From positions 17,610,001 through 17,674,000 of the forward strand of contig CM059432.1 of the NCBI GenBank assembly GCA_030390025.1: a DNA stretch of 64,000 nt, read 5' to 3'. The stretch is from Squalus acanthias (Eukaryota). Every line of letters starts with the position of its first letter. Position 1 is the stretch's first letter. Below, piece after piece: positions 1-64,000 of the stretch. The notes below the pieces were generated by a model. It saw only the letters and a list, made by a program, of their open reading frames with translations. It was not told the DNA's origin and did no database searches. Both the position numbers and the translations under genes were made by a program.

Positions 1-207
1 GAGAGCCGTGGAGGCTGGGTCATTAAATACATTTAAGGTGGAGATAGACAGATTTTTGCAAGATAAGGGAGTGAAGGGTTATGGGGAGCGGGCAGGGAAG
101 TGGCTTTGCGCCCAAGATCAGCCGTGATCTTATTGAATGGCAGAGCAGGCTCGAGGGGCCAAGTGGCCTATTCCTGCTCCTATTTCTTATGTTCTTATGT
201 TCTTATG
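1..207 (+). mobile_element. CR1/HER1-type LINE 3' end
   Basis: End of ORF2 (FKVEIDRFL) followed by the typical 3' UTR (GAATGGCAGAGCAGGCTCGAGGGGCC...) and a (TTCTTATG)n tail, matching other copies in the window. Confidence 0.85.
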
Positions 208-482
208 TGTGGCAAAGAAAGCCACAAAATTGCATCTACCGCTTTATAGACAACCTAGTTTGGGGTGGGATAAGATGTGAGGGGTGGGTCCAGTACTTTA
301 CAAACTGCATTGCTGATGTGGCATCATCCTATTGGCTGAGTGCTTGGTGCATGCGTAGTACAGGTATTTCTTTCCTTTGAGTGGCACATTTAGTGAACTC
401 TACCGTGACACTTTGCCCCAGTCCAAAGAACTTCTGTCTTATTTGCTCCCATGACACATGGACATGGGAGACTGAAATTACA

Positions 483-2255
483 GGGGGAATTTTCCAGGGG
501 GTCACCGGGTGCGATCGGTGGCGGGTCAGGTGGGAAAATGTTTTTTTTGATAGCCAGTCAGGACCCCGCTGTCAACCCGCCACCACGTGCCTTTACCAAA
601 TGTCGGGTCTGTCAGCGCTGAGCAGACCCGACACGCAGCGGTGGGGGAGGCAATTCAAGTCATTATGACCTTGATAACAGAGGATTAACAACAATTTTCA
701 GCTCACCTTTAGAATTTACCAGCTCGCCAACGGGGTCCACGCTGCTCGGGGATCACGTCTGTTAAGCTGGGCGGGAGTTGAATGGCCATGGAATCATCTC
801 ATTACTTGACAGCTTGAAATGTGCTATAAAAGCTCCCATCTCACAGCTGTTTACTTTCCAAGCTCAGAAGCTGTTGCTTACTGCATTTGTAACACAGGTT
901 TATGCAGGTTGCAAGAGTTTGGAGCAAAGTCTCTATCCAGTGTCATCTCATTGGAACAATCTCTCACCATTGACAGATCGCTTCTGTCATCTCAAGTTCA
1001 CCTGCCATCTATTCCATCAGCATGGGTACGGTTTATACTCTCTCACCTTGGTCCTCAGAATCTGACCACGATCAGCTGCAACACCAGCATCACCAGGCAC
1101 ACCAGTAGCACCAACAACAACACCAACCTTCTCCGCAAAAACCTGATGCTGCACAGGACACGGCATCAGCATCCGACCACATTGCTGCCCGGGATGCCAG
1201 GGATGGCCTCACCATGGCCACATTTACTTCACTGACACTGTACACCCTGGCTGCCACATGATGCGCCAGGTTGGTACCAGTCCACACCAACACCATAAAG
1301 CATCCCTACAATGCCCAAGCCATTCCTTTCACACTCATCACCATTGTGGGGGTACCGTTATGTCTCACCATTCACTGCAACTCACTAAGCCACTTCCAAA
1401 GGTGCACACAAATCTGTCCAAGAACGCAAAGTGTTGAAAACAAAGATTTCAATGTTTGACAGCACATTAACAGAACCTTCACATGAACATTGGCTAAAAC
1501 ACACAAGTGCCTACCCTTGTGTGATGTTAGTTGGTATGATTGGACTAGGATGAGGGTGAGTGTGAGAGGTGGCTAGTGAGATGGGGAAGTGATAATGTAG
1601 ATAGAGAGAGATGGGTGGAGGTGCAAGGTAAGTTGGTGTGAGTAAGGATGTGCAGGAGTAGGGCAGGGAAGGCAGAGTGATGGGGATGTGATGAGTGGCA
1701 CAGCAGGATGAGGTGGAGTATGGCTTTGCAGTAACATTTCGTGATCTATTGAGATCATTGAAAGGTTTGCGCCACTGCAGCCTGGTCCTCCTGACGACAT
1801 CCCTACTTGTGTCCTCCTGTGCAATGTGCAACCAGGCTGCGTTGGTCTCCTGGGGAGGTCTCTTTCACCCATTGGAAGGGAAAAGGACCTCCCTGTGTGC
1901 TCTGACTCCCTCCATGTGCTTATGGGAGTCATGGGAGAGCCTGGGTGCAGCCATGCACCTCTGTGCAGTGCTCGTCAGTGCTTGCAGCACCTCAATGCTG
2001 TAGAGCACTGACAGCACAAATGTCAAAGTAAATTTGCGCAGGGTCCCTTTAAGGAAACTGGCAGATGACGTATCATCAAATGACGTCATCAGACCCGCTT
2101 CCTTCAATTAGACCGGGAAATGTGCTGGGTGGGCTTAACAAGTCCACTCAGGGGAAAGTCATGTCGGAGGCCGGGATGGAGCCAGCAGCGAGGCCGCGAC
2201 CCGCCACCGACCTTGCCCGCCACGGACCCGCCGAGGTAGGCAAAATTGCAGCCTA
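483..2255. mobile_element. Internally deleted PIF/Harbinger element
   Basis: About 960-1160 (+) resembles the transposase N-terminus at 24474 (MGT.YTLS.WSSES then Q-rich). About 1730-1960 (-) encodes a Myb/SANT remnant (EGVRAHREVLFPSNG...LQWRKPFNDL). The right end GGCAAAATTGCAGCC resembles 29765-29780. Confidence 0.75.
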
Positions 2256-3310
2256 CATATCTGGCCAACTCCTGCCATGCTCGCACCTGGGAGGGTTTCG
2301 CTTAGCCCGCAAAATTGTCACTTTCCACTGGTTCACCTCCTCCAGCAGCAGATCCAGACTTGCTTTGCTAAATGGGTTATTTTGTGCTTTGCTGCCATTT
2401 AAATGATCAACAGTGTAGCAGCCCTTGAAGAACTACTGCACTCATCATTCAATACCTATTTATTGCCGTAACACGCTCCGAACACCTGGAAACGTGTAGG
2501 GAATGTGTTTAAATTAGGCGATGTTGCCAAAACCAGTGAAGTCTGTAAGCCACTCGGGGCGAACCACAACAGCAGCCACTTTTTTCTTACAGTTGGGAAA
2601 TCAGCCTCACTGAGCCATCAGGGAATGCAGAAATAAACTTAAATGAGATTTAGAAAAAACTGGGATCTTACTGTAGGCTGAAAATCATGATTCACTATTT
2701 TCTGTGGTATTGGCTACTCTGTTATATTTGCACTTAAGTCTGATTCTATAAGCCATCCCTAGAGTATTCCTTTAATCAGCCTGAATATGCTTATGTCTAC
2801 ATTACGTTTCGTCGCAAGCTTGATTTATTCACATGAACCTAGTGGCAGAAATGCAGTTGTGTGTGAGTTCAGCCAAAGCAAATCAACCCTAATGATGCTT
2901 AAAATGACTGGCTGGCTTTTATAAAGTATTTGTGAATATGTCATGTCCCTGAGCTTTGATGATAGCGTTGTGGTGCAGTTGTCACCTAATCAAAAAAGAC
3001 ATCCCAGTAAAGTGGTAACTGTATATTTAGGACATGATTTTGCCTTTGCTGTCAGACCTATATTTTTATTTGCTGTCGCAATGCAAGAAAATTATGTACC
3101 ATCATATTAATATTAAGAATTGAAGTATACTTCTGTAGCGTCATTAATAAGAGTGCATTGAAGAAGGAAAGGTTCCACACGGGATACGCCGGTAGAACAG
3201 AGGTTCATGGTGGCACAGTTGGCCTTCATGCTGTCAGTTCATTTGGGGATAGGATGCTGAAATTCTGTAATTTAGGAAGTGGTGGTGTTGTATTACTCCA
3301 AGAGCATCCT

Positions 3311-3630
3311 ACAGATGCTGCCTGACCTGCCGAGTGTTTCCAGCATTTTCTGTTTTTATTTCAGATTTCCAGCATCTGCAGTATTTTGCTTTTGTATAAT
3401 TTAGTGTTTAATTCACTGCCACTTCTCTTCTAAGAATGCCCACCTTGAAGAAGTTCTGCTCTTCTCTCCGACGGGATTTCTCCAGCTTTTTTCCAGTTCT
3501 GACGAAGGGTCATCGACCTGCAACGTTAACTCTGTTTCTCTCTCCACAGGTGCTGCCTGACCCGCTGAGTGTTTCCAGCATTTTCTGTTTTTATTTCAGA
3601 TTTCCAGCATCCGCAGTATTTTGCTTTTGT
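3311..3630 (+). mobile_element. Penelope-like element (family B), partial tandem of pseudo-LTR plus ORF start
   Basis: Direct repeat ACAG(A/G)TGCTGCCTGACC...TTTGCTTTTGTAT at 3311 and 3546. It matches the terminus of the GIY-YIG PLE at 45100-45215. Near-TSD ATCCT(A/G)CAG on both sides. Confidence 0.8.
3495..3531 (+). ncRNA. Hammerhead ribozyme motif, family B, core mutated (GAAA>GCAA), probably inactive
   Basis: agtt CTGACGA a GGGTC atc GACCT GCAA CGTT aact. Confidence 0.6.
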
Positions 3631-3745
3631 ATCCTGCAGTATTAGTGGGTCACAGTAAATGATGTTCATTTGCATATTGCTAACTCAACACTGAGGTCCT
3701 TCAAATAAGCGTGTTCGGCTGAAATCTTCCTTCATCAATGACGTA

Positions 3746-3915
3746 GCGTTGAAATTTTGAATTGCTTGTTCATTTTGAAATCCATTCTGAATGATCGACA
3801 GCAATTGCATCTCTTTTATTGCATGTGTCTAAGAGGGAACACTAAAAAACAGAACAGCAGAAAAGGGGTTAATGTAAAGAAGGAAATCTTGGAAGGGCTG
3901 CGCCATTATTCAAGT
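3746..3915. repeat. Left arm of an old ~165-bp inverted repeat (partner 5867-6027)
   Basis: Its reverse complement aligns by eye to 5867-6027 with scattered mismatches and one gap. Confidence 0.75.
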
Positions 3916-4099
3916 TCTCTTTATCTCTCTCGCTTACTCATTTACATCTTCGAGTTTACTGGATGCGGTTAAAAATAGTAATTTTCATCAAAACTAGACC
4001 AACGTCACATCTGGCAGAAAATAAGCATTTTCTCAGCAAAATCAAAAGTTCCAGATATGAAATTCATCTTCAAGATCCTTCTATGCTTCCTGCATGGCT

Positions 4100-4585
4100 G
4101 TAGGACTTAGAGAGGATGCAAACGAGCTTTCATAGAATGGTACCAGGGATACGGGACTTCAGTTACTAGAGAAGCTGGGGTGGTTCTCCTTCGAGCAGTG
4201 AAGGCTATTTAATAGAGGTGTTCAAAATCATGAAGGCTTTTGATAGAGTAAATAAGGAGAAACTGTTTCCAGTGGCAGAAGAGTCGGTAACCAGAGGACA
4301 CAGATTTAAGGTCATTGGCAAAAGAACCAGAGGCAAGATGAGGAGACTTTTTTTTACGCAGCAAGTTGTTATGGTCTGGAATGCACTGCCTGAAAGGGTG
4401 GTGGAAGCAGATTCAATAATATCTTTCAAAAGGGAGTTGTGTAAATACTTGATGGGGAAAAATTAGCAGGGCTATGAGGAAAGGGCAGGGGAGTGGGACT
4501 AATTGAATAGCTCTTTCAAAGAGCCGGCACAGGCAAAATGGGCCGAATGGCCGCCTTCTGTGCTGTATCATTCTATGATCCTATG
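4100..4585 (+). mobile_element. CR1 LINE 3' fragment
   Basis: ORF 4218-4466 (TRGHRFK...FFTQQVVMVWNALP) is the CR1 ORF2 C-terminus, followed by the tail ...TTCTATGATCCTATGA. Confidence 0.85.
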
Positions 4586-4794
4586 AACAGAATTATTACA
4601 AGCTATAATAATTTCAAAGCTTACCAGGGAGGAAAAATTAAGATTATAGATATCCATTAGTCAGTGGGTGGGTTTTTTATAGTGAGGATCGAATACCTAA
4701 AACTTAAGACAAGATTAAACTTGCTTTTTATCTTTTTCATCAAACATCTCAACAACAGCACTTATTGTTGCCAGAGATCTCCTGCTTACATAAT

Positions 4795-5821
4795 GGCCCC
4801 GATTTTAACTCCCCCTGCCTAGCAGAAACCAGGCAGTTAAAATGTTGCGAGAGATTTACCCCCTCCGATCCCATTGCCTTCTCGACGGGACTGAATATTA
4901 ACCTCTCTTGAGCAGGACACCTGCTGAAGGCAACGGAATCCAGTTTAAATATGCAGCTCAGGTCCCAGTGACGTCATCAGGACTTGATCTGCTATTTTAA
5001 TCCGAAGCCTGAGCAGGGAAGCGGTGCGGGATTCCCTTTCAGGCCAAACCTGTCTGGAGGGAGATGTTGCTCTGGGCTTCACAAGGAAGCCTTGGACCTC
5101 CCTTAACATGGGCTTTCCCCTCCCCTCACGATCGCCTTCGCTCCCCGATCCCTTTCACCCCAGACCACTTGACTGACTGCCGTGGACCGATCCCGTGGGT
5201 CCCTGACTGTGGCCTCCTTCTCCGATTGTCTGCTCACTCCCGCCAGCTGCCCAGGCGGCAGCCGCGGCTCAGTGGGCCTGCACTCTCGCCTCTGAGTCAC
5301 AAGGTCGTGGGTTCAAGTCCCACTCCAGAGACTTGAGCACAAACAGCTAGGCTGACACTCCAGTGCAGTACCGAGGGAGTGCCGCACTGTCTTCTGGATG
5401 AGATGTCTGCTCTCTCAGGTGGACGTAAAAGATCCTATGGCACTATTTCGAAGAAGAGCAGGGGAGTTTTCACTGATGTCCTGACCAATATTTATTCCTC
5501 AATCAACATCACTAAAACAGGTCATTATCACATTGCTATTTGTGGGAGCTTGCTGTGCCCAAATTGGCTGCCGTGTTTCCTATATTACAACAATGACTAC
5601 ACTTCAAAAGTACTTCATTGGCTGTAAAGTGCTTTGGGATGTCCTGAGGTCGTGAAAGGTGCTATATAAATGTAAGTCTTTTTTCTTTTAATGTATCTGG
5701 CCCGGTTCAGGTGGGACTCCGATGAAAGTTACGATCGGCTGGGCCTCCGTGTCCCTGGACGCACCGTCTGCTTTGGGGCACGCGCACACCGTACCCGCTC
5801 CCCCCCTTTAAAATCAGGGCC
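4795..5821. mobile_element. Harbinger-type MITE interrupted by a SINE
   Basis: TIRs GGCCCCGATTTTAA / TTAAAATCAGGGCC, flanked by AAT/AAG (imperfect 3-bp TSD). Confidence 0.65.
5260..5690 (+). mobile_element. tRNA-derived Deu-domain SINE (SacSINE1/AmnSINE-like)
   Basis: A box GGCTCAGTGG, B box GGTTCAAGTCC, Deu-like core GGTGGACGTAAAAGATCC...AAATTGGCTGCC and tail GCTATATAAATGTAAG. Confidence 0.8.
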
Positions 5822-5866
5822 AAGGTGTCTAAATTCAGGAATTTTTAATCCAAAATCCCCCACCTT

Positions 5867-6027
5867 ACTTGAATAATGGTACAGCCCTTCGAAGATTTCC
5901 CTCTTTAAGTTAATCCTTTTTTCTGCTGTTCTGGTTTTTTGCGTTCTGTCTTAGATACTTGCAATAAAAGAGGCGCATTCAGAACAGATTATTGCAAAAT
6001 GAACAAGCAATTGAAAATTTCAAATGC
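5867..6027. repeat. Right arm of the old inverted repeat (partner 3746-3915)
   Basis: ACTTGAATAATGG...GAACAAGCAATTGAAAATTTCAA is the approximate reverse complement of 3746-3915. Confidence 0.75.
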
Positions 6028-6446
6028 AAAGTTTCACTTGTCACAACTGACCATTTTTTCTTGACTGCCTCATCTTCCTCGCTTTTCTCTCTAACTTTAG
6101 TGGTGTTCTGCAGAATGGATCTTAACCTTCCACAGTTTCTCAGTTAAAAGCTGTGATCTGAAACTCCTCATGTGGGCTGTGTGAAAAGCATGTGGAACCA
6201 CTTCACCAGAGCAATATGTTGGATCAGCAGTGGCAATAAGGTTGTCCACCGGGCAATTCTGATTATTGCAATACAGTTTTTTCAGTATTTATGAGTCTTT
6301 TATGATTCTGAGCTTTCACTTGAAGGCTAATGATTAGTTTCCTTATTTCATAGACAGTAAAAGAGAAAATTTACATCGCCTGGTATAATGATCTAAAATG
6401 AGAAGTCGCACAACACCAGGTTATAGTCCAACAGATTTATTTAATT

Positions 6447-6485
6447 TTACAAGCTTTCGGAGCAGTTCGCTCCTTCGTCAGGTAA
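6447..6485 (-). ncRNA. Minimal type I hammerhead ribozyme, family A
   Basis: Minus strand: ttac CTGACGA a GGAGC gaact GCTCC GAAA GCTT gtaa. Confidence 0.8.
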
Positions 6486-6809
6486 GTTTAGCAGTGAGAG
6501 AATCTCCCAGAATTCACAATTTAAACACAGACAAAATATATTCTCTGCTTTCTTGCATCTCTGCAGGTACTTGATGTCTGTGTCAATATGCGCGATCTTC
6601 TTGGCGATTCTCTCCACTTTGAGCCGGCAGTTTGCGGTGTCAATAGAGGTCATGATGTGGAGATGCCGGCGTTGGACTGGGGTGGACAAAAATGAGAAGT
6701 CGCACAACACCAGGTTATAGTCCAACAGATTTATTTAATTTTACAAGCTTTCGGAGCATTTTGTCTGTGTTTAAATTGTGAATTCTGGGAGATTCTCTCA
6801 CTGCTAAAC

Positions 6810-6848
6810 TTACCTGACGAAGGAGCGAACTGCTCCGAAAGCTTGTAA
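6810..6848 (+). ncRNA. Minimal type I hammerhead ribozyme, family A
   Basis: Stem I TTAC/GTAA, core CTGACGA, stem II GGAGC/GCTCC, GAAA, palindromic AGCT stem III. Predicted cleavage after 6844. Confidence 0.8.
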
Positions 6849-6994
6849 AATTAAATAAATCTGTTGGACTATAACCTGGTGTTGTGCGACTTCTCATTTT
6901 TGTCCACCCCAGTCCAACACCGGCATCTCCATATAATGATCTAGTTTTTGTTCACCTCAGACGTTCTCGAATTTTTTTTTGTTATATGGATCTT

Positions 6995-7231
6995 AGCAGT
7001 GGCGCTGAAACCAATTTAGGTGCATAAAATCGCCCCTGGCTCTTGCCTGTCCGAAAGCCGCCTTGATCGCAACATCTGCAATTTTAACCTGCTCTCCAGA
7101 GCAGGCAGCAAGGGTGCGCGCCCGGGGCCAACAGGGTCCTGCGCGTTGCGGCCCGATGACATCATTGAGACCCGACTGTAATTTTAACTCAGGCCTGAGC
7201 GGGGAATCCACCCGGAGTTTAAATCAGGGCC
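6995..7231. mobile_element. MITE fragment related to 4795-5821
   Basis: Shares GATGACATCA...TTTTAACTCAGGCCTGAGC and the terminus TTAAATCAGGGCC. Confidence 0.5.
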
Positions 7232-8365
7232 TCACGAGTGAGCGCAACGTATCAGGAAAGCTCATTAGGTGTGAGAGAGTTTAAATGGGTCACTGTACGA
7301 CAAAGAAGGTGAAGGAGACAGAGAATAGAGCTCAGAATCACTAAATTCCATTAAATGAACAAAATCTTGCATATAAAGATAGGTTATCGTTTCGGATGGG
7401 ATCCAGCATCAGTCCTACCTGACTCTGGCACTCCTGATGAAAAGCCCTACCTGAATCATTGACCAATCCATGCTGACTGTATATTTGCAGCAATTTCCTT
7501 TGCAGTTTTAGATTTCCACAATTTGCGGCTTTTAATTTTACCTGTTAAATTAACCTTGTACAATTTTCACAAAGATTGTTTTTTTTGTACAAAAGATATA
7601 TTGCAAGTTTATAGGCTGTAACTGTTTGAAATATAAGGAGAATGTAAACTGTTCCGTGTTTAATGCTTGAAGTTATTTGTCTGGGCTGTCACCGTACGAT
7701 ACACATTGGTTCATTGTGAGCTTCAATTTCACAGTGGCTGTCATCATTCATCCCGCCGTTTGTATCATCTGCTTAAACTGGACGTCAATGTGACAGAGAA
7801 CAGCAATATAACTGTTTATCCAACGCTTTAGGCTTCAGAGCGCTAATATTCAGTAAGCCACAATCAAGCTCTTTTGATGCCCCTCTGTGTAAGCCACTAC
7901 TGACAGAGTAGCATTAAAGAAGACGACTAATTCATCATCTCCCTCTGATGTATGAATTGCTTGATCTGTCAGTTCAAACCGGCCCTGGAATCTCAGCTTC
8001 CAAAGTAGGAAGAAACTGAATGTGACTAATTCGTGTCTATTTCTTTTTTAATGGTAGTCTAAAAATATCAAGAAGAACAAACATGAGACTTTGTGGGAAA
8101 ACTTTTTTTGGCTTCACTGTTATGTTTTCATTAAAGGCTACAAAGAAAGGACTTTACATTCATAATACACTGTGCACTCTGTAGGGACTCTGTCCTTGTC
8201 ACAAAGGGGTAATTTACTTCCTTTAGTGTACTTATATGCGTCATTATTATAGCATAAAAGTAAATGGTGTGCCTAGTGCGAAAGGACGTAGTGTGCTGCA
8301 CACAGCAGGACGACTGTGGCCGAGACATTGGACCTCGTTACGCCTGTGTTACAGGTGTAAAACAG

Positions 8366-9380
8366 GCACAGCAAAGCCAATTTCGGGAACCAATGTTCGG
8401 TGGCCCAAGGACGCCTGAAAGGCATCCGACCCGATATTGGGTCAGGCCATTTTTGCAGGCAACGGGGGTGGCCGCCTAAGACAGGCGTTAGGCCCCTTGC
8501 ATATGCTAATGAGAGGCCTAACGCCTATTGAGACCCCTCTGGGAAATTGGGCTGCCCCGAGCAGAGCAGGTGCCGGGCAGTGGTTAGTGCTTAGTAGTGA
8601 TGCTCTCCCATAGGGACCGTACTCAATTAGTTATCTCACTTCCAGAAGTACAGAATAGGTGGTGTAAGAAATAAAAGTGTCTCACCAGCGCAGCGGTGAT
8701 TTGGCTGGGGGGAGATCTACTCTTTTGAGGTTGGGTCTAAGGTACTTGCTGGGCTAGTAGAGAGAGTCTGGGGGACTAAAAGGACCATTTTAGTGCTCCC
8801 ATTTGAGTAGATTAGGCCTATACTCTCTGGAGTTTAGAAGAATGAGAGGTGATCTCAGTGAAACATATAAGATTCTGAGGGGGATTGACAGGGTAGATGC
8901 TGAGAGGTTGTTTCCCCTGGCTGGAGAGTCTAGAACTAGGGGGCATAGTCTCAGGATAAGGGGTAGGCCATTTAAGACTGCGATGAAGAGGAATTTCTTC
9001 ACTCAGAGGGTTGTGAATCTTTGGAATTCTCTACTCCAAAGGGCAGTGGATGCTGAATCATTGAGTATATTCAAGGCTGAGATAGATAGAGTTTTGGACT
9101 CTAGGGGAATCAAGGGACATGGAGAGTGAGCGGGAAAGTGGAGTTGAGGTCGAAGATCAGCCATGATTTTACTGAAAGGTGGAGCAGGATCGAGGGGCCA
9201 TATGGCCTACACCTGCTCCTAATTCTTATGTTCTTATCAACATGGCACTGGCATATTTAGTATTATCGTGCAGGAAACAAAGCCTTTATTACTTGTTGCT
9301 ATACCAATATTGGGTCAGATGTCTTTCAGGCATCCTTGGGCCACAGAACATTGGTTCCCAAAATTGGCCTTGTTTGTGCA
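8366..9380. mobile_element. MITE-like element with ~70-bp inverted arms, split by a CR1 fragment
   Basis: 8376-8441 (GCCAATTTCGGGAACCAATGTTCGGTGGCCCAAGG...) is the approximate reverse complement of 9304-9368. Confidence 0.6.
8803..9237 (+). mobile_element. CR1 LINE 3' fragment
   Basis: ORF 8803-9129 (LGLYSLEFRRMRGDL...FFTQRVVNLWNSL) plus TTCTTATG tail. Confidence 0.9.
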
Positions 9381-9505
9381 GAAGAGACTCTGGAGACTGA
9401 GCTGATCCCAACTGGACAAATCCTGAAAAAAAATCCAAACAGTTTTGGAGCACAGGATAAAATCCTAGTAAATGGTTTATATTAATATATCCATCAGTTT
9501 TGGTT

Positions 9506-9640
9506 GGTTCTGAAGAAAGGTCATCGACCTGAAACGTTAACTCTCTCTCTCCACAGGTGCTGCCTGACCTGCTGAGTATTTCCAGCATTTTCTGTTTATA
9601 TTTCAGATTTCCAGCACCCGCAGTATTTTGCTTTTGTATT
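9506..9640 (+). mobile_element. PLE family B pseudo-LTR fragment with hammerhead at 9506-9542
   Basis: ggtt CTGAAGA a AGGTC atc GACCT GAAA CGTT aact, then the same downstream sequence as 3532-3630. Confidence 0.75.
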
Positions 9641-10186
9641 TGGTTGGATCACTTCATCCTGAACAGTATCTTCTAAATTTATGTCGGGCATAGAATGTAG
9701 GAACTCATTTGTCTTTTGTGGTGTTGATGCCCGGGTGAAAAATATCTGTCAGACTCAAGTGGTTAAGTATCAACTTGTCACACTAACAGGGAAGAACCAG
9801 AATTAATCAGACTTTGTATTAAAGTACATTGGCTGTGCTTCTTTTGACTGCATTATGGAGCTCACTGCATGCTATATGCACTCTTTGTACATCTACCCTG
9901 TGTCTGTTCTGTTTCATGTGCATCCATGTCCAGATTTGCTCTACAGATTTTGTCTAATATTTCACCTTGCACACCTATGCTATTCCTATATGCTATTGTT
10001 ATCTACTTGAGAATCTAATATTATAATGTAGTATACACAATTCATGGGATTTCCTACTATTCAGCTATAGATTTTTTGCATCATCTTTTGATGACAGCAA
10101 AATTTTATTTACATCCAAATTTTTAAAATAGTTATTTTCCATTCTTTTCCACTGTATCATGAACCTTCCCTAGTTGAGAGGACAAG

Positions 10187-10485
10187 GTGGAGACCTGCTC
10201 CCAGGCTTTCCCTAATCCCGCCTCTCAAACGCGTGACCTGCACCACCTAGAAGGACAAGGGCAGCAGATGCACGGGAACACCATCGTTTCCAAGTTCCCC
10301 TCCCAGTCACACACCATTCCGACATTATCGCTGGGTCAGAATCCTGGCACTCCCTACCTAACAGCATTGTGGGAGGACCTGCACCACACAGACTTCAGTG
10401 GTCCAAGAAGAAGACCCACCACCACCTTCTCGAGGGCAACTAGGGATGGGCAATAAATGCCAGCAAGGCCCACATCCTGAGAACG
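10187..10485 (+). mobile_element. LINE 3' end (tail GGGCAACTAGGGATGGGCAATAAATGC)
   Basis: Decayed ORF2 C-terminus (...SWHSLPNSIV...). The same tail occurs at ~31912-31940 and 58865-58960. Confidence 0.65.
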
Positions 10486-11494
10486 GAAAAAAAACCTCTA
10501 TAATTGCTGCCAAGGCTCTCCAATTTTCATCCCTCTCTTATGGAGAAGTTCTGCTCTATTTTAACCAGCTATATTATATCACACCATAGCATTCCCTCTT
10601 CCTCACCATTCGCCACAGCTAGAATCATAAAGGAGTCTATCCTCTAATCAGTGAGCGTATACTTTTGCTAGTAATGGGATGATTTTAACTCTGCTCAACT
10701 GGTGGAGACCAGACACCTGCACCCCTGTCCGCCTGATATCTGCTCCTAGTTAAAATCAGAGCTTAAAAGCACAGGAAGCTCACATATTTAATGTTGAACT
10801 ATTGAGATGCCAATTAACTACCTGCTAATTTAACAGCTAATCATGCATTGTGAACATCATTCCGCATTAACTTTCACTGACGGCCATGATTGGCAAAAGA
10901 AAACTAGACCAAGAACTGAATAAAACCATCTCATAACGTGTATAGGTTATACATCATAAAAAAAATAGCTATTGTGGAATGGCTTCAAGACAGTAATCTA
11001 ATCTTAGAGCTCAGATGACATTTTTAAGCCACTTGAAGTTTACTTTAGTAGTTTATGATGTCACCTGAACCCCTTGCTTATATTAGTGTCTTGTAATCAA
11101 GTAGATTACTGTTGTGTAATCACTTGCATGTATCGATTGGCCACGAAATAAACCATCCATGGAAATGACTTCCCGTAGTCACTGTGCGTACTGAAATTAC
11201 AAACAAATCTGTTCAAAAAAGACTTTCCAAGAAGTACCGACTGGAGGAAATGTTTTGTTAATGACGTTGCTCCACATAGAGATGAGAAGCAATCATTCTC
11301 ACTGAAGTCCCGATTAGATGACTGTCCTCCCACGTATCCCACCATTTCCTAAATGAATGAGATTGTTATCCTGTAATTCCTCTTTTTAGTCATTATCCTC
11401 TGTGTAATACGTACAGTGCAAGTTACTCCATTGTGCAAACTGCTTTAGCTCCTCTCTTGTTTGTGATATCATTTGAACCCTCTTGATGTGCTAC

Positions 11495-11925
11495 TAGGAA
11501 CAGGGGTAGGCCATGCAGCCCCCTTGAGCCTGTTCCGTCATTCAATTAGATCATGGCTGATCTGTATCTTAACTCCATTTACCCACCTTCGTTCCGTAAC
11601 CCTTCAAACTCTTGCCTAGTAAAAAACCTATCAATCTCAGTTTTGAAATTTTCAATTGACCCCCAGCATCAACAGCGTTATGGGGGAGAGAGTTCCAGAT
11701 TTCCACTACCCTTAGTGTGAAGAAGTGCTTCCTGACATCACCCCTGAACGGCCTAGCTCTGATTTTAAGATTATGCCGCCTTGTTCTGGAGTCCCCCAGC
11801 AGAGGAAATAGTTTCTCTCTATCTACCCGATCAACTCCTTTAATCATCTTAATCACCTCAATCTTCCATACTCAAAGGAATACAACCTGTCCTCATAATT
11901 TAACCCTTTTAGCCCCGGTATCATT
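11495..11925 (-). mobile_element. CR1 LINE 3' fragment
   Basis: ORF 11569-11856 (TRRHNLKI...FFTLRVVEIWNSLP). Confidence 0.85.
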
Positions 11926-12824
11926 CTGCTTTCTAATGCACACCTCTGTTTTAATTATCCTATAATTAGCACACAAAGCAACATGCATCCAATAGTATTT
12001 TACCCATCGGTGTTTTATGTCGTAATGTATAGAATCTTTCTCGAGATGTTTCTCAACAACAACAACAACAACTTGTATTTATATAACTCCTTCTAATGTG
12101 GCATCTATAACTCCATACGCCCAATCACATTTAATGAAATCAATTTTTTTCTAAACGATCTGCCTCTCCTGTCCCACCCTCTTTTACTGGTTACAGTGAT
12201 TCCATTGGTCAAAAGACCTTAGCTTAGCTGTGTTTATGGCAGAAAGCTCCGATAAATAGGAAACTAACTTTATTTATGACTCAGTATAGACCTACTAGAC
12301 ACTAGGGGAAAGGAATAGAAGGATATGTTGATAGGGTGAGATGAAGTAAGGTGGGAGGAGGCTGGTGTGGTACATAGACCAGTTAGGCCGAATGGCCTGT
12401 TTCTGTGCTGTAAAATGTTATCAACTAGAATTGTATTTGACATTATACAAACAAGTGGAATCCAAATACTATGTCAATGAAAATAAGTTGGCTTCCAAAG
12501 AGATTTAGGGGTCCATGTACACAGATCACTAAAATGTAGTGGTCAGGTACAAAAAATAATCAAAAAGGCTAATAGAATGCAACTTTGTTTAGCTGGTGGA
12601 GGGGAGGGGAGGGTGTATTTCCAATTTGTTGAACATGACAATGCCCATTTCCCCTTCGAGCATAGTCAGAGAATCGAACATAAAGGCACTATTTTCCATT
12701 TATGAATTGACTATATTCTGGTTAACCAATGGCCCAAGTGGCCAGCTTTGAGTGGACCTGCTTTCTATTGTGCAAGAGACGCATGGAGGTAGGAAGCTCC
12801 CAAATTGTTGAGTGGTCAGTTCTG

Positions 12825-12960
12825 CTGAACAAAGCATTTGTATCTCGAGAAATGGCATTAGGCATTGATAACCCAAATGAATTTGCAATGGTCTGAAAGT
12901 TGTCAGTAATATAGAAGGTGAGAACCAGAGCCATCTTCACTGCTTCTCTTCTTTGCCTCA
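12825..12960 (-). pseudogene. Degenerate Harbinger transposase remnant
   Basis: AVKMALVLTFYITDNFQ...FGLS...DTNALF resembles [17 protein letters not shown]...TDALF at 24820-24935. Confidence 0.5.
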
Positions 12961-13313
12961 CTCTTTTCTTAGCATTTGTCAGTTGCTGCTTCTCTCCAGG
13001 GAAAAATCACAAGACATGTTCAACTGCGGTCTGCATGTTATCAGACTCTGACTCGGATCAAATCTGAGTCCGCTAGGCTAGAAACTAATGAAGTGGCCAT
13101 CAAGGTTGTCAATGGTTATTAGAGAATTGTGAGGGACGTATTATGAGTCTTCTATTTAACTCTACCATGAACTTACTCGGTGCTATTTAGAATTTTGAAA
13201 CCTAAGCAGGGGAAGTAGCACTGTTCTACCACACAAAGTAAAGGGGATCACACTTTCCTGCCAAGAGGGAAGCAGGTAGCACAAATTTCCCTTAAATACA
13301 TGAATTCCTGCTT

Positions 13314-15135
13314 ATAAGAACATAAGAAATAGGAGCAGGAGTAGGCCAATTGGCCCCTCGAGCCTGCTCCGCCATTCAATAAGATCATGGCTGATCTGAT
13401 CCTAACTGCCAATCTACTATCACAGAACCATCTCCTGAACCTAACAGAATTGGACACACGAAATAGGAGCAGGATCAGGCTACACGGCCCCTGGGCCCGC
13501 TACGCTACCCACAGGGCCATGACCGATCCGAACCTAGACTCATGTCCAAATTCCTGCCCGCTCCCCGTAACCCTTAATTCCCTTTACTTCTAGGAAACTG
13601 TCTATTTCTGTTTTAAATTTATGTAATGATGTAGCTTCTACAGCTTTTTGGGGCAGCATATTCCATGGACCTACCACCCTCTGAGTGAAGTAGTTCCTTC
13701 TCATCTCAGTTTTGAAAGAGCAGCCCCTTATTCTAAGACTATGCCCCCTAGTTCTAGTTTCACCCATCATCGGGAACATCCTCCCCGCATCCACCCGATC
13801 CAACCCCTTCACAATCTTATATGTTTCAATAAGATCGCCTCTCATTCTTCTGAACTCCAATGAGTAGAGTCCCAATCTACCCAACCTCTCCTCATATTTC
13901 CATCCCCTCATCCCCGGGATTAACCGAGTGAACCTTCTTTGTACTGACTCGAGAGCAAGTATGTCTTTTCTTAAGTATGGAAACCAAAACTGTATGCAAG
14001 TATTCCAGGTGCGGTCTCACCAATACCTTGTACAACTGAAGCAATACCTCCCTATTTTTATATTCTATCCCCCTAGCAATGAAAGCCAACATTCCATTGG
14101 CCTTCTTAATCACTTGCTGCACCTGCATACTAACCTTTTGAGTTTCGTGCACCAGGACCCCCAGATCCCTTTGTACTTCAGTACTTTCCAGTTTCTTGCC
14201 ATTAAGATAATAACTTGCTCTACTATTTTTCCTGCCAAAGTGCATAACCTCACACTTTCCAGTATTGTATTCCATCTGCCAAATCTCTGCCCACTTACTT
14301 AGCCTGTCTATGTCCCCTTGCAGATTTTTTATGTCCTCCTCACTCACTACTTTCCCTCCCATCTTAGTATCATCTGCAAACTTTGATATGTTACACTCGG
14401 TCCCCTCCTCCAAATCGTTAATATAGATTGTAAAGAGTTGGGGACCCAGCACTGACCCCTGCGGAACACCACTAGTTACTGATTGCCAGTCTGAGAATGA
14501 ACCATTTATCCCAACTCTCTGCCTTCTGTTAGATAGCCAATCCTCTATCCATGCCAGAATATTACCCCCAATCCCGTGATTTTTTATCTTAAGCAATAAT
14601 CTTTTGTGTGGCACCTTGTCAAATGCCTTTTGGAAGTCTAAATACACCACATCCACTGGTTCCCCTTTATCCACCCTGTATGTTACTTCCTCAAAGAACT
14701 CCAGCAAATTTGTCAAACATGACTTCCCCTTCATAAAACCATGCTGACTTTGTCCTATTAAATTATGATTCTCCAAATGTCCCGTTACTGTCTCCTTAAT
14801 AATGGACTCCAAAATTTTACCTACCACAGATGTTAGGCTAATCCGGTCTAAAGTTTCCAGCCTTCTGTCTACTGCCCTTTTTAAATAAGGGTGTTACATT
14901 AGCATTTTTCCAGTCTGCCGGGATCTTTGCTGAGTCCAGGGAGTTTTGGAAAATTATTACCAATGCATCCACAATCCCTACCGCCACTTCCCTCAAGACC
15001 CTAGGATGTAAGCCATCAGGTCCAGGTGATTTATCCACCTTAAGTCCCATTATTTTACCGAGTACCACTTCCTTAGTGATTTTGATCGTGTTTAGCTCCT
15101 CCCCCCCTATAGCCCCCTGTTTGTCCAGTGTTGGG
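13314..15135 (-). mobile_element. CR1 LINE, reverse transcriptase to 3' end, frameshifted
   Basis: ORFs 14838-15068 (KSPGPDGLHPRVL), 13892-14827 (YLDFQKAFDKV, GVPQGSVLGP, FADD) and 13540-13911. The 3' UTR is present twice. Confidence 0.95.
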
Positions 15136-15539
15136 TTATATAGAAATGCTTACAAGGGACAATGTTTTTGAACCAGGGTTAATCCTTTATCTGAATATTT
15201 TGGCCAGGAATTTCGTCGATGAAGTTTACACTGCTGTTGCCCTTTTTCAACAGCTTTGCACTCGTCAATTGGTGTGCTCATGCGTCCCCATTGGTGACGA
15301 CGTTAGTTTAAAACCTGTGTGAAATTGGTGTAAGCAGCTGAGCGACATGAAAAAGTGCAGCCTTTAAAAAGACGGTTCAGTCTGCACTTTTCAGCAGCAG
15401 ACTGGGGGACAAACCGGGAAGAGAGCAGAACTACTTGGCTCTTACACTTCACTCTCAAGTAACTTCACTGTATGTCTTACCACTGCTGTTACTTTACTCG
15501 TACAGAATTATAATCACTCAAGCATAGTCTGTGTCCAGC

Positions 15540-15760
15540 AGGACAGGAGAAGGCCATCCAACTTTACAGAAGCAGACCTCCACGACCTCCTCATGTTGAC
15601 TGAAGGCACAGACTCCTGGATGTGGGCGACACCAAGCCATCCAGAAATGTCACTCACGCCACTTGGAGGGAGATGGCACGGGCACTGGGCGGGTTCGGGT
15701 TGTACACCTGTCTTACACCCCATCTGATTTCGCTCTCCATTGAACTCAATTCAGGGCCAG
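15540..15760 (+). mobile_element. Harbinger Myb-like remnant plus MITE-like end
   Basis: RRPSNFTEADLHDLL...ATWREMA (frameshifted) resembles a Myb/SANT start. Ends in ...AATTCAGGGCC. Confidence 0.4.
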
Positions 15761-16707
15761 AATGATGAGGTCCGTGGCCTGACTCTCCTTTCCTCCGACC
15801 TTCTTTCTCTTTCATAATAATGGGATAGAGTGGTGGTATGCCCGTGGGAAAAGCTGTACCTGCGGAGTTGCTCTGGCTGTGTGGGGGAGACGGGTCAGAG
15901 GTCTGAAAGTCTTATCATGGGCTGACAGAAAGGCAGTCAAGTGAAATAGGCAGCCACAATCAAGTGAAGATGTCATTAAAACAAAAAATGATTGATAAAA
16001 TGTTTCCAAATTACAAAACTGCTCAACATTCTCTTGAAACATGCTCTTCAATCCTCACAATCTCCTCACTGCCACCTTGATCAGGTGATCCTGGCAGCTG
16101 TTGCACCTCACTTATCTCAGTCGAAATTACCAAGTGTGCAATAGTGGTTTAAAACCAGGTATCCCGCATCGACAACACCACTGACTCTTGCTCGGACATA
16201 AGCAAATGAGGCCAATGAAGTCTCAATTGGCGGATAATGGGAAGGGTAAAAAAAACTGCGAAGAAACTCGGGAAGCGTTTTAAAGGCACACAAATGGAGG
16301 AAATGATGTTCGCCCAAATTCCCTCGCATAAAAAATAAAGTTCTGTGTCACTAATGTCTGGGAATTAACCCCTTTATTTCATTATTGGGGAGAAGATTAA
16401 CACAATGGCCTAGTGGGCAAAAGCATCACTCAATGTAGCTCTAAACCATTTACAGATCAGAAGATCCCAGTTTCAGCTGTTGGCCTATGCTGAATTGTCT
16501 GGTTTTGGCCAGGGCAACAGTTGATGGGTCCTACTATTGCCCTCAGTGCTGCTGGCATAGAGCCATGCAAATCAGCCAGTGTTGCCATTCCTCTACAGGC
16601 AAGTGTGCTGACTACATGGCTGAAAATCCAATCCATGTAGCTGTGATGTTCCTCCACTGTTAAGTAACTTTCTGTTTCGGCTCGGACATAAAGAAGGACC
16701 ACTTGGA

Positions 16708-17930
16708 AACATAGAAACACAGAAGATAGGAGCAGGAGTAGGCCATTCGGCCCCTCGATCCTGTTCCGTCATTTAATGAGATCATGGTTGATCATCCAAA
16801 TTCAGTACCCTGTCCCTGCTTTCTCCCCATATCCCTTGATCACTTTAGCCTTAAGAAATATATCTAACTCCTTCTTGAATATATTTAATGAGTTGGCCTC
16901 AACTGCCTTCTGTGGTAGAGAATTCCACAGGTTCACCACTCTCTGGGTGAAGAAATTCCTCCTCATCTCAGTCCTAAATGGCTTACCCCTTATCCTTAGA
17001 CTGTGACTCCTGCTTTCTGGGCTCCCCCGCCATCGGGAACATCTTTCCTGCATCTAGTCTGTCTAGTCCTGTTAGAATTTTATAAGTTTCAATGAGATCC
17101 CCTCTCATTCTTCTAAACTTTAGCAAATATAAGCCTAATCGACCCAATCTCTCTTCATATGTCATTCCTGCCATCCCAGGTATCAGTCTGGTGAATCTTC
17201 GCTGCACTCCCTCCATGGCAAGAACATCCTTCCTCAGATAAGGCGATTAAAACTGCACACAATACTCAAGGTGTGGTCTCACCAAGGCCCTGTACAACTG
17301 CAGCAAGACATCCTTGCTCCTGTACTCGAATCCTCTCGCTATGAAAGCCAACATACCATTTGCCTTCTTAACCGCCTGCTGCACCTGCATGCTTACCTTC
17401 AGCGACTGGTGCACAAGGACACCCAGGTCTCGTTGCACTTCCCCTTTTCCCAATCTATTGCCGTTCAGATAATAATCTGCCTTCCTGTTTTTGCCACCGA
17501 AGTGGATAACCTCGCATTTATCCACATTATACTGCATCTGCCATGCATCTGCCCAATCATCCAACCTGTCCAAATCATACTGGAGTTTCTCTGCATCCTC
17601 CTCACAGCACACACGCCCACCCAGCTTTGTGTCATCTGCAAACTTGGAAATATTACATCTAGTTCCCTCGTCTAGATCATTAATATATATTGTGAATAGC
17701 TGGGGTCCTAGCACCGATCCCTGCGGTACCCCACTAGTCACTGCCTGCCACTCGGAAAAAGACCCGTTTATTCCAACTCTTTGCTTCCTGTCTGCCAACC
17801 AGTTTTCTATCCAAGTCAATACCTTACCCCCAATCCCATGTGCTTTAACTTTGCACGCTAATCTCTTATGCGGGACCTTATCGAAAGCCTTCTGAAAGTC
17901 AAATGCACCACATCCACTGGTTCTCCCTTA
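16708..17930 (-). mobile_element. CR1 LINE RT and 3' fragment
   Basis: ORFs 17247-17819 (GVPQGSVLGP, FADD, RPHLEYCVQF), 16983-17216 and 16802-17053, then tail. Confidence 0.95.
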
Positions 17931-19122
17931 TCTTGGACGAGGTACCTAACAGCTGCTGGCTCTTGTGGGACCATGGCCTTTGGAAGAGACGGGGCAAAAT
18001 TCTCTCCTAAACCACAGATAGTGAGTGGCCTGGAGCCATCAAAATCGTACTTTACAAAAACATTCGTGACACCCAAATTACGTATTACAAGTGGTGGCAA
18101 ATCATCTAACTCCCCAGTTTTTCCCAAGTGTACATTTTTAGGGACGGAATCAACCTTGTGTCCGTGTCATATTATCTGGATGAAGTAATGCTTCTGCCAT
18201 CAGTACAAAGTATAATACAATCTGGGCTGGCCCCTTTAACTTTTCAGGCACAGAGTTTAATATTTTGCAAATGTATAAATGGTTTAGTGACAATAGTGTT
18301 CCAGATGGCTCACATCTTATCAAAGAGGAATTTGTTATAAAACAAGTTGTATATGACCACGAGAGACAGAAGAAGAAAGATGATTACAAAGAGGACGGTG
18401 AGAACAGGCTCACCGATGAATAAACAATTGGGATTCTTTAAACAATGATTGCCGTATGCCGTGACTGGTGGGTACTGGGCACTCAATCATTCAATGGCTT
18501 GTTAGGTATTCGCATGCCGACAATTTTAGTAGATAGGCCACAGTGAGCTGTGGGACGGCAGCAACATCCATATATGGGATAAAAGAACAGCAACCCTTCA
18601 GCATCTTGGACCCTCTCCAGGTTCTAAACCTTGCTTCACTGTTACCACAGAGAGAGCTTATAAAATGAAGGTGTCAGTAACTGCTTTGACATCGAGCCTT
18701 CAGCTCCGCTGCCCACATGTATATTACTTAAAAATCTTTTGTAGTGTCAGACCCTTAAATATTATGGTATTAGTTTAACTTTGGCATTGAGCATTGGCAC
18801 AGTGACAGCCCTGTAGCATAACCAGGGTTAGAACATGACACTGTTTTGCGATTTCACAAGTAGAACACTTTTGAAAGGTTGAACGATATTGGCAGTGCAG
18901 GGCTCAAGATTTGAAAGAAACAGCTTGCGGGGGTTGAGAGATGTCCAATTTCCCTAAAATATTAAACGTGCCCAAACTTTGTTGTCATTCTCGTTGTGGT
19001 GCAGCCAGCTTGGAACATTTCCTGAGCTAATTTTTCATTTATTTGTCATGGCTTTCAGGCATTTGGACCTATGGGTTTGAGATGTAATTGTTCGTGGAGG
19101 GCACGGGACATGGCAACAAAAT

Positions 19123-19450
19123 CATAGGATCGTGGAATATACAGCACAGGAGGAGGCCATTCGGTCCATCGTGCCTGGGCTAGCACCCTGCAAGAGCTAC
19201 CAATTAGTCTCACTCCCTTGCTCTTTCCCCATAGCCCTGCAAATTTTTTCCTTTTTAAGTCGAGATTCAATCCTCTTTTGAAAGTTACTACTAAATCGGC
19301 TTCCACCGCCCTTTCAGGCACCGCGTTCCAGAGCAAAACAACTCGCTGAGTTAAAAAAAAATTCACCTCATCTCTCCCTGGCTTTTGTGCCAACTATTTT
19401 AAATCTGTGTTCTCTGATTACCGACCATCCTGCCAGTGGAAACAGTTTCT
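19123..19450 (-). mobile_element. CR1 LINE 3' fragment
   Basis: FLTQRVVLLWNAVPERAVEA plus tail. Confidence 0.8.
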
Positions 19451-19499
19451 CATCATTTTTAAGTTCATCTGTGAACTTCTCACGCTGTAGGTGAGGGGT

Positions 19500-20700
19500 T
19501 TACCTCACAGGTCCGCTTTTGCTAATACTGAATATATATTAATGAGTTAGATAAAGGTACTGTAAGCAAATTCCCCGAGATGATACAAAACTAGGAGATA
19601 GGTCAAACAATGAAGAAAAATGCAACCGGATAAAGAAGGATTTAGCTAACAGTTTCAATTCAATATGGATAAATGTAAGGTAATAAATGTGGGAAGAAGG
19701 AGCCAAAAGAGGGAGTAAATGTTAAAAGGGACTGTAGTACAGTGTGCTGATCAAGAAAGAAATCTAAGTTTATACAAAGTTACAAAATATTTACAGCACA
19801 GAAACAGGCCCATCGGCCCAACAGGTCCACGCCAGTGCTTATGCTCCACACCAGCCTCCTCCCACCCCTCTTCATCTCACCCCATCAACATATCCTTCTA
19901 TTCCTTTCTCCCTCATGTGCTTATCTAGCTTCCCCTTGAATGCATCTATGCTATTCGCCTCAACTATTCCTTGTGGTAGTGAGTTCCACGTTCTAACCAC
20001 TCTCTGGGTAAAGAAGTTTCTCCTGAATTCCCTATTGGATTTATTAGTGACTGTCTTATATTTATGGCCCCTAGTTCTGGTCTCGCCCACAAGTAGAAAC
20101 ATCTTTTTGGGACCACCAGCGCAATGCTTAGCTGCAGTAAAAAAGGGCAAGTAAGTCCTGTTTAGTAGAACAAATGTAAAGGAGGTGTTGTCACGTTTTA
20201 TAAGGCACTGGCTATACTTCATTGAGAACATTGTTTGCAGCTCTGGCCTATTAATCATAGGAAGGACTTTATTGCCCTTGAGAGGCAGAGGCAAGCAGGA
20301 TATATGATTCTGGGTACAGTATCAGGAATTTAACTTCTTGTAATGAAATGTTAAAGAAAGAGTCAAGAAAGACTTGCATTTATATAGCGCCGTTTACAAT
20401 CTCAGGACGTCCCAAGGTGCTTTACAGCTGATGAAGTACTTTTGAAATGCAGTTAGTGTTTCTTGGGTTTGTTTATTTTGTAAAAGAGGAGACTTTGAAG
20501 TTATATAATTTAATTTTTCAAGATTATGAAGAGAATTGACAGAGCTGAACCAAGAAGATTTGTCACTTTGGAAAAGGATTCAAATATCAGGGGATATAAC
20601 TAAAAGGTTAGAAAGTTTAGAGTGAGAAGAGAAATCAGGAGGACCTTTTTTTACCTAAAGATATTCACCAATCCACATGGGTAGTGGACAGAGATGAGCA
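19500..20700. mobile_element. Old plus-strand CR1 remnant with a younger minus-strand CR1 3' fragment (~19790-20105) and a SINE tail (~20368-20460)
   Basis: Minus-strand TRGHKYK...FFTQRVVRTWNSLP. Decayed plus-strand RT motifs (DDTKLG; LYKAL) flank it. Confidence 0.6.
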
Positions 20701-21114
20701 TACTTTGTAATATTCATACCTGGTAATATTACATGTACTGTACATGCAAAAATAATGGGAGATGGCACTCTCAAACACAGGTAGCTTGTGCGTTGGCACG
20801 AGGGACCCTTCAACTGAAATGCCATTCACTGATATTACCTGTGGTTAATTCCCCATGTCGACATATCTCCCAGGTGCAGGCTTTTGGAGCTCCTCGGCCA
20901 TGGATGCACTCCTGAGTGATGTCTCAGTGGATGCCTCTTATAACAGTTTGTAGCAATATACAAAAACAATAATTCTTTCAAAAAAAGGAATGTAATGATA
21001 TCATTATGGGAACTTTATGGGGAAATATTTAGAGACTTACATGTACACATCTAAGAATGAATGCAAAGTCAACTGTACATTACCTATGGAGAAAACACAA
21101 GAATTTATCTGTTA

Positions 21115-22970
21115 GGTGTCAGCTGTGGCTCAGTTGTGTAGGTGGTGGTGGTGTGTGTCAGCTTCACCTCTAACTTATGAGCAGTTCGAATCGCTCCCAC
21201 TCCCTTGGTTCTAGACCTTGGACTTATTTGGGGGTTGTGACAAAAAGTGCAGCAGACAACTGGTTTTGGTGCAAGAAACTTTGATCTTTATTCAAGAGAG
21301 AAAATATAACACAACAATCTTAACACTCTAATAAAATGGGGAACACTTCGATACACACGAGGGAAATTACAGTAGAAAAATACCTCACCCCTCCCAATCC
21401 CACTTTACTAGTTAAGTTAGGCTCTAGAGGACCAGGGATAATACTCACCAAACGAATCCTTGACAGCTGAGCTGGCTCGCGGTTTCGGGGTTCGCTGGAT
21501 GTGTTGGTTGGTGCCTGCCATACCCCAGACGCGGTAGAGGACTTCGACTGCGTATCTGGTCAGTTTTTGCGAGTCCGCTGATGCGGTAGGGAGTGTATTG
21601 GATTTATCGGGTGAGTACCCACTTCTCTTCGGTTAGAGTTAGGGTTTAGAGTATTTTGAGTAAAATCTTACCCAGGGGTAAGTCAGGAATAGATTGCAGA
21701 GTGGAAAACTTGCGAGTCTTCGGTTTTCTCCCGAGTTGGTTTTCTTTGGTCGCGGTGGCCCAATATTACCCGGTTGGTTGGTGGTGATATTCGGTTGGTT
21801 GTTTCGTAAGGCCCTTGTTGCCGCGAGGTGTCTGATGGTCACTGGAACTGTTGCTCTGGTCTCTTCTTGTCTTGTAGAGAACTGGTTGTCACCCGGTAAC
21901 TGCTGAACTCCTTCAACTGCTTGTTCTTGAGAAAAGCAGGCCTCCAATTGTACTAATTGGGGCCTCCTAATCTGCGCGCCAAATCAGTCCCGGTTTATTG
22001 TAAGATTTTGGCGGGCTCGTTAATAGCAACTTGTTTATGAATGTGTGAAAATGGTTTCGGGATGGTTTGAGCTTTTGCTTGATTGTAGTCATTGTGCTCA
22101 GGTTTCGAGTTTCCTGACCGGGCCTGAGATTTCTATGGAGTGGGGCTAGGTGATTTGTTTTATGCATGTTTTGGATGGGTCCTGTAATTTGGGTGGGGAC
22201 TGCTCTTCCGTGGGTCTATTGTTAGAATGTAAATTGTCTGATAGAGGCTGAGTGACGTTAAACAGTTCCCCAGACAGTTTGATTTACTCCAATACTCAAA
22301 CCGTCTATTACAGAGGTTGATCCCAACTCCTGTTGCAGCCTTTTCCTTTACAAGCCCAAACATGCCTTTTTAAAAATACCAAATCTTGGTTTTTGACCTT
22401 GAATCTCCCTCTGTTAGGCCCAATACATTTTATCACCCTGAAGTGGTTAGAAAAGAGTCCAAAGTCCTTTTCTTTAGGGTTTTTTCTCTCCGAGTTTTGG
22501 GGGATCTGTGAATTTTGAGAATCTTACAGTTGGTAGCACTCTTGCCTCTGAGCCAGTAGCTCATGGGTCCAAATACCACTACAGAGACTTGAGCACATAA
22601 TCCAGGCTGACACCTCAGTGCTGTACTGAAGGGGTGCTGCACTGTCGGACGTACCTTCTTTTGGATGAGACGTTAAACCGAGGCCCTGTTTGCCCTCTCG
22701 GGTGGATGTAAAAGATCCCATTACACTATTTGAAGAAGAGCAGGTGAGCTCTCCCGGTGTCCTGGCCAACATTATCCCTCAAACAACGTCACTAAAACAG
22801 ATTACCTGGCCATTTATCTCAGAATTTTGTAGGACCTTTCTGTGCACAAATTAGCTGCTGCCTTTCGCTATGTTACAACAGTGACTACACTTCAAGGGTA
22901 TTTCATTGGCTGTGAAGCACATTCGAACATTCTGAGATTGTGAAGGGTGCTATTATAAATGCAAGTTCTT
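21115..22970 (+). mobile_element. Deu-domain SINE split by a solo LTR (SINE parts 21115-21136 and 22529-22970)
   Basis: GGTGTCAGCTGTGGCTCAGTTG | GTTGGTAGCACTCTTGCCTCTGAG rejoin to give an intact A box. Confidence 0.85.
21137..22528 (-). mobile_element. Solo LTR, 1392 bp
   Basis: TGTAGG...CTTACA termini, 4-bp TSD GTTG (21133-21136, 22529-22532), minus-strand AATAAA at 21287-21292. Confidence 0.85.
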
Positions 22971-23159
22971 ATGTATTTACATGTTTGACCCATCACCTGT
23001 CATAGAATCACAGAATGGTTACAACACGGAAGAAGGCCATTCGGCCCATCGAGCCCGTGCCACTTGTGGAGCAGGTGGCCGCATCGCCCATGCCCTGTGC
23101 GGATTCGGTTGAGCGCTGTCCACTGTCTTCGAGGGAGGTCGAAGCCAGGGACCTCTGCT

Positions 23160-23587
23160 GTTCCTGGTTAAGCAGCGCCTCGATTTCAAAATTCTCATCC
23201 TTGTTTTCAAATCCCTCCATGGTCTTGCCCCTCCCTATCTCTGTAATCTCCTTCAGCCCCACAACCCCCCGAGATATCTGCGCTCCTCTAATTCTGCCCT
23301 CTTGAGCATCCCTGATTATAATCGCTCAACCTTTGGTGGCCGTGCCTTCTGTTGCCTGGGCCCTAAGCTCTGGAATTCCATGCCTAAACCTGTCCGCCTC
23401 GCTACCTCTCTTTCCTCCTTTAAGACGCTCCTTAAAACCTACCTCTTTGACCAAGCTTTTGGTCACCTGCCCTCCTTATGTGGCTCGGTTTCAAATTTTT
23501 TGTCTTAAAATACTCCTGTGCAGCGCCTTGGGACGTTTTACTACGTTAAAGGTGCTATATAAATACAAGTTGTTGTTGTTGTTGTTG
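23160..23587 (+). mobile_element. L2-type LINE 3' fragment
   Basis: KQRLDFKIL...GGRAFCCLGPKLWNS...FKTLLKTYLF with a (TTG)n tail. Confidence 0.85.
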
Positions 23588-24473
23588 GGTCAGTGGTGAG
23601 GTGATTAAACAAGTGAAGTTCAGAATATTAATGGGTGTTTCCAAAAGCTATGCCTTAGCCATCCATCCCACATCTTGATAATGAATGATAATAACCCCCC
23701 CCAGTCTATAATATATTAAATTGGTTATGTATGTTGCACACTCCTTACTGGAGTTGGTTATTCCGGTCTGTAGGACTTGCAGTCTAACATTTCTTGCCTT
23801 AAGCAAAAGCAAAAATCTCAACTCAATTGAATTACCTCAAACAGTCACACCAGAGGAAATTTGTCTCGTTAACCTTGAATGAGAGACACATTTATAGCCA
23901 CATATTTGGATGATTTGCTGGAAATATTGACAAGAGGAAGCAAATTATAATTTTTTATGGAAGGAATGAATTGAAGAGTCAGAAGGTAACTAAAATATTT
24001 TTTTAAAAGCACCTCAAAAGAGAAAAGATGGGTTAATATTTTGGCTAGAGACCCTTCATTAGAAATCCTAGCATTTTCTATTTTTATTTCATATTTCCAA
24101 TATTTGCAGTTTTTACATTTTCATCTCAGAAGATGCACATCAGTGAAGTAAGTAATAGGTCATGATGACTAACGGTATTGTGACTCATCCAATGCATGAA
24201 CATCTTTAATTACACTTCAATGCTTGACTAAACCAGTCTACATCCCTGATTGACTGCTGCACCTGCAGCATAAAAGTGGACCTGTAACATGGCTGACTTT
24301 CAGATGCCAGAACTTTGTGCTTTGAGGTTTTGGAACACATTTTGCAGGTCTGTTGAGCTTGTAAGTGTTTAAGCTGAGATCCATATGCACTGTGACCTCC
24401 TTGGAAAACCCTCTCCCCACATTGACTGGGCGCTTATAACATCTATTCCTCAACTGAGATATATACCAGTGGA

Positions 24474-25695
24474 ATGGGAACCATTTATACCCTCTCATCC
24501 TGGTCCTCAGAATCGGAGGAAGAGCAGCCGCGGCAGCAGCAAAACCAGGCACAACAGCAGCAGCAACAACAGGAGCGCCAACCTTCTCCTCAGCCACCTG
24601 ATGATGCACAGGGCAGAGGGCGTCAGCGCAGGGCTGCACCGCGCCGCAGGAGATACCCCCAACACAGGGTTTACAGGTCGAGGATGAGCTTCCTCAACAT
24701 GAGTGAGCAGCAATGCCAAAGGAGGCTCAGACTTTCGCGAGAGGTAGTCGCTGACATCTGCACAATGCTGCACCAACACCTAGAGCCCAGAGGAGCGGGT
24801 GGACACTCCTTACCAGTGGCTGTCAAAGTCACCACCGCACTCAACTTCTTTGCTTCAGGGTCCTTCCAGGGATCAGCAGCAGACATCAGCAGCATCTCCA
24901 ACACTTGCATCATGCAGGTCCACTGATGCCCTCTTTGCAAAGTCGCTCAATTACATCCACTTCTCCACGGATGAAGCAAGTGTAACCGTGCATGCGGTTG
25001 GCTTTGCAAATATGACAGGCTTCCCAAGGGTGCAGGGCGTCGTAGACTGCACACATGTGGCCATTAGGGCACTCCATCACAACCCAGCTGTATTTGTGAA
25101 CCGCAAGAGCTTCCACTCACTTAACGTCCAGCTGGTGTGTAACCACAGGAAGAACATTATGCATGTTTGCGCTAAGTTCCCTGGCAGTTGCCATGACTGG
25201 TTCATCCTGCGGCAGTCTACTGTGCCTCAGCTGTTCAATCCGCCAACCCAACTCTCTGGATGTCTACTTGGAGACAAGGGCTATCCCCTGAAGACGTGGC
25301 GAATGACACCGATGAGGAGGCCATCAAACGAAGCTGAGGAGCGTGACAATGTGAGCCACATTTCCACCAGAAGCATCATAGAGCAAACCATCGGCTTGCT
25401 CAAAATGCGATTCAGATGCCTTGACAGATCTGGTGGAGCCCTACAGTGCTCACCAGCCAGGGTCTCCAGAATCATCGTGGTCTGCTGTGCCCTGCACAAC
25501 ATCGCACAGCAGCGTGGCTTAGCGCTGCCTGAGGAACAAGTGGCTCAGCGCACAGCCTCCTCCTCCTCAGAGGAGGAGGAGGAGGAAGCAGATGAGGAAG
25601 ACCTTGCGGAGGCGGATGTGCCAGTTCCACCAGCATGTGAGCACATTGCTGGCCTTGAGGCAAGCGATGCACTAATCCATGCCAGATTCGCGTAA
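24474..25695 (+). pseudogene. Harbinger (HARBI1-like) DDE transposase, one frameshift near 24900
   Basis: ORFs 24474-24926 and 24799-25695 carry [36 protein letters not shown] and CCALHN. Confidence 0.92.
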
Positions 25696-27819
25696 GTTTA
25701 CGCAGCAAACACATGTGGCTGGCACATGGAAATGAGTGTCTGGCCGACCATCTTAACACACCATACAGCATCTGTACAATAAGCTGTGGTTTTCTATCAC
25801 TCTCACCACCATCATTACAGATGAAAGGCGCCTTGACCCCTCACTGTGCAACTTCCATTTCTGAGCACACATAGGCCAACTCTTTGAACCTTTGCCATCA
25901 CATTTCTTTATTACAATTGAAATAACGATGAGAAACATAACTTTGTATTAGATCAAAACACCCAAGTGACTACCCTTGTGACTATTTGTGTGTTCACTTT
26001 CTCTTACACGTGCTTCTATGTGGTGCTTCCCCTGTGGCTTCAGTAAATGTTGAGGCACCTTGCTCACTTCCATGCTGCGCCTGCTTCGACGCCTTTGGCG
26101 GGCGTCCTCTGGGTTTGGGAGCCTGCGAGAGCTCGGCAACAGTCTGCTTCTCCTGTGGCTGTGCAGGGGCTGAGGCGGTCATCTCAGTTGGGTGAGGAAT
26201 CTGGGCTCTGACCGAGGGCTCCGCGGTGGCATGGGAGTGTGAGCGCTTGGAGAGGAGCCCACACTTCCTTGTTGTTGACCACCAACATCCCTCTCATGGG
26301 TCACCCGCACTTCACTGCTAGCAAGTGGCTGGAGAGCACCTTGCTGCTCATCAGTGGGGCCATGTAGACCCATCTCTGTACTGACAGCCCTCATAACGGG
26401 GACGTCCATGTACCTCTGGTGTCTCTCCTTAATAGATACCCATCTATCCTCCATAGCAGACCATCTATTCAGAAGTGTTACCATGTTCTCCTGAGTCTGG
26501 CGATTTATGTCCTCCATGGAGGTTGCCATCCTTTCCATGGCGTGTGCACCATGGCATTGCTTATGTTTGAGATGGACTCCTCCATTCTCTGCACACTCGC
26601 AGTTACAGTAGTTGCAAACTCTATCAGAGACTCCTGCACTTGTTCCTGAAGTTCCTGAAGTTCCAACACCGCTCTCTTTCTGGATGGCCCCAGAGGCACA
26701 GGGTCCACATGCAGCTGATCAGAGCTAGGAGCGTCCAGCGCCCGCCGATGAGGATTCTCCTGTGCTGTCCTTGTCTCCACCATCTACTGCTGCTCACTTG
26801 TGAGCTGTGATACACCAGGTGACAACACTACTCTATCTCGCGAATGACCCACCGAGGTGTGCGTCTCTGCGCTGGTGCTGGGTGCGCTCAATTCTGCTGA
26901 CACTGCTCCCTCAGAGATTGCAGCTTCCTCTGAGGAGTCTTCCAGCTCTTCCTCCTGGACAGTGGTGAGGGGGGCTCTCGGTGGTCCTGTGGGGGAGTAA
27001 AGGCATGAGTTAGACATGTGATATTAACGTAGCAGACACATCCATTGTGCAGATGATCAGAACTCAATCTGTATGAGCATCAGATGCCATATCAGTCAGT
27101 CATGAAATCTAAATGAGAGGGTTGCAAATCTATTCTGTCACCAGCTTGCTCTACTGTGCCCATCTCTCTGTCCCCCACTTCCAGCTCCTCAGCACCTCCG
27201 ACGATGTCGATAGCAGCCTCCTCAGCAGTGGTTAAGTGCGCCATGGAAGGTGGGTTCTCTTTTCCTACAATGAGGGACACAAGTGGAGGTTGAGCGAGAA
27301 TGTTGGAGTGAGTGTAGAGATTCCATAGCATAGATACTTAGAGGGAGACAAAGATGGAGTGAGGTGCCAATACCAAGGGCCCTCCCTGTGCATTGTCAGT
27401 TGTTGCCATTGCATTGCAGTGATAGCGAGTGTGATGGGTGCATAGTAGAATGGTGCTGTGAGTCTGTACATAGAGAGAGAGGGATGGTTAAGGGTGCAAG
27501 GGATGTAAGGGTAAGTTGGGATGTACAGGAGTAGGTTGACAATGCAGAGTGCTGGTGATGAGAAGAGATGGGGAGCAGATTGAAGGTAAGTATGACATTA
27601 TACTCACTTTTGCTGAACGTAGCAGATCATTGAACCTTTTCCTGCACTGAACCCAGGTGCGTGAGCACAAAGACCTGGCGCTAACATCCTTAGCAATTTG
27701 CAGACAGGCTGCCTTGGTTTGCTGAGGAGACTTCCTCCATCCATTGGAGGGGAACAGAACCTCCTTGCGCCCTCTCACTCCCTCCAAAAGAGCATGGATG
27801 GGTGTCATCATTGAATCTT

Positions 27820-29482
27820 ACATACGAACATACGAATTAGGAGCAGGAGTAGGCCACTCGGCCCCTCGAGCCTGCTCCGCCATTCAATAAGATCATGGCT
27901 GATCTGATTACTCCGCATTCCCACCTACCCCCGATAACCTTTCACCCCCTTGCTTATCAAGAATCTATCTACCTCTGCCTTAAAAATATTCAAAGACTCT
28001 GCTTCCACTGCCGTCTGAGGAAGAGAGTTCCAAAGACTCACGACCCTCTGTGAGAAAAATTTCTCCTCATCTCCATCTTAAATGGGCGACCCCTTATTTT
28101 TAAACAGTGACCCCTAGTTTGAAGGGATAATTACTAGTCCTAGCCCCTTTAGGGCTACCCCGGATCAGGCGTATTCCTCAGACGTTCACTTTCAACTAAA
28201 GTTTGAGGTAGCCGAATCCTAAAGATGCTTAATCGGGTCTAAAGGTCCAGCCTATCTCTCCCTAAAGGAAAGGAACAACCTGAAGATGTTACCGTCCTCC
28301 AGATAGCACTTTTAATAAGTTTAGCTAGACTGTAATGTTCCGGATATTATGAGGGTCCGGAAAACTCCCCCAAAATTCTGCAACTCCTCACCAAAGAGCG
28401 TACAGAGATTGAGTCCGCGAGTTTGATACAGAAGTATTATGTGAGACAATTCTAAAAATATATAGATTTATATAAAAACCGACATGTAATTTACAGTTGG
28501 TGATTCAATCGCAACATTAACAGTTCCAAATACAAAAAGCTTACAATTCTATTATCAGAGATCCTTATTCTCAAATCTTAACTTCGTTACATTTTTACAG
28601 TTCTTAGTCTTTATTCCAGGATATCCACCAAAATCAAATACAGTACAATACCTTGATCCCCGAGGTACAAAAAGTTGTAGACTTACAGAGCTTGCCTCTG
28701 AAGCCGAGAATCGCTTTGCCCCTTTACAGCGAGACTATCATCCCATTTGAAAGTTCAATATTTATATCCTTTTTCAGTGGTATGTCCTTCGAAGTTTTCT
28801 GCTGATGTAAGTTAATTATCTCTAGTCATTTTTCTGCTGACCCCTGCTATTCTTACAGTCAGTTCAGCTGGTAGCATTAAGAATCGTGTCTCTACCTTTA
28901 GGTGTTCGAAGCTTATCATAAAAACGGTGTGACAGCAGATGCATCTATTTGATGTCATTCTTACCAAGGTCTTCTGTTTGTGTCTTTTTACGACGTGTAA
29001 TTTAAAAACATCTCAACAGGGTGCACCATTGTCTTCTTAGTTACCTCAGCTGGTTGCAACACAGAATCATGTCTCCTGTGTTTCATTTGATGTCATTTTT
29101 ACGAAGGCATATGTTTCTTAATTTTCTGTGTTTCTTTCCAAAGTGTAATATAGGACACCTAAACAGGGTGTACCATTGTGTTCTTTCCAAGGCTTCAGAC
29201 TATCAGGAACATCCAACCTCCTGTTTCAATAAGGTAATTGATTCAGTGTCAACAACTTATCTTATCTCAATAGCCTGTTTGCTGTTTACAGCTTCTCCAT
29301 TGTTAGGTTTTTAGATTTTCAAACCCAGTTTGTCATGTTACAATAAGGCTAGAATTATTTCATAGAATGGTGTATTTTTCTGAATGTGGCTTATTCCTTC
29401 ACAAGTTCTAGATCCTCCCACAAGAGGAAACATCCTCTCCACATCCACCCTGTCAAGACCCCTCAGGATCTTAGACCCCCAA
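27820..29482 (-). mobile_element. CR1 3' fragment (27820-28119 plus 29404-29482) inserted in the Myb exon
   Basis: 7-bp TSD GAATCTT at 27813-27819 and 29483-29489. The CR1 sequence rejoins across the LTR. Confidence 0.85.
28120..29403 (-). mobile_element. Solo LTR, 1284 bp
   Basis: TG...CA termini with imperfect inverted ends, TSD AGTT (28116-28119, 29404-29407). Minus strand has TATAAA at 28761-28766 and AATAAA at 28610-28615. Confidence 0.85.
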
Positions 29483-31059
29483 GAATCTTGGGGAAGCCTT
29501 GGCTCTTGAAGCAGTCATCTCGCTATCAGTAACACCGATAAGCAGCAGAATGTGAATGAAACACCACAAGGCTGCATGGGCCCCTTAAATGCAGCTGATT
29601 CAAAGACGTCAGCAGAGGCGAGCAGCAGACCCGAACCCACTGATTGGGCCGGATAACGCGCACGGCGGGCTTAATAAGTCCATGTTAAGGCAAAATAGTT
29701 ATTGCAGTGCGGCTGAAACCGGCAGCGGGACCGGAACTCAGCGACCAGCCAACCCGCCGCCTATGGCAAAATCGCGGCCTTTAAATCAACATAAAATTAA
29801 ACAGACTCAGAAAATAGCTCCTTAGTTTCTGTTTTACTTCATTTGAGCAGTGTTATATTTAAATGTTAACATTAGTTTTTGTTCGGTGTCATAAATATTA
29901 CTATTTCAGTTGGAAAGCAGTATCCTGAAAACGTCTTTCTTTTTGAACTCACTAGGTTTTTTTAAAAACATACGTGTGTCAAAGCTGCACTATATTAAAA
30001 TGAAACAAAAACAATATGTTCCATCCAGGTTCATAAATAACCTTTTATCAAAACCTTCATAGCAAAGTTCGAGAAAATGTTTAAAATACAGACATATTAC
30101 AAAGACACAGCTTTGTAATTGATGTGTTTATGATTAAGCGGTGGTTTGATATCAACATTTCAATACAAGTCTATAAATGACTGCAGGTCTTTTAATCAGA
30201 TAGCAAATATGTTTTAACCACAGATTCAAATAGTTTTAAGCATGCCCGCCAGAGACAGTGTTACTTTTCGACTTGAGGGTCATCTATGACATAAGACGTT
30301 GCTCAGCCTTTTATGGTTTTAGGATACGAACTTCCAATTCTTTGATAATGACGCTTGATATGATTCAGAAAATTGGATACGTTCAACAAAGGCATGCAAC
30401 AGAGACTTTTGTTAAAATTGAGCGTTTCTTGTTTCCTATTCACTCTGTGACGATCTGAAGGTCGTGCATCTGAGATGGTGCTTTTAATCTTTCTGCATTG
30501 GTATCGCTAATTTCCTACCGCATCTCCCAATTTCATCTGTGACATCCCTCAGCCCCCTCTGTGAATTACTCACGCCTCCTCTGTGACCTCCTCAAGTCTC
30601 CTCATTCTACCCATGTCTTGTGCAAGGCACGTTTTTGCTGGACTCTCCTTCACAAACCTCTAGAGATCCTTCCACAGCGTTTTTGATCTTTTTTACTATA
30701 ATCTTATTAGATGCGCCCTGAAGCAATACGGATTCTTTTTTCTTTAGTATATCTTCTGTGAGATCAACTGGCTGAATGCCTGTAACTAGGATTCCCTTCA
30801 CCTTCTGCATAGTTGCATTTTGAACAAAAGGAAGAAGTACTTGGTGAGTCTGCTATGAATACAGGACATAATTTGCTCCTGTTTTTGTTTTCGTATTTGC
30901 TTTTTTATTTTTCCAGTACAAGTATATGTGCAACCCACAAACATCAGCCCCAAATGTCTATTACATAATTATTTCCATTAAGTAATACTTCCTTTCTATA
31001 AGAGGAACTTGCCATTTACATTGTTATATATAAAATGGCTGTGATTTGGAGAATTATAG

Positions 31060-31465
31060 AAAGAAAGATTTGCATTTATATAGTGCCTTTTACGACCACC
31101 GGACGTCTCAAAGCGATTTACAGCCAATGAAGTACTTTTGGAGTGTAGTCACTGTTGTAATGTGGGAAATGTGGCAGCCAATTTGCACACAGCAAGGTCC
31201 CACAAACAGCAATGTGATAATGACCAGATAATCTGTTTTTGTTATGTTGGTTGAGGGATAAATATTGGCCAGGGGACACCGGGAATAACTCCCCTACTCT
31301 TCTTCGAAATAGTGCCATGGGATCTTTTACATCCACCTGAGAGAGCAGACGGGGCCTTGGTTTAACGTCTCATCCGCAAGACGGCAACTCCGACAGTGCA
31401 GCACTCCCTCAGCACTGCACTGGAGTGTCAGCCTAGCTTTATGTGCTCAAGTTCCTGGAGTAAGA
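31060..31465 (-). mobile_element. Deu-domain SINE, 5' truncated
   Basis: Reverse complement of the 5330-5690 family sequence. Confidence 0.85.
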
Positions 31466-31814
31466 GCCATTATGGAGGGCTTCACTGCCCTGTTAGTTGT
31501 CCAGAGGTCTACTCCCACACAGGGGGTATAGCTGGAGCATGTATGGATGAGGATGCTGTCTTTTAGTGCAATGCTACATCCAGTCCACCTGCCACTAGGA
31601 GGTAAAGACCACCTCAATCCCAAGAGGCGCCCAGCGAGACTCAGCAACTAATGATCTTACTCACTTCTTCCTCTGAAGGAGTACTAGAATAAATTCCAGA
31701 AGACACACACCACACACTGGGGCAATTTTCAGCTAGTGGATTTATCTTTAGCACTAGTTCTTATAAAGGAAGCATTATTTTATCTATAGCTTTCACAACA
31801 AAAATCATTTTCAG

Positions 31815-31970
31815 CATCATCTGGTTCACTAAAGTCCTTCAGGGAAGGGAACTTGCCACCCCCATTCGGTCTGGCCTAGACATGACTATGTGCTTGACTT
31901 TTAATGCCTTCAGGGCAACTAGGGATGTGCAATAAATGCAGTTTTGTCAGTGCCACTCAGGTCCCAAGAA
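31815..31970 (+). mobile_element. SINE fragment linking the 62.3-kb LINE head to the 10.4-kb LINE tail
   Basis: GTCCTTCAGGGAAGG...GGTCTGGCCTA is followed closely by AGGGCAACTAGGGATGTGCAATAAATGC. Confidence 0.55.
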
Positions 31971-32439
31971 CAAGCATCTAAACAAAGTTTCTTGTCTGAG
32001 CTTCAGCAGTAACAAGTAAACATTTAGCAGAAGTCTGGGAAATTATGGGCAGCTATTCTACAGGAAATGGGCAGAATTGTGAAATATTTCACATTTCACA
32101 ATTCAGAAACTGAAGCTGAGACCACAAGAACAAATTTGACTGTACAACAAAATTAACACTTTGTGGGTTTTTGTCTGGATGACAGATGGCACGCTGCATC
32201 TTTATTGCTTCCTGAGAGATTTTTTGTTTTCAGAAGAATTTGGACCAATATTTTAATAATTTGCGCATTTGGGTGCACATGCTCACATTAGGCTCCATTA
32301 TATGAGTTTTCATTAATTACTGGTGGCCGATGTTCATCTAGCTACCTCCCAGTTTGTACTTGTAAATGGGACGGTACCAAAATGAAAATTGGGGGGAAGA
32401 AAACGTCGATTTACCACTGGAGATCTGCCTATACTGATT

Positions 32440-33420
32440 TTCAACAACAACAACATGTATTTATATAGAACCTTTAACATAGAAACACGTCTCAAGGTGC
32501 TTCACAGAGGTATAATTGGACAAAATATGGATGCTGAGCCAAAGATAGAGATATTAGGCGGGGTGATCAAAAGCTTAGTCAAAGAACCTGGTATTAAGGA
32601 GTGTCTTAAAGGAGGAGAGGGAGGTGGAGAGGTTTAGGGAGGGAACTCCAGACTGTAGGGGCTAGAGTAGGCAGTCTTTGTGATGGAGAGGATATGGGGT
32701 CAAATAAGTCTTCGAGGTTGCGAACAGTGGGGTTCAGCCTGAGACAGTGTCTGAGGAAGGGGATGGAACAGCAAGGTACAGTATTTGTGGCAGGGGCAGA
32801 AGTGTGGAAGAAGAAGGAGGTTCGGACAAGCAATGAGTTGAGATGCAGATTGAACCTCAGGGTGGGCCCTTGGAGAATGAAGATTTTAAAGGAGAGACGA
32901 GTGGGGTGGGACAAGGTGAGATGCTTGAAGGAGGAGAATGTACCAGAGGAGCAGGGAGAGAAACCCAGGTGTGATTTGGTGATAAGGGCTACGCTGCCAC
33001 CACAGTGGTTTGAGCCGGGCAGGTGGTGGAAAGTATAGCCGGGCAGGAAGGCTTCAGTAAGGGGCAAGATATTGCCACCCATGAGTCAAGTTATCAATGC
33101 AGTCATCCACAATAAGGTCATGGATGGCAACAACCCTATTTACAAATGAATGGACATTGTGGACAGAAATGTGAGGAGGGGCGGTGATTAGTGATTCATT
33201 GGCAGAGTCTGAGGGAGCAGCAGTGGGCGGGATGAGTGGGATGGGAAGGAGGTTGGTAAGATTGGTCCCCAACGGACGTGTTGCGGTAAGGCCGGAGAGA
33301 AGAGGAGGATGTGGCAGTTTTGGATTGCTGCTCATCAGGAGGCAGCAATGAGTGCTTCAATGGCCCTTTGGAGAATGTTAGGAGAGGCCCAGAGGCTAGC
33401 TGTGGGTTTATCCAAGGGGT
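32440..33420 (-). mobile_element. L2-type LINE remnant (AP endonuclease N-terminus joined to 3' tail)
   Basis: HNVHSFVNRVVAIHDLIVDDCID, GYTFHHLP...GGSVALI, and a (TTG)n tail at ~32445. Confidence 0.65.
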
Positions 33421-33959
33421 CCAAGCCTGGGACAGCGATGGAAGTGTAGGAAAGCAGAGGAGTGCTGTTTCAAGATGGGGAGGGGATGTGGCAAAGTACC
33501 CATGAGGAAAGAAATAAGGGGAGGGAGGAGCCTAAAAAAACCCAAGAGGAAAACGTGAGATAGAAGTACTGGGCACGCACCTGGAGCGGCATTGTTTGTG
33601 ACATGCATGTCCCGAGGCTAAATTCGCATCGGGTCCAGATAATGTCGTTGGACCCTGACTTCTAAATGTTCATGAGGCCCACGCCTGCCTGTGGCTGGCT
33701 GGACTGTATTCTCATCAGGCGCAGGGGGTTAAAATTGGGGCTTAAAAGAAACTTACTTTCCAGGCATCATCTGGCCCCGGCTCTTCTTCCAGAGATGTAT
33801 CTCTGTTTATATCTAATTTTTTCGTCATTTTTTTCACTTGTTATTTTTGCATTTCCCTTTGTCTCATTGGTTGAGGAGAATAATTTCATGAGGTGATAAC
33901 ATTTACAGATCCAAAGACACCTCTGGAGGTATGTTCCCTGCTATCAATATCCAAGAATC

Positions 33960-35110
33960 CATATTTACAGACTACATCACTCTTTCCTGGCAACGTCACA
34001 GGAGATCCGTCTTTGACACCTCAGTTTCTCTGCATAGGTAGTAACCAAGCTATTCCATCTGCTGCAGGACGACTTACTGACAATTTCAAGAACTGGGGTG
34101 ATTCTTTCCATAGCCTTGAACATCACTACAGCAGTAAGCTTCTATGCAACAGGACCTTTCCAGGCCACGGGAGGGAACATCTGCGACATAAGCCCATTTG
34201 AAGTTTATTCCTGCACAAAGCAAATGACAGACACCATGCGTTCCAGGGTAAAACACTTTGATCACTTTTTCTGCAGAGGTGACATAAGCTTTACCACCTG
34301 GCAGGCTTCCCAAGGGTTCAGGACATCATAGACATAGTTGAGGCGAATAGCATAGATGCATTTAAGAGGAAGCTATATAAACACATGAGGGAGAAAGGAA
34401 TAGAAGGTTATGCTGATAGGGTTCGATGAAGAGGGGTGGGAGGAGGCTCGTGAGGAGCGTGGACCAGTTGGCCCAAATGGCCTGTGCTGTTCATTCTATG
34501 TAAAGATGCTGGTAGGAGTTGTCTACAGATCGTTTGATAGCAGGGATACAGAGATCAGGCATGCGACAAAAACAATAGGCTCAATTTTAACTCCCAAAAA
34601 CGGGTGGGATGGCGTCGTGTCAGAGGTTAAAATGCAAAAAATCTGGAACAGGAACCGAACCCGCCTTGAACTCGCCCACCTCCGTTTTTAACTCGCGGAA
34701 GCGGGTTGGGCATTTACATATTACAATGTTAAGCGATTCCAAAAGCACTGCATAACTGAGATGAGGAAGAAAAGTTCTTGAGGGGCTTAACAACTCTTGA
34801 GGCATTTTGGCTGCACCCGCTACTGCCCAGGACCTGCATGTATAGACCCCCTCCACCTGTGGCTGTATATGTCAGAGGAGAGCTGTTTTTACTGCTTCCG
34901 CTTCACAAGGCAGGTTTCCACATTATCTGTTGCACAATGACCTGCAGATAATATTTGGATCAGGGACAACTCTTTCTCTAGAAATGAAGGTTGCCACAGC
35001 GTGATGCTTTCATACCTTGACACTTCTATTATATCAGGCAATCTGCGGTGCATACACGTATCAGGAAGTTGAAACCACTGTTTTTGCAGGTGACAACACC
35101 TTTGCCCCTT
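33960..35110 (+). pseudogene. Degenerate Harbinger transposase remnant interrupted by a CR1 tail and a MITE
   Basis: ALNITTAVSFYATGPFQATGGNICDIS...QMTD (ORF 34098-34331). A weaker continuation lies at 34910-35110. Confidence 0.6.
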
Positions 35111-35524
35111 TTCCTTTGGAAAGGAGTAATCAGCTGGTCAGAATGAACAGCTTTCACTGGGTGGCAGGGTTCTCATGCAATTGAGTGTGAGGGAATACAC
35201 TTTGGCAGATAAAACAAAGAATGGAAATATACAGTTAAAGTATGGAGGTACGGTCGCATAGTGGCTATTTTGCTGGACCAGTAATCCAGAGGCCTGGTCT
35301 AATAATCCACCATAGCGGTTTGGGAACTGGTTTGGGAAGGTGAAGCCACCGCCACCTTAAGAAAAGCGTGCCATGTATCTTAGGCACAATAGGGCCTTGT
35401 GTTCAAAAGGGCAATGGTTCTGCCGAAAAGGTGTGGCAGTTCCCCCCTTAGCTTTGTGGCATAGTTGATGGGTCCTAAAAGAAATGTTTGCAAGAAGTGT
35501 AGAACATGCTTACCATGGAAGAGC

Positions 35525-35880
35525 CGTAGAATCATAAAAGTTTATTGTCCAGAAGAAGGTTATTTTACCCATTGTGTCGGTGCTACCTTTTTTGCTGGAG
35601 CAATCCAAAACTAATCCTATTGGCCCCTGTTCTCTCCCCAAAGCCCTGTGCTTCAAATATTCATCCAATTTACCCATGAAAGCTGCAATGGTCTCTGCTT
35701 CAAGTAGATCATCTAGCAAAGCATCCCCTGCTCCAGCAATGCTCGGTGTAAAGAACTTGCTCCTAATCAATCTCCTGACTCTCTTAATGGCAATTTTAAA
35801 CTGATGACCTCTTGTTACAGCCTCCGCAACCACAGAAAATAATCTTTCCCTAGGCACTCTATCAAAATCCTTCATAATTA
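35525..35880 (-). mobile_element. Old CR1 3' fragment
   Basis: TRGHQFKI...FFTP...FMGKLDEYL. Confidence 0.7.
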
Positions 35881-36929
35881 AAAAAAAAACTCCTCTTAGA
35901 CTCCTTGAAGTGCTACATGGAATAATGCAAAACCATAATTTCCCCACGTTGCTTCATCAGAATCAGGCCCCTTAAGTTTCCATTGAAACCATCTTGAGTG
36001 GAAAGTTGTGACATCATCAGGTGTTTTGGAAATAATCCCCAGACCTGGATACAGAGATGGGTTCAATGACCTGATTGGCAATGTCCTGACATCATCACAT
36101 CTATGTCTATTGTTTAGCATATATTTCATCTTATTTTGAACATAAATTAATATTAAATATGAAGAGTACTTTAAAACTTCTGCACTAGGACAGATCTAAC
36201 TCTTGTTGCGACGCAGGCTTCCTGCAGTGGGCAAAGTGGCTGCCGCCTTGGTGCCGAGTTCATGACGTATTGTGGCCTGTTCCGTATTGCCGAACAAGGT
36301 GAGCCAATGGGCGAACTCCGTCCTACAAGTAGGCCTCCCGTTTAAAGCAGAGCTAGACCAGCCCGCCGCCTCCCTTGTGATCCTGCCTATTGACCCCTTT
36401 TCACTGTAACTGGAAGTCTACAGGCCCAGCCTGAGAACTGCACTTTTAGTGAACTATAAACATATCTGGAAGTAAGTGCAGGGCGTGCTGCTACGTCTCT
36501 AGAAACGTCGTGAGTAAAGTCTATGGGAAACAACTTAGCACTGGGGGAAAAAGAAACAGATTAGGAAGTTGTTTATCATCAACAAGCTGTCATGTGAAAC
36601 TATTTTAATCCTCTGCTGCATCCCATAATAGTCACAGGAACCAAACCATTGTAGTTTGGGGTCAACAAGAATAAGGACAAATTACCAGGCACCGAAGAAG
36701 TTTATAATGAGAATTGTGACTAATTGAACAAGCTAATTTCCTAGCAATTACTGATGTGGTTCAACTAAGAGCTAACATAAGCATTGCAGGCCCGACCTTA
36801 TAAGAAGAGCAGTGACGCTACACTTGGAAATGAGCAAGAGCATCTCGTGTCAGCGCGCACGGAGGGGACTTTGCACATGTTTGAGAGGTCCACTCACTTA
36901 AATAACAATTCGCCGCTCTTATTCGGTTG

Positions 36930-37332
36930 TTCTCCTTGGAGCAGAGAAGGCCAAGAGAAGATTCGATGGAGGTGTTTAAAATTATGAAGGGTTTAGATAG
37001 AGCAAATAAAGAGAAGCTGTTTCCAATGGCTGAAGGACCGATAACCAGAGGGCACAGATTTTAGGTGAGTGGTAAAAGAACCAGAGGCGACATGAGGGAA
37101 AGCTTTTTTTACACAACGAGTGATTAGGATTTGGAATGCACTGCCTGATCGGGTGGTGGAGGCAGATTCAATAGTAGCCTTCAAAAGGGAATTGGATAAA
37201 TACTTGAAGGAGAAAAAGATATGTGGAAAGAGCAGGTGAGTGGGACTAACTGGATTGCTCTTCAAAAGAGGCGGAGCAGGCTCGATGGGCCGGATGGCCT
37301 CCTTCTGTGCTGTAGTATTCTATGATTCTATG
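36930..37332 (+). mobile_element. CR1 3' fragment
   Basis: Same subfamily as 4100-4585, with (TTCTATGA)n tail. Confidence 0.8.
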
Positions 37333-37769
37333 ATTAAGGCTGATTGGGTCACTCAATGGGAGCGTGCTGGCTGCAGAGGCAGGATATCTGATGCCTTTAA
37401 AAGGACAGATAAAATGTCAAGATTGGAAGCTTGCAGGAGGAATTATTCAAGGAGATGTGTCTGAAGGTATTGTGAAAGCCCAGGGAGGAGAGAGAGCACT
37501 GTCCCTTTTACAGAGAGATCCCTATAGGTGATGCTGAGGGAGGTACGGCATTGGGTCAAAGGGACATCCTCCTTAGAAGGTCTGCTGTCCAAGTAAAAAG
37601 TGACAAGAATGGACGGAAACTGCTGCCCATGTGAGGAAAATGAGGAAAAAGTTTAACATTCTAAATAAGTTTTCAAGGTAAGAGTACACTGAATGCAGTT
37701 ACTTAGACTTTTGATGCTTTATGATCATTTGGGAACACTTTCGCCTTTTGCAGAATCAAAAGGGCCACT

Positions 37770-37913
37770 TAAGGCTAAAGGGATCAAGGGATATGGGGAG
37801 AAAGCAGGGACAGGGTACTGAATTTGGATGATCAGCCATGATCGCATTGAATGGCGGAGCAGGCTAGAGGGGCCGAATGGCCTACTCCTGCTCCTATCTT
37901 CTATGATTCTATG
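37770..37913 (+). mobile_element. CR1 3' tail
   Basis: Matches the reverse complement of 16715-16855. Confidence 0.8.
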
Positions 37914-38094
37914 ATTATATTCACAAAGGTCACACCTTCCAGCTTCCAATGTAGCTCACTTCTCAGAAAACTTATGCCAAATAACAGCCACGGGCACGCT
38001 GCATGCTCATTATCTTACGTTTTGTTTATTCACAATTCCCGTTATAAACACTGTTGGTGCATGGTACTTTAGCTTTAGAGGCGAGCATGTTTGA

Positions 38095-38520
38095 TTGAGT
38101 AGATTGGGCCTATACTCTCTCGAATTTAGAAGAATGAGAGGTGATCTCAACATATAAGATTCTGAGGGGGATTGACAGGGTAGATGCTGAGAGGATGTTT
38201 CTCCTGGCTGGAGAGTCCAGAACTAGGGGGCATAGCCTCAGGATAAGGGGTCGGCCTTTTAAGACTGAGATGAGGAGGAATTTCTTCACTCAGAGGGCTG
38301 TGAATCTTCATTATTCTCTACCTCTAAGGGCTGTGAATGCTGAGTCATTGAGTATATTCAAGGCTGAGATCAATAGGTATTTGGACTCTAGGGGAATCAA
38401 GGGATATGGGGATCGGGCGGGAAAGTGGAGTTGAGGTCGAAGATCAGCCATGATTTTATTGAATGGCGGAGCAGGCTCGAAGGGCCGTATGCCCTACTCC
38501 TCCTCCTAATTCTTATGTTG
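38095..38520 (+). mobile_element. CR1 3' fragment
   Basis: ORF 38141-38434, close to 8803-9237. Confidence 0.85.
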
Positions 38521-38939
38521 TTATAAGCAATGGGCCGGGGCCCCCTGTTAGAAGCCCTAAACCGCCTCGAGGAAACTTGCTTGGAATCCGTGGCGCCAAT
38601 TGGAGAGTGTCATGTAGTAGGCCAGCTTGTGACTCCAGGGTCTTTTGTTTCCCTCGCTCTAATCATTTACACTCACAGGTATTCTGTTAATCACAAAATT
38701 AGCAAACACCACAGCAATGCAGCCTCACATGGATTGGCAAGTTACATTTGCTGATATCATTATAAAGCTTGTTTCCCCTTCTATATTCATAGGTCCCTGT
38801 GGAACCATCAGCTGCAGGCCCAGAACATGCCATTGGAAAATTTCCCTTTATATCTTTAAAAAAAAAGCAAGAAGAATGTGCAGAATGTTCACATCTGCTG
38901 CTGCCAGCCTCAATGTGATCAAAACAGAATTGGAATATT

Positions 38940-39175
38940 TTGGCCTCGGTTTTAAAATTCACATCCTTGTTTTCAAATCCCTCCACAGCCTCTTTATCTC
39001 TGTAACCTCCTCCAGCCCAACAATTCTCCGAGTTCTCTGCACTCCTCCAATTCTGGCCTCTTGTGCATCCCCGAATTTCATCACTCCACCATTGGCGGCC
39101 GTGCCTTCAGCTGCCTACGTCCTAAGCCCTGGAACTCTCTCCCTAAACCTCTCCGCCTCACAACACCTCTCTCCA
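38940..39175 (+). mobile_element. L2-type LINE 3' fragment, degraded
   Basis: FKIHILVFKSLH...TIGGRAFSC...PWNSLPK. Confidence 0.65.
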
Positions 39176-39532
39176 ATAGTTCCAAAAATACTTTTAATGG
39201 TTACAGAAATGTTTTTTCTGCATGTGTGTTTGTGTAATCAATAAATAAAGAATCCACATTCTGTGCACTGGTTTATAGAAAAAAAACTACTAAATAGCTC
39301 ATAAGCATCACAAATCATTTTCCGCTTACCACCCATCACTGACATATATCCTCTTTATAATAGTTAAAATAGCTAAAAATGCTCTCTGTTATTATATGAT
39401 AGACACTGGGCTTATTGGTTGTCTAGAATTTGGTGATTGGGTATTGGCAACGCATCACAATAAATATAGAAGTTCTGGTATCGCTCGGGGGGAATCATAA
39501 ACCATGGCTATAAACCACAGATCTGGAGGCTG

Positions 39533-40296
39533 TGGCCCTGAAATTCGCCTCTCCGGCTTGCCGCGGGTGCAAGGATCGCGCGCGCACTTACCTACCGCGC
39601 CTGCCGTTGACCTCTGGGCCCACGGGGACTTCAACTCCTGGGCCTGCTCCAAGTGCCGGCGCGCAGTGCTTGCGTGTCCCAGGGGCGTAGTTAGTGCGAT
39701 GCGTCCCCTGGGATCACGTGGGCCATGGAGAGCCAATGGCAGCAGACCATCTTTCATTCATAGATTTGACAGGAGACCTGTCAAATCTGTGAATTGAAAT
39801 CGGCCCCAAAAGAACAGCTAAACTTAAAATAAATTTTAAAAAAAACATCACATTTATAAAATAACTATAAGTTAAATAAATTAACTACATTAAACAAAAA
39901 TTTAAATTTTTGAAAAAATTTAAAATACTTTTTAACAGTGCTAAAAATAAACTTACTTTCTTTAAAGTATCTAAAAAAGATAAACCTGTTGAAATTTTTT
40001 AAAATTATAATTAATTAGCCACTTACCTTGTTGAAAACGGGTCTTGCGCCTCCTTTTTAAAAGTGCAGGTTCTTCAATACTTACCCTCCCGGAGAAACCT
40101 GAAAAAAAACCTAAGTTTGCTGCGTGCGCGCAGCCTCTCCCGCGCATGCAGTTCACCTCTGAACCGCTCCCTTCATGAGACCAGAAGTTCCGGTTTCCCG
40201 CGCATGCGCAGTGCATGCAGGAAACCGGCACTGCAGGAGGCCTTACGGGTGAGTACACAGTGCGTACTCACCCGGCAAGTGCCGAAGTTTTGGCCC
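39533..40296. mobile_element. Structured ~760-bp MITE, copy 1
   Basis: TIR GGCCCTGAAATTCG / CGAAGTTTTGGCCC. GC-rich arms with an AT-rich centre; highly similar to 48290-49050. Confidence 0.85.
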
Positions 40297-40643
40297 AGTA
40301 TGTATTGGATAAGAAAGGTGTGTCGGGGTGGGGTGGGGGAAATGAGGGGGCAATGCCAGTTTAATCATGTATCTCATCTGGAGATGCTAATGCTCTGATC
40401 TCATGATACCACAACATTTGCCTTTATATTTTGTTCATCCTGTATAATAAATGAGAAAAAGTCAAGGGCAATCTGATTTATCCTTCAGTATTCCAACTCA
40501 CCCAGTCAAAATGTATTTTGAACTTTCTTAAGATTTTTGACTATCTTACTTGATAGATTATTCAAACAGTTTCTCGTCCTCTCAGTAAAATATGTTTTTT
40601 CAATATTACATTAAATTTCCTTTCACTCATTTGATTTAAATTG

Positions 40644-42985
40644 TGAAATAACAACAGAAAATGCTGGAAATGCTCAGCAGGTCAGGCACCATCCGTGGCG
40701 AGAGAAACAGAGTTAACGTTTCAGGTCGAGGACCCTTCGTCAGAACTGGAAAAAGTTAGAGATGTAACAGTTTTTAAGCAAGTGCAGGGGCAGGGAAAGG
40801 GAGGAGGGGAGGAAAGAACAAAAGGGAAGGTCTGTGATGGGATGGAAGGTAGGAGAGATTAAAAGACAAAAAGGATGATGGTGCAGGGCAAAAGGAGATG
40901 GTAATGGGACAAGTTAATAAACAAAAGATGAGTCTAGATGAGGTGTAAATGGCAATGGCAGAATCATCAACAGCTGCCATGTGAGGAAAAAATATAGTTG
41001 GAACAGTGTAAGAGGCCATGGACAGAGAGATCAGAGTGGGAGTGTAGCGGAGAATTAAAGTGATAGACGACCGTAAGCTCGGGATCACGCTTACGGAATA
41101 AACGGAGGTGTTCCGCAAAGTGGTCACCCAATCTGCGTTTGGTCTCCCCAATGTAGAGGAGACTGCAGCTAATACAGTATACTAAATTGTAAGAAGTACA
41201 AGTAAATCGCTGTTTCACCTAGAAGGAGTGTTTGGGGCCCTGGACAGTGGGAAGGGAGGAGGTAAAAGGGCAGGTGTTGCATCACCTGTGCTTGCACGGG
41301 AAGGTGCTGTGGGAAGGGGAAGGGATGTTGGGGGTGATAGAGGAGTGGACCAGGGTGTCGCGGAGGGAGCGGTCCCTTTGGAATGCTGAAAGGGGGGTGG
41401 AGGGGAAGATATGTTTGGTGGTGGGATCACGCTGGAGGTGGCGGAAATGGTGGAGGATGATCCGTTGAATGTGGAGGCTGGTGGGTTGAAAGGTGAGGAC
41501 AAGGGGAACCCTATCGTGGTTCTGGGAAGGAGGGGAAGTGTTGAGAGCAGAAGTGCGGGAAATGGAATGGACACGGTCAAGGGCCGTGTCAACCACGGTA
41601 GAGGGGAATGCTCAGTTGAGGAAAAAGGAAGACATATCGGAAGCACTAGTATGGAAGGTGGCATCGTCAGAACAGATGTGGCCGAAATGGAGAAACTGGG
41701 TGAATGGAATAGAGTCCTTACAGGAAGTGGGGTGGGAGGAAGTGTAGTCCAGGTAGCTGTGGGAGTCAGTGGGCTTATAGTGGATGTTGGTCAATAGACT
41801 GTCCCCATAAATGGAGATAGAGAAGTCGAGGAAGGGAAGGGAAGAGTCGGAGATGGACCATGTGAAGGTGAGTGAAGGGTGGAAATTGGAAGCAAAGTGA
41901 ATGAAATTTTCTATTTCAGGCCGAGAGCAGGAAACGGCACCAATACAATCATCAATGTACCGGAAAAAGAGGTGAGGGAGGGGACCTGAGTAGGACTGGA
42001 ACAAAGATTGTTCCACATATTCCACGAAAAGGCAGGCATAGCTAGGGCCCATGCGGGTTCCCATAGCAACACCGTTAATTTAGAGGAAGTGAGTGGAGTC
42101 AAAGGAGAAGTTGTTCAATTTGAGAACAAGTTCAGCCAGGCGGAGGAGGGTAGTGGTGGATAGGGACTGGTTGGACCTCTGTTCAAGGAAGAAGCGGAGC
42201 GCCCTCAGGCCATCCTGGTGGGGGATGGAGGTGTAGAGGGAGTGGACGTCCATAGTAAAGAGGCGGCGGTTGGGGCCAGGAAACTGGAAACTGTTAAAGT
42301 GGCGGTGGGCGTCGAAAGAGTCACAAATGTAGATGGGAAGAGTCTAGACAAGGGGAGAAAAAATAGAGTCGAGATAGGAAGTTCTGTGGAGCAAGAACAG
42401 GATTAACAATGGGTCTACCAGGGCAGTCCTGTTTGTGGATCTTGGGAATGAGGTAGAAGTGGGTTGTGTGGGGCAGGGACAGGGAGGAGGGGAGGAAAGA
42501 ACAAAGGGAAGGTCTGTGATAGGCTGGAAGGCAGGAGAGATTAAAAGACAAAAGGGATGATGGTGCGAGGCAAAAGGAGATGGTAATGGGACAAGTTAAG
42601 AAATAAAAGATGACTCTAGATGAAGTGTAAATGGCGATGGCAGAATGATCGACAGCTGCCATGTGAGAGAGAAAAAAGGGAAAAAAATATAGGGGCCGAG
42701 GTTATGATCTGAAATTGTTGAACTCTCTGTTGAGTCCAGAAGGCTGTAAAGTGCCTCATCGAAAGATGAGGTGTTGTTCCTCGAGCTTACGTTGTACTTC
42801 GTTGAAACAGTGTAAGAGGCCTAGGACGGAAAGATCAGAGTGGGAGTGGAGCAGAGAATTAAAGTGACAGGCGACCGGAAGCTCGGGGTCACGCTTACGG
42901 ACTGAACAGAGATGTCCGCAAAGTGGTCACCCAATCTGCGTTTGGTCTCCCCAATGTAGAGGAGACCGCATCCTGAGCAGTGAAT
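40644..42985 (-). mobile_element. Penelope-like element family B, minus arm (RT, GIY-YIG, pseudo-LTR; partial tandem)
   Basis: MGTRMGPSYACLF, FFRYIDD, YKPTDSHSYL, FTCTSYNLVYCISC...YIGETKRRL. A second GIY-YIG/3' segment lies at ~42450-42985. Confidence 0.9.
40711..40747 (-). ncRNA. Minimal type I hammerhead ribozyme, family B
   Basis: Minus strand: agtt CTGACGA a GGGTC ctc GACCT GAAA CGTT aact. Confidence 0.75.
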
Positions 42986-43941
42986 GGCAGCCAACCTCAT
43001 AGTCCCCCAATCCCGCACAGCCCGCTTCTACCTCCTTCCCAAGATCCACAAACAGGACTGCTCTTGTAGACCCATCGTTTCAGCCTGTTCTTGCCCCACG
43101 GAACTGATTTCTTCCTATCTCAACTCTATTTTTTCTCACCCTTGTCCAATCTCTTCCCAACTACATTTGCAACTTTTTCGACGCCCTCTGCCACTTTAAC
43201 AGTTTCCTGGCCCCAACCGTCTCCTCTTCACTATGGACGTCCAATCCCTCTACACCTCCATCCCCCACCAGGATGGCCTGAGGGCGCTCTGCTTCTTCCT
43301 TGAACAGAGGCCCAACCAGTCCCCATCCATCACCACCCTCCTCCGCCTGGCTGAACTTGTTCTCACATTGAACAACTTCTCCTTTGACTCCACTCACTTC
43401 CTCCAAATTTCATTCACTTTGCTTCCAATTTCCACCCCTCCCTTAGCTTCACATGGTCCATCTCCGACACTTCCCTTCCCTTCCTCGACTTCTCTGTCTC
43501 CATTTCTGAGAATAGGCTATCGACCAACATCCACTATAAGCCCACTGACTCCCACAGCTTCCTGGACTACAGTTCCTCCCACCCCGCTTCCTGTAAGGAC
43601 TCTATTCCATTCTCCCAGTTTCTCTATCTCGGCCGCATCTGTTCTAACGATGCCACCTTCCATACTAGTGCTTCCGATATGTCTTTTTACCTCAACCGAG
43701 GATTCCCCTCTACCATGGTTGACATGGCCCTCGACCGTGTCAGTTCCATTTCCCGCACTCTTGCTCTCACCTCTTCCCCCCCCTCCCAGAACCACGATAG
43801 GGTTTCCCTTGTCCTCACCTTTCAACCCACCAGCCTCCACATTCAACGGATCATCCTGCGTCATTTCCACCACCTCCAGCGTGATCCCACCACCAAACAT
43901 ATCTTCCCCTCCACCCCTTTCAGCATTCCGAAGGGACCGCT

Positions 43942-44387
43942 CAACAACAATAACTTGTATTTATATAGCGCCTTTAACGTAGTAAAATGTCCCAAGGCGC
44001 AGCACAGGAGTATTTTAAGACAAAAAATTTGACACTGAGCTACATAAGGATAAATTCGGGCAGGTGACCAAAAGCTTGGCAAAGAGGTAGGTTTTAAGGA
44101 GCATCTTAAAGGAGGAAAGAGAGGTAGTGAGGCGGAGAGGTTTAGGCAGGGAATTCCAGTGTTTATGGCCTAGGCAACAGAAGGCACGGCCACCAAAGAT
44201 TGAGCGATTATAATCAGGGATGCTCAAGAGGGCAGAATTAGAGGAGCGCAGATATCTCGGGGGGGGGGGGGGGGGGGGGTGGGGTGGGGTTGCGGGCTGA
44301 AGGAGATTACAGAGATAGGAAGGGGCGAGGCCATGGAGGGAATTGAAAACAAGGATGAGAATTTTGAAATCGAGGCGCTGCTTAACC
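43942..44387 (-). mobile_element. L2-type LINE 3' fragment inserted in the PLE
   Basis: Close reverse complement of 23165-23587. Confidence 0.85.
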
Positions 44388-45100
44388 TCGACACCCTGGT
44401 CCACTCCTCTATCACCCCCAACATCCCTTCCCCTTCCCACGACACCTTCCCGTGCAAGCGCAGGAGATGCAACACCTGCCCTTTTACCTCCTCGTTTCCC
44501 ACTGTCCAGGGCCCCAAACACTCCTTTCAGGTGAAGCAGCGATTTACTTGTACTTCTTACAATTTAATATTCACTATTCGCTGCTCACGATTCGGCCTCC
44601 TCTACATTGGGGAGACCAAACGCAGATTGGGTGACCGCTTTGCGGAACACCTCCGTTCAGTCCGCAAGCATGACCCCGAGCTTCCGGTCGCCTGTCACTT
44701 TAATTCTCCACTCTGTCCATGGCCTCTTACACTGGTCCAACGAAGCTCAAGGAACAGCATCTCATCTTTCGATTAGGCACTTTACAGCCTTCTGAACACA
44801 ACATCGAGTTCAACAATTTCAGACTATAACCTCTGCCCCTTTATTTTTTTTCCGTTTTTTCTCTCACATGGCAGCTGTTGGTGAATCTGCCATCGCCATT
44901 TACACCTCCTCTAGAGTCATCTTTTGTTTCCTAACTTGTCCCATTACCATCTCCTTTTGCCTTGCACCATCATCCCTTTTGTCTTTTAATCTCTCCTGCC
45001 TTCCAGCCTATCACAGACCTTCCCTTTGTTCTTTCTTCCCCTCCTCCCTTTCCCTGCCCCTACTCTTGCTTAAAAATCTGTTGCTTCTCTAACCTTTTCC

Positions 45101-45137
45101 AGTTCTGACGAAGGGTCATCGACCCGAAACGTTAACT
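45101..45137 (+). ncRNA. Minimal type I hammerhead ribozyme, family B
   Basis: Stem I AGTT/AACT, CTGACGA, stem II GGGTC/GACCC, GAAA, palindromic ACGT stem III. Confidence 0.8.
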
Positions 45138-45229
45138 CTGTTTCTCTCTCCACAGATGCTGCCTGACCTGCTGAGTGTTTCCAGCATGTTCTGTTGTTAT
45201 TTCAGATTTCCAGCTGGCCTCTTGTTTCA

Positions 45230-46950
45230 CTGGGCTGACTCACCTTGAAGTGATATTCTAGGTCCCCATAACAAAACAATTTTATTGCTTTGTCATTTGT
45301 CTGGGGGATTCCACTGGTCTCCCACGGAAGGGAATTTCGGAGCATGGGAGGCCCAAGGTTTCCTTTTGGGGCTTGGAATGAGCATTCATGCTCCTCCTGG
45401 CCTACAAGGAAACAAAATTTAAAAAACTTACCTTACTGGGCCTGGTTCCTGTTCGTGGCATTCCACCACTGCATCACCGCTCAATCCTCAGGTTAAACTC
45501 ACAGATGGAGCCCCGGAGTCCAATCTGCATATTTAAAGAGGAAACCCGGTGGCTTTGGGTGGGTGTTCTTGCTACCTGCAATTCAAAATTGCAGTTGGTC
45601 AGGTCAGAGCAAGAAAGTAGTGGGTTAAATCTTCTGCTCCATTTTAACTGACTGCCACCCCCCACCCCTCCCCCAGCCTGGTTTCACCGGGAGTTAAAAT
45701 TGAGGCCAATTCATTGTCACTTTGCTTTTCCAGCTTAACTTCTTACAGTGGGCTGGATTTTCTTGGGGAAGGTGGGTTGTGGGGGGGTTGGCGGCTCCGT
45801 TGCGGGCGGGAAACCCGGGAGGCCGAGTTTCTCGCAGGCCCTGCCGACTTTAACGGCAGGGCCTGATTTGCACCTGAAGCCTCTGTTTCCCGCCCGCAGC
45901 CAGCCAGATGGAGAGGCTGGATGGCTCCGGGCGGGTAGGCCTGCGACACTAGGCCCGCACAGAGGAGGGATGGAGGGAGGGATACGGTGAGGGCTGGGGC
46001 CGACCTCCGGAAGATTGGGGAGTGGGGGGGGGGGGAGGGGGGGGAAGTAGTTGGAAGATCGCGGCCTCCGGTGGATTGGGGGAGGGGGAGAAGTAAGTTC
46101 GGGGCCGGCCACCAGAGGATCGTGGCCGGCCTCAGGATCATCGGTGGGGTGGGGGTGGGGGTCCGGGAAGGGTTAGGTAGGGACCCTGGATCCAGGAGGT
46201 AAGTGTAAAGGCACTTAACTCCTGGATGCAGCAGTCCTCACCTTGCTGTAACTGCCGGGTTTTACGAGGTGTGTAAAACCCGACCAGCTATGGTTAAAAA
46301 CAAAATGGAGGTTAAAGAAGTGGCTTCCAGCCTCACTAAAATATTTAAGTTGACATCCCGCCTCCTGGGTTGGCTGCCCGCTGTCATATCCCGCCTCCGT
46401 TAACGCAGGAAGTGGGCAGGCTGGAGGCGGGCTCTGGTCAGGATTCTGATTTTTAACAATTTCACTTTACCCCCATGCTCCAAACCCACCCTTGTTTTAG
46501 GTTGGGTGAGCGGGTGGGAGTGGGTGCAGGCGGGGAGTTAAATGGGCAAAAATGGCGAGCGCGTCGGGAAGCCGGCTCCAACCCGCCGACTTCTGGTTTT
46601 AACAGAGGCGAGACGAGGGCCCGGCAGCAAGCCCGCTCCCAGGAGACGGGTTGGCACTTTAAATATGCTAATGAGGCGGGAAGCCGCGGATTTAACCCGC
46701 TTTGTCGGTTTGTCCTGTGGCCGGCTGGGGTTCCCGGGCCTCAGGAAAACCCGGCAGCTGCAGCGAGGCGAGAACCGCCTCGGGGAGCAATCTTTGTGGG
46801 CCGGGAGGAGCAGGAGTGCGTCCCCCGGCTCCACCACCAACCCCCACAAGCTCTCCCACCATCAGAACCCCCCTCATACAAACCCATCGGGCCGGGGATC
46901 GGACCCCACTTCGGGATGGGACCCCACCTCCGGGGAAAATTGAGTGGGGA
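45230..46950. mobile_element. Cluster of GC-rich Harbinger-type MITE fragments
   Basis: Termini such as GTTAAAATTGAGGCC (~45707) and GGGCTGGATTTTC (~45750); shared TTTAAATATGC(T/A)AAT-type cores. Individual boundaries are uncertain. Confidence 0.5.
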
Positions 46951-48289
46951 AATGTATCTGTATAAAATGCACGCAACTCCTCATCATTCAAAACATCTTT
47001 TTTTTTAATTCTTCATGAAAATAGCATTGAGTCAAAGGTAATTAATTCACACTACAATCCAGGACACAACGTCCACAGTACAACACCACCCCGATGCTCG
47101 TTAGTCCTTTTTACCAATTACCAACTTCTAGCGATATTACTAACACATTAATGGCAGCATAGTTCAAACAAAACCGTTTCTAATACTGCAGCAGGTTTAC
47201 ATTGGCACAGCACGGGTTAAGCTTTTAATCTTCCTTCTTTCCCCAAAGTCGGCAAGGAGCTAAGACATGGCGGTAATGACTGAATAATTCCAAAAAAGTT
47301 TCCTCCCACTTTTTTAAAATATCAAAAAATTTGGAATTCTTTGTGCAAATTAAATTGGCTGCTTCAGAATTAAAAGTAGAACAAACAAATTAAAAATACA
47401 ATTTAAAATTCTAACCAATTTAATCAATTAGATTTTCGGCAAAATAACTCGTGGTCTGTTTCCTTAAATGATCGTGCGGCGCTGTTTTCAAGCTACAATC
47501 ACTGCAGAGAACACTGATCATTCACCAGTCCTGCAACAAGAAGTTGACCATTTTCTTGAAAAGTAATATTGCATATTACTTTAATATTTGTATGAACAGC
47601 TCTCGCATTAATGAAAAATTTAATTTCTAGAGCAATCATCTGATATGGTTGTCATTTAAGGACTGGACAGTCTGGTTTTTGAGAAGATTGGGGAGGGGGG
47701 TGAAACTAATTTGGCAAGGGGAGGGACACCTGGATGAAGCATTAGAGAGGAGAAACAAGGGGCCCAAAGGACTGGGAGAGACGAACAACATTAGAATAAA
47801 GAGTGGTTCAGAAACAAGAGGGATCAGACATGGGGGAAAATGTGAGGCAGACCAGCATGGGTTTGGAGCGCATGTGCGTAAATGCACAGAGCGGGGTAAA
47901 TAAGGTTGGTGAGCTGCAGGCACAAGTCGCCACATGGAACTATGATATAGTGGCAATAACGGAGACCTGGCTCAAAAAAGGGGAGGAATGGGCACTTAAT
48001 ATTCCTGGCTACAGGGTATTCAGGAAATACAGGGAAGGAAAAAAAAAGAGTGGGGCGGAGCAGTATTGATCAAAGAGAGCACTAGAACGGGATGATGGAC
48101 TTGAGGGTTCAAAGACAGATTCTCTTTGGTGAAGAATTAAGAAACAATAGAGGAGCTATTACACTGCTGGGTTTATACTGTAGGCCACCAAATAGTGGGA
48201 AGGAGCTAGAAGAGCAAATTTGCAAGCATAGTACAGAAAGATGCAAGAACTTTGGAGTAGCGATAATGGGGGACTTCAATTATCCTAAT

Positions 48290-49050
48290 GGCCCTGAAAT
48301 TCGCCTCTGCGGCTTGCCGCGGGGATAAGGATCGCGCGCGCACTTACCTACTGCGCCTGCCGTTGACCTCTGGGCCCACGGGAACTTCAGCTCCTGGGCC
48401 TGCTCCAAGTGCCGGCACGCAGTGCTTGCGTGTCCCAGGGGCGTAGTTAGTGCGATGCATCCCCTGGGATCACGTGGGCCATGGAGAGCCAATGGCAGCA
48501 GACCATCTTTCATTCATAGATTTGACAGGAGACCTGTCAAATCTATGAATTGAAATCAGCCCCAAAAGAACAGCTAAACTTAAAATAAATTTTAAAAAAC
48601 CATCACATTTATAAAATAACTAGAAGTTAAATAAATTAATTACTTTAAACAAAAATTAAAATTTTTGAAAAAATTAAAAAACTTTTTAACAGTGCTAAAA
48701 ATAAACTTACCTTTCTTTAAAGTATCTAAAAAAGATAAACCTGTTGAAATTTTTTTAAATTATAATTAATTAACCACTTACCTTGTTGAAAACGGGTCCT
48801 GCGCCTCCTTTTTAAAAGCGCAGGTTCTTCAATACTTACCCTCCCGTAGAAACCTGAAAAAAACCTTAAGTTTGCTGCGTGCGCGCAGCCTCTACCGCGC
48901 ACGCGGTTCACCTAAGAACTGCCCCCTTCACCAGACCGGAAGTTCCGGTTTCCCGCGCATGCGCAGTGCATGCAGGAAACCGGCACTTCAGGACGCCTTA
49001 CGGGTGAGTACACAGTGCGTACTCACCCGGCAAGTGCCGAATTTCTGGGC
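48290..49050. mobile_element. Structured ~760-bp MITE, copy 2
   Basis: TIR GGCCCTGAAATTCG / CGAATTTCTGGGCC with 3-bp TSD AAT inside the CR1 reading frame. Confidence 0.9.
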
Positions 49051-49624
49051 CAATATAGATTGGGAAAATAACAGTGTAAAGGGCAAAGAGTGGGAGGAAC
49101 TCCTGAAATGTGTACAAGGTAACTTTCTTGATCAGTATGTTTCCAGCCCAACGAAGAAGGAAGCAGTGCTGGATCTAGTTCTGGGGAATGAAGTGGGGCA
49201 AGTGGAGCGTGATTCACGGGGGAGCATTTGGGAAGCAGTAAACACATTGGCCCAGAAATTAAACATGGATGGTTCCCGCGGGGGTAAGGATTCCCCGCGA
49301 TATCGCACTCTGCGCCTACCTTTTTGTTTGGGGCCCACACGAACTTTAGTTTCAGAGCCTCTTCTTATTGCAACCGCGCAGTGTGTGCGTATCCCAGAGG
49401 CGCAATTAGTTCGTGCGCGCTCTGGGATCACGTGATTCAGTTAGAGCCAATGGCAGCACACCATCTTTCATTCATAGTTTTGACGGCAAGAGCTGTCAAA
49501 GCTATGAATACTACAAACCCCCAAAAGAACAGCTAAACCTCAATTAAATTAAAAAAAAGCCATCACATTAATAAAATAAGAAGTCGCACAACACCAGGTT
49601 ATAGTCCAACAGATTTATTTAATT

Positions 49625-49663
49625 TTACAAGCTTTCGAAGCAGTTCGCTCCTTCGTCAGGTAA
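49625..49663 (-). ncRNA. Minimal type I hammerhead ribozyme, family A
   Basis: As 6447-6485, but stem II is GGAGC/GCTTC (one G.U pair). Confidence 0.75.
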
Positions 49664-49943
49664 GTTAGCAATGAGAGAATCTCCCAGAATTCACAATTTA
49701 AACCCAGACAAAATCTATTCACATTATTCCCTACAACAAAGAGCACAGCCAAGACAATGAGATGTGTCCCAGGCTAACAAGAACACAAATTGACAGGATA
49801 TGCAGCCAGCAGGTGGTTTGACACGTTGGACCCCCTGGGACACATCTCATTGTCTTGGCTGTGCTCTTTGTTGTAGGGAATAATGTGAATAGATTTTGTC
49901 TGGGTTTAAATTGTGAATTCTGGGAGATTCTCTCATTGCTAAC

Positions 49944-49982
49944 TTACCTGACGAAGGAGCGAACTGCTTCGAAAGCTTGTAA
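49944..49982 (+). ncRNA. Minimal type I hammerhead ribozyme, family A
   Basis: ttac CTGACGA a GGAGC gaact GCTTC GAAA GCTT gtaa. Confidence 0.75.
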
Positions 49983-50517
49983 AATTAAATAAATCTGTTG
50001 GACTATAACCTGGTGTTGTGCGACTTCTCATTTTTGTCCACCCCAGTCCAACGCCGGCATCTCCACATCATGACCTCTATTAATAAAATAAGTATAGTTA
50101 AATAAATTAACCACTTTAAACAAAAAATTAAATTTTTGAAAAAATTTTAAATCTTTTTAAAAGTTATAAAAATAAACTTACCTTTCTTTAAAGTCTCTAA
50201 AAAAGATAAACCTGTTGAAAAAAATTTAAAATAACACTTAATTAACTACTTACCTTGTTAAAAGGGGGTCCTATGCCTGCTTTCTTTATGTGTAAAATCT
50301 TCACCACTTACCTGCGCGTTCAAAGCTGAAAAAAAAACTAAGTGCACTGCGTGCGCACAACCTGTAGCGCGCATGCGGTTCACTTAGGAACCGCCCCCTT
50401 TGCAATTCACGAAGTGCCGGTTTCCCGCGCATGCAGGAAACCGGCAATTCGGGATCTAATACGCGAGAGTACACAGTGCGTACTCTCGCGTATTAGGTTT
50501 AATTTTCGGGCCATTAT

Positions 50518-50966
50518 CATAGAAACATAGAAACTAGGAGCAGGAGTAGGCCATTCGGCCCGTCGAGCCTGCTCCACCATTCAATACGATCATGGCTGAT
50601 CATCCAAATCCAGTACCCTGTCCCTGCTTTCCCACACAGAATCCCCATCGAGCCTGCACCGACACATATCCCACCCTATCCCCGTAACCCCACGTATTTA
50701 ATTCCCCCTAACATATCCCATCCTATCCCCGTAACCCCACATATTTTATCCCCCCCTAACACTAAGGGTCAATTTATCATAGCCAAATCAACCTAACCCG
50801 CACATTTTTGGACTGTGGGAGGAAACCGGAGCACCCGGAGGAAACCCACGCAGACACGGGGAGAATGTGCAAACTCCACACAGACAGTCACCCGAGGCCG
50901 GATTCGATCCCGGGTCCCTGGCGCTGTGAGGCACCAGTGCTAACCACTATGCCACTGTGCCGCCCC
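50518..50966 (-). mobile_element. HE1-like V-SINE fused to a CR1 3' tail
   Basis: Minus strand: tRNA head GGCACAGTGGCATAGTGG...GGATCGAATCC, V-domain TGTGTGGAGTTTGCACATTCTCCCCGTGTCTGCGTGGGTTTCC, internal ~47-bp tandem duplication, CR1 tail. Confidence 0.85.
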
Positions 50967-51879
50967 ATTAAGTTTAGAGCAGTTATGGAAAAGGACAAGG
51001 AACAATAAAATGTGAAAATACTCAACTGGAGGAGAGTCAACTACATTGAGTTGAAAAGGGATCTGGCCCAGGTGGATTGGAATCAACGTTTGGCAGGTAA
51101 AACAGTAAATGAGCAATGGGAGGCCTTCAAAGAGATAGTTTGGGTATAGACTAGACACATTCCCACAAGGGGAGAACGGAAGGGCATCCAAAGCTAGAGC
51201 TCCCTGGATGACTAAGAAGTGTACGATAAATGTCAGGTTCATAATTCAGTAGAGAACCATGCTAAATACAAAAGGTACAGGGGAGAACTGAAAAAGGCAA
51301 TAAGAGGGGCAAAGAGAGTGTATGAGAATAAATTAGCAGATAACATAAAGGGGAACCCAAAAGTCTTTTATAAACATATAAATAGTAAAAGGGTAGTCAA
51401 AGGAAGGGTGGGGTCGATTAGGGACCAAAAAGGGACAATAGCCTAGATCCTTCCCACTGTTGGTAACCAGAATCAATGTTAATGCCACTGCCAATACTAA
51501 TGATTTTTAACTTGTCAAAAGTGATATAAAGATGCTACTGCCAAAACTCCTGGTTTATCCCTTTGCCTAGAGCTAGTTTCAGGAGCTATTGGTATGGTGC
51601 AGACCCTGTCTTCAGGGTACCCACTGTTCACTATGATAACAGATAAATCCTGATATCAATAAATAATTATCAAGTCTCACACTGTTCCTGATTCAGCAAG
51701 TCCTGGTATACCATATTCCTTTGCACTATATAAAACTGTCCGTAAGCAAGGTGCTTCCCTGTCCAGATTGTGCATATCTAACATGATATTTAAAATTCCA
51801 ACAAATTATGTTGATGACTGAAGACATTTTACTTTTCCCCCCAGAGGAATGGAAATGCCATTGAAATGATTGGAAATAG

Positions 51880-52041
51880 AGAGGGTAATTTTACCCCAAC
51901 GCGTCCAGCGGAAAACTGACGGGATCCGATCGGCCGCCCCATTTTACACCCAACCCGATTTCACTTTCCATGGAAGTCGACGGGCGGCCAATCCCATCCC
52001 ATCATTTTTCCACTGGGCGGGGTTATGTTGAAATTAATCCC
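51880..52041. mobile_element. Short palindromic MITE
   Basis: GGGTAATTTT...AAATTAATCCC with imperfect fold-back symmetry. Confidence 0.55.
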
Positions 52042-53189
52042 AGAGACTCATAAATTTTAGTGATGGCATAGTTCTGATAGCAGAACTACAGCCCACTCTT
52101 GTGGTGAAAAGGCCAGTCCCTGAGATCATAAGTCTTCATGTTGTGATCACCCTTCCTCCTAAAAAGACAGACTGACACACTCCCCTGTTATGATGAACTT
52201 TACTGGCAGAATTAAGCATCCAGGGTTTCAGGAGCCCAAATCAATCGGCGGTCTTCTCCAGTCAGACTCCTGAGGGAAAGAAGGGGACCGCAATCTGCTC
52301 TTTGGGTGCGCATTGTTCATTTAAATTGGTGCCACTCTATATAGTGCACGTTTTAAATGAGAAACCTAAGTGAAGGCCAAAGAGCAGGACACCTGGCAGA
52401 CTGAAATGAAGTGAGATAAATCATTAAGTATTGGCTTGGGCTTGAAAAGCCTGTATATGTCGGAGGAAGGGAAGAGTGAAGGTGGTGAGGGGCCCTACAG
52501 TTTGAAGATCCTGAGAAAAACGAGTAAGAGAGTGTTGGGCTATTGGGAGATGGGAGACACAAAATCAATGGCCATGCTCAGTGCGGTGGCTCAACATGTT
52601 AAGAGTCTGAGCGGATTACATCACAGAATGGAAGGATGCAAGTTCAATTTTGAATGGAGCCCAGACACTACTGCCTGCTGTGAAAGAGAGGGGAGATTGG
52701 ATGGAGGGTCTTCCAAAGTCACTCCAATGCTCCTGCTTGGGAGCCTGTTTTAGAGCAGCATTTATGGAAGAGGCCTTGGAGCAGATCATCTACCAACTCT
52801 CTTGGCTGGAGATGATGCTTGGGTCAGAACGGGTGCGATAAAAAAGGAAAAGGGAAACTAGATCTAAAGAAAATGAAGGTTAAACTCGCCTTAATCCCAA
52901 CCTGCACTGCTGGAGCCTCTCAACATTCTGCTGGAAGCTTTCTACACTTGGAGCACAAAGGTAAGTTATATTCCGAATATAATTGTACCTCGTATTAAAT
53001 AGAGTTTAGAAAAAAAAGAAAAATCTGTAGGTCAGACATTTATCTTCAATGCTCCAGAATTTAGAACAGAAGTCCAGCAGGAAATGAAGCAATACAGACT
53101 GCAGACAGTAGGAAGTTGGTGTAACCAGATTTCAAGGCTAACTTTTGATCATCAAACCATTCATACCTCACTCCAGCTCAGAGTTTTCC

Positions 53190-53224
53190 TTATTTTTTTG
53201 GTGCATTTCTCTCAGCAGTATTTG
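53190..53224 (-). CDS. Possible last coding exon of the unidentified gene (SNTAERNAPKK*)
   Basis: Acceptor TATTTTAG and phase-1 compatibility with 53726-53770. Short, so it could be chance. Confidence 0.3.
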
Positions 53225-53725
53225 CTAAAATAAGCACATTATTTCAACAAAATCAATGAGACATCTGCCTTAAAGAGGTACATTTTCGTGAAAAACGGTT
53301 TGTAAAATGCATGATGCAAGACAAATTGTGTCAGGTCATGTTACACATAGTGCTCAAATAACAACATCACACACTGCCATAATGCTTGTCTCTCTCATCA
53401 AATAAAAACAGATCTGCTAAGCACTTATACTTGTAGGTGATGCCCTTTAAACATACACAATAATCCCACAATGAATAAAAAATACATCACACTCTACTAC
53501 ACTTCATCAATGGTTACAAAGATACTGTTCCACTGATCAGTATTACTTGACAAGTAACTGTTTTCAACATGGTTGATGATCTTGAAAGGTGCAAGCTCCA
53601 CTGCGCTGGTTTCTCACATACGTCGTTGAGCAACATTGTAATCCATCTGGGCAGCACCTCATGATTTGGACGATACTGGGATTTGGCAAGTCAAGTGTGG
53701 CAGTTGATGCCAAAATCACACTTAC

Positions 53726-53770
53726 AGACCTTTGGTCTTCCTTCATACTGTAGCTGTATCAACACCAATC
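53726..53770 (-). CDS. Internal exon, 45 bp, phase 1-1 (GLVLIQLQYEGRPKV)
   Basis: Acceptor CTTTTGTATTGTTTAG, donor GTAAGT, open in frame with 54368-54565. Confidence 0.55.
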
Positions 53771-54367
53771 CTAAACAATACAAAAGGTCAAAACAGAAAT
53801 CTGTTTTCTATATAAAAGTGTACCTTTTATTGCAGCAACACCGCTAAAAATAACCACCTCTAATTTAATCTCTTGCAAGAGAGATTGTTCTCCCTCTTTT
53901 TGCTGATTGAGGATTGGTTGGCAATTGAAAAACAATGATGAAAAGAAACAGAAGAACAAATTTGTGCTGGGGAAGGGCGGTCATTTTCCTTGCACCGTTT
54001 CAGGTTTCCGTTCTTCTTCCTTCTTTCGGGCACATGGTTTTTGATGGTTTGAGGTCCATGTTGCAATCCATAAATTGTGAATGGCAATGACAGATGGAAG
54101 AGACTGGGCAAGTCCTGCTTACAGCTGGCAGTGGAAGGCAATATTTAGGCTATTGAAGAATGCTTGAGTTTAACCTGAGCATCTTCAATGTAACAATACG
54201 CCATTTCAGGCACCACACCGTGCTACATTTCCCATTCCACTCTGAGTCAATAAGCATAAATGCACAACGTCAGCCGCGTACGATCTTACAGCTGTGTGTG
54301 TAAGTGTGCTCTCGCTGTAAAAAGGGTCCGTTATGCTTTAATTTCTAGATCGTCTACGCAGAGATAC

Positions 54368-54565
54368 CATTCAAGATCTTGGCGTTCACCAGAACAGCAA
54401 AACGCTCTGTGTAGTTTGCATCCTCGTACTGAGAGGGATCCTTTTCAAACATACCAGCATCAGTCTGTCCTTTCATTGTTAAGTAACGAAGTGCCACGCT
54501 GTGCCAGTCAATAACATCTTCAATCTGCATCGGACCATTTTGTCGTATGCCTCTTAATAATCCAC
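54368..54565 (-). CDS. Internal exon, 198 bp, phase 1-1, unidentified protein (GGLLRGIRQNGPMQIEDVIDWHSVALRYL...VNAKILN)
   Basis: Acceptor CCCTTCTCCACAG, donor G|GTATCT, non-repetitive open frame. Read-through would end at stop 54354-54356. Confidence 0.65.
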
Positions 54566-54877
54566 CTGTGGAGAAGGGAATGTTGGAAGCAAATTTTATC
54601 ATAATCACACTTGTCTAAAATAAGAAATATTTTGCATTGGTACTTTGTTTTCAAACTTTGCATTATTACAAACGTTTTAGATTAGGTTTATGTCTATTTT
54701 TTCTTGACTGCTAACCGCCACTGTCATATATCTGAAAGCTCTTAAATTGGCCAGAAAATCAAGCCAAGCTCATTAAAATGTCACTTGCTTTGATTCATTT
54801 TCTTTCACTTTCCATTTGTCTCTCCTAGGCACATTCTATATTTATGTATTGTATCTTCATTGAGAAGGCTGTACTAT

Positions 54878-55771
54878 GGGGGAAAAATTCAGTTGGTTGC
54901 GCCTCCCGTTAGCGCCTTAAGAGGGCGCTAATGGGGCGCAAAGCAACTCGCGCCCGGGCGCGGCGATGTTTGCGCCGCTCGCGAAATTAACAAGACATTT
55001 TGCGGCGGCGCTAAACACTACCGCCACGATCTCCTGCGCCGGCAGATCGTGACGTCAGTCGAGTGCGCAATGCCCCAGTAGCGCCTGGAGCGGATATTGA
55101 GTGGCGCCCCCTGCCTTACCGCCTGCCGCTAGCAACGACAGGTTGAGGGGAGCATTTTGCAGTCAGGAAGGGACTGGGGGAGCGCTATTTAAAGGCGACC
55201 GCTTCCTGCCTTTTATTGTTGGTGACATTTTTGAACCACGCATTCTGAGAGAGAGAGAGAGAGAGACTTCTGAAAAGATTCAACGCTGTGTGAAGGAGTT
55301 TTGGGTACTGAGCAGCAATTTGCAGGTTCATTTTGATTTGCCCTTCCTTGCATCGATTTAGAAGAGACTGTGGGGGCTGCTCTCTGAGCTCTTTCCCTGG
55401 ACTCTCCATTGTTCTTTCCAGAAGATTTGATGTACAAGTCTCTCCAGGCCGAGATTCAAGGCTGCAATGAGCAGGATATGGATGGAAAGCAAGATCAACC
55501 CTCCCCTTTAAGAACTGGCCGGCGCCATTGTGTGTGTGTTCCATTGCTGACTGACATCACATGAGCTTTGCCAGCGCTCTGAGGTAGTGCCTCGCTCCTC
55601 GGCCTTTGCGCCTTAAGACAGGTGTGAAGCGCCTGATTTAGCGCTCCAATCACCTCCAGGGGCGATAAAAGTCAAGTTTGCAGTCGGAGGTGATAATTAG
55701 CGCCAGGCGCTAATCTTTGCGCCTGGCCGACAATTGCGCCCCAAATGGGGCGATACTGAATTTCTCCCCCC
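54878..55771. mobile_element. Harbinger-type MITE
   Basis: TIR GGGGAAAAATTCAGT / ACTGAATTTCTCCCC, CpG-rich arms with repeated (T)AGCGCC motifs. Confidence 0.75.
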
Positions 55772-56085
55772 TTGTCTCTTATCCAATTGCTCCCCAGAAT
55801 TCAAGTCCAGACAGGTAGATCCTGTTTTCAATGTATTCCTGAGTGGCAACGACCTTTTTATAGATATCTCCCTCACCATAATAAGTGCATTTGTTCAAAT
55901 GTAGTTATTTCTTTCAATGAAAAGTTGAGGAAAAAGGAAATCTTGCAATATAAAGTAACTATTCTCTTATGTATGTCACACTGAAACAATATCTACCATT
56001 AGCCAGATGATGAGACAGAGGCAGGCATTTGAATGAAGCAGACATGCCTTACTAATGGGGAGCAAGAGGTGTGTTCTGACACCAT

Positions 56086-56255
56086 GGGGTAGAAATTCAC
56101 TTTGCGGGGTCACGCAAAATAGGCGATATCGAATCGGCCACCCATTATTCTCCCCGACTGATATTCAGTTCCATTGACTTCAATTGAGCTGACTATCAAG
56201 CGGGGGCGTATAACAGGTGTCTGATGCAATACTGCCTAAGACCAATTTCTGCCCC
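56086..56255. mobile_element. Short palindromic MITE
   Basis: GGGGTAGAAATT / AATTTCTGCCCC. Confidence 0.6.
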
Positions 56256-56670
56256 AAGTCTTGTATGCTTTTATGTTCCACATATCGAATGGGAATGAGC
56301 TTACCCTGAAATCTCTCTCAGATCAGTTTCTGTTGACAAAGATCGAGGTGAAACCCAACAGAAAGAGAAGCTACAGCATCCAAACATTTAGTGTGCATGG
56401 AGTAGCTATGCAGAATGCAATGTTGGTTTGCGGTTGCCCTCTGTGCCAACCCCCGTGCTCGCTATCAATGGCATGTGCCTGCTTCAAAGCTGTTTCATTC
56501 TGATGTCTTTCTTCGGCCTTGTAGAGTAGCCCTTCAATTGCTAATTATTTTTCCAAGTGTCGGCCCAATTTCAAACCTAATCTAACATAACCTGTGCCAT
56601 CCTCTATCCCCTTAAAATTGATACATGACTAACATTGGTATTTCCAGACAAAAGCAAACTGCTAAAGCAC

Positions 56671-56823
56671 CTTCGGGAGAGACTTGTGTTGTTCTCTTTG
56701 AGGTGTTTCGTATCCAACCAACAGATGTATGTGCCAACATGTCAATAGAGCGTGTATCCGATATAGTGTCAAGGTTATCTTCTTCATTCATCAACTCCCT
56801 GCCCTCTGTGGAGCACAGCTTAC
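56671..56823 (-). CDS. Internal exon, 153 bp, phase 1-1 (KLCSTEGRELMNEEDNLDTISDTRSIDMLAHTSVGWIRNTSKRTTQVSPE)
   Basis: Poly-T tract plus CCCGTAG acceptor, donor AAG|GTGCTT, in frame with the next exon. Confidence 0.6.
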
Positions 56824-57054
56824 CTACGGGTTAAGACAAAAAAAAACATATCATGGTCTTAAAGTCAAAACTGTGCAGTCTTGAAAATGTGACTTGGTTA
56901 TCTTTATTTGAGGAGAAGGTAGGTATGGTGAGTACTGTCAATGGGCAATAAAGCAGCACTTATCTTTGCCTACAATAAAAACAGAAAATGAAATATAGGT
57001 CAGTCTGAAACAGAAAAGATGGGTTAATGTTTCAGGTCTGTTCTGAAAAACATT

Positions 57055-57239
57055 GGGGGTGAAATTTGACTTGGGTGGGACACAAAACGGGCGGTATCGC
57101 ATCTGTCGCCCATTATACGCCCCGCTCGATATTAAGTTCTATTGAAGTCACTGGAACTAAATATTGGACGGGACGTGTAACAGGCGCCAGATGCGATACC
57201 GCTCGTTTTGCGTTCCCGCCCATGTCAAATTTCACCCCT
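57055..57239. mobile_element. Fold-back MITE inserted in a decayed PLE pseudo-LTR pair
   Basis: GGGGTGAAATTTGAC...GTCAAATTTCACCCC, symmetric throughout, TSD ATT. Confidence 0.8.
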
Positions 57240-57789
57240 ATTATACCTGAAATGTGAACTTTTCTCTCTTTTTCAGATGTTGATTGAGCTGCTGTGTATT
57301 TCCAACACTTTCTGATTTTATTTCAGATTTGTGCGGGGGGGATGGGGGGGAGGATTTTAACCGAACCCATCAGGATGAAGCGGACTAGTGTGCGCTTTTT
57401 CAGGAGGGAGTGATGACAGGAGCGAACAATGTCTGAGGAAAGGCAACAGTTGAAGTTATCAGTGAGAATTGGGCCGACGACAGGCAGTTGAGTGGTTAAG
57501 AGCTGGGTTAGGGGTTGGGGGTTGAGAGGGCAAAGTTGAAGGCATCAACCTCCTAGTTGTAGAAGGTGATGAGTCAGATTAGGGCAGGATGGAATACCGT
57601 GGAGAAGTTCCAGAGTGTTGTGGGGTCAGGGCTAAGGTGAGGACAGGGTTGGTGCAGACAACTGATTTAGGAGAGTTAATAGGGTAGGTGGAGGCTGAGA
57701 TAGTTGAATGGATAATCTCAATTTTGGAGATGACAGAAAGCAAATTAACTCTGTGCACTGGACATCAGAGGTGTGAATGGAAGGAAGGG

Positions 57790-58095
57790 AAGTGGAACAT
57801 TTTGAAGTGCCGGCACAATTCTTTTGTAGACAAACGTGGCAGCCAATTTGCACAGAGCAAGGCCCCACAAACAGCAATGAGATCAATGACAATTTAATCT
57901 GTTTTAATGATGTTGGTTGAGGGATGAATGTTAGCCAGTTCATCGGAAGAAGTCCTTGCTCTTCTTCAAATAGTGTCTGGGATCTTTTACATTTAGCTGA
58001 ACGGGCCTTGGTTTGTGTCCCATCCAAGGATGGCACTGAAGTATCAGCCTACATTATATCCTCAGGTAATGGAGTGGTAATGGGCTTGAACCCAC
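57790..58095 (-). mobile_element. Old Deu-domain SINE
   Basis: GGCAGCCAATTTGCACAGAGCAAGGCCCCACAAACAGCAATG matches the family. Confidence 0.7.
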
Positions 58096-58527
58096 CCTTT
58101 GGACTCAGTGGCGAGAGTTCTACCAATCTACAGTTAGTGATAGAGGAGATAGACTAGAAATTCTGGTAGTGTGAAGTGCAGAGGGGGTGAGGGGGGCTTC
58201 TGCCCGCCTGTCTGGCCTCACCTTTACCCGATCAAAATTCCTGGAGATGGGGGACAATTAAATATCGTGGGGTGGGCACCACTAGTACTATTGAGGTGTG
58301 TACCTCACGGCCATGGACTCGGAAGAATTTCATAGCAACATCTTGCCATTCTGTTGGGAGGGGGGGACACAGGACAATTTGGCTAAAGATTTAAAAGCCT
58401 CAAATTCCTTTACATGCTGCTCCCCTACTGATGAGCCCTATTTTTAAACAACATTCGATGGCTCTTGGGCCGTTTGCTATTTGCATATGGTATTTTGGGG
58501 CCCCAGTACAAACCTGTATGGAAAATA

Positions 58528-58672
58528 TATTGAGCACACTATGGAGCTATTGAAGCATAAGTTTCAGGTGCCCGGCTAACTCTGGAGGCTGCCTATAATA
58601 TGCCCCAGACAAAGTCTCCCGCCACATTGTTGTGTGCTGCATGTTGCTCAACATGGCAATACAGAGAGGATC
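58528..58672 (+). pseudogene. Harbinger transposase C-terminal remnant
   Basis: IEHTMELLK...SGGCL*YAPDKVSRHIVVCCMLLNMAIQRG parallels 25378-25515. Confidence 0.65.
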
Positions 58673-58861
58673 GTATTTAAAGGAGGCAGAGTAACAGCAA
58701 CTGTCATCATTTGACGAGGAAGATTTGGGTAAAGGTGAAGTAGTAGGGCCAACGCAACTAGGCCAGGGATCAGTTAATAGCACAATGCTTCCGGTGACCC
58801 GCTCATTCCCCTCTCCTGAAAAGTTACACAAAACCGCTCGATGTTAACAGTCTTTTTTAAT

Positions 58862-58960
58862 TTATTCATTCATGGGATGTGGGCGTCACTGGCAAGATGA
58901 GCATTTATTGCCCATCCCTAATTGCCCTTGAGAAGGTGGTGGTGAGCTGCCTTCGTGAAC
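58862..58960 (-). mobile_element. LINE 3' tail, same family as 10187-10485
   Basis: Reverse complement: CACCACCACCTTCTCAAGGGCAATTAGGGATGGGCAATAAATGC. Confidence 0.7.
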
Positions 58961-58999
58961 CTCTTGTTACCTCCTCGCTTTAATCCTGTATCAAATAAC

Positions 59000-60745
59000 T
59001 TTGAAACCATTCAGGCAACTTTTATGTCAATGGCGTAGTGAAAATGCAGACTCAGAAGTTGCTATGAAAAGGCACTGCAGACCAAAGTGACCAATATCAG
59101 AAGGTAAGTAATTTAATTACAAGATTGACTTGAACTTCATTGAGAAGATGGATGACCTGGATGTCAATTGTGGCATGATGACATTGCATGAGTTGAGATC
59201 TCCCATAGTTAACTTAAAGAAGGACAAGTCACCCAGAGAGCATCAAAGAAAGTGGAGATGAAAACGTGATTACCATCCTGTATCGATTTAACTGAGTGCG
59301 GGCAAAAGAAGTAATACCAAAAGTTTGGACAAAACAAATCAATGCCAAGCTTCCCAAGACGTGGGGCAGAAGAGATTGTATCAAGTCGTGTGGGATTACA
59401 TCACTCTTCTGTACCATTATCAAAAGTCATTGAAGGCAGAGCCCAAGAAGAGCAAGCTGTTTTTTTGCCAGAACAGAGCTTGCACGACTAGATCTTTACT
59501 CTTCGTAATATTATTAAGCAAAGCAAAGAATGGCAGTTACCAGGGGTGCTGAATTTTGTTAACTTTCAGAAGCCATTTGACAATAGTGTTGTCAGAAATT
59601 CACTATCTCAGACTCTTGAAGTGTATGGGTTACCTAGGAGAGTCTTCAGCATCATCAAGATTCTGCATCAAGAAGCGCAGTGTGTGGTAAGACAGTCAGC
59701 CATCCGATGGGTTTAATTAATAACCGGTGTCACACAAGGCTGATTCTTGTCCCATACACTTTTTGGCGTTGTGATTGATTTTGTAATGAGACCTGGTATT
59801 AAATCAGGCATTGCATGGACCAGTTGGGGATCTAGAATTTGCAGATGACATCTGCCTCATTAATAAAGATATAGAAGCCATGCGAAGAAAGACAAACAAT
59901 CTCGCAGACACAGCCAGAAAAGCTGAGTTATAATCAACGGTGCAAAAACCCAGCTTATGACAGTTAATGTTGATGAAGAAATACACCCGGAAGGTGAATG
60001 ACTTCAAACTGCGCATTCTTTCACCTACTTAGGCAGTGTGGTTCAAGACGATGGAGCCTGGATGTCTGATGTCAAAGCTCGCACTGGAAAAGCTAGTGGA
60101 GCTTTTCAATCGCTTCACTCAATCTGGAAATCTAGAGGTGAAGCTAGATGAGTAAATGAGGGAGACAGGAATAGAAGGATATGCTGATAGGGTTGGATGA
60201 AGTAGGGTGGGAGGAGGCTCATTTAGAGCATAGACCAGTTGGGCCGAATGGACGGTTTCTGTGCTGTAAATTCTATGTAAATCAAATGTGATTGAAGTAA
60301 AAACAAAGTTGAGAATTTGTGGAGCAATGTGCTGGCTCTGCTGCTATCAGAAACATGGTGCTCTAACATCCAAAAGAAGCTTAGCAGCTCCCATTGTAGA
60401 AACCTGTGGTGCCTCTAACTTCAGATGGTTTAACAAAGTGATGAATCAAAGTGTACGTCAGAGAGACTATTAGATGCCACCACTGATTATAACAGTCAGG
60501 AAGAGCAGATGAACCTACACTGGTCACATTCTGAGAATGCCGGACGCAAGGATCCCTAAGCAAACATGGGAATGGAGGCCACGAAGAAAAAGAGCTGGAG
60601 GTTGATCAAGAGGAACTCTATCTGACACAACAGCAACAGACACTGCTGACGTGCACTTGCAAGTATGTGAGCTCGAGGCAAGTCAGAATTGGATAGCATC
60701 CATCGGTGCCTCACCGGCACGAGATGAATGATGATGATGATGATG
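59000..60745 (+). mobile_element. Degenerate RTE-clade LINE with a CR1 tail inserted at ~60135-60280
   Basis: IFTLRNIIKQSKEWQLP.VLNFVNFQKPFD, TGVTQG, DLEFADDICL, FTYLGSVV and a (TGA)n tail. Confidence 0.8.
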
Positions 60746-60869
60746 GGAAGAAAGTAGGGCTCAAAGAGGTGCCAGGTTGGAGGGTTTGGTAATGTGTGCA
60801 GGATAAAATGAAATTAAAATTGCTGGGAAGGGAAATCACCTCAGCTCAACATTCATTGTGGTCTGTGGA

Positions 60870-61390
60870 AACAACAACTTGTATTTATATAGCACCTTTA
60901 ACTTAGTAAAACGTCCCAAGATGCTTCACAGGAGTATTACAAGTCAAAAAATTTGACACGAAACAACATAAGGAGAAATTAGGGAGCTGACCAAAAGCTT
61001 GGTCAAAGAGGTAGGTTTTAAGGAGCGTCTTAAAGGAGGAAAGAGAGGTAGCGAGGCGGAGAGGTGTAGGCAGGGAATTCCAGAGCTTATGGCCTAGGCA
61101 ACAGAAGGCACGGCCACCGATGGTTGAGCGATTATAATCAGGGATGCTCAAGAGGGCAGAATTAGGGGAGCGCAGATATCTCGGGGGATTGTGGGGCTGG
61201 AGGAGATTGCAGAGGTAGGGAGGGATTTGAAAACATGGATGAGAATTTTGAAATCGAGGCGTTGCTTAACCGGGAGCCAATGTAGGTCAGCGAGCACAGG
61301 GGTGATGGGCAAACAGGACTTGGTGCGAGTTAGAACACGGGCAGCCGAGTTTTGGATCACCTCAGGTTCACGTAGGGTGGAATGTGGGAG
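60870..61390 (-). mobile_element. L2-type LINE 3' fragment
   Basis: IQNSAARVLTRT...ITPVLADLHWLPVKQRLDFKIL...FKTLLKTYLF. Confidence 0.9.
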
Positions 61391-61548
61391 CCTACATATG
61401 TAGAATTAGGTCATTTGAAAATGAAAAAAGATTGTGTTTTTTCAGAATTCATGGTTTTTTTTATGAAAGTGATATACATTTGCTGGACTCTTCCTCAACA
61501 AATGTTCAAAATTTTGCACATCTGGGTGTTTAAAGTGGCCTCTTTTAC

Positions 61549-61614
61549 CTTTACAGCAAATAATCAAGCTTTCAACTGGAAGTTTAAATATTTGCAGCAA
61601 TCTCCAACTGTAGG
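61549..61614 (-). CDS. Candidate internal exon, 66 bp, phase 1-1 (YSWRLLQIFKLPVESLIICCK)
   Basis: Acceptor GTTTCTAG (alternative CAG gives a start at 61607), donor AAG|GTAAAA, in frame with 56671-56823. Confidence 0.4.
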
Positions 61615-62218
61615 CTAGAAACTGCTGTTGAAAATGTTTGCAGATGAAAGCTTAACACATTTAAAATAAACAAGTTAATGCCTCAGTTGAAATAGCGGGC
61701 AAAGGACTGTCATATGAACACATTAAATGTTTGTTTGCTAATATCAGCCAGGGTCATTTCTAGCCTTATTTGGCTAGCGATTAGACCGATCTAAATGGTT
61801 TAAAATGGCTGGCTTCTTGGTTTAATAGGTCTGCTAACGTTTATACTATCTGTAATACGATCTGTAATACTTATCCCATAAATTTCTAGGATCCCAAGCT
61901 TCTGACCTCTATTAATCTGCCGTCAGACAGCAAAGATACCAACATGATATACTGGATAATTTCATACTCCACACAGATTATCTGGGTTATCTGTCACGCT
62001 GTGTGTCAAGGATATAAAACAGAACAACACCAGGTACTTAGGTTGCTGATGTCCTCACTTGCTCTAATGCAAAAAACTTCCACAAAATAGAGTCACATTC
62101 ATGAGATTTATGAATGCCCATGACCGATACAGACCATAGCAAGGATCTTATTGCCCTTGAGGGGGGGGGGGGCAGTGTTGAGTAAGAACAGGTCACAGGA
62201 ATCTAAGTTGTACAGGAA

Positions 62219-64000
62219 CAGTAGCGTAGTGGTACTGTCACTGGGCTAGTAACCCAGAGGCCTGGACTAATGATCCAGAAACGTGAGTTCAAATCCCACC
62301 ACGACAGCTGGGGAATTTAAATTCAGTTGATTAAACAAATTAAATAAATCTATCGGATTGTTGTAAAAACCCACCATGTCCTTTAGGGAAGGAAATCTGC
62401 CGTCCTTACCTGGTCTGGCCTATATGTGACTCCAGACCCACAGCAATGTGGTTGACTCTTAACTGCCCTCTGACATGGCCTAGCAAGCCACTCAGTTGTA
62501 ACAAACCTGCTACGAAATACAATAATAAGAATGAAACCAGGTGGACCACCCGGCATTGACCTCGGCACCGGCTACGGACACGGCAACGGCACATCCAGCC
62601 CAGTCGACCCTGAAAAGTCCGCCTCACCAACATCTGGGGACATTGTGCCAAAATTGGGAGAGTTGTCAAGCAGCAGCCTGACATAGTCATACTCACAGAA
62701 TCATACCTTTCAGCCAATGTCCCAAACTCCTCCATCACCATCCCTGGGTATGTCCTGCTCCCACCGGCAGGACAGACCCACCTGGGGTGGTGGCACAGTG
62801 GTATACAGTTGAGAAGGAGTGGCCCTGGTAGTCCTCAACATTGACTCCGGACCCATGAAGTCTCATGGCTGCAGGTCAAGCATGGGCAAGGAAACCACCT
62901 AGCGCCCTCCCTCAGCTGATGAATCAGTACTCCTCCATGTTTAACACCACTTGGAAGAAGCACTGAGAGTAGCAAGGGCCCAGAAGGTACTCTGGGTGGG
63001 GACTTCAATGTCCAAGAGTGGCTCAGTAGCACCACTACTGGCTGAGTCCTGAAGGACATAACTGCCAGTCTGGGCCTGCGACAGGTGGTGAGAGAACCAA
63101 CATGAGGGAAAAACCGACTTGACCTCGTCCTCACCAATCTACCTGTCGCAGATGCATCTGTCCATGACAGTATTGGTAGCAGTGACCACCGCACAGTCAT
63201 TGTGGAGATGAAGTCAAGTCTTCACACTGAGGACACCCTCCATCATGTTGTGTGGCACTACCACCGTGCTAAATGGGTTGGATTCAGAACAGATCTAGCA
63301 GCTCAAAACTAGGCATCCATGAGGCACTGTGGGGCAGCAGCAGAATTGCATTCCACCGCAATCTGTAACCTCACGGCCCGGCATATCCCTCACTCTACCA
63401 TTACCATCAAGCCAGGGGACTAAACCTGGTTCTACAGGAGCATGCCAGGAGCAGCACCAGGCATATCAAAAAATGAGGTGCCAACCTGGGGAAGCTGCAA
63501 CACAGGACTACATGCATGCTAAAAAGCAGAAGCAGCATGCTATAGACAGGGCTAAGCGATCCCACAATCAACGGATCAGATCAAAGCTCTGCAGTCCTAT
63601 CACATCCAGTCGTGAATGGTGGTGGACCATTAAACAACTAACTGGAGGAGGAGGCTCCATAAATATCCCCATTCTCAATGATGGTGGAGCCCAGCACGTG
63701 AGTGCAAAAGACAAGGCTGAAGCGTTTGCAACCATCTTCAGCCAGAAGTGCCGAGTTGATGATCCATATCGGCCTACTCCTGAGGTCCCCACCATCACAG
63801 AAGCCACTCTTCAGCCAATTCGATTCACTCCATGTGATATCAAGAAATGGCTGAGCGCATTGGATACAGCCAAGGCTATGGGCCCCGACAACATCCTGGC
63901 TATCGTGCTGAAGACTTGTGCTCCAGAACTAGCTGTGCCTCTAGCCAAGCTGTTCCAGTACAGCTACAACACTGGCATCTATCCGACAATGTGGAAAACT
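62219..64000 (+). mobile_element. CR1/L2-group LINE 5' part with tRNA-like head; decayed AP endonuclease and start of RT
   Basis: A box TAGCGTAGTGG, B box GAGTTCAAATCC, then PDIVILTESYL, GDFNV, LDLVLTN, SDHRTV, KAMGPDNI...LKTCAPELAVPLAKLFQ with stops and frameshifts. Confidence 0.85.

What the first reader, a model, noticed from the sequence alone, without database searches (positions are those of the whole stretch)
6396..6931. Retrozyme-like PLE insertion: 294-nt hammerhead-to-hammerhead unit plus an inverted ribozyme copy
Seen: a 12-bp TSD, intact hammerheads on both strands (6447-6485 minus, 6810-6848 plus), and a half hammerhead at 6741-6757 exactly 294 bp from the first. Established: Penelope-like elements carry minimal type I hammerheads with palindromic stem III thought to act as dimers, and metazoan non-LTR retrozymes are short hammerhead-bearing tandem units that give circular RNAs. 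Inference: this family may generate a ~294-nt self-cleaving, possibly circular, non-autonomous RNA.
Basis: partly seen in the sequence, partly recalled or inferred. Interest (0 to 1): 0.7.

Follow-up and report, generated by a model that had tools for sequence, protein, structure and literature searches.

The report
Gutted shark Penelope insertion, not retrozyme
This 536-base insertion is a young, broken copy of a common shark jumping gene (a Penelope-like element) laid out in the textbook way, and the 294-base spacing between its ribozyme motifs likely comes from a rare or one-off splice of the gene's start onto its end rather than from a family of circular RNAs.

Summary
In detail: 12-bp TSD, two complete minimal hammerhead motifs on opposite strands, and a half motif 294 nt from the first. 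The retrozyme reading is poorly supported. The insert has the published anatomy of an endonuclease-bearing Penelope-like element (PLE): an inverted pLTR with a 31-nt tail, a truncated direct pLTR, 37 codons of a shark PLE ORF, a joint at 6543/6544, and a terminal pLTR. A second copy in the window lacks the joint. No listed contig bridges it in three DNA and three presumed-RNA contig sets, where both sides run on into normal element sequence; rare joints can be dropped from such contigs. Only one complete hammerhead lies on the unit's strand, and a 143-bp perfect inverted repeat is predicted to bury both hammerheads in any read-through RNA. The joint is most likely private or rare, made by a reverse-transcriptase jump (about 0.45) or a later deletion (about 0.27). 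One lead: the ORF start is strongly complementary to the region upstream of the hammerhead, and the joint lies just outside that predicted helix; conservation is untested. The scan noted many similar gutted copies with other spacings in this and other shark genomes.

The parts
6384..6395 (.). Left target-site duplication, 12 bp, AT-rich; last base shared with the element
6396..6543 (-). Terminal pLTR of the left arm: 58-nt region upstream of the hammerhead (6486-6543), hammerhead, and 5'-UTR part ending at the tail-less terminus
   Evidence: family termini at 6395/6399 seen as 92 and 82 loose ends in X1
6447..6485 (-). Complete minimal type I hammerhead motif; predicted cut between 6451 and 6450
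   Evidence: mirror of 6810-6848; activity untested
6543..6544 (-). Joint between ORF position +110 and the region upstream of the hammerhead; defines the 294-nt spacing
   Evidence: contig pieces stop at 6543 or start at 6544 and run on into other element sequence; absent from copy 2
6544..6653 (-). Start of the PLE ORF (ATG at 6653; the 37th codon ends at 6543); the frame runs on through the joint to a stop after 68 codons
   Evidence: 70-84% identical to seven shark-type PLE N-termini
6654..6744 (-). 5'-UTR of the direct pLTR, from the predicted cut site to the start codon
6741..6758 (-). Half hammerhead: 3' strand of stem II, GAAA, palindrome, cut site (6745/6744) and 3' strand of stem I; no CUGACGA core
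6758..6758 (.). Inversion junction between the two arms, one shared base
6758..6900 (+). Inverted, 5'-truncated pLTR (right arm); starts 6 nt downstream of the position equivalent to the joint
6810..6848 (+). Complete minimal type I hammerhead motif; predicted cut after 6844
6901..6931 (+). 31-nt one-sided tail, ending just before the start codon; one CpG-type mismatch to the left-arm copy
   Evidence: second family terminus at 6646-6654 as loose ends in X5, X6, X7
6932..6943 (.). Right target-site duplication; resembles the element sequence around the start codon (8 of 11 bases)
6493..6538 (-). Arm of a predicted long helix (upstream of the hammerhead), partner of 6568-6618
   Evidence: predicted only
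6568..6618 (-). Arm of the predicted long helix inside the ORF start, partner of 6493-6538
   Evidence: predicted only

Best explanation
This is a single young insertion of an abundant shark Penelope-like retrotransposon, bounded by a 12-bp target duplication, in which two oppositely oriented element ends were likely copied from the two cut target strands, and whose 294-nt repeat spacing likely comes from a private or rare joint between the start of the ORF and the element's 3' region. Shown: the two arms, the one-sided 31-nt tail, the ORF remnant, the joint. Inferred, by analogy with the Anolis PAc protein: an intact family member's enzyme cut both strands of an AT-rich site and primed one cDNA at the tail-less start site (left) and one at the tail site beside the start codon (right). 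The right cDNA stopped after 174 nt. The left cDNA passed the hammerhead without a break, reached the end of the region upstream of it, most likely jumped to ORF position +110 (a predicted helix could hold the two places close), recopied ORF start, UTR and cut site, and stopped in stem II; the ends were joined at one shared base. Class identity about 0.97. Origin of the joint: jump during this insertion about 0.45; later loss of about 3 kb from a full-length copy at this locus about 0.27. The locus is probably dead and is not expected to release a 294-nt RNA.
For: Anatomy equals the published unit: two direct pLTRs, adjacent inverted pLTR, 31-bp tail, TSD (PMC3846280 passages; PMC8557442 passages). 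PAc cuts and extends both strands, starts at two internal sites that define the tail, and uses uncleaved RNA (PMC11167929). Two family termini about 35-40 nt apart appear as loose ends. The peptide links to shark proteins, to an 882-aa RT protein (40% over 30 aa; via P0003 35%; RVT_1) and to P0015 (72% to P0003 over the shared part), which shows a cysteine linker and a GIY-YIG-type end by eye. Copy 2 has the same divergent layout without the joint. In one search none of the 32 listed pieces (of 188 pieces; the longest are kept) exceeds 39 nt of the 72-nt stretch; the main X1 path identical to 6544-6579 (depth 1232 against 6.83 on the flank) runs on with other letters. In X7 and X6 the depth over 6547-6559 is fully explained by contigs that stop matching at 6544. 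Read-through RNA: stem I and II pair probabilities 0.000 on both strands; forcing the hammerhead fold costs 50 kcal/mol.
Against: No genome was available, so the joint could not be counted directly. The contig sets drop rare variants, X5 was read to 55%, and the joint was not recovered even in X1/X3, whose sample carries the left flank junction, so the test cannot see a single copy and may miss a small subfamily. One X1 contig ends 11 nt past the joint at 6554 and could be a second carrier or a loose alignment. The unit folded as a circle is more stable than 199 of 200 shuffles (z -2.84). The joint is blunt against the main ORF allele but has 3 shared bases against a minor allele (one X5 contig), which fits repair-type deletion as well. 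RNA status of X6, X7 and X11 is a guess of the tool.
Confidence: 0.72

Rival explanations
1. The insert was copied from a pre-existing, low-copy mini-PLE (pLTR, 110 nt of ORF, pLTR) that is mobilised in trans as a linear RNA by the autonomous family.
For: The unit keeps hammerhead, both start sites and ORF-start sequence; PAc needed the first 172 ORF nucleotides for priming. Non-autonomous PLE derivatives are known. A subfamily of tens of copies could be lost from the contigs. One contig ends 11 nt past the joint.
Against: No bridging contig in six runs; copy 2 lacks the joint; a look-up by sequence among the scan's notes found 0 look-alike windows (weak); other notes give different spacings (96, 128, 338, 368, 407 nt in this genome).
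Confidence: 0.2
2. One reading: a 294-nt RNA cut at two hammerheads is ligated into a circle and reverse-transcribed 1.2 times round, as proposed for retrozymes.
For: The left arm is 1.23 units long and passes the cut site twice without a scar; size, TSD length and low GC fit metazoan retrozymes; circle fold z -2.84; Cervera and De la Pena proposed circular PLE templates.
Against: It needs a source with two complete hammerheads around the joint, and none was seen. The motif is of the minimal PLE type, which showed no monomer and low dimer activity; 8 of 9 Xenopus dimers did not cleave; PAc inserted from uncut RNA and no reads ended at its cut site. Paired fraction of the circle 0.54 against 0.57 in shuffles. 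The palindrome here is 6 nt and would pair A14 with U17 in a dimer, which likely disfavours the active fold (inference). Joint not bridged in three presumed-RNA contig sets.
Confidence: 0.05
3. The inner joints are an assembly error inside a high-copy repeat.
Against: A perfect 12-bp TSD, canonical anatomy, and a second copy with the same layout.
Confidence: 0.03

Closest known systems
Insertion units of EN+ Penelope-like elements, notably Adineta vaga Pen2a_Av and the internally deleted Pen2 derivative on scaffold 304 (Arkhipova et al. 2013, PMC3846280; passages read)
   Same: Direct pLTRs around an ORF remnant, adjacent inverted pLTR, 31-bp tail on one inverted arm, TSD, internal deletion.
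   Different: Shark, Neptune-type family; 12-bp rather than 9-10-bp TSD; the direct upstream pLTR is cut back to 14 nt above the cut site; the joint is blunt against the main allele, whereas the Pen2 deletion is described as microhomology-mediated.
[quoted passage not shown]
   Same: Full core, extra nucleotide between 9 and 10.1, G10.1-C11.1 pair, short helix I, palindrome in place of helix III; opposite-strand pairs 100-700 bp apart are described there as likely truncated PLEs.
   Different: CUU triplet with a 6-nt palindrome; helix II of 5 bp; activity not tested here.
Anolis Poseidon PAc in vitro (Frangieh et al. 2024, PMC11167929; main text read)
   Same: AT-rich target, two start sites that define the tail, both strands extended, uncut RNA used.
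   Different: Other clade; PAc starts about 111-118 nt inside the ORF, while the termini here lie about 36 nt before and next to the start codon.
Vertebrate non-LTR retrozymes as PLE derivatives (Li, Clavereau, Pollet, bioRxiv 10.64898/2026.07.22.740005, main text read; Cervera and de la Pena 2020, PMC7229834, one part and passages)
   Same: Unit size 170-400 nt (chondrichthyan mean 363 bp), pLTR origin, long TSD, type I hammerhead.
   Different: Only one complete hammerhead on the unit's strand, no array, no evidence of a family or of circular RNA; minimal rather than canonical motif.

Membership tests
EN+ Penelope-like element insertion | pLTR carrying a hammerhead, in partial tandem | tested here: met
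   73-nt direct repeat at spacing 294 with motif and half motif
EN+ Penelope-like element insertion | Adjacent inverted 5'-truncated pLTR | tested here: met
   6758-6900 is the reverse complement of 6395-6537, 0 of 143 mismatches
EN+ Penelope-like element insertion | 30-40-bp tail on one end | tested here: met
   31 nt at 6901-6931; two family termini in contigs
EN+ Penelope-like element insertion | TSD at an AT-rich target | tested here: met
   12 bp here, 14 bp at copy 2
EN+ Penelope-like element insertion | ORF homologous to PLE RT plus GIY-YIG proteins | tested here: met
   37-aa remnant links to P0003, P0013, P0015; the copy itself has no RT or endonuclease and is defective
Neptune clade of PLEs | [quoted passage not shown] | tested here: inconclusive
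   A C-x4-C-x2-C motif is visible by eye in relatives P0013 and P0015; the region is missing from this copy, Nematis shares the motif, and no tree was built
PLE minimal hammerhead | Conserved core, extra nucleotide at 9/10.1, G10.1-C11.1, palindrome instead of helix III | tested here: met
   against the list
PLE minimal hammerhead | Self-cleavage as a dimer or with protein help | not testable with these tools
   needs in vitro assay
Metazoan non-LTR retrozyme | [quoted passage not shown] 2026) | tested here: not met
   one complete and one half motif on the minus strand
Metazoan non-LTR retrozyme | Unit repeated as a family across the genome | tested here: inconclusive
   no bridging contig in six runs and absent from copy 2: not a major form; a low-copy family is not excluded
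Metazoan non-LTR retrozyme | Canonical type I hammerhead (6-bp helix I, 4-bp helix II, loop-loop contacts) | tested here: not met
   4-bp helix I and 5-bp helix II, minimal type; no Rfam hammerhead match
Metazoan non-LTR retrozyme | Unit size 170-400 nt and TSD longer than 4 bp | tested here: met
   294 nt, 12 bp
Metazoan non-LTR retrozyme | Highly self-paired circle | tested here: inconclusive
   energy z -2.84, but 54% paired against 57% in shuffles
Metazoan non-LTR retrozyme | [quoted passage not shown] | tested here: inconclusive
   joint not bridged in presumed-RNA runs X6, X7, X11, which do hold family sequence; contigs cannot show circles or absence

The most novel reading that the evidence does not exclude
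In this shark PLE family a long RNA helix pairs the region upstream of the hammerhead with the start of the ORF and clamps the hammerhead and both reverse-transcription start sites into one domain of about 300 nt. Reverse transcriptase that reaches the base of the helix jumps across it and recopies the domain, so retrozyme-sized repeat units of about 290-340 nt are born repeatedly without ribozyme cleavage or a circle; this locus is a snapshot of such a birth.
Probability: 0.2. Interest if true: 0.45.

Novelty: already known. Interest (0 to 1): 0.17.

Why it matters
As most likely read, it matters little: one more dead PLE insertion of a described layout. If the helix-guided jump were true, it would give a concrete route from autonomous PLEs to retrozyme-sized monomers, a step that Li et al. 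2026 propose but leave open, and would point to the RNA structure that a Neptune-type protein recognises; both are testable in the existing in vitro PLE assay.

Tried and rejected
Whole-genome count of the joint: no genome held. Rfam: only miRNA-hairpin matches below their gathering scores, rejected as an effect of the inverted repeat. The 'goes back 294' joint at 6688 to 6395 in all four runs was rejected as evidence for tandem units: it is the ordinary continuity of the family's 5'-UTR, which any pLTR-with-tail contig gives. Summed contig depth was not used as a copy number. Metagenome scans for relatives gave nothing (0 matches; 122 pattern hits, 0 confirmed), so covariation of the predicted helix could not be tested. 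An unphased look at known variants was mixed: of five that fall on predicted pairs, two keep a G-U pair (6609, 6494) and three break a pair (6579, 6493, 6527). Pfam found nothing on the peptide or P0001-P0003. P0008 was dropped as an unrelated repeat protein. The arm comparison for copy 2 was out of register and was not used; one search was used instead. Literature searches (listings only) showed no paper on a pLTR-ORF helix or on this shark family; the preprint's supplementary tables, which list chondrichthyan retrozyme families, could not be seen and may include it.

Full report
Observation. The insert spans 6396-6931 between two identical 12-bp copies of TATAATGATCTA. It has two divergent arms. 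The left arm reads on the minus strand from 6758 to 6396; the right arm reads on the plus strand from 6758 to 6931; they share one base at 6758. Arms 6395-6537 and 6758-6900 are perfect reverse complements over 143 nt, and 6658-6758 matches 6831-6931 at 100 of 101 positions, the exception being a CpG-type change, so the insertion is young. Complete hammerhead motifs lie at 6810-6848 (plus) and 6447-6485 (minus); a half motif without the CUGACGA core lies at 6741-6758, 294 nt from the minus-strand one. The predicted cut after CUU at 6844 fits standard hammerhead numbering (my knowledge). Rfam did not recognise the motif. It fits the list of traits for PLE minimal hammerheads in PMC4209133 (abstract, results, discussion read).

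The minus strand holds an ORF start at 6653 whose first 37 residues are 70-84% identical to seven database proteins (an eighth hit, P0008, is unrelated). The named ones come from Rhincodon typus, Mustelus asterias and Heptranchias perlo. P0003 leads to longer proteins with an RT domain; the peptide itself aligns with the N-terminus of the 882-aa P0013 (40% over 30 aa). P0013 and P0015 show, by eye, the DKG motif, a cysteine linker and a GIY-YIG-type end, which points to an endonuclease-bearing PLE of Neptune type (linker described in PMC8557442; no tree built). The right arm runs 31 nt beyond the point where the left arm ends: this is the one-sided tail. In public contigs the family ends at two places, 6395-6399 and 6646-6654, that is about 35-40 nt apart in element coordinates. 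A second copy at 49567-50092 has a 14-bp TSD, the same divergent arms and a one-sided tail, but no ORF piece, and its sequence upstream of the hammerhead continues past the position of the joint.

Is the 294-nt unit a family? No genome was held, so I laid contigs of public runs on the stretch. Of 22 runs listed I laid six. Over 6300-6689 the pLTR parts were very deep and the ORF piece far shallower; X1 held a contig of depth 6.83 across the left flank junction, with one flank difference at 6377. In presumed-RNA runs X7 and X6 the depth over 6547-6559 (78 and 229.2) equals the sum of contigs that stop matching at 6544 (72.3 plus 5.7; 205.3 plus 24), so none bridges the joint. On the 72-nt stretch centred on the joint, 63, 72, 41 and 10 records were laid in X1, X3, X5 and X11; the 32 pieces listed, which the tool picks as the longest, cover at most 36-39 nt, all on one side, and loose ends show the 3' region and the ORF each continuing with their own sequence. 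The main X1 path identical to 6544-6579 has depth 1232 and runs on with other letters. Limits: the tool warns that contigs drop rare variants; X5 was read to 55% and X3 to 97%; X1 and X3 are one sample; the joint was not seen even though that sample carries the insertion's left edge; and one X1 contig ends at 6554, 11 nt past the joint. So the joint is not a major form of the family; one copy or a few tens of copies cannot be told apart. The 'goes back 294' joint is not evidence for tandem units (see Tried and rejected).

Could this locus make the RNA? On the unit's strand there is one complete core and one bare cut site. In the double-hammerhead arrangement each core cuts the partner's site (and my knowledge), so a single transcript could be cut once, not twice (inference). 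In read-through RNA of either strand the 143-bp inverted repeat is predicted to take all stem I and II pairs to probability 0.000, and forcing the hammerhead fold costs 50 kcal/mol. In the left arm alone the stems do form (0.79-1.0), so a template RNA without the inverted arm could fold the motif. Published activity of such motifs is low: none as monomer and low as dimer; 1 of 9 Xenopus dimers cleaved; PAc's hammerhead cleaved only with protein, and uncut RNA was the main substrate.

Mechanism. The layout matches Pen2a_Av and the deleted Pen2 derivative of Adineta vaga (PMC3846280, 12 of 13 passages) and the general scheme in PMC8557442 (12 of 15 passages). PAc cuts and extends both target strands and starts at two internal sites that define the tail (PMC11167929, parts 1-2 of 4). 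I infer priming from both cut strands: the left cDNA at the tail-less site, the right one beside the start codon, where the target resembles the RNA at 8 of 11 bases. For the joint I favour a reverse-transcriptase jump during this event (about 0.45): it is blunt against the main ORF allele, it is rare, and the right arm stops 6 nt from the same position. A later deletion from a full-length copy (about 0.27) also fits: a minor allele offers 3 shared bases, the break lies at the inner end of the inverted repeat, and a sample with the insertion lacked the joint. A low-copy master (0.2), a circle (0.05) and an assembly error (0.03) remain.

One lead. Folding the unit as a circle gave -77.7 kcal/mol, better than 199 of 200 shuffles. 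Much of this comes from a helix between 6493-6538 and 6568-6618. As a duplex it scores -43.9 kcal/mol, with 0 of 1000 shuffles and 1 of 2274 window stretches as good; the antisense duplex scores -39.7, also 0 of 1000. The segments were chosen after seeing the fold, both strands score, and unphased variants are mixed (two keep a pair, three break one), so an old inverted duplication without RNA function is as plausible as a selected helix. In the natural order (upstream region, hammerhead, UTR, ORF start) the helix would enclose the hammerhead and both start sites, and the joint lies 5 nt beyond one arm and 24 nt beyond the other. Protein P0006 from Mustelus appears to read from a slightly longer ORF start into a hammerhead-like stretch, which suggests an independent joint nearby (inferred from protein only). 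Two metagenome scans for DNA to test covariation found nothing. Searches (listings only) showed no paper on such a helix.

Comparison and verdict. It works like, and is a member of, the EN+ PLE insertion units; Neptune membership is probable but untested by tree. It fails two tested retrozyme features (two complete units; canonical motif), meets size and TSD, and is inconclusive for family status and circular RNA (definitions from bioRxiv 10.64898/2026.07.22.740005, parts 1-3 of 5, and PMC7229834, part 2 of 6 and 12 of 13 passages; the preprint's supplements were not visible). Earlier scan notes, unchecked, describe like insertions in this genome with spacings of 96, 128, 338, 368 and 407 nt (813 notes fitted the first look-up, 8 shown); they are not independent support, but differing spacings fit private joints. 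Already known; interest 0.17.

Noticed in passing
window 49567-50092: Second copy of the same PLE family, about 96% identical: 14-bp TSD, divergent inverted arms of about 200 nt with hammerheads at 49659 (minus) and 49948 (plus), tail of about 45 nt on one arm, no ORF piece. It interrupts a repeat (49273-50485) with copies at 39533-40308 and 48289-49063.
   Followed up: partly
window 3488-3632, 9507-9639, 40644-42677, 43012-45214, 57245-57330: A second hammerhead-bearing repeat family with an ACGU palindrome (motif hits at 9510+, 45105+, 40743-), linked to RT-like frames at 41215-44032 that match P0002 at 33-42%; probably another PLE family.
   Followed up: no
window 6434-6495, runs X6 and X7: Both presumed-RNA runs, from two organisms, hold a contig in which the hammerhead region is replaced by 10 letters (depth 183 and 332); not listed for DNA runs X1 and X5. 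Possibly an old transcribed copy that lost the motif.
   Followed up: no
window 6479-6487 (+) and its mirror in the right arm: The strand opposite the hammerhead's stem I and core reads CAG/GTAAGT, a perfect splice-donor consensus (consensus recalled); copies could act as cryptic donors in host transcripts.
   Followed up: no
proteins P0006, P0009/P0010, P0011: Annotated shark proteins contain this PLE's ORF start: a Mustelus protein that seems to run from the ORF start into a hammerhead-like stretch, and Heptranchias models fused to a SKINT-like gene and a chitinase; gene-model artefacts or exonisation.
   Followed up: partly
window 24426-25695, 13540-14893, 17247-17927: Frames that look like a Harbinger-type transposase and CR1-type LINE reverse transcriptases (family names recalled from motifs, not searched).
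   Followed up: no

Follow-up and report, generated by a model that had tools for sequence, protein, structure and literature searches.

Two-sided changes in the internal stems of a PIF/Harbinger-like MITE from Squalus acanthias

The window analysed here, a stretch of 64,000 nucleotides of Squalus acanthias (contig CM059432.1), contains three copies of a non-coding element of about 762 bp as well as the remnants of Harbinger-type transposons (Table 1). The element is a non-autonomous PHIS (PIF/Harbinger-like) MITE.

Table 1 Features of the MITE copies and of related elements in the window (TIR, terminal inverted repeat; TSD, target site duplication)
Feature	Positions	Strand	Remarks
MITE copy 1, subfamily A	39534..40296	+	decayed TIR on the right; TGT (39531-39533) and AGT (40297-40299) on either side, taken as a duplication of 3 bp with a single mismatch
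MITE copy 2, subfamily A	48290..49051	+	TIRs 14/16; TSD AAT/AAT
MITE copy 3, subfamily B	49249..50512	+	TIRs 14/16; TSD ATT/ATT
Hairpin 1, copy 1	39756..39794		18 bp, one U.G
Hairpin 1, copy 2	48512..48550		18 bp, perfect
Hairpin 1, copy 3	49470..49509		U.G, G.U and a G-C to C-G swap; loop 4 nt instead of 3
Hairpin 2, copy 2	49001..49029		11 bp; copy 1 at 40246-40274, 11 bp
Hairpin 2, copy 3	50456..50496		17 bp, including a 6-bp outer extension
Hairpin 3, copy 2	48936..48992		copy 1 at 40184-40234; copy 3 at 50407-50454
Stem H4, copy 2	48865..48916		copy 1 at 40110-40161; copy 3 at 50338-50387
Stem H5, copy 2	48433..48469		copy 1 at 39677-39713; copy 3 at 49391-49428
ACTTACC words, copy 2	48705, 48776, 48834 (48705..48840); fourth at 48342	-	kept in copy 3 at 50176, 50248 and 50306
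Foreign foldback insertion in copy 3	49580..50091		13-bp duplication 49567-49579 / 50079-50091
Broken Harbinger-type transposase, another family	24426..25695	+	DDE_Tnp_4, E 6e-35; possible partner at most
Myb/SANT-like exon of the same Harbinger remnant	27602..27811	-	Myb_DNA-bind_5, E 2.5e-6

The element's TIRs measure 14-16 nt and start with G, and its TSD of 3 bp reads ANT. Together with its shortness, its lack of coding capacity and its repetition within 64 kb, these ends bear out the preliminary description of the element as a MITE. An ANT duplication combined with a TIR beginning with AG or GG, the mark of the Pangu group, was found exactly in two of the three copies and with one mismatch in the third, whereas the TWA duplication of the canonical PIF/Harbinger group was found in none of the three (Han et al. 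2015). The single long stop-free frame over copy 2 had no Pfam match. Copy 2 sits inside the reading frame of a LINE, which we take to be that of a CR1 endonuclease; the frame reads GDFNYPN before the element and resumes in phase with IDWENN after the second AAT, supporting a TSD of 3 bp. In their ends the two Harbinger remnants in the window loosely resemble the MITE, to which they gave no BLAST match.

Helitrons and Helentrons have no TSD and end in a 3' hairpin followed by a CTRR-type terminus; a non-autonomous element of this kind was ruled out by the presence of a TSD and by ends that are TIRs. CACTA-type ends were ruled out by the termini GGCC, and an RSS was ruled out by eye, the heptamer-like word in hairpin 2 having no nonamer. 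Among the 20 sequencing runs listed, 10 (from 4 studies) contain at least half of the words of the element. No RNA run is among those listed as holding these words, and seven rows guessed to be RNA contain 38-44% of them, which is evidence neither for nor against transcription. A 22-nt pattern of the element had no match in metagenome contigs or in viral contigs; 118 metagenome loci matching an 18-nt pattern were dropped as chance matches, since BLAST alignments of the ends of the element barely extended past the pattern (best 41.9 bits).

Judged by their sequences, the three copies belong to two subfamilies, A (copies 1 and 2, 94.9% identical) and B (copy 3, about 75-79% identical to A). The foldback insertion of copy 3, presumably Penelope-like and 95-98% like positions 6394-6942, was excluded from every tally; all tallies rest on three copies and two independent lineages. 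The ACTTACC words, presumably matches to the 5' splice-site consensus when read on the minus strand, occur three to four times per copy as against 0.06 expected and are absent from the opposite strand. The AT-rich, unstructured middle of the element is conserved as much as the stems (0.82-0.90).

The element has five stems, namely hairpins 1-3 and two stems absent from the preliminary description, H4 and H5. The positions and pair states given there for hairpin 1 were recovered in all three copies, one of the wobbles in copy 3 being a two-sided change (A-U to U.G). The description of hairpin 2 likewise holds, including the longer stem of copy 3, its two double substitutions and a 7-nt loop identical to that of copies 1 and 2; in copy 3 the outer extension departs from the copy 2 sequence at 10 of 12 positions, a block of change. 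Hairpin 3, said to be kept, is retained, but with mismatches other than G.U (C.A in every copy, T.C common to copies 1 and 2, and in addition A.G in copy 1 and G.A in copy 3) and with an internal length difference of 11 nt. H5 shows a G-C to A-T double change in copy 3, and in H4 both arms are versions of a GCRYGC-rich word that is its own reverse complement. Copy 1 has 6 stems with a score of 8 or more and copy 2 has 5, compared with 0.6 and 0.76 in dinucleotide shuffles, and none of 25 shuffles reached either count. The terminal halves gave RNA folding z values of -3.4 to -11.3. An Rfam search of positions 39000-51000 found no family in the element itself; a miRNA was ruled out, the only match being mir-4861 inside the foreign insertion with 33 bits (cut-off 100).

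Words of the stems recur outside them, AAGTKCCG three times per A copy and GCRYGC five to eight times, and the hairpin 3 word AAACC(C)G occurs five times within two further TIR-like elements. Hairpins also abound in other TIR elements of the window (for example 7 in 45751-46950, 1.24 expected), and two of three control stretches of non-repeat DNA likewise exceeded their own shuffles in hairpin number. By hand alignment, a terminal hairpin at 46256-46282 in a second element resembles hairpin 2, a likeness that MAFFT did not reproduce. A second pair of foldback elements showed six concerted and two side-specific columns, with two of the six in a badly aligned end, and is too weak to count.

Over the two lineages that the covariation test covers, 4 of 63 pairs in the stems have both partners substituted yet are still Watson-Crick, with 0.29 expected under the null (P 5e-5). 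Counted as events, the double changes gave P values of 0.002-0.03, the strictest count being two events (P 0.028). Internal symmetry has therefore been maintained beyond independent substitution, as the compensatory changes noted earlier had implied; this covariation is not specific to RNA. Three stems, or four with the outer H4 pair, carry the double changes. Three of the four clean ones are transversion swaps, which cannot proceed via a G.U step; the excess of transversions is weak, with P 0.05 if transitions are assumed to make up 75%, and the double changes of H5 and outer H4 are transitions. At TIR positions 13-15, which lie some 730 nt from each other in copy 2, both ends have changed together (CGC at one end and CGG at the other in copy 2, AAA at both ends in copy 3). 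With stem sites fixed from copy 2 alone, 19 of 136 stem sites (14%) had changed compared with 110 of 343 sites (32%) in the neighbouring flanks (P 4e-5), which places the stems under some constraint. Within subfamily A no double change occurred and stem conservation was not significant (3/130 versus 36/631, P 0.13).

The preliminary description noted that every mismatch of hairpin 1 was G.U-compatible on the plus strand, proposed a selected RNA or single-stranded DNA structure and named the ratio of G.U to A.C as a measure of strand bias. In hairpin 1 the observation stands (three of three), but its two-sided P is 0.25 and the other stems do not follow: the five stems together have six G.U, four A.C (P 0.75, with low power) and about 10 other mismatches, and the bias did not appear. 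Mismatches common to at least two copies divide 3:3 between G.U and A.C in a hand count. As RNA, the left half of each of the three copies has its better fold on the plus strand (z -5.5, -6.7 and -5.0 versus -3.5, -4.3 and -3.4), whereas DNA parameters show no strand preference in the left halves. For the right halves, the consensus folding energy is -70.8 on the plus and -72.4 on the minus strand. The minus strand gives hairpins 2 and 3 a slightly better fold, with a gain of one G.U pair and 0.5-3.4 kcal/mol, while H4, also in the right half, leans to the plus strand, on which inner H4 has three G.U pairs. Overall, the plus-strand RNA reading is not supported. What survives of the proposed structure is the maintained symmetry and some constraint, not a plus-strand RNA or a strand-specific single-stranded DNA; the opposing explanation, palindrome self-correction with dimeric binding sites, fits the data at least as well, the left half still leaning to plus.

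The best reading, to which we assign a probability of about 0.5, is that the element contains constrained DNA dyads whose symmetry is maintained through template-switch copying. The MITE would be moved in trans by a putative DDE transposase with a Myb/SANT partner, and its GC-rich subterminal regions would be composed of short dyads acting as candidate double-stranded sites for the Myb/SANT protein of the element or for host promoter factors. The slower divergence of the stems may be due to this role as double-stranded DNA sites. Once one arm has mutated, a template switch, either in replication or in gap-repair synthesis at the donor site, could copy an arm onto the other. Such copying would leave the loop untouched, favour neither strand and produce blocks of change as well as two-sided changes of whatever type. 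Template switching is reported to yield compensatory substitutions without selection and with the loop retained (PMC5453318, PMC8794818). The missing G.U bias, the transversion swaps, the block in hairpin 2, the concerted TIR change, the recurring stem words and the hairpin-rich neighbours count for this reading. Against it stand the plus-strand RNA fold of the left half, the plus-strand G.U pairs of hairpin 1 and inner H4, the weakness of the transversion excess and the hairpin-rich controls. In addition, the swaps of hairpin 2 destroy the ACTYACC word in copy 3, which a binding site should not tolerate, and double changes in three or four stems would need repeated template switches. An inverted loop, the clearest mark of such a switch, was seen in none of the three copies. 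Protein binding alone, without copy correction, was rejected since it does not predict two-sided swaps.

Rather less probable, and put forward tentatively, is a vertebrate cut-and-paste MITE family in which selection acts on the base pairing of several internal stems, either as single-stranded DNA or cruciforms in gap repair or as inward leader RNAs, so that folding, and not sequence, would be a cis requirement for amplification. In the DNA version, which we consider unlikely, hairpins or cruciforms formed by single-stranded or supercoiled DNA during excision or gap repair would raise the copy rate irrespective of strand, with pairing mattering more than sequence. Such a structure would account for double changes in several unrelated stems, for the conservation of stems relative to flanks, for left halves folding equally on both strands under DNA parameters and for a hairpin 2 that in copy 3 loses its motif and keeps its pairing. 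However, copies 1 and 2 inherited non-pairing mismatches (T.C in hairpin 3; T.C, T.T and C.C in H4), template switching generates the same pattern without selection, and no single-stranded intermediate is known for cut-and-paste transposition.

Selection for an RNA structure appears similarly improbable. It could concern one plus-strand RNA or, more likely, two leaders that start at opposite ends and read inward, as they would in a parent with two convergent genes, with the left stems on the plus strand and the right stems and splice-site words on the minus strand. The plus-strand fold of the left half, the gains of hairpins 2 and 3 on the minus strand, the conserved splice-site-like words and the transitions in H5 and outer H4 agree with it. 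The lack of an overall G.U bias, H4 leaning to plus, the transversions among the clean double changes, the roughly half of the stem mismatches that are neither G.U nor A.C and the absence of an Rfam family in the element do not; moreover, transposition of a non-coding DNA transposon does not pass through its RNA, which leaves the route of selection doubtful. Very improbable, finally, is a neutral by-product in which ancestral foldback errors made palindromes that are neither bound nor selected and copy correction and a small sample did the rest: the two lineages with two events in the strictest count, subfamily A and the equally conserved middle are compatible with it, yet copy correction alone should not lower the per-site divergence of the stems.

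If constrained dyads corrected by template switching are the right reading, the element is an ordinary abundant MITE, and its main use is as a warning against equating covariation in transposon palindromes with RNA structure and as a large natural sample in which template-switch correction could be measured. Were pairing itself selected, the family would give a direct handle on the open question of how MITEs out-amplify their autonomous parents, and the hairpin at 46256-46282 would mark a structure common to several families.

The tested PIF/Harbinger models Harbinger3N_DR and mPing resemble this MITE in their short G-starting TIRs, 3-bp TSD and lack of coding capacity, and transposase and Myb/SANT genes of relatives lie in the same genome as the MITE. 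Internal sequences of mPing tune transposition (PMC9921582); covarying internal stems, as seen here, are not reported for either model in the excerpts of PMC9921582 and PMC4482050. The ANT duplication differs from TWA of canonical PIF/Harbinger elements and CWG of NuwaI (PMC4482050). It is shared, like the GG start of the TIR, with the Pangu group of PHIS, which has an ANT TSD and TIRs of 11-40 bp starting with AG or GG (Han et al. 2015; PMC4482050). Pangu is listed for no vertebrate in the excerpt of that paper and has a second ORF without known motif (PMC4482050), whereas the present MITE, compared by its ends alone, is from a vertebrate.

Template-switch events can produce several two-sided changes, a stem extension and a kept loop at once (PMC5453318, PMC8794818). 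The MITE is alike in these three respects and differs in having no loop inversion. The excerpts of both papers show such events in human DNA and in miRNA and rRNA genes, not in a DNA transposon, and their authors deem the role of template switching in keeping short stems less clear (PMC5453318, PMC8794818). Harbinger-N12A_XT of Xenopus tropicalis, for which the excerpt of PMC12676858 reports no covariation analysis, is a MITE of 342 bp that has palindromic repeats in its interior and is enriched in factor sites, including NRF (PMC12676858). Likened by description, it is a vertebrate Harbinger MITE with internal palindromes, as is the longer element (about 762 bp) from S. acanthias.

The window is eukaryotic and rich in repeats, with reverse-transcriptase fragments present (RVT_1 match). 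Three copies of a ~762-bp element lie within it. Copies 1 and 2 (subfamily A) are 94.9% identical, and copy 3 (subfamily B) shares about 75-79% identity with them; the 512-bp foreign insertion of copy 3 was excluded from every tally. The terminal inverted repeats (TIRs) agree at 14/16 in copy 2 and in copy 3, and the flanks of the copies read AAT/AAT, ATT/ATT and TGT/AGT. Around copy 2 a LINE frame can be read on both sides (GDFNYPN at left, IDWENN following the second AAT), which fixes the 3-bp duplication. The element is a MITE of the PHIS superfamily, which includes PIF/Harbinger.

Window positions of the MITE copies, further internal stems, ACTTACC words and neighbouring elements
Feature	Position	Remarks
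MITE copy 1	39534-40296	
MITE copy 2	48290-49051	
MITE copy 3	49249-50512	
Stem H5	48433-48469	absent from the preliminary description
Stem H4	48865-48916	absent from the preliminary description
ACTTACC words	48342, 48705, 48776, 48834; 50176, 50248, 50306; 39586, 40021, 40079	one-strand array
Broken two-gene Harbinger remnant	24426-29780	DDE_Tnp_4 transposase plus (E 6e-35), Myb/SANT exon minus (E 2.5e-6)
Second two-gene Harbinger remnant	about 483-2255	transposase plus, Myb/SANT minus
Foldback insertions, young	49580-50091 and 6394-6942	95-98% alike

The first remnant is split by later insertions, its transposase frame being broken near 24920, and both remnants represent Harbinger families other than that of the MITE. 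The young foldback insertions are presumably Penelope-like; the one in copy 3 contains a perfect inverted repeat of 201 nt. Two MITE copies, 198 nt apart, form a nested cluster with further insertions in one old LINE frame (48180-51200). Two related whole-foldback elements of ~180 bp (56086-56258 and 57055-57240, 74%) lie in opposite orientation, with a few changes common to both arms of one copy. Another element with GGCCC ends and AAT/AAG flanks (4795-5821) is split by a SINE-like insertion, and at 40640-45210 at least four retroelement fragments, 85-93% similar, are tangled in alternating orientation.

Re-reading of the sequence bore out all coordinates and pair states of the internal hairpins H1 to H3 in the preliminary description. 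A strand-neutral scan found six stems in copy 1 and five in copy 2, compared with 0.6 and 0.76 in shuffled sequences, none of 25 shuffles matching the observed number. The centre of H2 (49011-49017) spells CACAGTG, the sequence of the RSS heptamer; no nonamer was seen by eye 12 nt from it on either strand. The words CACGTG and AGCCAAT, just upstream of H1 (48466-48495), are conserved in all three copies, and GGGATCACGT from this region recurs upstream of a remnant's transposase region, at about 750.

Taking the stems from copy 2 and scoring the same pairs in copy 3 (63 pairs, 15 sites changed), we counted four that were altered on both sides yet still Watson-Crick, where permutation gave a mean of 0.29 (P 5e-5). 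Merging the two H2 swaps into one event gave P 0.0016; P rose to 0.028 once the innermost pair of H1 was left out too, its register beside a loop indel having been set by eye. A fully automatic version, which admitted weaker stems, returned 4/100 (P 0.008) and 3/87 (P 0.015) double changes and, starting from copy 3, 6/97 (P 4e-5). In the GC-rich ends, 19/136 stem sites had changed versus 110/343 other sites (P 4e-5). From this excess of double changes and the low rate of stem change it follows that, across the two lineages covered, symmetry is maintained and the stems are constrained. Within subfamily A no double changes occurred and stem conservation was not significant (3/130 versus 36/631, P 0.13); the unstructured middle of the MITE is as well conserved as the stems. 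The covariation signal is real, not yet diagnostic.

The MITE and its maintained symmetry thus stand, whereas the proposed plus-strand RNA structure lacks an overall G.U bias: a hand count of distinct non-Watson-Crick states over five stems gave six G.U, four A.C and about ten others (6:4, P 0.75). States common to at least two copies, probably inherited from active elements, were 3:3 plus four non-pairing; the U.G in H1 of copy 1 is private to it. A selected RNA structure draws support from H1, where every mismatch is indeed G.U on plus (3/3), and from the left half, which in each of the three copies folds better as plus-strand RNA (z -5.5, -6.7 and -5.0, versus -3.5, -4.3 and -3.4 on minus); both observations count against the dyad reading favoured below. 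The right halves fold about as well on either strand or a little better on minus, and leaders read inward from both ends are more plausible than a single plus-strand RNA. Nevertheless, three of the four clean double changes are transversion swaps, which cannot proceed via a G.U intermediate (P 0.05 if transitions are assumed to make up 75% of changes, and compatible with the 41% observed outside stems). The outer 6 bp of H2 changed as a block (10/12 positions differ), TIR positions 13-15 were altered at both ends together, and Rfam gave no match within the MITE. A selected RNA structure of either form is unlikely, and a selected strand-neutral DNA structure seems equally doubtful.

The clearest strand-specific signal is the ACTTACC array, presumably the 5' splice-site consensus read on minus, the strand opposite to the proposed RNA. 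Each copy carries 3-4 words (0.06 expected), never reversed within the MITE copies; they persist as islands in divergent sequence and are conserved between the subfamilies.

We favour, at a probability of about 0.5, dyads (the short palindromic stems) that act as putative double-stranded DNA sites for a binding factor, with template switching that may write one stem arm onto the other and so produce the double changes. Template switching yields compensatory substitutions without selection and with the loop kept, according to the accessible parts of two papers (PMC5453318, PMC8794818), although for short stems the latter describes this role as "less clear". An inverted loop, sought in the stems of the three copies, was not seen, which counts against template switching. 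Excerpts on mPing describe mobility tuned by internal sequences, an influence that the authors would rather attribute to nucleosomes than to specific sites (PMC9921582). That the stems are a neutral by-product appears quite improbable.

MITE stem words also occur outside stems and in other elements. Among 13 other TIR-like or Harbinger-end segments with bounds set by eye, two lacked stems and 11 carried one or more; in five the number was higher than in any of the 25 shuffles, with 45751-46950 standing out most (7 stems versus 1.24). Of nine controls, one exceeded all shuffles, two more were reached by only 1/25, and four had no stem. The element at about 45751-46950 has long inverted arms (46231-46778, 64%) and a 10-bp hairpin with a 7-nt loop (46256-46282), which on minus resembles H2 (CGGGT..TAC, loop ACA...C, GTA..ACCCG).

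In the paper listings and abstract openings searched, no work described internal stems that covary in a Harbinger-type MITE of a vertebrate. The element itself belongs to an already known kind of MITE, and short non-autonomous Harbingers occur in a vertebrate, as far as the available text states (PMC8437027). In the sections of Han et al. (2015, PMC4482050) at hand, ANT is the TSD (target site duplication) signature of Pangu, as in the MITE here, in contrast to the canonical TWA of PIF/Harbinger; subgroup placement would need the partner transposase. A wider target-site motif described before for this genome agrees in full with the flanks of copy 1; copy 3 fits it on its left side and at the right-hand purine, and copy 2 at just the two inner positions. 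Internal palindromes are on record, in the part of the source available, for a frog Harbinger MITE (PMC12676858).
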